A model generated the notes under the pieces. It was not told where the DNA came from and did no database searches. It worked only from the letters and a program-made list of their open reading frames with translations. The translations under genes were made by a program, and so were the position numbers. A DNA stretch of 63,156 bases, filler included, from Nemertoderma westbladi (Eukaryota; Animalia; Xenacoelomorpha), in the NCBI GenBank assembly GCA_032718475.1. It is 3 parts of 3 records of this genome, joined end to end, with 100 filler letters (N's around TTAATTAATTAA, not from the genome) between each part and the next. Parts side by side here need not be neighbours in the genome. Positions count along the whole stretch, not along the records: positions 1 to 24,833 come from JAUCBJ010001805.1; 2 more parts are not named here. The stretch is one strand, 5' to 3'. Positions 1-63,156 of this stretch are shown piece after piece (position 1 is the stretch's first letter; every line of letters begins with the position of its first letter).

Positions 1-2949
1 CCATTGGATGCTAGGAAAGTTGAAGGTGTTCCTCTTTGGCGTCGATTTTCTCCAGCACAAGAACGGCATGCTCGAGAGTATTTGTCATCGGATTTTATAC
101 ACCATAATACAGAGATGTTTAATATCCGTCCACCAGAGTTGCTCGCTATAAAGAAACTTGCTCTATATCATGAGATTGTAGTTCCTAATAAAGGAAGGTT
201 CAGTGGAAACAGCGATATATTTCTTTGCGATCCTTTGACAATACCTCTTTATGATGGCTGTGGTAACAATATTAAATTGAGACGATCTGGAATCAAAAAA
301 CTTAGAGCTTATGTTAACACACTTGGAGAAATACAGGAACCGGTTATTATTCAATGTAGTTTAGATTTCCTTCATTGCCTCCTCATTCGCCTGGACACAG
401 AAGCCAATGCAGAAGAACGGCCAACAACTAAAATATTTGTAGATGAAAGTGAAAGTGGTGAAGTTATACCAGTAGTGAAAGATGTACATCCAAGGGAACG
501 AATTAAATTCATATACCATATTATACTAGCATTAGGTACTTATGAGACAGAATTTGATATATTCGATAATACCACAGGTTTCCGTATACCATTCCAACGT
601 GTAGGACTTATTCGAGACTCAAATAATATAGTTCAAGAGGAAATTACAGCAGTTCTTAGGCGATATCTTGATGAGCTCTGCATCCATCTCCCTCTCCGTA
701 AAAGACAATTCCAAGAATACGTCAAACTGTCCAAAGAAGCCATCGATTCTGTACTGGGTGGAGGTGAGGAATATACCAGTGATCTCCCAGATGTTTCCGA
801 AATAGCCATAAAGGAGAAGGCCGAGGAGGTTATTAACATTATTGAGATGGAGCGTCGTACAACATTGGCAAAGAATCTTATTGGTGCCATGGCTCCCAAG
901 ATGGATGATGTACCTAATATAACCGAAGTGGTAGGAGCTACAGTTGAAAGTCCAATATTCTGGGATCCTATTTTACCAACAGTTCCTCATCAGTCAGAGG
1001 CCAGCATTATTGAGCAGGGTATTGCTCTCAACAAGGCAAAGAATACAATTGACGAATTCAAGGATCCAACACACCTTTCCAATCGTTTTCCATGCTTTGT
1101 TGGCCCACCAGGAGCAGGTAAGACCTTTCTAGTGCAAGCAGTTTCCCTCTATGCTATGTGTTGTGGATTGAATGTGGTATTGACATCTTTAACATCTGAA
1201 AGGGCACGTTCACTAGGAGGAATTCACTTACACCAGTTATTTCCCTTAGAGGTTACCAAGAAAAAACTTTCACCTGACTCAATGGCATCACATACTATTA
1301 AGGCGCTACAACGTTCTGACGCTAAAAAAATGGTTCTATTACAAAGAATGGATGTTTTAGTTATTGAGGAGATTGGACTAATTTCTGCAGAACAGTATGG
1401 TGTTTTGGATACAGTAATGAAGCATATAATGAACACAGACCAACCTTTTGGAGGTAAACTTGTGATTGCAAATGGAGACCCATACCAACTACCCCCCATT
1501 GATGGAAAACCATTCTGGACATCAATCCATTTAGGAACTGCATTTAAGGTAATACTACTAAAAGAATATGTTCGATGCGCAGCAGACCCTAACCTACAGT
1601 TTGTCCTCGAGGCGATCCGCTCCCCAATTATTCCCCCAGATGTTATAGAAGATATAGTCATGATCATTTCTAATAATGCCAAATTTCCACCAACATGGGA
1701 CGATGTACCAGAGCATGCCATGCGTGTTGTTTCAACTAAATTAGGAGAACAAGAAGTAATAAAACACTTTCTTGAGGAGAAGGTTCGTGAACCTGGCATT
1801 GTTGTTCAGCATATGACAGCAGTAGATGAAGTTTACGATAACTTGCGATGGAAGCCAGCTACAGGTTATTCCAAAACTCGGATCGATCGTATCAGCTTGG
1901 AGCCTGAGGAATTACTTGTATTTGTTGGAGCAGTTCTTCGTCTTACATATAATAAAAGTGTTGGGAATGTAAAGTTTTCACAAGGTCAGCTTGGTATTGT
2001 TGTGGTCCTACCCGAAAATCCACAGAGTGAAGATGCTACCATTACTCTTCGCCTCGTTCCTCCAGGAGAGCGTGACCTTACTATTCAGGGTTCAGAAGAT
2101 TGGCCTATATTTGAGGTAAGGAGGCGGTACACAGCAGATGAAATAGTGGGCGCAGGTCTTATGAAAGGTCACCGATTTCAATTTCCTCTCCGGTATTATA
2201 AAGCAAATACAATCCATCGAATAATGGGAGATCAATGTCCACTTATGGCTACAGAAGTAAATAATATTGAAACAGCAAGGAAACACCTCCGCCTATGGGA
2301 GCGATCACAGCTAAATGTATTACTCTCCCGTGTATTACTACTTACTACACTTTACTTTGTTGGTATAAAACTACAGACTTTGTCAACGATAAGACTACTG
2401 CTTCATAAGGAGGACAAGTGGGCGGCATATATCACCTCACGTCTTGCGGCTATTACTGGGGTTGCCTTTCAAAACTTTCAACCAAATACTGACTTTCCCT
2501 ATACCTTCCGAAGTATGGAAATTCCTGAATATATTGCGGGTGTTGTCTATATACTTATATCAACAAAATTCCCGAATGTGTCATATGTAGGTCAAACTAA
2601 AAGGCACCTTATTACGAGACTACGAGAACATAACCGAGGCGATGGAAGCATTTTTACACGAAACACCCAATTTATGCCATGGGTACCTCTGGCATTTATA
2701 CACGGTTTCCCAGTGGATGCGAGTGAAGATGATCTAAAAGACATGCGGCTGCAAGTTGAAAGATATATACATAGAGGAACTAGTTATCATACACTACCAG
2801 AGGAAGTACTACTCACAGCACTAAAAGTTGCACAGGAATATGCCATTCAACCAAGTAGTTGGAATTTACAGTTGGAACGACTAGGACGCCTTGGCTCTAA
2901 TCAAACTGGTGTTGGGCGAACCATATTTGAAGATGCAGATCAACTTTAG
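1..2949 (+). CDS. C-terminal part of Helitron-like Rep-helicase: Pif1/SF1B helicase followed by GIY-YIG nuclease (5'-partial; continues the ORF at 20055-24833)
   Basis: 981-aa open frame. Walker A GPPGAGKT; Walker B-like VLVIEEIG; motif III GDPYQLPPI; EYVRC; FQFPLRYYKANTIHRIMG (cf. Pif1 QFPL..A.A.TIHKSQG); QLNVLLSRV (cf. GQ.YVALSR). C-terminus GVVYILIS...SYVGQTK...RLREHNRGDGSIFT...PW...IHGFP is a GIY-YIG signature. Confidence 0.9.
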   Translation, partial: PLDARKVEGVPLWRRFSPAQERHAREYLSSDFIHHNTEMFNIRPPELLAIKKLALYHEIVVPNKGRFSGNSDIFLCDPLTIPLYDGCGNNIKLRRSGIKKLRAYVNTLGEIQEPVIIQCSLDFLHCLLIRLDTEANAEERPTTKIFVDESESGEVIPVVKDVHPRERIKFIYHIILALGTYETEFDIFDNTTGFRIPFQRVGLIRDSNNIVQEEITAVLRRYLDELCIHLPLRKRQFQEYVKLSKEAIDSVLGGGEEYTSDLPDVSEIAIKEKAEEVINIIEMERRTTLAKNLIGAMAPKMDDVPNITEVVGATVESPIFWDPILPTVPHQSEASIIEQGIALNKAKNTIDEFKDPTHLSNRFPCFVGPPGAGKTFLVQAVSLYAMCCGLNVVLTSLTSERARSLGGIHLHQLFPLEVTKKKLSPDSMASHTIKALQRSDAKKMVLLQRMDVLVIEEIGLISAEQYGVLDTVMKHIMNTDQPFGGKLVIANGDPYQLPPIDGKPFWTSIHLGTAFKVILLKEYVRCAADPNLQFVLEAIRSPIIPPDVIEDIVMIISNNAKFPPTWDDVPEHAMRVVSTKLGEQEVIKHFLEEKVREPGIVVQHMTAVDEVYDNLRWKPATGYSKTRIDRISLEPEELLVFVGAVLRLTYNKSVGNVKFSQGQLGIVVVLPENPQSEDATITLRLVPPGERDLTIQGSEDWPIFEVRRRYTADEIVGAGLMKGHRFQFPLRYYKANTIHRIMGDQCPLMATEVNNIETARKHLRLWERSQLNVLLSRVLLLTTLYFVGIKLQTLSTIRLLLHKEDKWAAYITSRLAAITGVAFQNFQPNTDFPYTFRSMEIPEYIAGVVYILISTKFPNVSYVGQTKRHLITRLREHNRGDGSIFTRNTQFMPWVPLAFIHGFPVDASEDDLKDMRLQVERYIHRGTSYHTLPEEVLLTALKVAQEYAIQPSSWNLQLERLGRLGSNQTGVGRTIFEDADQL

Positions 2950-3184
2950 TACAAACCAGAAATCTAGTAGTAAACTGAATCATTTTATATATTTTCTCCC
3001 ATTTGTTGTGATTTTTATGTATTAAATTATTATTGAAGTTAATGGTGTACATACATAGATTCACATGGTAGAGAACAAGTATCTATCAATGTTTACTTTT
3101 ATATATATATATATATATATTCATGTCCTGTCCAAGCTCGCTTGACCTACTAGTGGTAGTAGTAGTATATTATAATCATATTGC

Positions 3185-3720
3185 AATCTGGAAAGTTTCA
3201 TGATAAATCATTCTATACATGGTGCATGAGACTAAAAAAATAAAATGCTATTCTGGAAAGTTTCATGATAAATCATTTTATACATGGTGCATGAAACCAA
3301 AAATAATATGCCATCTGGAAACGTCCATGACAAATAAAGACAAAGCTTGCTGCCAATCTAATCCCTCTAATAATTCATGACCTAGTCATTTATTGAGATC
3401 ATTGCTCCAACATAAGCATGCAGTGATTAAGAATGGGATATAGTTGAAATAAGCAGGCAGCCCATGAGATTAATACAAACTCATGAGACACTGGACAAGT
3501 ACCTCCTATCTATTTCCTCTTATAATTCATGACATAGTCATTTATTGAGATCACTGCTTCCAACTGAAGCATGAATTGATTAAGAAATGAATATAGATGA
3601 AATAAGCAGGCAGCTAATAATTCATGACATAGTCATTTATTGAGATCACTGCTTCCAACTGAAGCATAAATTGATTAAGAAATGAATATAGATGAAATAA
3701 GCAGGCATGACATTAACACA
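3185..3720. repeat. Degenerate local tandem repeats
   Basis: TCTGGAAAGTTTCATGATAAATCATT-like motif two to three times; TAATTCATGACATAGTCATTTATTGAGATCA...GAAATAAGCAGGCA block three times. Confidence 0.7.
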
Positions 3721-4289
3721 AGCTTATGACCCACCAAAACTGATATCACAAAATATATTTATCACTCATTTATGCATTAAATGGTTGGTTGTAGATTATT
3801 AATTAATAAGTATATATTATTTGGTTATAAAATTCTTTTTGTCTGAGCTCGCATGACATAGTAGTAGTATTTTTAGTAGTATAGCAGACTTCATCCTTGA
3901 GTTTGTTACTATTTATTATAGTTATATTATATATTATTAGTTTATTATTTTTTAATTTCCTGCCTTCCCCTGCTCTTTCTTGACCCCTGCCTCCCTGTAT
4001 CCGTCTGTCTGCCGATGTGAAGAATACCAGATTTCTACTTTCCGGTTTGAATTTTATGGAAATTTTATATATAAAGAAGTTGTATTTGACAAATTTAATC
4101 TTATTAAATGTTTTATAGCGTTTCTATCTTATTACCTGTACAAATACTAATTATTTTAACGTTTTGGTTTGATTAAACCATTCTGTTAGTGAAAACCTGG
4201 TATTCATCACATGGGGGCTTATGTCCACAACCCTTTTTTGTCGTAGTCCCTTCCCTTGGACTGAAGACTGAAGAAAGATAGAAGCCTGA

Positions 4290-4542
4290 AGAATAAAGAT
4301 AGATAAGATGAGATAGGATAGGATAAAACAAGATAGGATAAGATAAGACTGGAAAGAAGAAAGAAGAAAGAAGCAAGAAGAAAGAAGAAAGAAGCAAGAA
4401 GAAAGAAGCAAGAAGAAAGAAGATACGATACAATACGATACGATACGACACGACACGATATGATAAAGATAAGATAAGATAAGATAGGATAGGATAGGAT
4501 ATGATAGGATAAGATAAGATGAGATAAGATAAGAAGAAAGAA
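4290..4542. repeat. Compound microsatellite (GATAA/GATAG/GAAGAAA/GATAC)n
   Basis: Directly visible; it produces the spurious overlapping ORFs at 4151-4650. Confidence 0.9.
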
Positions 4543-4930
4543 GACTCGATATTCGACTTTCTTTTCTTGGACCCTTCGCCTTGGTCCGCTTCCTTGTGGG
4601 ACCCTTCCTTCGTGGTCACCCAATGTATTTGGCACGCATTTTATAAACATAGCATTATATGGACATGTGAAATGTATGTAATTTAGTGAATTTCAAAGGA
4701 TCTACTTGGCACAAACCCTTTGGTTTTCGAACCTTTGGCTGTATGACTGATGCGCATGCCCTGTGTTATTGTAGCTTTTCACTCTGTTAACAAACCATTA
4801 TTTCGCATATCCATACATTGCTATGTTTATAAAATGACTGCTGGGTACATTGTCTATCCTCATCCTGGACGTAGCCGCATCCTACCAGACCTCCGCTAGC
4901 GGAAGCGGGACACCCTTTGCTAGATCCCAG

Positions 4931-4982
4931 GTGTCCAGTACATGGCAGTACTGCTGATGAGTCCTGATGCCGGACGAAACAC
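4931..4982 (+). ncRNA. Type III hammerhead ribozyme (predicted cleavage after GUC, C4935)
   Basis: GTGTC | stem I CAGTAC-ATGGCA-GTACTG | CTGATGA | stem II GTCC-TGATGCC-GGAC | GAA | ACAC pairing with GTGT (stem III). All core nucleotides present. Loop I GGCA is complementary to loop II TGCC. Confidence 0.88.
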
Positions 4983-5332
4983 ATTATGATTTAATATTTT
5001 TTTTATTTATTATTAAATTATAATAATAATATAATTTAAAAGTTTTTTGCCTGGCTTCAAGACTTTATTATAACTATATATTTAATGATTCTACTAGACT
5101 TAATACTATGGTGATATTCTACTGCATTTAAACAACAAAGAAGGACACAATTCTACCAAACTTAAACCAATCAGATGATGTCACAATTCTACCAAACATA
5201 GACGAACCAGAACAATGGCATGATTCTACCAAGCTTATAATAATCATGAGATGGAGCAATTTGGACAAATAAGTTTAGTAAAAAACATACATTTAACTTT
5301 ATCCATATTAATAATTATGGGGGGGGGGGCCT

Positions 5333-5361
5333 TGCGCCTGTGTCAGCAGGACACAGGCGCA
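5333..5361. other. Perfect 12-bp GC-rich hairpin, candidate rolling-circle terminal signal
   Basis: TGCGCCTGTGTC-AGCAG-GACACAGGCGCA in otherwise very AT-rich DNA. Confidence 0.5.
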
Positions 5362-5610
5362 GTTATTGCATATGTCCGATTATACAATTACGCAAGTAAG
5401 TTATATAGACTAACCCATGTATCTTAAAAATGAAATTTTTTAGAAATTAATTATTATAAAGTTATTTTTCTTATTGTATATATCAATTTATTATAATTTT
5501 CTCATGATTTGGATATTTTTTTTTTAAGAATAATGAAATATTTAATTTAATTTAATAATTTATTAAAGTAATTTGTAATCTTCATGATTAATGAAGTAAT
5601 TCTTGCAACA

Positions 5611-5632
5611 GTGGAGTATGCGTATACTCCAC
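5611..5632. other. 9-bp stem hairpin
   Basis: GTGGAGTAT-GCGT-ATACTCCAC. Confidence 0.45.
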
Positions 5633-6774
5633 CATCTCTGGATGGGTTGGTGTAGGATGGAGTCCTCCAGGACGACAGTACTGGCTCTAAGCATTGGTGC
5701 AACACCATTTTTTTTATAATTTTCAGGGCTCCCCGACGACTATGCCATCTTGGCTTCTGGAGAGAACGGCTGAAGGGTTTGGGCTGAAATTTGGCATGGA
5801 GGGTCCATAGGCATTTATAATAGCCAGGAGTTTTTTTGGGCGCGAACCGTACATGAGATCTTGGAAAAGTGCTATTTTATGTACTACATTTTGTAAATAT
5901 TCATCACAATTTGTCAATATTCATCCGCGGGATCATTCTACATAGTGTGTTTTTTAACAGTATCTATGACGACATCTAAAACAATGGCCAATCTGCATAC
6001 AGTATAGAATTGGAAGCTAAATCGCACTACCACTGTTCCAGTTGTTGTATTCCCTTGGAAACTGTACGAATTATGAATAGCTGGCTTTATGTTTATTATG
6101 TGTAGGCATTACTGCATTAATTAATAAATATACTGTAGTTACGGTGTTACGTAATCAGTATGTGTAGGCTGTATGCATAGAATTTAATTTACTACCGCAT
6201 AGCTATAGGCTGTCAGCATTGCCTGAATTACTGCATGCACAGATTTATTTAATAGCTATAATAAATTATTGCCACTGAAACTGTCAGATGGTGTTGCAAG
6301 TGCCTACCACGGTAAATCAGATACGGTAATACTGCAGTGTATTTATTTGTAGTAGGCCTTTTAGAATAACTTGAAATAATATATAAACGGCCTCTCAGGC
6401 AACGCCAGTCAGTCAGTCAGGTCAGCAGGTAGCTAGCTATATTTAAATAATAATTCATAATTATTGTACATACCGCATGTCTGCCAGTAGGCCTAAAGCT
6501 CTGTTATGGGAATTATTATTGTTATTATGTCGCTGTACAGGCTGTTTAGAATTAGTGCATTTGCTTACAATGCCGGCAGTTCTGCATTTGACCCCATTTC
6601 GTTAATATTGTAGTGTAGGCCTACCAGATCAAGTGGCATGGGATCGTGGTTATTTAGCTAGTACAGACTGACAGAGCACAGATATTAATTTATTAGTTAA
6701 AATTAATTATGTTGAAGGATTCTGCACTTTGTATAAATAGTTATATGTCATAAGCATGTGAGGGGGTGGGGGGT

Positions 6775-7600
6775 TTACCCCCCCCCCCCCCCCTAACTTT
6801 TTGCAGCCTTCTATAAAAAAAAGAACAAACGGCGCTGTTTTTTCTGTGTTCAGTTCACTACCGCAATGCATTTTGACCCGGTTCTACAATAATTACACAT
6901 TATTGGTGCGATTTAATATCGACTCAAACCATCCACAGAATACGGCGCGGTTCACCAACTCGGATCCACCAAACAACAACACAGTTTAGACGCGGATGGA
7001 TCAATAAAATCGGCGCGGTTTCAACCGCAATTAAAACCAACCCGACGCAATACAACCAAACATTGTTGCGGTTCGCACAGACTCGGATACACTATGGACC
7101 ACGCGGTTTAGTTTAGGATCAATAATAAATGGAACAGTTTCAACCGCAATGAAACCAATCATAATGGATATTATTGGAAACCAAAAGACCACCGCCCCGT
7201 CGCCACCCCCCCCCCCCCCCCCCCCCACCCCCCTAAGTTTTACAGCCTTCTTTAATAACAGAATAAACGGCGCTGTTTTGATTCACCGAGTTCTGTGCAA
7301 CAAACAATGCGTCGACTCAAGCGACCATTGGTTCTACAATTTTTTACTTTTTTTTAGCAGAATCGGACGAAACGATAAAGAATTCGGCGCGGTTCACTCA
7401 GACTTGGATCCATCAGGCATCAACGCGATTTAGACGCGGATCAATAAGAAAACTGAGCGGTTTCAACCGCAAAATATGCAACCATAAAACGGATCAACCG
7501 ACCCAAGCCATCAGCTATCCGGGATTCGGCGCGGTTCACTCAGACTCGGTGCATCAACGCGGTTTGACGCGGATCAGTATACAGACGGAGCGGTTTCATC
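6775..7600. repeat. Degenerate GC-rich tandem repeat with poly-C tracts
   Basis: Recurring CGGCGCGGTTCACTCAGACTCGGATCCA / GACGCGGATCAATAA motifs; the poly-C...CAGCCTTCT...AAACGGCGCTGTTTT block occurs at ~6780 and ~7210. Confidence 0.65.
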
Positions 7601-8307
7601 CTCAATTAATCCATAATCCGTTATCATCATGTTATCGAATAATTTAAGTTTTAGTATCTTTAGAAATCGTTATAATCGTTAATGTTAATATTGTAAATTA
7701 GTTTTAAAATATGACATAGTTACAATAGTGAAAAAAGTTATCTCAAGTGCAAATTGGTCACAGATGTTATTAATTTGCATTTATTGTTTTGGTTAGAAAA
7801 TACCACCACGGCAAGCTGCTCCTTTCCCGTAATGTTTAAAGATAAATTATATTTTATTATACCCATAAAACACACAGTTGTTATTTGCGGTCTTGTTCAA
7901 CCATTATCTCCAAAATATTCAGTATTTATTTCATTCTGCTGTTACAAGAGCTATTAACATTGTTTCTCACCCTTTTATAATAAATTGTAATAAACATTCG
8001 TCTGTAACATCTGGTCATGTTAAAAATTTGTTGAGTAAAGGGTATCTCTTAGTGATCGACAAAATCTCATCTTAAATTTATACTTTCTGTTTGTTTTTCC
8101 GTTTATATTGAACGGACTGTATCGGTGACAATGTGCTGTATTCGAAAAAATATGGTGGTGTGAGTGATTTGAGCTTATACTGTGGGCTAAGGTACATAAG
8201 TCTAACCAGCTGCCTTCCGTTTATGTCATGTATTCTAGTCATATATCAATAGAGAAGTTTATATTCTAGAATAAATATATGCCTACGGACGGATATTACT
8301 ATAAACT

Positions 8308-9026
8308 CGTCCCTGTCTTGAAAGAACAACACAAGCGACCCATTTTTCAAAAAACACCTTTTTATTGTTTCTGACTAATTAGAGAGCGCCCTCTACCGAT
8401 CAATCGCGGTCTCGAACAACGGTTTTGAAGTTATAGGCCTGACCGTAACAACTCAAGCGACATGTTTTTAGGTTGATCTAATGATAGGCCAATTTTTTTT
8501 ATAACAACCTAAGCGACAACTTTTTATGTATATTTCCATAGTAATCATATGGGACTATCCAGTGGGATAATACAAAAAGGCCATTGTTTTATAATGTGTT
8601 TTATGCTGCATAGTGAAACTTTATATACCTTACTAACGAATTAGTCATGTCTGTTGAAGTTGAAATAGCTGAAAACTGGTTCTCATTTATCTACCAATTA
8701 AGGATGCAAGGTAGAGATGCGCCTTGGTCAGTCCCCTTCAAGCATTCGTGTCGAAACGAAAACTGCCCTGGTCCCCATGCAGGAATCGAACCCACGACCA
8801 GCAGATCGCCGAGAATTCGAAGCAATGGATATTTTTTTACATTTTATCTTAAGAGATAATGTCAAAAAATACAAACAAACATTACAGGTCAAAAGTATAA
8901 ACAGTGCTGAACATTTTAGTCGAAAACACAATAAAAAATAACTAAAATCCTAATTTTAAGCAACAAATCGTTGTTCCTGAACAATTTTGATTTTGGCGCT
9001 TGTGTTCTTCTTTCAAGACAGGGACG
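8308..9026. mobile_element. Non-autonomous TIR element (MITE) with 4-bp TSD
   Basis: TIRs CGTCCCTGTCTTGAAAGAACAACACAAGCG / CGCTTGTGTTCTTCTTTCAAGACAGGGACG, with AACT on both flanks (8304-8307, 9027-9030). Confidence 0.75.
8700..8832 (-). mobile_element. tRNA-derived SINE fragment nested in the MITE
   Basis: Minus-strand B-box GGTTCGATTCC; homologous to 11458-11611. Confidence 0.55.
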
Positions 9027-9739
9027 AACTATTTATTTATTAATTTTTTACGTAGCAACCGTATTGTTTACTGTTTTAAATAAAAGCCCAGTAAATTAAA
9101 TTATATAATTACAGTAGCTATAAAAAAAAGCGAAAATCAAAGAACAAGGTCTGTTCCTTTATTATTATTATCCGACTTGCGCCTCGGAGCGGCGGCTATA
9201 ATAGATTCATAATGAGTTAAAAGAACCACAGTAAACGGTTCGCATTAAGCTGCCCATGTTGGCCATATGGTGTATTGAAAATACAATAATTGGACTACGT
9301 AATATACAATCCAAGATATTTCAAATACTATATTCTTAACATTAATTAATTAAAATTAATTAAATAATAAATTTATTATCAATAGTTAAATAGCGCATTA
9401 TTCATAAAATTCGAAAATCAGTGAAGATGCCACGAGCGCCGCGCCCCCAGTATACAGTATTGTAACCATCTAATGCATGTCTAATTATTTATTATCTAAA
9501 TATTTTTTAACATAATAACTTTTATCATGACGTGCCTAATGTTTATTTAAATGCATTAAATTAAATGAATTCATCAAATCATTAAATTATCATCATTAAA
9601 TTGAATTTATCAAATGAATTAAATTCATATGTATATAATTTTGAACACTTGTTTATTTATTTTTGTAATTAACCTTTTATGTATATGTAACTTACTGCTA
9701 CAGTACTTAAAAAAATAAATATACACTGTAAATTTATAT

Positions 9740-11175
9740 CTTAACCTTTGTTCCACACTTAGTTTAATCAGTTAGTTTAACCGCTGTCCTAACCTTTTGT
9801 TCCTTAGTTTGTTTAACCGGTGTCCTAACCTTTGTTCCACAGCCCTTTTAATTAGTTAGTTTAACCGGTGTTCTAACCTTTGTTCCACATTTAGTTTAAT
9901 CAGTTAGTATTATTATTATTATTATTATCGTACATAATCATCGTAAACGCTGTCTTAACCTTTGTTTCTCAGGAAGTTTAACCGCTGTCCTAATCTTTGT
10001 TCCATCATTAGTTTAACCGCTGTCCTAACCTTTGTTAATCAGTTAGTTTAACCGGTTTTATAACCTTTGTTCCACAGTTAGTTTAACCGCTGTCCTAATC
10101 TTTGTTCCATCATTAGTTTAACCGCTGTCCTGACCTTTGTTAATCAGTTAGTTTAACCGGTTTTATAACCTTTGTTCCACAGTTAGTTTAACCGCTGTCC
10201 AATCCTTTGTTCATCAGTTAGTTTAACCGGGTTTCTAACTGTTGTCCCACAGTTAGTTTAATCAGTTAGTATAACCGCTGTCCTAACCTTTGTTCCGCAG
10301 TTAGTTTAACCGCTGTCCTAACCTTTGTTCATCAGTTAGTTTACCGGTTTTATAACCTTTGTTCCACAGTTAGTTTAACCGCTGTCCAATCCTTTGTTCA
10401 TCCGTTAATTTACCGGGTTTCTAACTGTTGTACCACAGTTAGTTTAATCAGTTAGTATAACCGCTGTCCTAACCTTTGTTCCGCAGTTAGTTTAACCTCT
10501 GTCCTAACCTTTGTTCATCAGTTAGTTTAACCGGTTTTATAACCTTTGTTCCACAGTTAGTTTAACCGCTGTCCAATCCTTTGTTCATCAGTTAGTTTAA
10601 CCGGGTTTCTAACTGTTGTCCCACAGTTAGTTTAATCAGTTAGTATAACCGCTGTCCTAACCTTTGTTCCGCAGTTAGTTTAACCGCTGTCCTAACCTTT
10701 GTTCATCAGTTAGTTTAACCGGTTTTATAACCTTTGTTCCACAGTTAGTTTAACCGCTGTCCTAACCTTTGTTCATCAGTTAGTTTAACCGGTTTTATAA
10801 CCTTTGTTCCACAGTTAGTTTAACCGCTGTCCTAACCTTTGTTCATCAGTTAGTTTAACCGGTTTTATAACCTTTGTTCCACAGTTAGTTTAACCGCTGT
10901 CCTAACCTTTGTTCATCAGTTAGTTTAACCGGTTTTATAACCTTTGTTCCACAGTTAGTTTAACCGCTTTCCTAACCTTTGTTCATCAGTTAGTTTAACC
11001 GGTTTTATAACCTTTGTTCCACAGTTAGTTTAACCGCTGTCCAATCCTTTGTTCATCAGTTAGTTTAACCGGGTTTCTAACTGTTGTCCCACAGTTAGTT
11101 TAATCAGTTAGTATAACCGCTGTCCTAACCTTTGTTCCGCAGTTAGTTTAACCGCTGCCCTAACCTCTGTTCCTC
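9740..11175. repeat. 35-bp minisatellite with 70-bp dimer and ~187-bp higher-order unit
   Basis: Alternating CAGTTAGTTTAACCGCTGTCCTAACCTTTGTTCAT and CAGTTAGTTTAACCGGTTTTATAACCTTTGTTCCA; a variant monomer recurs at ~10231, 10417, 10605 and 11073. Confidence 0.95.
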
Positions 11176-11457
11176 AGTTGTTCCTTCTCTCAGTAGTTTG
11201 ACCTTCATTACATGACCTACTTTGCATTAAGAATATGTGCCGCCCAGTGAAAAATGCTTAATTAAAAGAGGCTATGCAATAATTGGACTACGTAATATAC
11301 GATCCAAGTTATTTCAAATAGTATATTCTTAACATTAATTAATTAAATAATAAATTTATTATCAATAGTTAAATTTCATTAATTAAGAATTGAAATTACA
11401 GTATTGATATATCTTTCTCTTGGGAAGTGGAACGGGTACATTATAGTCATTTATGAG

Positions 11458-11611
11458 TGGATGCAAGGCAGAGATGCACCCTGGTTAGTGGCTAGACCCT
11501 TTAAATTATTCGTGACGAAACCAAAACTACCCTGCACCCCAATGAGGGATCGAACCCAAGACCTCCGATGAGAATTAAAGGCAAAGGATTTAGCCACCAA
11601 GCCACTACACC
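11458..11611 (-). mobile_element. tRNA-derived SINE
   Basis: Minus strand reads GGTGTAGTGGCTTGGTGG (A-box-like)...GGGTTCGATCCC (B-box), followed by a body shared with the 8700 copy. Confidence 0.65.
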
Positions 11612-13147
11612 AAGGTGTAGCAACTACACAGTGGCACTTTATTGTGTCCGTGAAAGGTTTCAACGCGTCGAGTAATCTGATTTCCATTTCGAATATAAAC
11701 AGAGATCGCTTTGCACTTTCGGAGAGTTGTCATTATCATACTGTAGTACGAGAAGTGGACCCTCTTAGATACAAAGTGCAACCTTACGAAAGGTTTCCCA
11801 TTGCCATAATAACTATGTTTTTATTAATCAGGGTATTTATTTAAATTTAGCCTGTACGTTTTTAATATTCTTATAGCAACGAATCAATCAAACCTGAATC
11901 TCACTAATTCGATTCTAAAATTGTCCTTTACGTGGATCAAGTTATATCTACATGCAGGTTGACACAGCACATTTCCTTAGATTTCCTTAGAGGTTTTATA
12001 CAGTTTCCGTAGCAACAAATTTAATCATTATTGTTAGCGTTAGAATATGTAGTACGAAAAAATTCATCCGCGTGAAATATCGATTTATATTTTTTGTAAT
12101 TAAACAACTATAAATTCCCTATAAATATTTTTGATTTTCATCTCCATACAGTATAACATGGGTTCGCGAACCACAGAGACTGTTAGTTCTAGATTTAAAG
12201 TTACAGAAAATGTAGGACGAAATATTCATCCGCATGATATGTCGATTTATAATACCGGTAATTACCAGAATTGTATGCGTTTATACTGTATATTAATATA
12301 CTAGTTAAACATAGGTATTCAACCGGTAGGCCTACCGGTACCGGTACTTTTATAATATTAAATTAAGTTTATTTCTGTTAGTCAGGTACCCGTAGTTCTA
12401 ATTGTTTTTGACCAAAATTAGTCAATAGTAGGCCTACAGGTCTAACAGTGCGTAAAGGGCAATAAACTGAATGGCCGTGGGCCAGGCTTCAATCAAACTG
12501 CAGATATATGGAAACTGAAAGTAATTTAAGTAGCCCTTCTCATCAACATTATTCATTCGTAACATCATTCAGGATATCCTACAGTATGTATTAGGCCTAC
12601 CTGTACCGGTAACATAGAAAACTAAATGCAGAGTTATGCAAATGAAACTGAAATTAATTTAAGTAGTAATTCACTCTCTGACTGTCCAATCAGCCATTAA
12701 CAGATTCATGATATAGGCACTAGTGTACCGGTAGCCCGTGTCACCATTATTAAGCTCTTTTTAATAGCTGTTTTGGGCTGTTTTTGGTTATTGATTTATG
12801 TTCTGGAACATATTGTGGACTCATTACATGTTAAATTGTCTTTGATGGTAGCTAGTGTTTTTATATAGTACCGGTACCGGTAGCTAATTTTAAAAAACAA
12901 AATCAAAAAAAAAATCGTAGGCTTACCTTTACCGGTATTTTTTTTAATTAATGTTATTTGCGTTGTATGCATGGTAACATAATTTTCTAGAATTCTATAG
13001 TATTTAAATATTTAGCTAATATTATGAGTCACACTATTATTCTTAAATAGGCTTTTGAATAAGTTTACATTGGCTTTCTTTTGATATATTGTATTATTTT
13101 GTATTATTTTTATATTCATATTTTATATTATAACCCGAACGTTCAAG

Positions 13148-13238
13148 ATGCCACGCAAGAGAAAGAACACTTGTGGTAATTGTGGTGACGCGTCTCACAA
13201 TAAACGGACGTGCCCACTGAGAGAATTAGAAGGTGGAG
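13148..13238 (+). CDS. Predicted exon 1: MPRKRK NLS-like motif + CCHC zinc knuckle
   Basis: ATG at 13148 gives MPRKRKNTCGNCGDASHNKRTCPLRELEGG (C-x2-C-x4-H-x4-C), ending at a canonical donor GAG|GTAAGT in phase 1. Too short for the ORF track. Confidence 0.7.
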
Positions 13239-13978
13239 GTAAGTTGTGTTGAAGTGGTTTTGATGAACACATTACCAGGTATCATATTTTAATAAATACA
13301 GTAGGCAGAAATAATACGATGATGCTGGCCGTACCTGAGAAGAACTACAGTATAATTTCAGCAATGGATTTCTTGTTAAAAGGCAATTATTTTCTTGTTT
13401 CATCAAGATAAGACATATGCTGCACATGTACCATAGGCCTAAAATACTGTATATCTGTGAAACTACTTTATAGGTACAACTACATAATTACACCCAGTTG
13501 TCGAATAAATGTAGAAGTGGCTTCTGACCTGACAGGAGGACCCATTGACCGGACCCTCTAAATACCATATTGAAGCTTTATATTTTATTTATGTTGTACT
13601 TGTGTATTATTGACCGGACCCTTATTACCACAAAGAAGTAACCTGCATAATCTTGTAACATGTGTTAACATTCGTTTATTGTTTTGGTTCCCCCACCAAC
13701 ACGCATCTGTAACCTGCTCATTTTCTAACCTTGTCCTTTACATGGCAATGGATCCGTTCAATTGAGCAATGGGTCTCGTAAATAGACTTTGTTAATAAAT
13801 GTTTTTGTAAGCGCAGTTAATAAATTATTATAGTACCGGTATACTGTATGGAGCTGGAACTACCGTATGTATTATTGTTACAGTTAATTTCATCTGCTGA
13901 CTTTGTACGACCTACGGACTTTAATTAAACAACCAAGTAATAATTGCTGAAAGAAATATCATTATTATTTATTTGCAG

Positions 13979-15118
13979 ACAACAACGGCCACCTGGATCA
14001 ATCTCTCCTGTCCCTCGATCCATCTGTGGACGCAGGAGTTTTCAACATTGATCCACCCCAGGACGCAGGACCTACCATCACGGCCTGCGATGACGATGTT
14101 GATATGACATCGCAGACGGACGCCACCATCCCACCTGGCGCTAGGAATATTATCGCCCCACCGATTGTCTCCCAGGCCATTGACGCCCCAGCCCTTGTGC
14201 CTGTCCCTGCCCTTGTCCAGATCATTTCCCCTCCTGACCCAGCCCCTGACCCAGCCCTTGTCCCAGCCCCTGCCCTTATTCCTACCCCAGCCCGTGTTCC
14301 TGTCCCAAACCCAGTCCCTGCCCTTGTCCAGATCTTTGCCCCTCCTGACCCAGCCCTTGTCCCAGCCCCTGCCCTTATTCCTACCCCAGCCCTTGCGCCT
14401 GTCCCAGACCCAGTCCCTGCCCTTGTCCAGATCCTTGCCCCTCCTGACCCAGCCCTTGTCCCTGCCCCTGCCCTTATTCCTACCCCAGCCCGTGTTCCTG
14501 TCCCAGACCCAGTCCCTGCCCTTGTCCAGATCTTTGCCCCTCCTGACCCAGCCCTTGTCCCTGCCCCTGCCCTTATTCCTACCCCAGCCCTTGCGCCTGT
14601 CCCAGACCCAGTCCCTGCCCTTGTCCAGATCATTGCCCCTCCTGACCCAGCCCTTGTCCCTGCCCTTATTCCTACCCCAGCCCTTGTGCCTGTCCCAGAT
14701 CCAGTCCCTGCCCTTGTCCAGATCCTTGCCCCTCCTGACCCAGCCCTTGTCCCTGCCCTTATTCCTACCCCAGCCCTTGTGCCTGTCCCAGATCCAGTCC
14801 CTGCCCTTGTCCAGATCATTGCCCCTCCTGACCCAGCCCTTGTCCCTGCCCTTATTCCTACCCCAGCCCTTGTGCCTGTCCCAGATCCAGTCCCTGCCCT
14901 TGTCCAGATCCTTGCCCCTCCTGACCCAGCCCTTGTCCTAGCCCCTGCCCTTATTCCTACCCCAGCCCTTGTTCCTGACCCAGACCCAGTCCCTGCCCTT
15001 GTCCCTGGCCCTGCCCTTGTCCCGATCCTTGCCCCTCCTGACCCAGCCCCTATCCCGGTCCTTGTCCCCGCTCCAACTCCTGCCCTTGCCCGGCCGTCTG
15101 CTTCCAACCATGCTGAGG
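13979..15118 (+). CDS. Predicted exon 2: Pro/Ala/Val-rich coding tandem repeat
   Basis: Acceptor tttgcag|AC, donor GAGG|GTGAGT, 1140 nt (multiple of 3). Contains about seven in-frame repeats of PDPVPALVQILAPPDPALVPAPALIPTPAL. Confidence 0.7.
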
Positions 15119-15435
15119 GTGAGTTATGTTATTTTGTAACAACTGTATCTCTAGTTCTGTGGTATGTAAACATTATAAAAACAACGTAACATTACAATGC
15201 GTTTTACAGGGCTACCTACAACTGTTCACTCTTGCTAAGTTATTATAACCAAATAAATAAATATAATAAATGCTTGGTTGCTCTGTACCAAACAACTGAA
15301 CTGATTACATTAAATGCAGTAGGTATCTTACAGTACAGTACTAACTTATACTTTATATACAGTAGAGTTTATAACCAACTAATAATTCAATATAATGCAA
15401 TGATTACGTAATATTATTATAATTATTATTTGCAG

Positions 15436-15657
15436 AACATATCGATCGTCTAGTCGACTTTCTACTGTCCCTGAATCCATCTCAGGACTTTGACGCACCT
15501 ATTCCCGCTGGCGCTGAGGAAAATATCGCGCCACCTATCGCCGCCTCCCCTAACGTAGTAGACCCTGTCCCCATCCCTGTCCCGGACCCTGTCCCCATCC
15601 CTGTCCCGGAACCCGCCCCCGTCCCCGCACGACCGACTGCTTCCGACCACGACGAGG
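15436..15657 (+). CDS. Predicted exon 3 (HIDRLVDFLLSLNPSQD + Pro-rich)
   Basis: Acceptor tttgcag|AA, donor GAGG|GTGAGT, 222 nt, open frame, paralogous to exons 2, 4 and 5. Confidence 0.7.
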
Positions 15658-15840
15658 GTGAGTTATTAAGTGCTTCTATAATACTATATCTCTTATTATT
15701 TATTATAATTTTTTACATTCTGTATCTTCAACATAATAATAATAATACCAAATAAAATTAACAACAAAATTGTTTGGTACTTAAACTGTATTATACTGAG
15801 TACAATGATTACTGTTACGGTATATTATTATTATTTGCAG

Positions 15841-15954
15841 GACATATCGATCGTCTAGTCGAGTTTATCCTGTCCCTGAATCCATCTCAGGACGTTGCCG
15901 ACCCCGTCCCTGTCCCTGTCCCTGCCCGGCCACCTACTTTCGACCAGGATCAGG
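15841..15954 (+). CDS. Predicted exon 4 (HIDRLVEFILSLNPSQD + Pro-rich)
   Basis: Acceptor tttgcag|GA, donor CAGG|GTGAGT, 114 nt, near-copy of the start of exon 3. Confidence 0.7.
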
Positions 15955-16477
15955 GTGAGTAGGTCTAATGTATAATCATGAATCAGTAATGACTTACATA
16001 CTAAAGGTACGAGCTGCATGAAAGCTGCATTCTACCTACTACACTTAGTAGGCACACGTTTTTATAATTATTTTATTATTTTTAAGGATTTTACAATAAA
16101 AGTATTCTAGAACAATCTTTTATGATATTAATATATTTATTTTTCTATATACTCTATCACGGTATAATTTTAGACATTCTGCCATATTACTGATAAATAT
16201 TTTAAGTTCATTTTATATCCAATTTAATTAATAATACAAAATTTGTTGAAAGTTTCTGTTTAATAAATATTATCGACCCAACTCATCCCCAAATAATTAT
16301 CAATATCCATTTTATATATATTTTAATTTCTGTATTATACTGGTTGTCATCTACATCTGCACTGATTACATTCAGAAACATTACAGACTACATTTTAACT
16401 ATCCGCCCCCGCCCTATTCGATTTATTCTACAGAGTTGATGACAAACTAATTATTGAATATTATGATTATTTTGCAG

Positions 16478-16756
16478 ACCACATAAACAACCTCATCCAG
16501 TTTTTACGGTCCCGGAGTCCATCCCCGGACGTTGCCGCTCGGAACCCTCCTCGCGCTGACGGAGTTATCGCGCCGCCGAATATCTCGAACCCACCTCGCG
16601 CTGACGGAGTTATCGCGCCGCCGATTCGCTCCCAGGACGTTGGAGCTCGGGACCGGATCCCACCTCGCGCTGACGGAGTTATCGCGCCGCCGAATATCTC
16701 CCGGGACGTAGGAGCTTCAACCACCGCCCGTCCGTCCGTCCCGGGAGACACTGAGT
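16478..16756 (+). CDS. Predicted exon 5 (HINNLIQFLRSRSPSPD + three PPRADGVIAPP repeats)
   Basis: Acceptor tttgcag|AC, donor GAGT|GTGAGT, 279 nt, open frame, phase-compatible with the exon at 20055. Confidence 0.65.
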
Positions 16757-17994
16757 GTGAGTGGTTGTTATTATATTATATTTTTAGAATATATTTATTT
16801 AACTTAGTACAACGCTTCTAGAATCCTTTTAATGACCGATCGAGTTCCTTTATATATTGTGTAACAAACCATTCGGATCATTAGAGAAAATCCTGTAAGT
16901 GATTTCTTTGCAAACATATTTTAGTGTTTATTTATTCAGGCAACTGAGTTTCTAAGCATTACAATGTCATACGCAGTTCGTCAGACTCTATCCGTTAAGT
17001 ACAGGCTGCTTTATTTTATTAATTAAAACAATGATATAATTTATAGCTAAAATGTTACAATTATGAAATATAATTTATCCACTTTTTTTTAACAATAACT
17101 ACAATGTTTTTTATAATACTGTAGATTTTTGGTAACTCACACAAAATCCGATTGCTCTACACACTAATCGACCTTTGGTTCCTTCACTAGTTTCTGTATA
17201 TTTTTTTTTATAATATTTGGCTATAATCCATTAATTGGTAACTGTATCTTAGTTAGGCTATTGTTTTGGTTCGAAAAGCCTGTTTCAGTAACCATGTCGC
17301 CGCCATCCGTCAATGTGCTGCCCTTCTCCTGTTGTACAGTATATTGTTTCGGTCAGAATAGTCCGACTATGAACCTTCTTTCTTTTCACTAATGATTAAC
17401 TTTATCATTTACTTTTTTATTAGAACAATTTGTCTCTAAATTCATACAGACACCCACTCCCTCCTCAACTGTATATGAACTGAATACGAATGTAATGCAT
17501 AATGTATGTTTGTGTATACACGAATCCAATAAGGACAGTAAAGTCATGTAAAGTGCTTTCCGTTTCTACTACTTTGTTCACTTTGTGATATCATGTACGC
17601 GACTATTACTACCACCCCCCCCCCCCCCCCTTTGTTATTCTATAATATTTTTATTAATTTTTTATATATTTTACTTACGGAATAAAATAGGTCGACTTAG
17701 TTAACCATTGGGGCATTAACACTTGGGGTAATGTTTCGATCGGCTCTGCGCTTCATAGAAAAATAAAGTATAGTACATATAAAACGTATAAAACGAAAAC
17801 CCTTTTAAAATTATCATATCATAGATAAAAGCCCTAAATCCTAAATATACTACATGCATTATCACAAGTAATTTTTTATCACTAAAATTAATACTAAAAT
17901 TAATAATTCTCCACTAAAATTAATCATTCTTCCACGAAAAATAATCATTAATACCTATTTTTAATTGGCATTGTGATTGAGATACCGGTACATC

Positions 17995-19535
17995 CTGTAA
18001 CCTCATCCTTTCCCCCAATTGGTAACTATATTGTTTATTGTTTTCGTTATAAAAGCCTACCTCTGTAACCTGCTCCTTTCCCCCAATTGGTAACAACACT
18101 GTTTATTGTTTTCGTTATAAAAGCCTACCTCAGTAACCTGCTCCTTTCCCCCAATTGGTAACAACATTGTTTATTGTTTTGGTTATAAAAGCCTACCTCT
18201 GTAACCTGCTCATTCCCCCAATTGGTAACAACATTGTTTATTATTTTGGTTATAAAAGCCTACCTCTGTAACCTGCTCATTCCCCCAATTGGTAACAACA
18301 CTGTTTATTGTTTTGGTTATAAAAGCCTACCTCTGTAACCTGCTCCTTTCCTCCAATTGGTAACAACATTGTTTATTATTTTGATTACAAAAGCCTACCT
18401 CTGTAACCTACTCCTTTCCCCCAATTGGTAACAACACTGTTTATTGTCTTGGTTATAAAAGCCTACCTCTGTAACCTGCTCCTTTCCCCCAATTGGTAAC
18501 AACATTGTTTATTGTTTTGGTTATAAAAGCCTACCTCTGTAACCTGCTCATTCCCCCAATTGGTAACAACATTGTTTATTATTTTGGTTATAAAATCCTA
18601 CCTCTGTAACCTGCTCATTCCCCCAATTGGTAACAACACTGTTTATTGTTTTGGTTATAAAAGCCTACCTCTGTAACCTGCTCATTCCCCCAATTGGTAA
18701 CGACACTGTTTATTGTTTTGGTTATAAAAGCCTACCTCTGTAACCTGCTCCTTTCCCCCAATTGGTTACAACATTGTTTATTATTTTGGTTACAAAAGCC
18801 CACCTATGTAACCTGCTCCTTTCCCCCAATTGGTGACTATATTGTTTATTGTTCTGGTTATAAAACCCTACCTCTATAACCTGCCCCTTCCCCCCAATTC
18901 CAATTGATAACAACACTGTTTATTGTTTTGGTTATAAAAGCCTATCTCTGTAACCTACCCCTTTCCCCCAATTGGTAACAACATTGTTTATTGTTTTGGT
19001 TATATAAGCCTACCTCTGTATCTTGCTCCTTTCCCCCAATTGATAGCGACACTGTTTATTGTTTTCGTTATAAAAGCCTACATCTATAACCTGCTCCTTT
19101 TCCCCTAATTCCAATTGATAACAACACTGTTTATTGGTTTATTGTTTTGGTTACAAAAGCCCACCTATGTAACCTGCTCCTTTCCCCCAATTGGTGACTA
19201 TATTGTTTATTGTTCTGGTTATAAAACCCTACCTCTATAACCTGCCCCTTCCCCCCAATTCCAATTGATAACAACACTGTTTATTGTTTTGGTTATAAAA
19301 GCCTATCTCTGTAACCTACCCCTTTCCCCCAATTGGTAACAACATTGTTTATTGTTTTGATTATATAAGCCTACCTCTGTAACCTGAACCTTTCCCCCAA
19401 TTGTTTACAACATTGTTTATTGTTATGGTTATAAAAGCCTACATCTATAACCTGCTCCTTTTCCCCTAATTCCAATTGATAACAACACTGTTTATTGGTT
19501 TATTGTTTTGGTTACAAAAACCTACCTTTGTAACA
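17995..19535. repeat. 68-bp intronic tandem repeat (about 22 copies)
   Basis: Unit CTCTGTAACCTGCTCCTTTCCCCCAATTGGTAACAACATTGTTTATTGTTTTGGTTATAAAAGCCTAC. Confidence 0.95.
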
Positions 19536-19557
19536 AATTGATTTAATTTGGAGGAAA

Positions 19558-19740
19558 ATGAATTAATTTTAGTTATAAGTGATTAATTTTAGTTATAAGT
19601 TATTAATTTTAGTGATATGTGATTAATTTTAGTGATAAGTGATTAATTTTAGTGATGATAAGTGATTAATTTTAGTGATAAATGATTTTTTTTAGTGATA
19701 AGTGATTAAATTTAGTGAAATGATTAAACTTAGTGAAAAT
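19558..19740. repeat. ~20-bp tandem repeat (GTGATTAATTTTAGTGATAA)n
   Basis: Directly visible; inverted copies (CACTAAAATTAAT) lie at ~17878-17945. Confidence 0.8.
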
Positions 19741-20054
19741 GAAACTATGTTATTTGCAAATTTTCTGAAGATTCCTCACATGAAGGAATAGAATAAAATT
19801 CAAGCGAGTTTTATCCATTGTTTACTATAGGCACTATTATGTACATGACAACCCCGCCCCCCATGTCACATTTATGTCTCAAATTTGTTCACCCCCCCCC
19901 CCCCCCCCGCCCATTTTGACTACGACGTCGATTATGAGTGACTCATTATTTTTGTTTTAAAATATTTAAATGATGTAATTTATTTCATTATTTTTGTTTT
20001 AAAATATTTAAATTTATGTCATTTATTTCAGGATTTAATGTTAAATTATTGCAG

Positions 20055-23000
20055 GTGAAGGACACCTCGTTTCTTTACCTCCTCATACCGGAAATAATAG
20101 TTTTCCCGAAGCGTTTCGTGAGATTCTTGGTAGAACCGGCCATATCGTTCCGACCGTTTACACGATCAGGAAGCGAACATCAGAGGAAATTCGAGACAAC
20201 CACCATCATTATCGAAACCAATTGAATATGAATGGAACCGAGTTTATTCGCATGGTGAGACAGTGTAGAGGTAGTGAACCGTATTCAATGGTCATGATTG
20301 AAGCTGTAGCTCAGGCTTTTAGGATACGAATAAATATTCATGACTCACAATTCAATCGCATAATAACGTATGGCACTAGTGAATCTGTAGTCAATATTGG
20401 AAAACTTGGAGACTCCTTCTTTTCTTTATTACCTAATTCTAGTATCATTCAAGGATCCAGTGGACTGCTATTGGAGGAACCTATGGAATTAGATATCGAA
20501 CCCCAACATGACCAACCTCCTCAGGAACCAACTAACTGTAATCGTCCACAGAAACGCGTAGAGCGCCCTTCTAAACCGGAACTTCCAAAACATCTGAAAT
20601 CAGGTCGAAACGTGGTTGCTGTCTGTGATAATTGTAAGCGAAACTCAACTATATTTTATGATCTCGATATTCATTTGCGCCCCGGTGAGTTTAAAGGAAA
20701 AAAATATGGTGCAGTTCAATTTAAACACCAGTTAACTCTTCCAATGTTGTGCACTGAATGTGCAGTATATCTATCTGATCATCGATTAGTGGGGAGTGAG
20801 TGGTGTAAGTTTATTTGGCCTAGTCTGGTGTGGTCTCTTCTACATACTGAACAAGAAAACTACCCCCTTCTTCCTGATCAAGTCTGGTCTGTATTGCCAT
20901 ACACAATTCGCGATATGTGGAAAAGTATTGTAGGATATGACGAAATATCAACCGTGTTTGTTGACAAATCTCACGAGCGCTATATCGTAGAGGCATTACT
21001 TGCGACAAAGGATCTAGGTTTTCTAAAAGAAGCAATGGAATTAGTTTCGTTTCCTGAAGTTAAGTGCCCTTTTGGATGTTGGCAATACATAGATAGCGAA
21101 TACTGTCAGGAAATGCCTATTCATCATTTTATCTCGTATATATCCGAATTCCATATTCCTAATTCTCAACCAGAATTATTGAGGTCATCGCGCCCAGACT
21201 GGCCATCAGTAGGTACCAACTATTTAGGATACTTTATTGCACCAACAGTTGTAATATCCGAGAAGAATGGTTTAAGTATACTTTATTGTAGGGAGCATAA
21301 GAACTTGAAACAATCGACCCTTTATATTCCACGCAATCCAATATCGGAACAGCATGATAATCAAGCATATGACACTCTTGCACCTTGTACTCTTACACCC
21401 AATGTTGTTAGACAGGCTCGATTTAATACGTATAATGGCTCGTCGTATGTTATTGATGCAGTGGGTGGCTACCATGGAATTTCTTCTTTCTCTCTTATTC
21501 CTAATGCAGATATAGATAATAATCCGTTTGAACAACGTTATATGGACCGTTTCCTTATATCTAGCCGTCCAGATATTCGACAAAACTTGTTAAATGATCC
21601 AAATAAAGTAGAGGAGACAACGGAATTAATCAAACAATTTAATATGAGTTCCCATAACAATAGTGACAAAATCGCAGCCTGCAAGGCCGGAGGATCTTAT
21701 ATAAACTCATCTGACGCATATGTATTATGGAAAACAAAGCATACTACTGATCAATGTGCCGTAGGGGAAGATTGTGGTATTCCACCAGAGAAGTTGTTCA
21801 TAACTATTGTTCACCCAGCTGATGAATATGGATGTCGCCCGTACATTTTAGATGGCAATACAACTGTAAATCAAGAACTGTTTGTGGCTGAAGTGCAACA
21901 TGGTCCGGAATTCCAATGGTCTCCTTCCAAGGTAATTTCATTTATAGTGATCCACTGTCGACAAGTTTATAATTACGCCATATTGAAGGCAGTCGAATCT
22001 AGAAATTCATTTGTAACAAAAGTGTTGTCATCAATTGCATGTCATGGTCATTTTAATAGCCGTACTTCAGCTACATTATCGCACTCTCTATTGAACAAAG
22101 AACTCATTGGTGTTAGGTCCATCATTAATGGTGATGTATCCCAGGCATTGTTAATTGCAAAAATATTGGATGCTCTTACTGAAAAAGTTACCATAATCTG
22201 TAATGAAAACCCTACGATTGACATAGTTCCCAATGATACTCCAACAGATAATTTAGTTGTTATTATTAAGCCAATAAACTCGCGTGTACGAGATTTTGTT
22301 TTACCCACTGAACTAAATAATAATCGCCCACTCTTGATGACTCTCTCGTCCAAAAAAGAAGAAGGTGCCTTATTTCGCTGGAAAAATACTTTGCAATGGT
22401 GGTCGGTTAAGGGTAAAGTTGTAAGGAAAGAGGTAGATTATCATATAATTTCTAACTGGCAAATTGCCATTTATGGTTCTGCAGTAGGCGATACTTTGTC
22501 GAATGATTATGTGACGCGTGCTCTTGGAGGGCAAATTAACTATAAATGTGGCAATGAACTACATAATGAATTTTTGGTTAAGGAAAGTCGTGACACCAAA
22601 CGAGTATGTTACCATCGCAGTTGTGAACGAAAGGCTATATATGGCTGTGCATCATTCAGCACTGGGCTAACTTGTGGAACAGGGATTTGCCGTCAACACT
22701 TTGGGAGTGACATCAATACCGTTACCTCGGACCCTGTGTTAATAAACTCTAATACTTTAGTACATCAAGCATTGCAAGAAGATACAGAAGATCTAAATGA
22801 TGGTATTATAGATGATATTTTACATAATGATATTAATACATCCGATAATGATAATGAAGGACTCTTAGAATATGATAATTATATTGATGGTGCCAATGCA
22901 ATATATGCTGATGAAACTCCGGATCCACTACACACACGGTCGGAATTAACTCCTATTATTAGTGCAGAAGATTATACAGGATTTGGTAGCCATATTCTTT

Positions 23001-24833
23001 TAAATGATACCTATGGGACCTTGAGACGTGGTCGTCGTAAATATTCCAGTGCAAAGAAACAACAGTTGCTCCATCATTTTGCCTCTAATACATCGAATCC
23101 TGCTGTCTCCCTTCTATTTCCTTCAGCGCAGTTGTTACCAAGCACTTATTGGGCAATGATAGATAATTCTCCTCTTGGTGCTGCACCACAATCTCAAATT
23201 TTTAAAGGAAAATCACAAACGCAATTTGCCCCTCGAGCAACCTCTGAGATGCTAAAGATTAACCTATGTGATGGTGACCTTCCAACTTCACATCAACTCT
23301 CTAACATACACTGGGCCTTCGATCTTAAACTTAATGATGCCCTTAACAGTAATTCGTCAGCAATGGTTTATCGCCGAGGATTGGAACATTTGGCTGAGAA
23401 AGAAAGTCTTCATGTTCAACGTCAAGATTCTGGCTTACCTTACAGTGAGAGTGAATCATCGATGAAAGTGCGAGAGCTTGCAGCAATGGTGAAACGTTAT
23501 CCATGGGATTATTTTGTGACAGTCACGTGTAATGAAAGTGAAACTCCGGGAGTAGCATCTCTTGTTCGACGGATGAAGGAAATATTTGAACATGAGTATG
23601 GAAGAGTGTACCTGTCAAACATAATATTTGTTAATCGCGCTTGGGCCAGATTCCTAAAATACTTTATTCAGTATCTTCAGATGAGTCCAGATGAGGTTTG
23701 TGGGCCGCACCGTCATAGTTTCTCACGTATCGAGTTTCAAGATCAAGGGGCACCAGGTAATAAATGTCACATTCATATTGGTATTTCTTTGTGGCCAGAA
23801 GACAGGACTACAACCTTAGAGCGAATTCACTGCAATCCTACTACAATGTTTAGCTCCAGCTTAGGGACTGATATGGGTTCATTGAAGAGAATGGGAATAG
23901 TTAAGAGTGAGAATGAGTATGTTCATCTATCCAATCTTATGGACAAGCTATCTACTCATGATTGTAAGGCAGCTAATGGTAGGTGTATGAAATATAAGAA
24001 TGATGAGGGAGAGAAAATATGCCGAGTGCCAATCTGTCCAACTAGTTTGTTTTATACATTCAAGGAGAAGGCTGATATTTACGATCAAATGATTACTGAT
24101 ATACTTTTGCAATGCGGATTAGCTGAGCATGAAGAAGTATATGAATATGGAGAATATCGAACGAAAGTGAAACTGGATAAACGTCTCATTGGTGGCCGAT
24201 ATCAATACCCGACACAATCACCCCCTACATTTTTACCAACAATTCCTTTACTGCAACTATTTCTACGATCATGTTTTAATTGTCAAGCGTGCGATAGTCG
24301 TTTCATGACTTCTTATCTGATCAAGTACGAAGTTGGCAAAGAAAGTCGACCAAAGGCAATACTCAAAGGAACAAAGGAGCCAGAAGTTGTTAAGGTGCAG
24401 ACATCAACGCTTGAAAATGAGAAAATTTCGGGACAACGCCTTATACTAGATAAATTACGTAAAGAACCGCAAGGCATGGCAGCTACAGAGATCGGTATCC
24501 CAGAAATGATATGGTATATTATGGAGGAGCCATACACATTCAGTACTTGTAAATTCGTACATATAAACACTAATCCACCAGAATATCGGTGTTGGTATGT
24601 TCCTCCAAACTATGATGCAAAGGAAGATCGCACAAATCCGGGGTCTATAGGAGATTTTGTACCACCATTGGATGCTAGGAAAGTTGAAGGTGTTCCTCTT
24701 TGGCGTCGATTTTCTCCAGCACAAGAACGGCATGCTCGTGAGTATTTGTCATCGGATTTTATACACCATAATACAGAGATGTTTAATATCCGTCCACCAG
24801 AGTTGCTCGCTATAAAGAAACTTGCTCTATATC
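20055..24833 (+). CDS. Large exon of Helitron-like RepHel: OTU-like domain, Cys/His clusters and HUH Rep (truncated by the gap; continues as window 170-2949)
   Basis: The frame of ORF 20222 is open back to an acceptor ttattgcag|GT at 20055. Rep motif I DYFVTVTCN (~23507), motif II EFQ...KCHIHIG (~23732-23782), motif III YLIKY (~24314). The last 169 nt match window 1-169 in the same frame. Confidence 0.85.
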
Positions 24834-24933
24834 NNNNNNNNNNNNNNNNNNNNNNNNNNNNNNNNNNNNNNNNNNNNTTAATTAATTAANNNNNNNNNNN
24901 NNNNNNNNNNNNNNNNNNNNNNNNNNNNNNNNN
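24834..24933. other. Artificial contig/scaffold spacer
   Basis: N44-TTAATTAATTAA-N44, a six-frame stop linker. Confidence 0.97.
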
Positions 24934-25199
24934 CCTTCCGTATCGTGTAAATCGATAGGATGGCCGGTAGTTAAGAAGTCCATATATGTACCATTACGAT
25001 GCGTATAACGAGCGGTGAACTTTCTATAATCCAATTCACGCGTAAGTTGCTCCGGGGACATTGGCGGTTCGATATAACGACCATCATCCTCCGTAATAGT
25101 TGGACCAACGTCGCCGCGTATCAAGCTATCGACAAACGCTTGTAAAGATAGAGTATATCGCTCCCTGATACCAAGATCATCTTCTATCAATTCAGTCAT
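24934..25199 (-). CDS. Unknown ORF truncated by the gap, downstream of the Bel/Pao gag-pro
   Basis: ATG-initiated, about 88 codons open to the gap, coding-like composition; no motif recognised. Confidence 0.3.
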
Positions 25200-26569
25200 A
25201 TCTGCTATGAGTTTATCAATATTATAATGAGTTTATATATATTAGGCTAGCGGGCGTCGCTGCCTACCCCTCTTTTGCCCCCGGACAGTGTAAGATCCTC
25301 AGCGCCGATGTACCGTCGTCGCTGTGCTTTCGCCAACGATGTAGCTACACAACGACAACGATAACCGGCACAAGTCACTTCACTGTCCGTCCCAAAGGCT
25401 TAGATGTACTGCAGGTTCTTCTTGGAGAGTTAGGGTTACTTTCACAATTGCGACTCGCTACTGTAAACACACCTTAGTAGTAACATTCACCTACAAACGC
25501 ACAAATTCAACACAACTGCAACAAACTGCACACATTCGGGCCATTTGTCCGTTAGTCAGTACCTTCCAGAATGTCACTGTATTTATTATGTATCCTTGGA
25601 TACTAGCAGTGCGCTATTTATTCCGTATGCTATTCAATACGCAAGCCCTTTATTGTTCTTTTAACTCACTTCTAATTCTAGCGTGGTTGTTGCCATGGTG
25701 ACATTATGGAAAGCTAGCGGTAGAATTAGGGTAATTCTCATGCATACAGATCTGGGATGCTATTTAATAGTAATTCTTTAATGGTCAATATCCCCTTTAT
25801 ACATGATTTTATGAATTTTATCGGCTATTGACTATACATCGGAGATTCTCGCACACAAATACACTTAATAGAGTGAATCTCCGCTCCCATGATCTATTAA
25901 TTAATGGAATTTTGGGAATGTTATAAATTGTATAAAATGACAATTTATTAATTCATTGAAATATATGAATTTAAATTTATTCCCGGAAATTTTATTATTT
26001 AATGTTAAATAGACACAATTTGATTCCAGAGCAGGTCTGGGGACATAGGATCCTTAATTCTAGGAATTTTGTCCTTTTAAGAGTATCGGTAAGTGCTACT
26101 ATATGTATTATTTAATATACGGTATGAGAGCAATATCGCACGAAGTGTGAAGAGGCAAGTCGTTTCTAAGGTCTACCCAGAGCTTGGTTTAGCCGAGACA
26201 CGAGGATCTGAACTTTGCATTCCTAATACTCTGCCTACCAATAATACCTGAATATAGTAGTGGCTTTATTGTACTTTAATAAGTACGGACATTTCATCTT
26301 ACTGTAGTTACGTATTTATAATATAATACGAACAGTAAGGAAAGAGAAAAACACTTGTTTCTCACCGTCACATTAAATATAATATAAGTAATTACGTACG
26401 CAATAAACACGAATATATTGCACTAATCTACTAAATGATCACTAAAATAACATGTTACTAAATAAAATTAAATAAAACGATTAAAATAAAATTACATAAT
26501 AATACATACATAAATATAAAAATAAAACAAATACAAAATAATAGAATCACACACCCACTCCATATGTTG

Positions 26570-29500
26570 TTACGTTATGGAGTCCCTAGATGTTTGAAGG
26601 ATTAGGGAGGTGGTCGTGGGAAGAGAATCTTGCCTTCCACAGTTTCCGGAGAGTCCTCCATTCCCTTCCGGTAAACACAAACGACCGACTGGGTGATTGA
26701 GTCGCTGCATCCCGAATACAATTCCAGGTTTCCTCTTCGTCCTGGAATAGTGACGATAGAAACATCGCTCTAGGTACACGACGGCCTTACAAAGCCGATT
26801 CCAGGAGCTATAGTGGTCCGTCGCTCCCTGCAGGAGAGGTGAGAGTCCCTGCGAGACGTCTGATGTTCCAGAGCTCCAATCGCTCTCTCTGATCTTCATG
26901 AAGGATCCACTCGCGGTGGGGAGGTCCAGATCCACGGTGTCGTCCCTGGCAATATGTAATACCGACAGATCTATCCCGGGTTCAAATAACTCCGATCCAC
27001 CCGTCCGGGTTTTAGGTTTGACTTTCTCCGCTCCCTTGGCTGGTCTAATCTCAGTCGGAGTAAGATGGGGAGGCCATTCATCCTCCTTACTCAGGAAGTC
27101 GGGTTCACCTAACCGGTCTGTAGTATCTGTCAGTTCTTGAGGAGTTGCTCCTCTGGAAGCGATGTCAGTTGGATTAAACTTCTTGGGGCAATATCTCCAT
27201 TGATCTACATTGGAGCTAATATCGTCATTATCTGAGGAGTATGGTGTTCCCTCAGTTGGGTCATCTCCCTCACTAGTATCATCTTCCCATTCACTCACTT
27301 GGCAGACGCGATCTTGAAGCAGTCTTTCTCTGAGCGTTCTTCGGGAAGGTCCAGTAAGGTACCAACCTACTCTAGTTCTTACCGCATAGGTCTGAAGTGG
27401 TTGCGGTTGAGCAGGTCGTTTCTCCAATGTCTCCAGCACCTCATGCGCGTTTTGACCGATTAATATTTGTACTCCAGGATAATCGGTGTCGAATCTAGGA
27501 ATGTTAAGTTGTTGGGCATGATCATCTTCGTCCCAATTATAAGGTTCCACTTGGGTGGTAGCGAAGTTCTTTATTTCCACCATTTTGACTGACCTTATAC
27601 TGTATTCTCCTAGTTTATCCTGTGGAGTGGACAACTCACCTATATAATAGTCGGCAGCCACAGCAGATTTCCAAACCTGCATGATCCCTGACATGTTTAG
27701 CTTGGTTCGGAACTTGGGTTGTCCAGCAAAGATGTCTTCGGCTAGTTCTTTATCGATGAATGTTCCTGTGCTGCCGGAGTCCAGGAGGGCGTTCACTATA
27801 TAGCTCTTCTGAGGTCCGTGGACCCGTAACTGGACTACAGGAAATTCTCGGATTCCTACATTTGAAGTTGGCGCTTTCCAAGATTGTTGTTGATCTGAAG
27901 TAGTTAGGGTGAGGTCGCTGTCTGTATCTTTTTCATGAGTGAGTGCTCGATACACTGCGGTATTTATCATGTAACAGGATTCGTTTTCGTCGGAGAACTC
28001 GTCCGTATAGAATCCTTCCATCTCAGATTGATCAGTGTCGTTCACATCACTGAATTGGACATGTAGTTCGGAATCACTCACCTGACTCGGAATATTTCGC
28101 TCGAATTCAGTGTGCAACAAGATATGATGTTTCGCACCGCACTTTGCACACCTTGCGTCGGAGTAACAGGTTCGCCGTTGGTGTCCTCGTCTGAGGCAAT
28201 TATAACACAACCGCTTATCCCACATGACTTCACGTCTATCCTTTCGTGATTTCCTCAGGAATTCATCACACGCATTTAAACAGTGGGGCCCATCGCACAG
28301 CACACATTTGGGCTTGATGTTACTTACTTTAACATGTGCTGTGTGGTGCACGCTCGTTCTTTCCTCGGGCTTTCTCACCTGAATTCTCTTAGGAGACGTA
28401 GGAGGAGTTTTTCTTACCTGTTCTCTCCTGTCATTGGTTCGAGACTTGAATTTACTTATGTTCTTAGTCGCTTTGTTGTCATAGTAAGATCTTTCAGTGT
28501 CTTTCCCGCTGTCTTCCTCTTGAGAAGCCTTGCTGTCGCCGTCGTCGGTATAACACACTGGTATTACCCTTCTCCTAGAAACGGGTTTCTCACTTACCTT
28601 GTTTTCCGGTGTCTTCTCTCTGGACTGCTTTATGAGCTGTAATTTCACTTCGCCATCCAAGAATGACATGAGATCAGCCATGGTAGGGTCTCGTTGTTGT
28701 TGTTCCATCATATATAACACTTTCTTATCCCAGCGTGTACCTACTCCACCCTTGGGCAAAGTAGATGCTAAGGCTCCTACAACCATAGAATTATGGTATT
28801 CATGAGACTTACCTAACCAATCTAGCTGTCTACAGATCTCCTGAATTTCGTCGGAAAACTCTATAATCCCGCTGCTAAGAAACTTTCGGGGCGCCATTAA
28901 TTTTGCATACAAATATTTAGCTATGTTATTCCTATTACTATACCTGATGTTTAGTGTATCCCAAACTTGTCTTAATCCGTCTGGATGTCCAATAAACTTT
29001 AACGCCATTAACTTGGGAGATCCTTCCAAGCACTCGATGGGGAATCTAAGTTTCTCTCCATTAGAAAGTACAGATTTCTGTATGTTATCTTTATAATATT
29101 CATTAAAAGGTAACCATTTCATCTCATCTCCATTGAACTTGACTATCTCTCCCACCTTTACCGCTTGCCGGGCTTCGGTTCTAGCCATTTGACGCGTAAA
29201 ACTTTCTTGGGCCATCGTGTTATTTAATATCGAGTTATCGGTATATAAATTTCTCGGATTATGATCCGGTCTATAGGGAATATCATTATCAACAGGTCTA
29301 TAATTACCCTTAATAGGGTTCACTATAGGAGTTTCTACTTCGCTAGCAGTATAGATGCGTGTAGGCTCCACACCTTGCGCATGCGATACTCCAGACCTAA
29401 CAGGTTGACACATTGTTACAGGGGGTGGTGGTATACCCCTTTGTGTATTTACTAATTTATCGCGTTCTAGCGCGATACTTTGCTGCACTTCTTGCAACTC

Positions 29501-31405
29501 TAACCTACTTTCCCTTACTGTGCCCTTGAATTGCTGAACGGTCTCCTGCATCTGCCCGAGCAGGAGATCCATCCCCCGCCGTCTCTCATCCACCCATTCG
29601 ACCGCCGAAGCGGGAGTCACCAACGTTGTAGCGGGCGGACGAGGGACAACGGGCGACAAATCATGAATATTTCGCTCGGAGTCCAGGGCATGAACTGTCT
29701 CATGGGCTGTTCTGCTGGGCACAGGTAGCTTGGTACTGTGCAAAGGGAATTTAGAGGTAGGTTCAGGGAGTACAGGTGTCTCTACCACCGAAAGGGTGGC
29801 TTCGGGAACAGGCCTAATTATTTCAGGCTCATCTACTATAGTAGGGAGTCTTTCTATTGTAATTATTTGGTCTGTGGGTTCTGTACTACCTAAGTTGGTG
29901 TTATTTAGTTGCCTTCTAACAGCTGGGGGCAAATCAGGCAATTTCTGAAGGTGGGACATTCTTTTACGTCTGCTTAGGCGAGATCGATTTCCTCCGCCTT
30001 CAGTGTCGGTGGTATCGCCTTCCTCAGATGATGTATAACCTTGTCTTTTGGGAGTAGATCGATTCATCATCTGCATATTACTAGCTGTTAACTGTTTATT
30101 AAAGTTGTCTTGTCTCTCTTGAAGATTTTCCAACTCTAGTTGGGTTGTCTCTTCAGATGCCCTCCGTTCTGCTTCTGCCACTGCTATTTTTCTTTCCGCT
30201 TCTGCCGCTGCCACTGCCGCTGCTGCTGTCTTTCTATCTTCTATACGTTTTTTCTTTACTTGTTCTTCTTGAACCTTAGCGATGCGGATACTTTCATCAA
30301 ATTTAGCTTGGTTCGCAGCTATCCTATCCACATCAATTGCGTCCAACACACGCTGGGCTCCTTCACTATTAGGGCTAAGTCCATCTAACCTTCTCCTCAA
30401 CTCTTCATCTCCTAAAAAACGCTGATAGTCTGACAGATAGATGTCAATGGCATCCCTCTTATGCAGTTTCTCTGCCGTCGCTTCACTTTCCACTTGGGAA
30501 AAAGTAGCGTCTGTTGATTCTCCATGGGTTGAGCGCTCCTCCAGCTGAGCTTTCCACTGAGCTGTTCCTTGAACCTGGAGACTCACCCGCTGAAACCAAG
30601 TCTTTACGGCAACTTGCAACGACGTGTCTTGTCTTCTTTTAGAAGCCTCCTCAAAGGCCGATAAGATTAGCCTGATTCGCAGAATTCTTTCTCTAACTTG
30701 ATAAAGCAGTTGTCCCTGCTCTTGAGGTCCTTGTGGTTGTTGAAACAGTTGTTCTTTTAGTCGCTCCATAGAGCTGAAGAATCCCTGTGCGTATCCGGCT
30801 GCGGACCTCTTCCACACAGCTGGATCAATGGTTTCCTTGGTTACTCCCATCCGGTGTATGTCTTCCCAGGCAGCTTCTGATAAATCAAACGGGAGTCCGG
30901 GTCCGGGGAAGTTCCATTGCGACTCGACAATAGACTTCAGTTCTTCCCTTGTGTATCCCGCATAACTATCTTTAGTTGATTGCTGACTTCTCGCCCAATC
31001 GATCTGGTGTTCTTCCACCGCGATCAATATCCTAGTGAGTACGGCTGCAGGCAGGATGAGAAGGGGATCCGAATAAACCGCATCCGTCATCTTTGCTCCG
31101 CGCTCGGGTGTCAGCTCTACAGTATCCTCACTACTGGAGCTGTCGGGCCGCTGAGAAATAAGTTCTTGGCTCGCGGGTTGTTGCTGTTCCGCTGCTTCTT
31201 GGTCCCGCTTGACCTGAGCTCGAGTGCCTATGATAGACCTACGATGTTGGACCAGCCTAGGTTCTGTTATTACTACTGGAGGGATGACCTTCCTCACAGT
31301 GGGAGGTGAACTGAACTTAGGTGTAGACGGTTCTAGACCCTTATCTGAGTCGCAGATAGTTACATCTAATAAACTGTCTGACAGGTTCTGCTTAGTATCA
31401 GACAT
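26570..31405 (-). CDS. Bel/Pao LTR-retrotransposon gag-protease polyprotein lacking RT, RNase H core and integrase
   Basis: 1611 aa. DUF1759-like KFNGDEMKWLPF...EKLRF; triple knuckle CVLCDGPHCLNAC / CYNCLRRGHQRRTC / CAKCGAKHHILLH; aspartic protease ALLDSGSTGTFI; then directly the Pao end-of-RNase-H motif QWRYCPKKFNPTDIASRG and YSSWNRL. Confidence 0.85.
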   Translation of the reverse strand: MSDTKQNLSDSLLDVTICDSDKGLEPSTPKFSSPPTVRKVIPPVVITEPRLVQHRRSIIGTRAQVKRDQEAAEQQQPASQELISQRPDSSSSEDTVELTPERGAKMTDAVYSDPLLILPAAVLTRILIAVEEHQIDWARSQQSTKDSYAGYTREELKSIVESQWNFPGPGLPFDLSEAAWEDIHRMGVTKETIDPAVWKRSAAGYAQGFFSSMERLKEQLFQQPQGPQEQGQLLYQVRERILRIRLILSAFEEASKRRQDTSLQVAVKTWFQRVSLQVQGTAQWKAQLEERSTHGESTDATFSQVESEATAEKLHKRDAIDIYLSDYQRFLGDEELRRRLDGLSPNSEGAQRVLDAIDVDRIAANQAKFDESIRIAKVQEEQVKKKRIEDRKTAAAAVAAAEAERKIAVAEAERRASEETTQLELENLQERQDNFNKQLTASNMQMMNRSTPKRQGYTSSEEGDTTDTEGGGNRSRLSRRKRMSHLQKLPDLPPAVRRQLNNTNLGSTEPTDQIITIERLPTIVDEPEIIRPVPEATLSVVETPVLPEPTSKFPLHSTKLPVPSRTAHETVHALDSERNIHDLSPVVPRPPATTLVTPASAVEWVDERRRGMDLLLGQMQETVQQFKGTVRESRLELQEVQQSIALERDKLVNTQRGIPPPPVTMCQPVRSGVSHAQGVEPTRIYTASEVETPIVNPIKGNYRPVDNDIPYRPDHNPRNLYTDNSILNNTMAQESFTRQMARTEARQAVKVGEIVKFNGDEMKWLPFNEYYKDNIQKSVLSNGEKLRFPIECLEGSPKLMALKFIGHPDGLRQVWDTLNIRYSNRNNIAKYLYAKLMAPRKFLSSGIIEFSDEIQEICRQLDWLGKSHEYHNSMVVGALASTLPKGGVGTRWDKKVLYMMEQQQRDPTMADLMSFLDGEVKLQLIKQSREKTPENKVSEKPVSRRRVIPVCYTDDGDSKASQEEDSGKDTERSYYDNKATKNISKFKSRTNDRREQVRKTPPTSPKRIQVRKPEERTSVHHTAHVKVSNIKPKCVLCDGPHCLNACDEFLRKSRKDRREVMWDKRLCYNCLRRGHQRRTCYSDARCAKCGAKHHILLHTEFERNIPSQVSDSELHVQFSDVNDTDQSEMEGFYTDEFSDENESCYMINTAVYRALTHEKDTDSDLTLTTSDQQQSWKAPTSNVGIREFPVVQLRVHGPQKSYIVNALLDSGSTGTFIDKELAEDIFAGQPKFRTKLNMSGIMQVWKSAVAADYYIGELSTPQDKLGEYSIRSVKMVEIKNFATTQVEPYNWDEDDHAQQLNIPRFDTDYPGVQILIGQNAHEVLETLEKRPAQPQPLQTYAVRTRVGWYLTGPSRRTLRERLLQDRVCQVSEWEDDTSEGDDPTEGTPYSSDNDDISSNVDQWRYCPKKFNPTDIASRGATPQELTDTTDRLGEPDFLSKEDEWPPHLTPTEIRPAKGAEKVKPKTRTGGSELFEPGIDLSVLHIARDDTVDLDLPTASGSFMKIRESDWSSGTSDVSQGLSPLLQGATDHYSSWNRLCKAVVYLERCFYRHYSRTKRKPGIVFGMQRLNHPVGRLCLPEGNGGLSGNCGRQDSLPTTTSLILQTSRDSIT

Positions 31406-33666
31406 GTTTGTTTACACAGTTGAATGCCTACTGCTATATTACAGTCTAAGCAAGTCTAGTAATTCAGCATTAACTGCTAGCCTAGTAATTAATTACCGAT
31501 ACTGCTACTCAGTGTAGCGTGATATATATATAATATTAGAATACCGGTATGCTTATAGTATATATAAGTATTATTAGTAACTAGAATTAATTACAGAATA
31601 CCGGTATGATTTCAGCCTAAATTTATATATATAATAGGCCTATCTTGAATACCGGTATACAGCTTACACTTATAATGTGTATATATAAGTATAATTACAG
31701 ACTAGAATTAATTACAGAATACCGGTATAATTTCAGCCTATATTTATAAAAATAAAGATAATAAGCCTATTGTAAATACCGGTATATCAATTATTTTAGA
31801 ATAATTGAATTTCTGAATTTTAAGGGTTACTTGGTTACTTTAACTTACTTTATTACCGTTATTTAAGCAGTAGTCCAACTGATATTGAGACTTAATTGTT
31901 GTATGGCAGGCCTACTATTTATAAATCGTTTGAGTTGATTTATAATATATATATACCCGTTTAATGGGTTTTGTCAATGTTTGAAATAAATGTTATTATT
32001 TCTGGGGGAGTCACTACACATAAGCTGTGCGCTCTCAGTGGAGTGCTACTTGTTAGACACTAAAACAAATAATTCTAATTTACCTAAGTTACTTAATACT
32101 ACAAATTACGTACAATTCGGGTTGAGATTACAATCTCTAAATAAACACAAAAATTTAATTACAAATACACAAATACGAATTTTTAGGGTAATTTTACAAG
32201 AAGTTTACTAACCAGCCTAACAAAGGGTTAGAATATCTGGTTATTACAACTGACAGGTTACTACGGTATTTGAAAATAATAAGTAGTAGTAAATATACTG
32301 CGTTGTCCAGATAGGAAAATACCACCATCTGACGACCTATAACCGTATCGCTATAGGTACTACGTTATGTATCACGGAGTGTTCCTACCTAGAGATTAAT
32401 TACCGCGGTCTACCAGAACCAACGTGCCTATTAACCACTTTACAACACAAATATACTGCCTACACACTAATCACCTTCGGAAAGTACTGTACACTAAACC
32501 CTAAATTAGGTACAAGTACTTGTACAACAAATAATCAGTAGTTAAAAATACTTGAACAGTTAAAAGAACCACGGTATCTGCCGGAGTGACCAAAGCATAA
32601 AATCTCCAGTCTTTACCTACGCCGAGCAGCCCTGATGTAGTACCGGGGTTAGTTTAACTATAACGGTATGTATAACAAACACAATTACTGTAGGAATAAA
32701 CTTGGGGAATGAATGTTGCGAATAATAGCATAAACTCTGAATAATAAATATTACGCTACGCGTACAAACTACTCAAACAAAATGCAGACCAAATACTGAC
32801 AGGCTACTATCAAGCCTAAACAAACTACGGTATATGCAGACTCCGAAATGATTAGTTAGTATGCGTTCTAACCCAGTAGTACGACTTATTCTTTCACAGG
32901 GGGTTTACCTCACAGCACTTGAAGCCCCTACGTTCCCAACTAGCACTTTATCGGACAGATGCTCTACACACACCGAAATTTCCTCAAACCCAACAACAGC
33001 CAGACAACTATCCAGCCTACAAATTATCTAAATAAAATTATACGCTACCCGTACAGACTACACAAACAAAGTACAGACCAAACGATGGCAGACTACTATC
33101 AAGCCTAAATACACTACAGTATATGCAGACTCCGAAATGATTAGTTAGTATGCGTTCTAACCCAGTAGTACGACTTATTCTTTCACAGGGGGTTTACCTC
33201 ACAGCACTTGAAGCCCCTACTTTCCTAACTAGCACTTTATCGGACAGATGCTCTACACACACTGCAATCCGTTCAGACTTAACAACAGTTAGACAACAGT
33301 CAAGCCTACAAATTATCTGTACAATCTGAGCAGGCTTACACGCCTTCTGCTCAATACTGGCCTACAAATAAATAAAACTGACAGAAATAAGTAAGCTCCA
33401 AAAGAAACAAGGGGTGTACAGTCCCTAATCTCTTAAACAGCCTACCAGTATACAATACCACAATCGAATAATACTGCTGTACCTGTACTGCTGTAGGTAC
33501 CGGTCCGGATGATCAGGCAGTCAGGCCTACTGGTTACCGGTCGACCGGTACTTTCGACTAGATTGCTTACACCGCAATCCAGAAGCAATATCTGTTATTG
33601 TTTTTACCAAAACAATATTAAACTGTATTTATTGCCTACACCGCAATCAGAACCAAATATCTGTTA

Positions 33667-34853
33667 TTGTTTGCGCTTTTAAGACCTTTGACAGTTTAAC
33701 CTGCCAAATTAGGATGTCTTTTAGATGATAGATAGTCTTTAGCCTATGACGAGTATTTGATACACTACATTAGCCGAAGCCAGTCTATGCGCAATCATTC
33801 ACCCGCTGGATATACCCGGGAGACTGAATTCGGAAGCTTAATGATTGATGGTGTAAGCCTACTGTATTATTCGACTGATCGTAATATATAATCTCTGACA
33901 AATATTATTCACTTTCGGGAAATATTAACAGTTCCTTTAGGACGTGGCGCTCTAAATATGTAAACAGAGTTATGACTTAAACTAGACACAACGAAATGGC
34001 TATAGATTCACGTATATGGCGCATTCTTTAGGAGATGCTTTGTTATCAGTTACAATCATACACAATGCTGCACAATACTGCACACTAATCTGCCGGCCTT
34101 CACTAAATTTAGTCACGTATAAAGAGAGCAACATACAATTTATGTCGGGCCTATGAAATAGCATTAGATTCACTTCAAACCACTTAACATAGGTCGCAAT
34201 CGTTTATATGTAACCGGTCTCTCTAACCTTTAGTATATCAAGAAGATTGGGGTGTCTGACTATTGATCAGTATTCCGATATAATATTTCATCCACAAATA
34301 TAATGAATAACCGACAGCAAAAGCAGTAAAGTTAAGGTATAAATGATTATTAAGTGAGTGAGTTAACTCGGTAACTCGTAAGATTAGGTTTGAATTGCAT
34401 TGAATTGGTTTGTTAACAGATATACGTTCTATAATTAAGCCTACTAATGTTAAGCTAAAGACTGAAACACGGAGGTGCCAAAAGCCGATGTTCTTAGGCT
34501 CTGGGCAAAACATAACACTGAATTACTGAGTTTCTGTATCCAACTCCAACACAGAGTCAAAAAACGCTCTGATTGGTCGACCGAGCAAAGAGAGAACAAA
34601 GCACAAAGAAAGGTTCGATGTGGCAATATCAGCTGTTAGCCGTCGTCATGGTAGCGACACTGTTTTCAAGAGGATCCAGCTTATTGCGTCACGAAGTTGC
34701 GGATTATGTCCTCTAAAGTACAAATAGAGAAGAAATGACTTTTATGTCCTCTAAAACACCAGTACAGTAAGGACACGGCCCTTTTATGCCTGGTAACCAA
34801 CTACAGAGTACTTTACGGGAAAATAACCGGTTAATTACGCAAAAGCTTTTACA
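33667..34853 (-). mobile_element. 5' LTR of the Bel/Pao-derived element, copy 1
   Basis: Minus strand begins TGTAAAAGC; homology with 52390-53624 and 61396-62615 ends exactly at ...GCTTTTACA. Inner boundary approximate. Confidence 0.7.
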
Positions 34854-34869
34854 TCACCCTATCCCACTT

Positions 34870-36560
34870 GCAGCTATTTCTATTACTTTACGCGGACGAT
34901 CTGGTACTAATAGCCTCCACACCATAGGACTTACAGAGATCTTTTGATATCTTAGGGGCTTAGTCGGAATACATCGGACATTCGGAGTTAATAAATCTCA
35001 ATCTCAATCAACTAGGGCCTATGGCTGTACGGGTTAAACCGGAAAAAACAAATGTCGTAGTGTTTCTGAGAGGGGGTTCATTGGCGAGAGGAGACAGGTG
35101 GTTTTATAAAGGGGGGAGGGCTGGTGTTGTCTCATACTGGATAGTTATATTACCCGAAAATAACGAAGAAACGAAATTATCAACGAAACTGTCGAAATTA
35201 TAAAACAAGCTACCAAATTGCGGTTTCCAATAAAGATAGGTATACTTTATCTTTTAAGATTAGGTATACTTTAAAAACTTTTAATATAGGTATACTCTAT
35301 TCTTACTTGGCAAGAAGACACACTTTACATTTTTTAATAAATAAAATCCGATAATTTCGTCCCATTTTCGTCCATAAAAGTAATTTAATACCAAATACTG
35401 TCTGCTGGTTGGTTGTTGGGTGTTGACCAACGGCGGCTTGGATGAACCAATTCAGCATCAGCAGGCAGTGCAGTGTACTGGTCAACTGGTGTATTACAAG
35501 GAAGCCGAGCAGTTCTAATGACGTCCATAACTATGACGACGAAATTTACTGCAGGAATGCGTGACCTCCGGTTACAGATGACACTTCCGGCTGAACTCAT
35601 ACACGAACTATTAATTTAACTCGTTGAATCATTAACGTGGTATATATTATAAGTTTAAGTTACACTTGTAATAATTTTGCGATTTATTTAAATATTTACG
35701 AGGGAAATAAAGTAAATAATCAAAAGTATTACAAGGACGGTACAGCCTGAAAGGGTAAAGTTAAAGAAAGGAACCGGTTCGGTCAGCCGGTACCCTAACC
35801 CAACACTGCATACGCATTACGGGGTACGGTACTGTACCTCCGCGTTACAGATGTACACTGTACAGTGACTTCCAGTCAAGTAGCGCAGCGCGGAGAGTGT
35901 GTATTGGGATTATAATTATATTATTATATTCCGAGGTTGCAGTCCTGCAGTCGCAATGCAGTAACTGCAGTAGGCCTACACTCTAACTGTACTGTCCCAT
36001 TTGAGGGCCATCTTGTGGTGTTTTGTCATCATTGGATTACCCCTAATAAACCAATCAACAGAGACAGTATTTGGTATTAAATTACTTTTATGGTCGAAAA
36101 TGGGGCGAAATTATCGGATTTTATTAATAAAAAAATGTAAAAGTGTGTCTTCTAATAATACCGATCTCACTGGAAAGCGAGATTTTATTTACAGTTTTAT
36201 AATTTCGATATTTTCGGGTTTTACAGTATAACTATCCTCTCATACTACAATTAGGCCTATCTGAGAATCACCTTGTCACTTACAAGTAAATTTGCTTGCT
36301 TGCTTGCTTAAATACTGGCATTTTATTAAACTCCCATACTTGTCGTTTGCATGGAAGTAGAAGCTATTTACGATGCTGATTACGCCAATTTTAAATTATG
36401 GTGCCGATGTTTGTGGGTTTCATTCTGGTCCAGCAGTTGAGCGCGTTCACTTCGATTTTTTTGCAATGCCTACTTGAAGTAAAACGGAGCACTCCTGATT
36501 TTGCCGTTTATGGGGAAACTGGGGTTGTGCCTCTCTTTCAGTTTCGCGAAAGCTGCCTAT
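34870..36560 (+). pseudogene. Degenerate L2/CR1-type LINE RT C-terminal remnant, split by a MITE
   Basis: LLYADDLVLIAST (~34886), VKPEKTNVVVF; after the insertion PILNYGADVCGF...LEVKRSTPDFAVYGETG; stops and frameshifts present. Confidence 0.7.
35139..36237. mobile_element. Non-autonomous MULE-like element with long imperfect TIRs and 9-bp TSD
   Basis: Ends GGATAGTTATA / TATAACTATCC; inner inverted arms ~35320-35405 and ~36060-36150; TSD TCTCATACT at 35130-35138 and 36238-36246. Confidence 0.85.
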
Positions 36561-38080
36561 GGGCATGGGCGTCTCAAAATATTAGGGATGCCAAAGTATT
36601 TTAAATAATTAAGGGTAGTTTTAATGGATCAGTTCTTACAAGAGTGGTGCTGGTGGGTGGATATATCAAACTCTTCCAAGGGGCAATATTACGATTAAGA
36701 TAAATTAGGATCAAAAGATAAATTAAATATGTTACAGACGTACCATTTAGAATCGTTCACAAAAATAGTGAGAACTTTGTACATTGAAAAATATTGCACC
36801 AAGAATAATAATACCGTAATACGCTAGACTATAAAGCAGTCGGGTCTTTTGTGAAAAAGACCGTAAAATACTGATTTATCGTTTCTCGTTTTACTTCGAA
36901 ACTTTCAACTCTGAGAACACCCTTCAACTTTGTTACTGCCAAAAATATCGGTGGAAGAATTACGGGCAGTCGCAAGGGCGGAAAATATGGGAACTGAAAC
37001 TATTTTCTCTGTCGGCATCCTTTACCTTTTTGATCAGTAATGACCGATTAGCCAATCGTCTAATTGATTAATTATTATCTTTCGAGATTGGTGAATTCTA
37101 GAGTTAATTATCACCTCTCGTCAGGTGACGGTTTTACAGAGTTTTCTAAAGAATATGTTTCTCGTAGGCCTTGTGTAACTTAGATGACTGCCTTTGTTAC
37201 GGGTTCATAAGGTCACGGTGGAACCCCTTTGCTATGTCTTGGTTGAAGAGATGCCTTTTAATGTTTGCCGTTTGATTGGTTAACGTCCATCAGATCATTT
37301 TATTAGAACCAATAAAATAAATTTTTTGGCCGTGCTCCGCCCGAGTGAATGTTACTTCAATGAACATCACCCTGTAATCTGTCAATAGTGGTTCTTGGAT
37401 GCGGCAATAATTACACTGTAAACACTTTGTATTAAACGAATCCCGAGGGAGTGAGTAATGATATAAATAAATATCCAAAAAGGCTCCAAAACTCGACTGC
37501 AGTTGTAATGTATATCCCTAAAGCCCCAACGATGTGTGAGTGGTAAACTACCCGTTGACAGGTAGTTTGGTAAAAGTGTTCTTTACAAAGGACGCCTTGG
37601 TTTGGACCCAATGGTTGGACTAGCGGTACTGAGACTGTAAGCCAGCGGTGAGTAAGCGGAGTCTGTTCACCTCCAGGGGAAATTCGACGCAAATAACAGC
37701 TGATTACTCTCAAAAATAAACTGTAACCTGTTCTATTGTGTTTAGTTTATTGTTTTGGTTAAAATAACGTGCCACTGTAACCTGCTCCTTTCCCTAAATT
37801 GAGAATTTAACATTGAGGCGCGATATTAATTCGCCAAAATGGGAATTGCGTCCACCCCCCCCCCCCCCCCCCCCCCCTGGTTGAGGTTCATTAATTACTT
37901 GACATTTCAAGAAAAAGTGAAATTATCCGACTATACCCAAGTGAGTTGTAACATTAATAAAAATAAAAAACAGAAATAAAACTCAATCTGGACGTTTATC
38001 GTCATATACACGAGGTAATAGTTAGAAAATCGAAATCACTAAGAACTGTAAATTAATTGGTCTTCTTGCTAGTCTATTAA

Positions 38081-41000
38081 TAGTCTGGTCGATTTAGGAG
38101 CAATTTTAGGTGTACCCGGAAAAAAATGTTACCAAGCCAAATTTGGTATAATTAGAAGCGCAAATTTATGCTCTTTAAGAATATCGAAAGTCCTCCGCAG
38201 CATACCTCGGGCAAATTTTTTTATAGCCATTTTCGTGAACCCTATCCATAAGTAAAATCAATTCAAATTTACTTGATCTTCACTTGGAATATTTCATCGT
38301 TGCTAAGAGACAATGTAATATTTCATATTCTTATCTGTTAATTACATACATAATTGTATACATAATATAGACTGAAATTTACCGGTGTTAGCTAGTAGTT
38401 TACCCCACTCACGCCTGGTTGCTGGCGTTATATTGGTTCCAAGGAAAGCAAAGCTTGAATTTGATCTATTATTTTTATTATTACGCTCTCCAAACTTAGT
38501 AATGAGTTAGATCTGGGGTCTAGTTATGCATGGCTGACTCATCAACTGAACATACTGTAAGGGACATGCCTATCAAAAGACTCGACTGGCTTGTATGCAC
38601 ACTAGTTAGACACTGAAAATATAATGGGGTATGGTAAATCATATATTATATTATGGTATGATAAACATCATCTCAACATTTCACAATAAAAAATTTCGTT
38701 CTTTCGTCACTTTCGGGCACCGGTAGAACACTTAGCTATTATGGTAGCTAGGTAATTTTTCAAAAAATTCAATATTAATTTTTTTAAATGCAAATATTTC
38801 ATGATTAAATTATTCCTCGACATCGATGCAACATTAAATAATCAAAATATTATATTCTGGAACACTGTTGTGGCAGCTAGTAAAAATTTGTCAAAACCTA
38901 ATAGGCAATTATTTTAGTAAGTTTAAATTTTAATAAGTTAGTAGTAAGTAAGTTTTGTAAGTTTTCTAATGCAAATGTTATACTTGGAAATACATTATAA
39001 AGTGATTCTGTCATGTTTTCTTTCTGTTTTAGAAAATGTTCTACAAATTAAGTATAATTTATTATAATTATTTTATTATTAAGTATAATATAATTTATTA
39101 AATTTATAATGGTAGCTAGTATTTTTTTACTAGCTAGTATTTATTGAAATTATAAAAAAATTTCAAAAAATTGATATTTCAGGTTTAAACTACAACAGGA
39201 TAACCAAAAGTTTACAGTTTATATTAATTTTTTTTAATTACAAAAATTACTAGCTAGTAAAAAATAACACTACAGTAGCTACCATAAAAAACATATCTAC
39301 GAATTTTATAGACCATTCAACAAAACCAAAAAACCGTTAAAAAACACTAGTAAAGGAATGGTGAAAAAATGGCAGGGGGTGTCGACAGGACAAAGTAGGG
39401 ACCCTTTTTGCTTTACTAGTGCCCATGGATCTCTTTTTGAGGAACATTTACACATGAATTAACTACATAAAATCTGTAGTGATGAAACATGATATCTTGG
39501 ATACAGTCCACACCAATGTCAAAAAATGAATAATAAAAATAATTTATAATTTGAAATCTAATGGTCCATGAATGTATATTTTTCTTTTGATATACCAGTA
39601 CAGTAGCAATATTTTATATTAATATTACAAATGAACATGGAAGAAGAAAGCAAAATTTAATGGAATTTAATTTAATTTAATTCAAATTTGAGCTCACTCC
39701 TTTTCCAACTTCATTATTCAAGGTTTCTCAAATGCGAAAAACAAACAAAGCGGTTCTAGCACATCACCTTACTGCTGGTATTCCAGAAACCCATTCACCA
39801 GAACATGCTTCACATGTTTTAGATGGTGGTGCTCTACTTCACAGGGTACGGTGGCTACCAAAAGGTATGTACAGAGATATAGTTGCTCAATATCTGAAAT
39901 ATATAGAAGCAAAGTATGGCCCATCCAACATTGTTTTTGATGGATACAATGCGGGCCCATCAATAAAAGACCAAGAACATCAGCGACGGGCAAGGAAACC
40001 ATCTGCCAACATTCAAATTCGTGATGACTTGCAAGTAGCTGTCCCTCAGAATCTGTTTTTGTACAATGAGAAGAATAAAGATCAGTTGATAAAGATGTTG
40101 TCTCGCCTCTTTACAGCAAATGGACACTCGGTAGTTCAAAGTGAAGGCGATGCTGATACAGATATTGTCTTTGAAGCACTGCGATTGGCTGCCAAAGGAG
40201 ACACTGTGATTGTGGAAGCTGATGACACCGATGTTCTTGTTCTTTTGCTGTACCATTGGTGTCCAGACATGGCTGACGTATATTTTCATTCTGACAGAAA
40301 GCGGTTGAAAGGCAAGGATGCAACTCTGGTTCGAATTCGAGACATATGTAGTAGAAAAATTTAGCTCAGATGTAATCCATAATCTACTTGTAATTCACGC
40401 TTGGGGTGGATGTGACTCAACTTCTGCAATATTTGGGTATGGAAAATGTGAGCTAATTAAACTCATTCACAGATCACAAGAGATCCTTCGCTGTTGTGAA
40501 ACGATAAATAATGAAAATTCTTTACAAACCGATGTTGCGAGTGCAGGGCAAAAGATATTTAATAAAATGTATTCCGGAAAACCTGGGGATTCACTTGATA
40601 CACTCAGATATATCCGATATGTGGAGTTTACTGCGACATCAACCAAGAAGTTGCAACCTGATCGACTTCCCCCGACTGAACGAGCAGCCTTATTCCACTC
40701 CCTTCGCGTTCACCTGCAAGTTGTTGTTTGGAAGAGTCTTGGGAAGTGTCTACTGGATCCTTGCCAGTGGGGGTGGGAGGTGAAGAATGACAAGTATATA
40801 CCTGTAATGACGGATTTAGATCCTGCTCCAGAGGAAATTCTCAATTTTATAAGATGTAAGTGTAAGATCTCGTCGAGAAATTGCTGTGGCACAAAGCTAT
40901 GTTCTTGTCGAAAACACGGGCTGACATGTGTAACTGCTTGCAGTGACTGCCGAGCAACTGATTGCAGTAATATCACCCAAGTCGTGCTAGACCAAGAAGG

Positions 41001-41942
41001 ATAAGCGGACGAATATGAAGATGGTACAGTACAGCGTTCTATAGTTCTGGATAGATACTTTTATAATGGCTGAAATATTTTTTTAAGACAAATTATTAAA
41101 TTTTATTATTATAATATTAACAATTAATATTAACAAAAATACCATATTTTTACTATTAACTCTTTTCTAATAACATTATTATATTTATTTTTCTATTTTA
41201 TTAACAATCATTATTTATAAATAACATTAATTGTTTATTTAAGTAACATTAATTATTACAGGTATGGTTTAATAAACGGTGTATAGATACAATTGTTCCA
41301 CTAATAAAGGGTGATATTATTTATTATAATAACTTTGGTTCATGATATACTCTAGGTATAATATACAATTTTCAATATTTATAATATAAATTGATAATAT
41401 TTAATAATTATTATATTTTAGGTTTAATAAACTATCATTCCTTAATTTATTAATATTAATAGCGGGGATAGGAGTTACCATGGTAGGAGTAGGGGTGGTC
41501 CCTTTGCCTTAAGATGGCGACAACGATGGTTGATATGGTGAATCTACCGGTTGCCATAGTAACTGAGACTTGAAAATTTTATCAATGAATTTTCCATAGT
41601 CGATATAGTGGGATTAGGAGTTGGTCCCGTTGCCTCAAGATGGCCAAATCGATGGTTGATATGGTGAATCTACCGGTTGCCATGGTAACTGAGAATTTAA
41701 ATTATGTTCAATGAATTCTCCGTTGGCGATATAGTGGGGGTAGGAGCTAGCCCAGTTGCTTTAAATGTAATTATATATATTCTTATATCGGTTGCTATGG
41801 AAATGGGATTTGTGAGAGTTGCCCACCCCATTGAAGAGAGGACTTTTCAGATTTCGAAAGCGGGGATCCTAGCGATTCGAACCATACCAAATATAGCTTG
41901 GTAACATTTTTTTCCGGGTACATTGTCTTATCGACCAGACTA
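38081..41942 (+). mobile_element. Internally deleted Academ-type DNA transposon
   Basis: TIRs TAGTCTGGTCGAT...TGTACCCGGAAAAAAATGTTACCAAGC and inverse; 3-bp TSD TAA on both sides; carries an XPG/PIN-like + Cys-rich ORF remnant. Confidence 0.8.
39732..41004 (+). pseudogene. Academ protein C-terminal fragment (XPG/PIN-like nuclease + Cys-rich finger), one frameshift near 40355
   Basis: LDGGALLH, VFDGY...SIKDQEH.RR, GDADTDIV, DDTDVLVLL, GCDSTS, LPPT...H..R...Q...W, CKCK...CCG...CSCRKHGLTCVTACSDC. Confidence 0.8.
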
Positions 41943-42013
41943 TAACAAATCTTTGGAAAAATTATACCAAAGTACACCATGACCCGTAATATAGTGTCAT
42001 TTTCTGAGGCTAG

Positions 42014-42626
42014 AGTTCCGTATGCAGTCGCATTTGATATTAAGTAATGAAATGATGTACTTATTGCATATTATTATCACCACTACTGTTTCATTGTAAC
42101 ATTTTTCAAAAAAAATATTGTGTTCTAGAACATTAGCTAATCGAATAGCTAGTAATTTTTCAAAACATGATATATTATATATTAACATTTTTTTTTAATT
42201 TCTAAAAATACTGAAATTTTTTGGTGTTCTAGAACATTAGTAGATATGTTTTTTTATGGTAGCTAGTGTTTTTTTACTAGATAGTATTTTTTTTAATTAT
42301 TAAAAAATGTGAAAACATCGATATTTCATATTTAAACTGTTGCAGAATATATTAATGAATGAGGAATATGAGTGAATATATTGAGGATATTATAGCAGTT
42401 TACATTTTTTGCATGGTAACAATTATTTATGTTAAAAAATGTAGTTTTTTTTTATTACTAGCCTTTTTAAATTTGAAAAATGACTAGCTATATTTTCTAG
42501 AACATTACATTTTTTTGTTTATTCATTTTCTAGAATAGTGTATAACAATTATATTTGGTTCTAGAATTCTACAATGTTGCCATAACAATGATTTATGTTA
42601 TAAAAATGCGACTGCATACGGAACTG
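42014..42626. mobile_element. Probable MITE (22-bp inverted repeats)
   Basis: AGTTCCGTATGCAGTCGCATTT / AAATGCGACTGCATACGGAACT; TSD not resolved. Confidence 0.5.
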
Positions 42627-42921
42627 TACGGAGCTAGAGTTCCTTTATCATATTGCTTGAAATTTGAAACTGGAACACCGGAATTTTCGATTTCGACTTT
42701 AAATTTTTTTTTATAAGTGTTTAAAAAGGTATCTTTGGCGAAATCGCACCCTACGTATCGTGGCCATTCTTCAATTTAGTCGTAATTTTTTCATATCAAT
42801 AGAAAGCTTACGTTGAAAGGATTCCAAATATGTAACAATATCTGAATTTCGTTGAGAAACAGCTGAGATATAGGCGTACAAAGATTGCAAGAAGTATTGT
42901 TCGTTGTAGGCCATTTATTCT

Positions 42922-43145
42922 GGGTCAGAGTAAAACACGGATCCGGATCCAGATTCTACATTTAACATTGTCCCTACGGAAGTCGATTTTTTTACATTTT
43001 TATAACTCCCAAAAATAAAACTATAACATGTTCTATTGACTTTAGTTTATTGTTTTGGTTAAAATAACGTGCCACTGTAACCTGCTCCTTTCCCTTAATT
43101 GATAATTTTGGATTCCGGATCCGGATCCGCGTTTTACACCTACCC
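42922..43145. mobile_element. 224-bp MULE-like MITE with 9-bp TSD
   Basis: TIRs GGGTCAGAGTAAAACACGGATCCGGATCC / GGATCCGGATCCGCGTTTTACACCTACCC; TSD ATTTATTCT at 42913-42921 and 43146-43154. Confidence 0.8.
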
Positions 43146-43299
43146 ATTTATTCTACTGTATCTAATAAATACACAATTCAATTCAATGTATTTAATCAGA
43201 TAAACTGACATATAAAAAAAATAAACTGTAAAAATGCGGTTACTAGAATCGCACAGACAACGTTAAGAATAAATAAAATCAATGTTCACAGTTAATAAA

Positions 43300-45200
43300 C
43301 GATTTAGCCAATGCAATGTAGTAGTAGCAAAAGGTGCATTGTGGGGTTTAATATTATTACTCAGGAGCAATGTATATGTGCCTGGAAAAGTACTCTATGA
43401 TTGTCGAGTGTTTCGTTTCAAAATTTACGCCCGCCGTATCATAAATCTCCTTTATAAAGTTTTCGCTTGCTACTTCTTTAATAGAGAGCGATCCATTTTT
43501 GATGTTTTCTAAAACTGTTTTGCTGTATTTGGATTGTAGTATGGATTTCAGCGATGGGCAGGGGAAATAGTTCAAACATTTCCCAAATGTTGAAGCCAAG
43601 CCTTGGTAATTTAGGGACGTAAGTTTTGAGGTGTTGATCTGCAAAATGTTGATCTGCAAAGTGAAAAATTAGATTGTATAGTATCACCGGTTTTGCGTAA
43701 GAGTTCCATAAAGTATAGCCAGGTCATTCACATTTAGGTATTTTGTACTCCAGCCAGTTCGATGAAATATTTCAGACATCACTGTGATTAAATTTATATA
43801 TATCTTTTTCTGTAGCACTGATTTTGTAGCCTAGAAATTTAATGGATTTTGAGGTTGCAGTTAAGTTACCATTGATGGTCAGAAATGGGGGCGCATTTCG
43901 AGACTTGTTTTTAGATGTAAGCTTACTTTTAATGGCTGTCCATTTGGTTTTTTGATGCTCATGATGAGAGAAAACTTTCGCGAAGACACAAATTTTAACT
44001 TATTGGCCGGTAAGATTGTCCAAGGTTAGAATTTTTGTCTTTACCTTTATAGATGCATGAGACTGCAGTGTTACCAAATTGTAATGGTTGCTGGCCAATA
44101 GTTAGGGCACTTTCCAGGATTTTCCTTATGTGCTCACATATCGTCTCACAATCAACGTTGAACAGATGTCATATAGTCAGTCCTTAACAGTCTGGCGATT
44201 TCCCTTTTGAAAGAGACAAGATAGCTCGATGAATCCATAGTGTTGATATAGATGGGGTCGGTGTACTACAGCATAGTTCATTTACTTTATCGTTAATGTC
44301 ATTTATGGTCTGGGAGTCTGCAACTGATGGACTCCCCAATTTATCAATAAAGAAAGTGCGAACCGTCTCTTGAACTTCCGTTGGGGACGTTGGTGGGGTT
44401 TTACTCGTAGTTGAGAAGAACTCCCAAAAATGTTTTGGATCATTAACCCTTTTGCTACAAAATGATAATAGTAGTCTATTACTATTAAAGTGGTTACGTA
44501 GACGTCTGGTTGCTTTTTTGGATTCACGGAAGGCTGAGTGTAGATTCTTTGCGTCTGTCGCGTCTTTGTTATGTAGGTGCATCAATGCACTATGAAGCCT
44601 TTTTGTGGTTCGTGAGTATTCGTGCAATTTTGTGTTCCGAATTCGAATGTTCTTGGTTTATATATGCACATGAGATTGTTTGATATATTTTTCTGCTGTC
44701 TTGCAGGATCTTAGTCAGTGAGTGCATGTACTGTATCTGTTTAGCAACTCAAAATTCCACGAAGAAGGGGTTGGTGGGAATTCTTGTTCTAGAATGTGGC
44801 GTTTATTTAGGACCGTTGATTTATACTCTCTTTTGTTAAATTTGTAGTAGATGTACGCGCACATAGGAAAATGGTTGCTTGCTTCCATGATTTCCTGTTT
44901 TTTCGTATTGTTCTGGATCTGGATATTAGGTAGCTGGATGCATCCGATTACTGAGTGCGTGATCAGAGTGGTTCAATGAGTGGTTATAATTAGCAACATA
45001 GTCTGTTACAAAGAGTGGTAAAGCAGTCTGGTTGACAATAATGTGGTTTAGTTCATGTTCTAACAGTTCTTTCGCTTCAAGGTCATTAAGCCAGTGTTCC
45101 TGAAGACCTACAATGTCAAATTTAAGGATATTTTCCAATAAATAGTTGGTGTTTCCCTTGTAGCCACGACAGTTAATTGTTGCACATTTAATTTCTTGTT
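43300..45200 (-). pseudogene. Degenerate LINE ORF2 remnant (APE endonuclease and linker)
   Basis: NVATINCRGYKGN...FDIVGLQEHWL, SDH, KHFWEFF, IHRAILSLSKGKSPDC; fragmented by stops and deletions. Confidence 0.65.
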
Positions 45201-45616
45201 GTTTGTCGGTATTATGCTATGATTTTTTAATTCCTAAAAAATTTAAAGGCAAAATCGAAAATTCCGGCTTCATGGGGTCATCGACGGTGAATGGAACTAA
45301 TTGTGTTCCAAATTTCAAGCAATATGATAAAGATTTGTAGAAAAATCTGTGGGGGGGGGGGGGGGGGGGGGTCCGTGTCATCAGAAAATGACACTATATT
45401 ACGACGGGACAAGGGGACATGCTGTAATTATGATGGAATTATATTGTATATATATTCTAAACCAAAACCAATATTTCTAAAATTATCGTCATTATTATTA
45501 TTATTATATATTTACATAAACAACAGACGCAAAAATTAATAATATAACACATTTAGCTTGAAATGCTTTCATTCATTTCACTTGCACCGAATATTAAGCA
45601 CAAAAGTAATCTAAAA

Positions 45617-45790
45617 ACTGTAAAGTAAATCCATATACTGTAAAGTAAATCCATATACTGTAAAGTAAATCCATATACTGTAAAGTAAATACATATACTG
45701 TAAAGTAAATCCATATACTGTAAAGTAAATCCATATACTGTAAAGTAAATCCATATACTGTAAAGTAAATCCATATACTGTAAAGTAAAT
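45617..45790. repeat. 20-bp minisatellite (ACTGTAAAGTAAATCCATAT)n
   Basis: About 8.5 near-perfect copies. Confidence 0.95.
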
Positions 45791-48323
45791 TAAGTTAACC
45801 AACATCGGAAACCAATAAAGGATCACGAAGGACATACAAATATAACGGTTACCCTTTCTGCTGATACGGATATCCAAATCTTTCCTAAAACGCCTATTTT
45901 AAAATATAACGTATATTTAGCGTATAAAATATTTAATAGTATGCAATATCCTATCGTTAATAGAAAATCATTGCCACAATATTATGCTAATCATTAGCAA
46001 ACTCGAGTTCTAAGTAGTGTAGTGTTGCTATGGTTACGTATTTATAATATATTCAAATATACTCTCATAACACTGTAATAAGTAAAAGGTCATGAAAAGA
46101 AATTTTACAATATATATTTTAATCTAATCATTAAAGACAAAGTTAAAAATTATAAGTCCCTAATGGCGTTGTAATTTATAAGATATGTTGAAAAATTTGG
46201 CGATAATTACTGCCAGATAGTATCACAGTATGGATCACCAGTATAGTTGAAATAATATGTCTCTGGAAGTCAAAAATACACAAAATGCTGAAAAAATTCG
46301 TAAAAATCTATTATCTATTAATATAAATATTGAACAACATTATAAGAATTATGAACGTTGTTTAAGTCGAGTTGGTGTTAAAATAAATTCATATTGTATT
46401 TTCAAGAATCACGTATTGCAGGATGCTTGACATAGTGAATTGGTACAACCCGTACTAGAGTTGGTTGAAATTATATATAAATAAATAACCTGAGATCTGT
46501 GACTGGAATTAGCTAAACCTGTGCAGATGGGGGGGGGGGGGGGACTATTGACGCAATCAAAATTCATCCCCAACCAGTGGAAAATATTTTAACATTGAGA
46601 CGAGATATTAATTCGCCGAGATGGGATTTGCGCCAAGACTCCCGCTCCCGCCCCCTGTGTCTACCTGTGACGAAAATTATTGCTTAATTGAAGATGCAGT
46701 GACAGCAGTTAACCCACAAAATACGATAAATCGAAATTATCACTTCACATAACAAAGTTTAAAAAGCGCAACGTTGCATTTCATCAAAGAGTGACTGACT
46801 GAGTTATTAACCTTCAAGTGTTAGGGGACAAACAAACATACAGACCACCGATAGACATACAACGGTAGAAACAGCGGTACAGGTATCCTAGACTCGCTTA
46901 ATCTGTCGCTCACCACGCATGCACGCACACACATAACGTACCTCAGTGTAGTGAATCATTCGAAAGATAATAACATTCTGAAATATCACGAAAAATTAAT
47001 TTGCCATAAATTGTGTAGAAGTCGAACAAGCGATTATTTAATTATACTTGATTATTTTTACAACGTGTGGCTAAACAGCCATATTTCAAGGGTTACTGTA
47101 ATAAAATGTCTGACTGTTGCAATAACGTAGAGTATTTAGGAAGTTATTTAAGGACATAGAGTTTAATCGACCTCGATAAAAACTCTAATACAAATACTAG
47201 AAGTTCAGCGCAAACAACCACATGTTTGTATATGTTCTACAAAGAATGACTCACATATACTTTTGATAAAGATACTATTGAAATTTTTTTCATGCAAGCT
47301 GAAAGTTCAGAATTATATAATTTTTCGAATGGTGCAATACACTAAAGTCTGACAGTCTTGTATGGCCCGGGGGGGGGGGGGGGGGGAGTGTAATGGAACA
47401 ATTCCGGCCGCAAATATATATATAATATAATGAAACATTAACTGAATAACACAATTCAGATCCACACAATTTAGTACAACGTATAACGAAAAATACGAGG
47501 ATCTCCATTACCTGTGTCTAGTGACGAAATAATTGCATAGATAATAAAAAAATTATTTAAAAATCTACAAAATACATAAGGCGTGGAATTGAGATATTAC
47601 TTAACATAGGGTCGAAGGAGTCATAACAAACCAATAGTAAGATGTGGCGGAGACAAAGCGATAAATTATTTGGTACCGTATCAGGTCAATGGCAATTATT
47701 GTGGTGTGAACAAAGATCTATCTGGGATCTATGCGACATATTAAGATAATAGTTTTGCAAAATTTCTTTACGTAATATTGTAATGCCCATAATACAATCT
47801 GCTATCAAAGTAATTCCATAAGGATGGCATTTTTTGTAAACATATTTTATAAAAGGATACAATTTCATAAACCTGCTAAAAATATGATGATCACTTATGT
47901 ACCATATTTATTCACTGACCAGAACCAGAACAAATTCAATATTCAGTGCCAAACAAACACAAAGACAGACACGCGCTACATTGGAAATATTCCAGTCAAA
48001 CTATCTTAACAACAAAACAAATTGCATTCAAACATTAATCTTATTCAACATTCAAGTCATTTTGGATTCTTTATGATCTTGGTAATAATACTCCAAAAAA
48101 GTAAAAAAATATATTGCGCAATTCAAATAGGGCCCAGTTATTTAAGGGAAATTCTACAGAGATTGGCCAAGTCTCACCCTGGCTTAATGTAGAAGCAGTG
48201 GTCGTCTGTGCTGGGTTCGAGGGGTCAGAGAAGTTTCAGTTCGGCAATAATGTCTTCAATTTTCCAGTCATGGCTCTTATCTCTTCCTTGCATCAATTGT
48301 AAGTAGAACTAAATGTTCATTTT

Positions 48324-48506
48324 GGGAGTATAGTTCGGGATCGGAGGGACCGCACACAGTTCAGTTAGGGGGGGGGGGGGGGGGAGGGACCGTACACAGT
48401 TAGGGGGGGGGGGGGGGGGGGAGGGAGTATAGTTCGGGATCGGAGGGACCGCACACAGTTAGGGGGTGGGGGGGGGGGGGGGGAGTATAGTTCGGGATCG
48501 GAGGGA
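48324..48506. repeat. G-tract tandem repeat running into the gap
   Basis: GGGAGTATAGTTCGGGATCGGAGGGACCGCACACAGTTAG(G)n about three times. Confidence 0.8.
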
Positions 48507-48606
48507 NNNNNNNNNNNNNNNNNNNNNNNNNNNNNNNNNNNNNNNNNNNNTTAATTAATTAANNNNNNNNNNNNNNNNNNNNNNNNNNNNNNNNNNNNNN
48601 NNNNNN
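48507..48606. other. Artificial contig/scaffold spacer
   Basis: N44-TTAATTAATTAA-N44. Confidence 0.97.
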
Positions 48607-50231
48607 GGAACAGGCCTAATTATTTCAGGCTCATCTACTATAGTAGGGAGTCTCTCTATTGTAATTATTTGGTCTGTGGGTTCTGTACTACCTACTTTGG
48701 TGTTATTTAGTTGCCTTCTAACAGCTGGAGGCAAATCAGGCAATTTCTGCCGGTGGAATGTTCTTTTACGTCTGCTTAGGCGAGATCGATTTCTTCCGCC
48801 TTCAGTGTCGGTGGTATCGCCTTCCTCAGATGATGTATACCCCTGTCTCTTGGGAGTAGATCGACTCATCATCCGCATATTGCTCGCTGTTAACTGTTTA
48901 TTGAAGTTGTCTTGCTTCTCTTGAAGAATTTCCAACTCTAGTTGGGTTGCCTCTTCAGATGCCCTACGTTCTGCTTCTACCACTGCCTCTGCTATTGCCA
49001 GTGCCGCTTTTCTTTCGGCTTCTGCCGCTGCCACTGCTGCTGCCACTGCCGTTGTCTTTCTATCTTCTATACGTTTTTTCTTTACTTGTTCTTCTTGTTC
49101 TCTAGCGATGCGGAGTTGTTCATCGAATTTAGCTTGGTTCGCCGCTAACCTATCCACATCAATCGCATCTAACACGAGTTTGGCTCCTTCGCTATTAGGG
49201 CTAAGTCCCTCTAGCCTTCTCCTCAACTCTTCATCTCCCAAAAAACGCTGATAGTCTGACAGATAGATATCAATGGCATCCTTCTTATGCGGTTTCTCTG
49301 CCGTCGCTTCACTTTCCACTTGGGAAAAAGTAGCGTCCGTCGATTCTCCATGGGTTGAGCGCTCCTCCAACTGAGCTTTCCACCGAGCTGCTCCTTGAAC
49401 CTGGCGACTCACCCGTTGAAACCAAGTTTTTACGGCAACTTGCAACGACGTGTCTTGTTTTCTTTTAGAAGCCTCCTCAAAGGCGGATAAGATTAGCCTA
49501 ATCCGCAAAACTCTTTCTCTAACTTGATAAAGCAGCGATCCCTGCTCTTGAGGTCCTTGAGGTTGTTGAAAAAGTTGCTTTTCTACTCGCTCCATAGAGC
49601 TGAAGAATCCCTGTGCGTATCCGGCTGCGGACCTCTTCCACACAGCTGGATCGATGGTTTCCTTGGCTACTCCCATCCGGTGTATGTCTTCCCAGGCAGC
49701 TTCTGATAAATCAAACGGGAGTCCGGGTCCGGGGAAGTTCCATTGCGCCTCGACAATAGACTTCAGTTCTTCACTCGTGTATCCCGCGTAACTATCTCTA
49801 GTTGACCGTTGACTTCTCGCCCAATCGATCTGGTGTTCTTCCACCGCGATCAATAACCCAGCGAGCACGGCTGCAGGAAGGATGAGAAGGGGATCCGTAT
49901 AAACCGCATCCGTCATCTCTGTTCCGCGCTCGGGCGTCAGCTCTACAGTATCCTCACTACTGGAGCTGCTGGGCCGCTGAGGAATAGATTCTTGACTAGC
50001 GGGTTGTTGCTGTTCCGCGGCTTGTTGGTCCCGCTTGACCTGAGCTCGGGTGCCTATGATAGACCTACGATGTTGGACTAGCCTAGGTTCTGTTATTACT
50101 ACTGGAGGGATGACCTTCCTCACAGTGGGAGGTGAACTGGATTTATGACCAGACGGTTGTACGTCTCTATCTGAGTCGCAGATAGTTACATCTAATATAC
50201 TGTCTGACAGGTTCTGCTTAGTATCAGACAT
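48607..50231 (-). CDS. Second copy of the Bel/Pao gag ORF (N-terminal part, cut by the gap)
   Basis: MSDTKQNLSDS... is closely similar to 26570-31405 and open to the gap, with only in-frame indels. Confidence 0.85.
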
Positions 50232-52389
50232 GACTATGTATACCGCTGAATGTCTACTGCTGTATTACAGTCTGAGTAAGTCTAGTAACTCAGTATTAAC
50301 TGCTAGCCTAGTAATTAATTACCGGTACTGCTACTCAGTGTAGCGTGATATATATAATATATTAAATACCGGTATGCTTATAGTATATATAAGTATATAA
50401 GTATTATTACAGACTAGGTTTATCACAGAATACCGGTATAATTTTAGCACAAATATATATAAATATATAATAGGCCTATCGGAATACCGGTATACAGCTT
50501 ACAGTTTGTAGTATATATAATTCTGGAATAGAATTAATTACAAGTACCGGTATAATTTCAGCCTAGATTTATAGAAATAAATAATAGGCCTATCGTAAAT
50601 ACCGGTATATCAATTATTTTGGAATAATTGAATTTCTGAACTTTAGGGTTACTTGGTTACTTTAACTTACTTTATTACCGTTATTTAAGCAGTAATCCAA
50701 CTGATATTGAGACCTAATGGTTGTATGGTAGGCCTACTATTTATAAATCGTTAGATTTGATTTATAATATATATATACCCGTTTTAATGGGTTTTGTCAA
50801 TGTTTGAAATAAATGTTATTATTTCTGGGGAGTAATCACTACACAAAGCGGTGCGCTTTCAATGAAGTGTTACTTATAGACACTAAAACAAATATTACTA
50901 ATTTACCTAAGTTACTTAATACTACAAATTACGTACAATTCGGGTGAGATTACAATCTCTAAATAAATGCAAAAATTTACAAAAAACACAAAATACGAAT
51001 TTTTAGGGTAATTTTACAAGAAGTCTACAAACCAGCCTAACAAAGGGTTAGAAAACTGGTTATTACAACGGACAGGGTACTACGGTATTTGAAATAATAA
51101 GTAGTAGTAAATACACTGCGTTGTCCAGATAGAAAAATACCACCGCCTGACGACCTATAGCCGTATCGCTATAGGTTCTACGTTATGTATCACGGAGTGT
51201 TCCTACCTAGAAGTTAATAGAGCTAATCGAATGTGCCTATCAACCACTTTACAACACAAATATAATGCCTACACTAATTATTTTCGGAAAGCACTGTACA
51301 CTAAACCCTAAATTAGGTACGAGTACTTGTACAACAGATAATCAGTAATTAAATATACTTGAACAGCTAAAAGAACCACGGCATCTGCTGGAGTGACCGA
51401 TGCACAAAATCACCAGTCTTTACCTACGCCAAGCAGCCCGTGTAGTACCGAGGTTAATTTAACTATAGCGGTATGTATAACAAACACAATTACTGTAGGA
51501 ACAAACTTGGGGACTTGAATGTTGCGAATAATCGCATAAACTCTGAATAATAAATATTACGCTACGCGTACAAACCACTCAAACAAAAATGCAGACTAAA
51601 TACTGACAGACTACTATCAAGCCTAAATAAACTACAGGACATGCAGACTCCGAAATAGTTAGGTAGTATGCGTTCTAACCCAGTAGTACGACTTATTCTT
51701 TAATTGGGGGTTTACTTTACAGCAATGGCTACCCCAACTTCCCAACCGTTCTTTATCGGACAAGGGCTCTACACACACTGCAATCCGTTCAGACCTAATA
51801 ACAGACAGACAACTATCCAGCCTACAAATTATCTAAATGATATTATACGCTACCTGTACAGACTACACAAACAAAGTACAGACCAAACGATGGCAGACTA
51901 CTCTCAAGCCTAAATAAACTACAGGACATGCAGACTCCGAAATAGTTAGGTAGTATGCGTTCTAACCCAGTAGTACGACTTATTCTTTAATTGGGGGTTT
52001 ACTTTACAGCAATGGCTACCCCAACTTCCCAACCGTTCTTTATCGGACAGGTGACCTACACACACTGCAATTCGTTCGGACTTAACAGCAATCAGACAAC
52101 AGCTCAGCCTACAAATTGTCTGTACAATCTGATCAGGCTTACACGCCTTCTGTTCAATACTGGCCTACAAACAAATAAAACTTGACAGAAATAAGTAAAA
52201 ATCTCAATAAAAAACGAGGGCTGCAGTCCCTGATTAATTATTAAGGCCTACCGGTATATAATAATCAAAATCGAATAATACTGCTGTAGGTACCGGTCCG
52301 GATGATCAGGCAGTCAGGCCTACTGGTTACCGGTCGACCGGTACTTTCGACTTTATTGCTTACTGCAATAAAGAAGCGATATCCGTTAT

Positions 52390-53624
52390 TGTTCGCGCTT
52401 TCAGACCTTTGGCAGTTTAACCCGCCAAATTAGGATGTCTGTTAGATAATAAATCACTTTAGCCGATGACAAATATTTTATTCACTACACTAGTCGAAAC
52501 CAATCTGTGCGCGATCATTCACCCGCTGGATAATTCCCGGGAGATTGGGTTCGACGGCTTAATTTTATTGCTATGTAAGCTTAATGTATTATTCGACTGA
52601 CAGTATTATATAATCTCTGACAATATTATTCACCTTCGGGAATATTAACAGTTCCTTTAGGACGTGGCGCTTTATTTATATAAACAGAGTTATGACTTAA
52701 ACTACTCACAACGATATGGCTTAATTATAATTCACATATATGGCACATTCTTTAGGAAATGCTTCGTTATCAGTCTCACTCATACACAATGCTGCACAAT
52801 ACTGCACATTGATCTGCCGATCTTCCCTGATTTTAGTCACATATAAAAGGAACACGGACTGACTCATGTAGGGGCTATCAAATAACATTAGATTCACTTC
52901 AAACCACTTTAACATAAGTCACAATCGTTATGTATAACCTTTCTCTCTTACCTTCAGTATATCAAGAATATTGGGTTTTCGGGGTTATTTATCGTTATTC
53001 CAAATATAATAATTCATCAACCAAATTATGAAGTACAGACAGCAAATAGCAGTATAACAATATAAAGTATGCACAGTGTTACACAGTATGCAGTGTATGC
53101 AGTACTGCAGTATGCATTGATTGCATTGAGTTAGGTTAGTCAAGTTAGATAACGGATATATGTCCTTATGATTAAGCCTACTAGTGTACGGCTAAAACAG
53201 TAAAGCACAAAATACTTCCAAGCCGTTCTTTCTTTGGCTCAGGACTGAATGTAAACACTGCACATAGGCATTGCCTCATTTCTCGGAAATTTTCTGTACA
53301 AGGAGCCACAAAAACGCTCTAATTGGCTGACTGAACTGAGAGACGCCGTAGAACAAAGGAAATCAACACGTATGAATGTCAGCTGTTAACCGTAGTCATA
53401 GTAACTACTGTTCAAGAGTAGCTATCACCCCTTTGCGTCACGAATTGCCATAGAATCATAAAATATGCCTTTCACAGTACACATACGGAGGAAATAGGTC
53501 TTAGATCCTCTAAAAACACCGATACAGCAATAATACGGTCTCTTACACTTATTAAATCAACTACAGAGTATTTTAATGTAAAAGATAATAAAAATAACGG
53601 GGCAATTCAGCAAAGGCTTTTACA
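52390..53624 (-). mobile_element. 5' LTR of the Bel/Pao-derived element, copy 2
   Basis: Same TGTAAAAG start; the ~2.2-kb leader between LTR and ORF is colinear with copy 1. Confidence 0.7.
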
Positions 53625-56251
53625 GCTGTACCGATATAGGCCTACCTACCTCTCGCCTACCTATTGGTATGTACTCCGCGACTTCCGGGTTTAATCCCGT
53701 CGTTCGCGCTACCCTATCGCCTACTCTATCTCTCCCAGCATGGCCTATAATAGTATGTGCAGTAAGGCCTACAGTATGTCCTGCAGTCTGCATGTGCCCT
53801 TCCGAACCGAAGTTTATTCTTCGCGAATCTCGAATCTCCCCGCGACTACCGTACTCTCGATCGGCAGCTATATCCCGTCGGGAAGTTTCCCCTCGATCCC
53901 CTCTCCTGTTCTCTTCTTCGTATCGGTACATCCTGTACCCCTCTCTTGGCGTGCGGTGCGTTTCTCCGGGGCGACGGCAATCTCCCGAAGTTCGACCCCA
54001 CTGACTCCCTACCTCCATCTCTACTATCGACGGCTCGCTATCCGTCCTCGCTCTCCGGTTGCTCCTAGCAACGACTCTTCTATTATCTTCCTTTCTTCTC
54101 TCTTCGACCTCTCGGTTAAACTCTGCTAATCTTCTTCTATCTTCGACCTCTCTATTATACTCTACTAATCTTCTCCTATCTTCGACCTCTCTATTAAACT
54201 CTACTAATCTTCTCTCTTCTGACTGGGCTCGACGTTCCGTCGCCCGCCCTCTCGCGACGTCAACCTGTCTCTCTCTGCTCGATCGCACGCCGCTGGGGAT
54301 ACTCGCAATCCCCCTATTACTCTCCATCGCCGGGTGTTGCGGTTTACCTAATTCGGCCCGCGCATTATCCGCCGACGCCTGTGGGACACTCTCTGCCCCC
54401 CCTCTCTCGCTACTAATCTCTTGCGGTGGGGCGCCCGTAGCCCCCCCCCCCCCCCCCACCCGCCACTTCTAACTTCACTATCTCTTACTACACCTCTGCG
54501 TCCCTCTTGTCGGACATTTTCTACCCCCTTTCTCTCGCCACTAATCTTCTGTGGTGGGGCGCCCGTAGCCCCCCCCCCCACCCGCCACTTCTAACTTCAC
54601 TACCTCTTACTACACTTCTACACCCCTCTTGTGGGGCATTATCTGCCCCCCCTCTCTCGCCGCTAATCTCATGTGGTGGGGCGCCCGTAGCCCCCCCCCC
54701 CCACCCGCCACATCTAACTTCAATATCTCTTACTTCGTCTCTACACCCCTCTCTAGTCGACACACTGTCTCTACTACGGCTGGGTCTATTCACCCCCGCC
54801 TCTCTCCCTACTACTGCGAGGCCTACCAGGCTCACCTCGGGTTGGCTCAACCGCGCCACTTCCTGCCTACTAACTACGTGGCCTACCAGGCCGCCGTCTG
54901 CCGGGCTATACACGTCTGACGCGTTCACATTAATAGCACCATTCCCAATATTATTTGTTAAATCAATTAAATTGTTAGAATTTGAAACGGGATTATTATT
55001 TAAATTATTTAAGTTAGAATTATTATTATTTTCAAAATTTAAATTGCTATTCGAATTATTTGAATTATTTTGATTATTCTGAATATTTGAATTAATATTA
55101 TTATTTGAATTTAAACTTAAATTACTACTACCGGGTAAAATATTTCCTGTAATAAAGGGATTAGGGTTATTTACTACGGTACTATTAATACCAATATTTC
55201 CTAACGCACTGCTACTACCCCCCCCCCCCCCCCCCCCGCCCGTACGGTTACTGTACGTACTGTAAGTGTACCGCACGCTCTGTTCTCTTGCCTCACGCTC
55301 TTCGCGTTCACTCTCTCGCTCCTTCCTTCCCCTCAGTCGCCACTCTAATTCTTCAATTTTTAATTTATATGCAGCCAGATTTATCTCCTGCACCCTTCTT
55401 TCTTTTGCGGAGGATGTAGCAGACTTATCGGTTGCGACGGACTCCCGCCGCCCCTCCGTCCTACCAACTTTCCCCCGCTTTCTGGGGTCCTCGCTGACCA
55501 ACGAGACCGAATCCTCGGAGCTAACCTCGGATTCGCCCTCGTGCGGTCCCGCCCAACCCACTAACTTAACTTCCCTGGCATCGACTAAGTATGGCCCTAT
55601 GTACACTACACCAGGCCCCATACCCCTACGTTCCCATAGCCCAAACAGTTCGATGGCAACCCCTCTCGCTCTCTCGCTGGCTAGTTCTCCCTGGCCAGAA
55701 CGCACTAGGTAATCAAAGTATCTGTTCGACTCACCTAGTCGTCTCCTCAACTTCACCTGGTCTATCTCAACCCCTCCTCTAGCTTCCTTCAGTTGTTCCC
55801 GGGTCGCGGCGTAGGCTCGTCGAAGTCGATCAGAAACCCCGACATCCTCGTCGCCGACCTCCCTTCCATCTCTCCGGGTCCGACGTCGTACCGGCGGCCC
55901 CACCGTTGCCGTTCCGGTGGGCCGTCCGTCGCCCTCGGCCTGTGGCTGGCCGGCGACATCGGTACGTCGACCCTCGCTCCGCGTCGACTCGTCTTTCTCC
56001 TCTCCCGTCTCACTCTCTCCTCTACTCGACTCGCTCTCTCCTCGTAGACGACCCCCCACATCTTGGTTCGCCGGGTTGCTCGTTATCGACGTGGCGTCAA
56101 CCGGCGTCGACGTGGTCGACGTAGCATCGACCGGCGTCGTGGGTTCGTATCGTCTCGCCGTGGCCTCGCGGATCGTTAGATCGTCGTCCGGGGTCCGCGG
56201 CGGTGTCCAGTTGGGTATTCTCAGCGAGATTTCGCTGCTTTGTGAACCCAA
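53625..56251 (-). pseudogene. Probable LTR-retrotransposon gag N-terminal region, truncated by the LTR insertion at 53624
   Basis: Overlapping ORFs of 576 and 279 aa offset at poly-G runs; low-complexity Arg/Glu/Ser and Asn tracts; SATSSAKERR coiled-coil and LNPEVAEY motifs resemble gag N-termini. No diagnostic domain seen. Confidence 0.45.
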
Positions 56252-56787
56252 ATCTCGCTGCCTATTTCCTCACAATTGCAGCCAAATCGGGTTGCCTTTG
56301 AGATCTCCGAACATCAAAGGATGCCCGACTTGCTACTTGAGATCTGCTAGACATACCTTCTGGGATATGAGTGACATCTTTCTGAGTCTCAATTGCCTAA
56401 CTACAAACTTCAGAACTTCCCCAAGCCGTAGGTATCACGTACCTAATAGCAACAGACTCAGACTCCCAAATGGCCACTGGGCTTTAGTCAGATTGATGAA
56501 TAGGATGGCCGCATCTACCTACAGTAGGTCCAGAGGTCTATACCAGTATACAGAGCTGTGATGTAACTCCTACATGTCTTACTACCAGCGAGGCTTTGTA
56601 TTCACTTTCACAGGTTTCGTATATCAGTATAATCCTATTATATCGCTTAACAATCATGCATTAATATGCTAATATGCAGTATGCACACTTCAGCACTTAC
56701 AGTAGATAATCAGAAATTGAATACATATCTGTCTGTATAAGTAAGTGAATAAGCGTGTATGTATAGATGTACTGAGTACTGACTTCT

Positions 56788-57368
56788 GGTTAGGGGCTGA
56801 AGTGAGAAGTTCTTTTGTTTTCTTGAATGCAATATCATGATCTACAACCCATAAAAATTCATTTTTGGTACATAACAAACTTCTTTGGACTAGCTGTTTG
56901 AGCAATCACAGGATTAAACACTCCAAGTTGGTTAACCAAGCCAAAAAAAACTTTTCAAATCTGTTCTCGTAGTGGGTGTCGGGAATTCTGCAATTGCGTT
57001 GAACTTTCTATCATCTGTTTTGATTGTATTGTGAAATATGGTATCCCAGAAAGTCAATCGCTTCAGAATAAAATATCGATTTGTCTTGGTTGATTGTAAT
57101 ATTATGCTTGACACACCTTTCTAAAACATTGCACAATAACATCAATAATTTGTGAATGTTTTTCTCACCCATTCCGACATCATCAACAATCTTCTGAATA
57201 TTTAATCCAGTTAGTGCGCAGTCACCACGATAAGAAAAACTGTCGCCAGTCGACACAACCCCCATTGGTGAAAGTAAAAATTTAAATTTACCATAGGGAG
57301 TAATGAAAGTTGTCAAAGTTTGAAAATCAACATGTAGTGGCATTTGCCAATATCCGCTGACGAAATCG
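56788..57368 (-). pseudogene. Inverted duplicate of the Gypsy RT segment
   Basis: Near-identical reverse complement of 57399-57980. Confidence 0.85.
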
Positions 57369-57398
57369 CTTATTAATTAATCGTTATTTTGCTAAACT

Positions 57399-59100
57399 CG
57401 ATTCCGTCAGCGGATATTGGCAAATGCCACTACATGTTGATTCTCAAACTTTGACAACTTTCATTACTCCATAAGGTAAATTTAAATTTTTACTTTCACC
57501 AATGGGGGTTGTGTCGACTGGCGACAGTTTTTCTTATCGTGGTGACTGCGCACTAACTGGATTAAATATTCAGAAGATTGTTGATGATGTCGGAATGGGT
57601 GAGAAAAACATTCACAAATTATTGATGTTATTGTGCAATGTTTTAGAAAGGTGTGCCAAGCATAATATTACAATCAACCAAGACAAATCGATATTTTATT
57701 CTGAAGCGATTGACTTTCTGGGATACCATATTTCACATAATACAATCAAAGCAGATGATAGAAAGTTCAACGCAATTGCAGAATTCCCGACACCCACTAC
57801 GAGAACATATTTGAAAAGTTTTTTTTGGCTTGGTTAACCAACTTGGAGTGTTTAATCCTATGATTGCTCAAACAGCTAGTCCAAAGAAGTTTGTTATGTA
57901 CCAAAAATGAATTTTTATGGGTTGTAGATCATGATATTGCATTCAAGAAAACAAAAGAACTTCTCACTTCAGCCCCTAACCTCGGTATGTTTGACCCAAA
58001 AGCAGAAACTACGCTCCTAACAGATGCTGCAAGATTAAAAGGTTTAGGATACGCTCTCCTACAAAAACAAAACGACATTTGGCAGCTTATCAAATGTGGA
58101 AGTCGGTTCCTCAATGATGCAGAATCTCGTTATGCTGTCATGGAATTGGAGGCACTGGCCATATTTTGGGCAGTGAAAAAATTCTATATATACGTCTCGG
58201 GTCTACCATGTTTTACTGTAATAACTGACCACAAACCACTGGTGTCTCTTTTTAATAATTATGGCATTGGAGAAATAGAAAATTTTAGAATAGCCAATTA
58301 CAGAACCAAATTAACTGGTTATAGTTTTAAAGTTCTATGGAATCAAGGGAGAACCCACCTAATTCCAGATGCCCTTTCTCGAGCACCAGTCTTAGAACCC
58401 TATGATAAAGATGAAGCTGAGATAGTTAGTGAGCAGTGGTCAATGAGCATATTTACTTGATCCAGTGTGATATTGACAATTCGGTTGAGAAAATCCCTGA
58501 TCTTACTCTTGAACATTTTAAGACGATGGCCGAAACCGATCCAAGATATGGCGAACTTATAAACCTAATATTGAAAGGTTTCAAGGGGCCATATTCTAGG
58601 TACACATCAACTTTTAAGAATTTTAAACATGAGCTTTCCGTAGACTCAGGACTTGTACTACGAGGTCATCGGATAGTAATTCCCCCAACAGTTGTTCAGT
58701 TGATATTCGAACGATTACATTCAAGTCATCAAGGTGTTCTGAGGACTAAACAACGGGCTCGCCAAGTTGTTTTTTGGCCTGGTTATACCGATGATATTGA
58801 ACAAATTATTGCAGGGTGCAGATTTATTTTCTTCGGTGGACAAGAATATTTAATATATGCGGATCGATATTCTGGATAAAGTATCATCGACAAAATGAAC
58901 AGCACAACATGCATTCCTGTTATTAAAGTTCTACAACGGCAGTTTACAATGATGGGAGTACCCAATCTACTAACATCGGATCAAGGACCCCCATTAAATG
59001 CGGCAGTTCTTCCAGAAGTGGGGGTTGTCTTGGTCCCCATCATCCCTAAAACATCCCCAAGGAAATGGCAACGCAGAGGCCAATGTGAAAAAATTAAAGT
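57399..59100 (+). pseudogene. Ty3/Gypsy pol remnant (RT, RNase H, integrase), frameshifted
   Basis: SGYWQMPL, TTFITP, IVDD, FLGY; TDAARLKGLGYALLQ, ELEALAIFWAVKKF, TDHKPL, DALSR; H..HQG...WPG; SDQGPP; HPQGNGNAEANVK. Confidence 0.88.
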
Positions 59101-59720
59101 TGTATTTTTCGGTGCTTTGTGCAAATTTTGGTGCTAGCACGAATTTTTGTTAATCCATTCAATAGATAAAATTGCTTGTGACAATTTATTTGTTGCGTTT
59201 TAGAGGTTTATGGCTGTTCTGAATTTAATGGAATATATAATTATCGAAGTAGACATCTCAAACTTGTAGTTTTCGGAAGTGGGTGCAAAATGTGGTGCTA
59301 GCACCAAATTTTGAAAACCATCAAATATATCAATTGATTGTGTCACCTTGTTTCTTGCGTTTTACGGGTTTAGGGTTCTGAATTCAATGGAATCAGTAAA
59401 AATTTAATGAGAGTTTTCAAACTTGTATTTTTCACCGGTGGGTGAAAATCGTTGTGCCAGCACCAAATTTTTGAAAATAAGCAAATTCATCAGTAGATAG
59501 TATCATCTTGTTTCTTGCGTTATACGGGTTTAAGAGGGTCCTGAATCCGATGGTATCATTAAAAACAGCACTGGACATAGCAAACTTGTACTTTTTGGTG
59601 ATGGGTACGAAATTTGGTGCTAGCACCAAAATTTGCCAAATTACGCCGAAAAATACAAGTAGCAATGATCTGGCATATTAGAAATGTATTCCATTAGAAT
59701 CAGCGCTCTAGAAAACCCGA
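59100..59720. repeat. Diverged ~163-bp tandem repeat (about four copies)
   Basis: GGTGCTAGCACCAAATTT-like motif at ~59130, 59294, 59453 and 59616. Confidence 0.65.
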
Positions 59721-60401
59721 AAATGTGAATTTATAGCATCGTATAAGTGAATTAAAGAATGAATGGGGGCCATAATTCCCCTATACTGTAGTGGGCCCTC
59801 TGAGGTACTATATCAACTCAAATTAATTAACCTTGCTAAGATGAAGTAGTAGTAGGGGGATTACTGTAGATGGAGGGCCTATAAGTTAGGTTCTTAAGTG
59901 TTAACTGTTTAAAGGAGGGCCGCAATAGAGTAATTAGTTACTAGTATAGGTCCTACCTTAGGGCTAAGTATACCTTAGGGCAAAGTATAGTGAGTTGAAA
60001 GTCCTTGAGGGGCGGTTCCAACAATGATGTCATTTACAGTAGTACCCCTAAATAATATATAAAGCTATTTATTGGTAATTCTAAAAATAGAAATCAATTA
60101 AATAAAGTAAAATTAAATATAAATAAATAAGTACCAATAAATAAAAGAGCAGAGGTGTCACAGGCGACAGTTAGTCATCACTCATGACTCATTGGGTGTT
60201 AGGGCGCTAGACAGTCTGATTAATTAGGATAATCAATTAAACCCTAATTAGGAGTCGTAAGACACCGATTAGGGATTAAATGTACTAATTGATTGATGAC
60301 ACCCGTCAGTTAGGGTCTAATTAGCCTAATTGGGAGGTGTCACCCAGACAGTCTGGCGCCAATGACACCCTAGGTGTCACATTCCTAAGCGATGAGTCAT
60401 T

Positions 60402-60960
60402 GACACACCTTTCTAAAACATTGCACAATAACATCAATAATTTGCGAATGTTTTTCTCACCCATTCCGACATCATCACAATCTTCAGATCTTCTGAATAT
60501 TTAATCCAGTTAGTGCGCAGTCACCACGATAAGAAAAACTGTCGCCAGTCGACACAACCCCCCTTGGTGAAAGTAAAAATTTAAATTTACCATAGGGAGT
60601 AATGAAAGTTGTCAAAGTTTGAGAATCAACATGTAGTGGCATTTGCCAATATCCGCTGACGAAATCGTGTATAGCAAAATAACAATCGGTTTGTTTAAAA
60701 CCACCAACTGCTTCTGCTGGTGTTTTAGTTGGGTAAGAAGTGCGCTCAACTTGGGTGTTTAATTTTGTAAGATCGATACAAATTATTATCTCCCCCCCTG
60801 GTTTTGGAACCACAACTAGTGGGTGGCACCAAGGTGTAAGGTATATCACCAACTGGTTGAATAATTTATTTGTCTACCATCTTGTCCAATATAGTTTTCA
60901 CTTATCTTGTAAAGCATATGGTATGCTGCGTCGGGGGCGTGGACTTTCGACGCAATCAAA
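60402..60960 (-). pseudogene. Third Gypsy RT fragment (N-terminal RT motifs)
   Basis: PWCHPLVVVPKPGGEIIICIDLTKLN...SGYWQMPL...TTFITPYGKFKF. Confidence 0.8.
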
Positions 60961-61395
60961 ATTCCTACAGTATGTCTCCAAGCGGCCAGGGGAAAGTCGA
61001 CGCAAATAACGCCTGATTACTCCCAAAAATAACAGTGTAACCGGATTTATTACTGTACGACAGAATATTAAATAAAATAAATAAAAATTATTGCGACAAA
61101 GTACCGTATACCCCGTGTTTTCAGAATTAACTGATTTCTGGGATTGAAATCCCCCTTACAGCTGTCACACTTCTTTGCCTTTGATTCCTTGGCGCAAATG
61201 ATTTCTACTTGTTCGTCAACTTCAATTGATGACTGATTAAGGTTCGATTGTAATGTTCTGGAAATATCTTGGTCCGGTATGTTATCGGCAACTAGTACTT
61301 GACAGGACACACACACTGCACTACTGCACACGGCTGTACATACACTGTACTGCTGTATGCAGACAGGTACGTACTAAAAGGTAGAAAGATCTATT

Positions 61396-62615
61396 GTTCG
61401 CGCTTTCAGACCTTTGGCAGTTTAACCCGCCAAATTAGGATGTCTTCTAGATAATAAATCGCTTTTAGCCTCTGACAAGTATTTGATTCACTACACTAGT
61501 TGAAACCAATCTGTGCGCGATCATTCACCCGCTGGATATACCCGGGAGATTGGGTTCGACGGCTTAATCGTATTGCTATGTAAGCCTACTGTATTATTCG
61601 ACTGATCGTGTTATATAATCTCTGACAATATTATTCACCTTCGGGGAATATTAGCAGTTCCTTTAGGACGTGGCGCTCTATCTATATAAACAGAGTTATG
61701 ACTTAAACTACTCACAACGATATGGCTTAGTTATAATTCACATATATGGCGCATTCTTTAGGAAATGCTTCGTTATCAGTCTCACTCATACACAATGCTG
61801 CACAATACTGCACACTAATCTGCCGATCTTCACTGATTTTAGTCACATATAAAAGGAACACAGACCGACTCATGTAGGGTCTATCAAATAACATTAGATT
61901 CACTTCAAACCACTTTAACATAAGTCGCAATCGTTATATGTAACCTGTCTCTCTTACCTTCGGTATATCAAGAATATTGGGGTTTCGGGGTTATTTCTCG
62001 TTATTCCAATATAATATTTCATCACCATATAATGAATAATCGACAGTAAATAGCAGTATAACAATATAAAAGTATGTACAACAAGATATATGCATTGCCC
62101 AGTTGAGTTAGGTTAGTAGGTAAGTATTGAGTTGCACAGATAACGGATATATGTCCTTATAATTAAGCCTACTAGTGTTAGGCTAAAAGCAGAACAGCAC
62201 AAAATATTCCAAAGCCGTTCTTCCTGGCTCAGGACTGAATGATAACACTGCCCATAATGCATTGCGTGATTTCTCGGAAATTTCTGTACAAGAGCCGTAA
62301 AAACGCTCTGATTGGTTGACTGAACTAAGAGAAGCTGTAGAACAAAGAAAATCGACACGTATGAATATCAGCTGTTAACCGTCGTCATAGTAACTACTGT
62401 TCAAGAGTATCTAGCCCCTTTTGCGTCATAGAATTGCCATAGAATCACCAACCATGTCTTCCAAAGTACACATACGGAAGAAATAGCTCTTAGGTCCTCT
62501 AAAAAAACACCGATACAGCAATAATACAGCCTCTTACGCCTACTAAACCAACTACAGAGTATTTTACGGGAAAAATAAGGAAAAATAACCGGGCAATTCT
62601 GCAAAAGCTTTTACA
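61396..62615 (-). mobile_element. Isolated third LTR copy of the same family
   Basis: TGTAAAAGC...GCGCGAACA, highly similar to 52390-53624; no matching TSD seen. Confidence 0.7.
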
Positions 62616-63156
62616 CCGCTCCCAGAAAATGGGATTTTCAGTCTATAAAATATAAAAATCACAGTTTCTAAAACATAAAGATACTCTAAACAGTTAGTTT
62701 TCTTTGCGCGGACGGCGTTTACGCAGTTTCCCGAGGCTAGCCAGAGTCCTTTTCTCTTTGGGGCGAGCCACTTTACTAGGAAGGCTATAACTCCTGGGTA
62801 AAGGGTACAATACAATTGCATTAGAAGGTTTGGGTTACGGTCGGTGTCTCGCCCATTTCGATATGCTTCTCCTCGATCCGATTTTCCTCAGCTTGACGTT
62901 GGATACGTTCGTCCAAAACTCTCGCAGAGAATAGGGTTGTCTAAGTTCGATATCTTCTTAGAGATGCGAGATTTCCCAATCGAACTGAGATAAAGACAAT
63001 TCGTTTATCGCTTGGACTTGCTGTTATAACTTACGTTTATCTGAACAAAAGGAGGTTTCCTTTCTGATCTTTGTAGAATAGCGTTTAACTCGTTTCGCAC
63101 AACGTTCTCCTTCACCTTGATGAAGGGTTGTATCGCGTTAAACTGGGACGACCATA

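Follow-up and report, generated by a model that had tools for sequence, protein, structure and literature searches.

What is a hammerhead ribozyme doing about 2 kb behind the transposase gene of what appears to be a DNA transposon? The question was raised by a first-pass annotation of the DNA analysed here (the window, 63,156 nt in all). At positions 4931-4982 it described a complete type III hammerhead with complementary loops inside a DNA transposon, for which two roles were offered: cutting of read-through transcripts of a tandem or circular element into unit lengths, or definition of an mRNA 3' end. The answer depends on the integrity of the motif, on the nature of its host unit, on its occurrence in other copies and on the likeness to known systems.

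The hammerhead motif and its predicted folding

The motif lies on the + strand and turned out to be as complete as described. Stem III (4 bp, 4931-4934/4979-4982) is open, and stem I (4936-4953; 6 bp, arms 4936-4941/4948-4953) and stem II (4961-4975; 4 bp, arms 4961-4964/4972-4975) are closed by the loops AUGGCA (4942-4947) and UGAUGCC (4965-4971), which is the topology of type III. All pairs of the three stems are of the Watson-Crick type. The core comprises CUGAUGA (4954-4960), in agreement with CUGANGA, and GAAA (4976-4979), and the NUH triplet is GUC (4933-4935), with the predicted cut between C4935 and C4936. A descriptor scan of both strands of all 63,156 nt detected the type III motif once and nothing of type I. 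Dinucleotide shuffles in 2-kb blocks, scanned on both strands and with relaxed stems included, gave no match in 200 controls. Judged by its sequence, 4931-4982 is confirmed as a real, complete type III hammerhead motif. Comparison with Rfam gave a divided picture. Hammerhead_3 (RF00008) matched over the whole model at 4928-4985 with 32.5 bits and an E-value of 2.9e-4, but the score stayed below the gathering score of 48.5, so that a default Rfam scan misses the motif. The loops differ from those of the RF00008 model. In a permissive scan of 2900-7000 Hammerhead_3 ranked first among nine matches, and Rfam found no other ribozymes in 2900-7000 (E up to 10) or in 7000-24833 (E up to 1).

The complementarity of the loops was likewise found, with GGCA of loop I (4944-4947) able to form four Watson-Crick pairs with UGCC of loop II (4968-4971). 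As evidence for the tertiary contact that the annotation had read into it, however, this pairing alone is only suggestive, because four contiguous loop-loop pairs are obtained with 4-7% of random loops of the same sizes. A loop pseudoknot is predicted for about 40% of natural hammerheads, and in type III it is commonly accompanied by a stem I that exceeds stem II by two pairs (PMC3088659). The same difference is seen here (6 versus 4 bp). The cut partitions the 52 ribozyme bases into 5 on the upstream product and 47 on the downstream RNA.

Folding predictions were less favourable once flanking sequence was included. For the isolated 52 nt the hammerhead fold had -11.5 kcal/mol compared to -12.0 kcal/mol for the best fold, and a bare 66-nt piece was no more stable than its shuffles (z 0.62). 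With the upstream flank the hammerhead fold was predicted to be disfavoured, because 4908-4914 (+ strand) is complementary to 4930-4936 over seven bases and engages the cleavage site in pairing. The resulting rival hairpin is predicted to hide the cleavage triplet. Compared to the free fold, the forced hammerhead lost 2.6 kcal/mol when the piece started at 4900, 3.1 kcal/mol from 4885 and 4.8 kcal/mol from 4860, and 0.8 kcal/mol once 4908-4914 was left out. The probability of stem III went from about 0.1 (4900-5000) to 0.0 (4860-5000), in an energy model that contains neither pseudoknot nor magnesium. Misfolding with the flank would thus lower the odds of fast cleavage, and since the model omits pseudoknot and magnesium, fast cleavage would still be possible. 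The rival hairpin could also serve as a brake on cleavage.

The RepHel gene, its repeating unit and the place of the ribozyme

The sequence of 1-169 recurs at 24665-24833 (+ strand) with one synonymous difference, directly before gap filler. For this reason 1-24664 is one circularly permuted unit, either a collapsed tandem array or a circle, whose length of 24,664 bp is defined by the 169-bp end redundancy. The frame of the RepHel gene spans the unit junction. It runs from the large exon at 20055-24833 (+ strand), the 5' part with the HUH Rep motifs RIEFQ..HIH and Y..KY, through the redundancy into 1-2949 (+ strand), the 3' part with the PIF1 helicase, a C-terminal SLX1-like GIY-YIG domain and the stop at 2949. 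The tandem or circular, Helitron-like context assumed by the annotation was in this way borne out. Both gene parts align end to end with the same proteins of 2,200-2,800 aa. Five further exons upstream (13148-13238, 13979-15118, 15436-15657, 15841-15954 and 16478-16756, + strand) were predicted with GT-AG splicing and in frame with RepHel, and the gene model, a prediction only, has six exons, five introns and 3,134 stop-free amino acids. It starts with a zinc-knuckle-like exon, followed by a Pro-rich exon of 99-bp repeats; the first 450 residues of the long relatives found no convincing match in 13148-16756. Pfam identified PF14214 and PF05970, and the HUH and two-tyrosine motifs are intact, such that a single reading frame joins a two-tyrosine HUH Rep to a PIF1 helicase, as in Helitron-like elements.

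The closest named relatives of RepHel came from Styela clava (47-49%). The clade to which RepHel belongs is a large one: using the helicase-GIY-YIG part, 244 clusters were found at E up to 1e-30. Among 17 long relatives (18 of 20 planned proteins minus the window's own) GIY-YIG was present in 15, Helitron_like_N in 11, OTU in 6 and DUF6570 in none, with the domain order [OTU]-Rep-PIF1-GIY-YIG. Compared to PDB entries, the GIY-YIG domain matched SLX1 (E 1e-6 with a profile, E 0.04-0.5 with the single domain), the Rep half found no match at E up to 1, and the helicase was at least as far from Helraiser as from bacterial Pif1. On the strength of these comparisons RepHel is a strongly diverged Helitron-like transposase. 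A Penelope origin of the GIY-YIG domain was considered and found unsupported, as the PDB matches were SLX1 and UPF0213. No description of a Rep-PIF1-GIY-YIG clade was found in the literature searched, apart from one mention of a moss GIY-YIG Helitron in the excerpted text of PMC11417382.

Several other repeats were observed. The unit contains minisatellite arrays of 35 bp (9944-11179), 68 bp (17995-19471) and 20 bp (19562-19736), and diverged pieces of the 68-bp minisatellite unit recur at 37745 and 43045. A 720-bp stretch (8307-9027) has 31-bp terminal inverted repeats around a B-box repeat (8792, - strand), and a related B-box repeat is located at 11556 (within 11464-11600); both stretches are likely nested MITE- or SINE-like insertions. 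A BEL/Pao-type gag ORF (DUF1759) is found in related copies of 73-89% identity at 26570-33602, 48607-53624 and 61392-62615; together with the relatives of RepHel, it points to an animal host. The gaps at 24834-24933 and 48507-48606 consist of two runs of 44 N flanking a 12-base AT filler, which is an artefact.

The hammerhead is co-oriented with RepHel and its cut lies 1,986 nt past the stop, which fits the approximately 2 kb given by the annotation. Two AATAAA hexamers (3239-3244 and 3333-3338, + strand), candidate poly(A) signals of RepHel, are found 290-390 nt past the stop, and the cut follows 1,691 and 1,597 nt downstream of them. A 12-bp GC-rich perfect hairpin (5333-5361, + strand) ends 426 nt downstream of the cut; the unit has just two GC-containing hairpins of at least 9 bp, and this one is the stronger. 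As transposition of Helraiser is ended by a 3' hairpin (PMC4778049), 5333-5361 is a candidate 3' terminator and thereby a candidate terminus. The start codon of the next unit follows 8,213 nt downstream of the cut. A Helitron1 (HLE1) end, i.e. a hairpin with a stem of at least 6 bp followed by CTRR-T, was not found on the + strand of 2950-13200, and the search for sub-terminal inverted repeats gave nothing convincing, only low-complexity or single weak inverted matches. With respect to HLE2-type features, the hairpin 5333-5361 is present, the inverted matches are weak or of low complexity, and none of the 17 relatives has DUF6570. The ribozyme lies within the repeating unit that carries RepHel. 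To this extent the claimed location inside a DNA transposon holds; the true termini were not found, and that the ribozyme also lies within the transposon's ends is what we infer.

Upstream of the ribozyme, inverted repeats at 4621-4852 (53-nt arms, 81%) and 4012-4215 (28-nt arms, 82%) would form double-stranded RNA in a run-on transcript. The second hairpin of the unit (9 bp, 5611-5632) is part of a GC-richer patch (5606-5705) with higher depth in run X2. It matches no Rfam family, and part of the patch resembles, by eye, the reverse complement of 4863-4890.

The surroundings of the ribozyme were also inspected for an inserted retroelement. No second or degenerate hammerhead occurs in the window, and around the ribozyme neither a tandem unit nor a flanking direct repeat of at least 9 nt was present. 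No tRNA gene was found, no Pfam domain was detected in 20 of the 28 ORFs of at least 60 aa in 2950-13100 (two more were scanned separately), and the scanned ORFs of the unit contain no reverse transcriptase (RT) domain. In these scans the ribozyme showed no sign of sitting in a separate retroelement. Three known carriers were compared and did not fit: a non-LTR retrozyme, as the motif is type III and single copy with no 150-450-bp tandem repeat; an LTR retrozyme, as there is one hammerhead and no direct repeat of at least 9 nt across it; and a Penelope-like element, as the scanned ORFs have no RT and the GIY-YIG domain is closest to SLX1.

Copies in public sequencing runs and possible roles

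The region was present in three of six listed runs (shares 0.78-0.88), which come from two studies, one of them possibly the source; among the listed runs, no RNA run contained it. Contigs over 4600-5900 were of the window type, were variants with substitutions or indels on both sides, or matched the ribozyme only. Unlike flanks join at 4930 (runs X1 and X3) and at 4980 (X1, X2 and X3). Among the loose ends of X1-X3, 3 of 11 distinct places were at most 2 nt from the matching ribozyme edge, for which a rough uniform chance is 4e-4. This count is based on 22 of 72 rows, with a tolerance of 2 nt chosen post hoc and four X5 rows excluded; run X5 matched AT-rich pieces only and was left out of the counts. 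A contig end at 4982 is probably a deletion variant of the window's family. The contig ending at 4980 continues with GCC, which would still pair with 4930-4932; provided that the 5' strand has stayed the same and both ends belong to the same locus, stem III would gain one pair. With unlike flanks that start at the edges of the ribozyme, the ribozyme-only contigs indicate that the DNA of this one organism retains the motif in several different contexts. In contigs over 4600-5900 these ribozyme-only loci could not be linked to a RepHel gene.

Contigs of the variants come together over 4924-4982; in the variant copies about 5% of flanking sites differ, while the motif is perfect. None of the 26 listed variant sites (4 substitution and 18 indel rows lie beyond them) falls within the 52 nt, compared to 2.8 expected (p about 0.06; about 0.15 for substitutions alone), and motif invariance among close variants is a weak signal. 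The main X1 contigs had a depth of 99 before the ribozyme and of 79, 86, 68, 71 and 74 after it. Since depth is similar on both sides, the ribozyme does not resemble a high-copy insert of its own here. A depth peak over the ribozyme was discounted, as overlapping contig ends were counted twice. Viral contigs gave no match to the exact 27-nt ribozyme pattern; two 33-nt phage matches (E 0.3) were taken as chance. Searching for DNA of the clade by protein scans, viral contigs yielded only five distant helicase matches or none, the metagenome scan gave a single match (L006) that encodes no RepHel relative, and genome contigs gave none.

From all of this, we tentatively favour as a plausible explanation that the hammerhead cuts transcripts running past the predicted poly(A) signals of RepHel in a repeated Helitron-like transposon. 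RNA polymerase II would transcribe past the poly(A) signals and across the ribozyme, the folding of which may be helped by the loop I-loop II pseudoknot. Cleavage after C4935 would give an upstream product with a cyclic phosphate and a downstream product with a 5'-OH, and would separate the message from the RNA that continues toward the element's likely end and the next unit. The benefit could consist of pre-mRNA release and of insulation of tandem or circular copies from read-through, the cut acting as a fail-safe for read-through transcripts. Co-transcriptional cutting in cells is known for an engineered hammerhead placed downstream of a poly(A) site, and the polymerase-bound product of such a cut was reported to be degraded (PMC2288634). 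As a 5'-OH end is a poor substrate of Rat1/Xrn2 (PMC2702688), cutting need not stop the polymerase, and release and insulation appear more likely than termination itself. Several points counted in favour of a read-through cut: the complete core and stems, the empty shuffles and the Rfam E-value; the sense orientation relative to an intact gene model of 3,134 aa, downstream of two AATAAA and upstream of the strongest hairpin of the unit; the unlike flanks joining at the ribozyme edges; the similar depth on both sides in X1; and the absence of retroelement marks from the scans. The disfavoured fold with flank, the weak invariance among variants, the ribozyme-only loci that could not be linked to a RepHel gene and the fruitless search for termini counted against it. 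The unit-length cutting proposed by the annotation has the right geometry, with one cut per unit, but would yield a 24.7-kb RNA for which no use is known in a transposon that moves as DNA. That the ribozyme is moreover a built-in 3'-end part of a widespread clade of giant Rep-PIF1-SLX1-like GIY-YIG Helitrons is possible, but we regard it as rather doubtful.

Four other explanations have to be weighed against the cutting of read-through transcripts. The ribozyme might be a passenger, namely what is left of a small RNA-based element, or a dispersed solo hammerhead, which entered the long non-coding region of the unit, was amplified with it and may still cut, without any use to the Helitron. The ribozyme-only loci with unlike flanks fit such an independent spread equally well, the unit carries other likely insertions (the B-box repeats at 8792 and 11556, the 31-bp inverted-repeat pair of 8307-9027), and isolated pseudoknotted type III hammerheads, the host of which is not known, occur in termite and fly genomes (PMC7936874). 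We nevertheless hold it to be unlikely, although deserving serious attention, in view of scans that found no further hammerhead, no tandem unit or direct repeat around the motif and no trace of an RT, of the even depth of the main X1 contigs across both flanks, and of a motif that is perfect next to flanks in which about 5% of sites differ between variant copies. For an RNA at work in the cycle of the element, in turn, the HDV ribozymes of R2 and other LINEs, where cleavage makes the RNA 5' end, provide a model: the downstream product could be the useful one, as the 5' end of a non-coding RNA of about 430 nt to the hairpin, of unit length, or circular. The 47 of 52 ribozyme bases that stay downstream, the single ribozyme per tandem or circular unit, and an upstream rival hairpin that could act as a switch would suit this proposal. 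It is made quite improbable by the movement of Helitrons as DNA via circular DNA intermediates (PMC4778049, PMC6431247), by a unit without RT, and by downstream sequence that is AT-rich and carries indels in the variants.

A role at the end of the message was judged improbable as well. Here the ribozyme would make or destabilise the mRNA end, resulting in a 2-kb 3' UTR and an untailed message, and transposase output would be limited as in Clec2, where an atypical type III hammerhead in a 3' UTR provides the precedent (PMC6155905). Only five ribozyme bases stay on the upstream product, and the AATAAA hexamers are candidates only, in an AT-rich region. Still, two canonical AATAAA stand 290-390 nt past the stop, separated from the cut by microsatellites and long inverted repeats. 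The suggestion that the ribozyme defines the mRNA 3' end lost ground because the AATAAA signals at 3239 and 3333 precede the cut by about 1.6-1.7 kb. Finally, the low Rfam score, below the gathering score, and the misfolding predicted with the flank would be expected of a chance look-alike or of a ribozyme permanently misfolded by its flank; given 0 matches in 200 shuffles and the sharp-edged recurrence in other contexts, this is very improbable.

Comparison with known systems

Hammerheads of animal genomes are mostly type I and those of plants type III, with ties to Penelope-like elements, Terminons and retrozymes (PMC7229834, PMC7761336, PMC6155905, PMC6765202, PMC6431247, 10.64898/2026.07.22.740005); the annotation likewise described animal hammerheads as mostly type I and tied to retroelements. 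Pseudoknotted type III hammerheads are found in HDV-like RNAs from toad and termite, and isolated motifs in the genomes of termites and flies (PMC7936874). For an animal, a type III motif is uncommon, yet not new. What is unusual is the pairing with a Helitron, as animal hammerheads are mostly tied to RNA-based mobile elements. No report of a hammerhead in a Helitron was found in the literature searched, which has few subscription papers, and in the excerpted text of the HELIANO paper (PMC11417382), with its one GIY-YIG Helitron from moss, the word "ribozyme" is absent. If the motif is kept behind the transposase of a DNA transposon, the jobs of hammerheads would widen to transcript control in rolling-circle elements. 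If it is a built-in part of the clade, hammerheads would serve DNA transposons as well as retroelements, and the clade could be the missing host of some isolated invertebrate type III hammerheads. If it is a passenger, a compact type III hammerhead of this kind would still be uncommon, with several families in a single animal genome.

With the hammerheads of plant LTR retrozymes, viroids and satellite RNAs (RF00008) the motif shares topology, core, 6-bp stem I, 6-nt loop and 4-bp stem II (PMC7936874). It differs from the plant type by a 7-nt loop II and a possible Watson-Crick pseudoknot, in place of a 4-nt loop and non-canonical contacts, and from plant LTR retrozymes by its single copy, the lack of an LTR pair 600-1000 bp apart and its likely animal genome. 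Closer in other respects are the HDV-like RNAs from toad and termite and the termite and dipteran hammerheads, which are likewise animal, type III and equipped with a GC-rich 4-base loop pairing (PMC7936874, PMC3088659). There, GCCR pairs with YGGC, whereas the arrangement here is the opposite way round (PMC7936874, PMC3088659). In those hammerheads, moreover, helix I is extended and interrupted by an internal loop and helix II has 6 bp, in contrast to the short helix I found here, and the excerpted descriptions of the genomic termite copies give no recognisable ORF within 2 kb, where the present host is a Helitron-like unit.

Non-LTR retrozymes and Penelope/Terminon elements resemble the locus in placing a hammerhead in repeated mobile DNA (PMC7229834, 10.64898/2026.07.22.740005, PMC6431247). 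Their hammerheads are type I, located in 150-450-bp tandem units or terminal repeats and dependent on RT, and the one described here is type III. Penelope also has GIY-YIG in its host protein; here, the domain resembles SLX1/UPF0213 and no RT is present. The rodent Clec2 3' UTR hammerhead is similarly type III, behind coding sequence and on the sense strand (PMC6155905), but is discontinuous and part of a host gene, compared to a compact motif in a transposon unit. The host unit itself shares with Helitron-like elements (Helraiser, PDB 7LCC; HLE2/Helentron; moss HelenSM92, PMC11417382) the two-tyrosine HUH Rep followed by PIF1. Further common features are tandem arrays, already known for Helitrons (PMC12001565), OTU in some relatives and a terminal-type hairpin. 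For known Helitron-like elements, no ribozyme was found reported in the literature searched, as far as the excerpted sources go. The unit described here stands apart from them by its strong divergence and by a C-terminal GIY-YIG domain, which is shared by 15 of the 17 long relatives.
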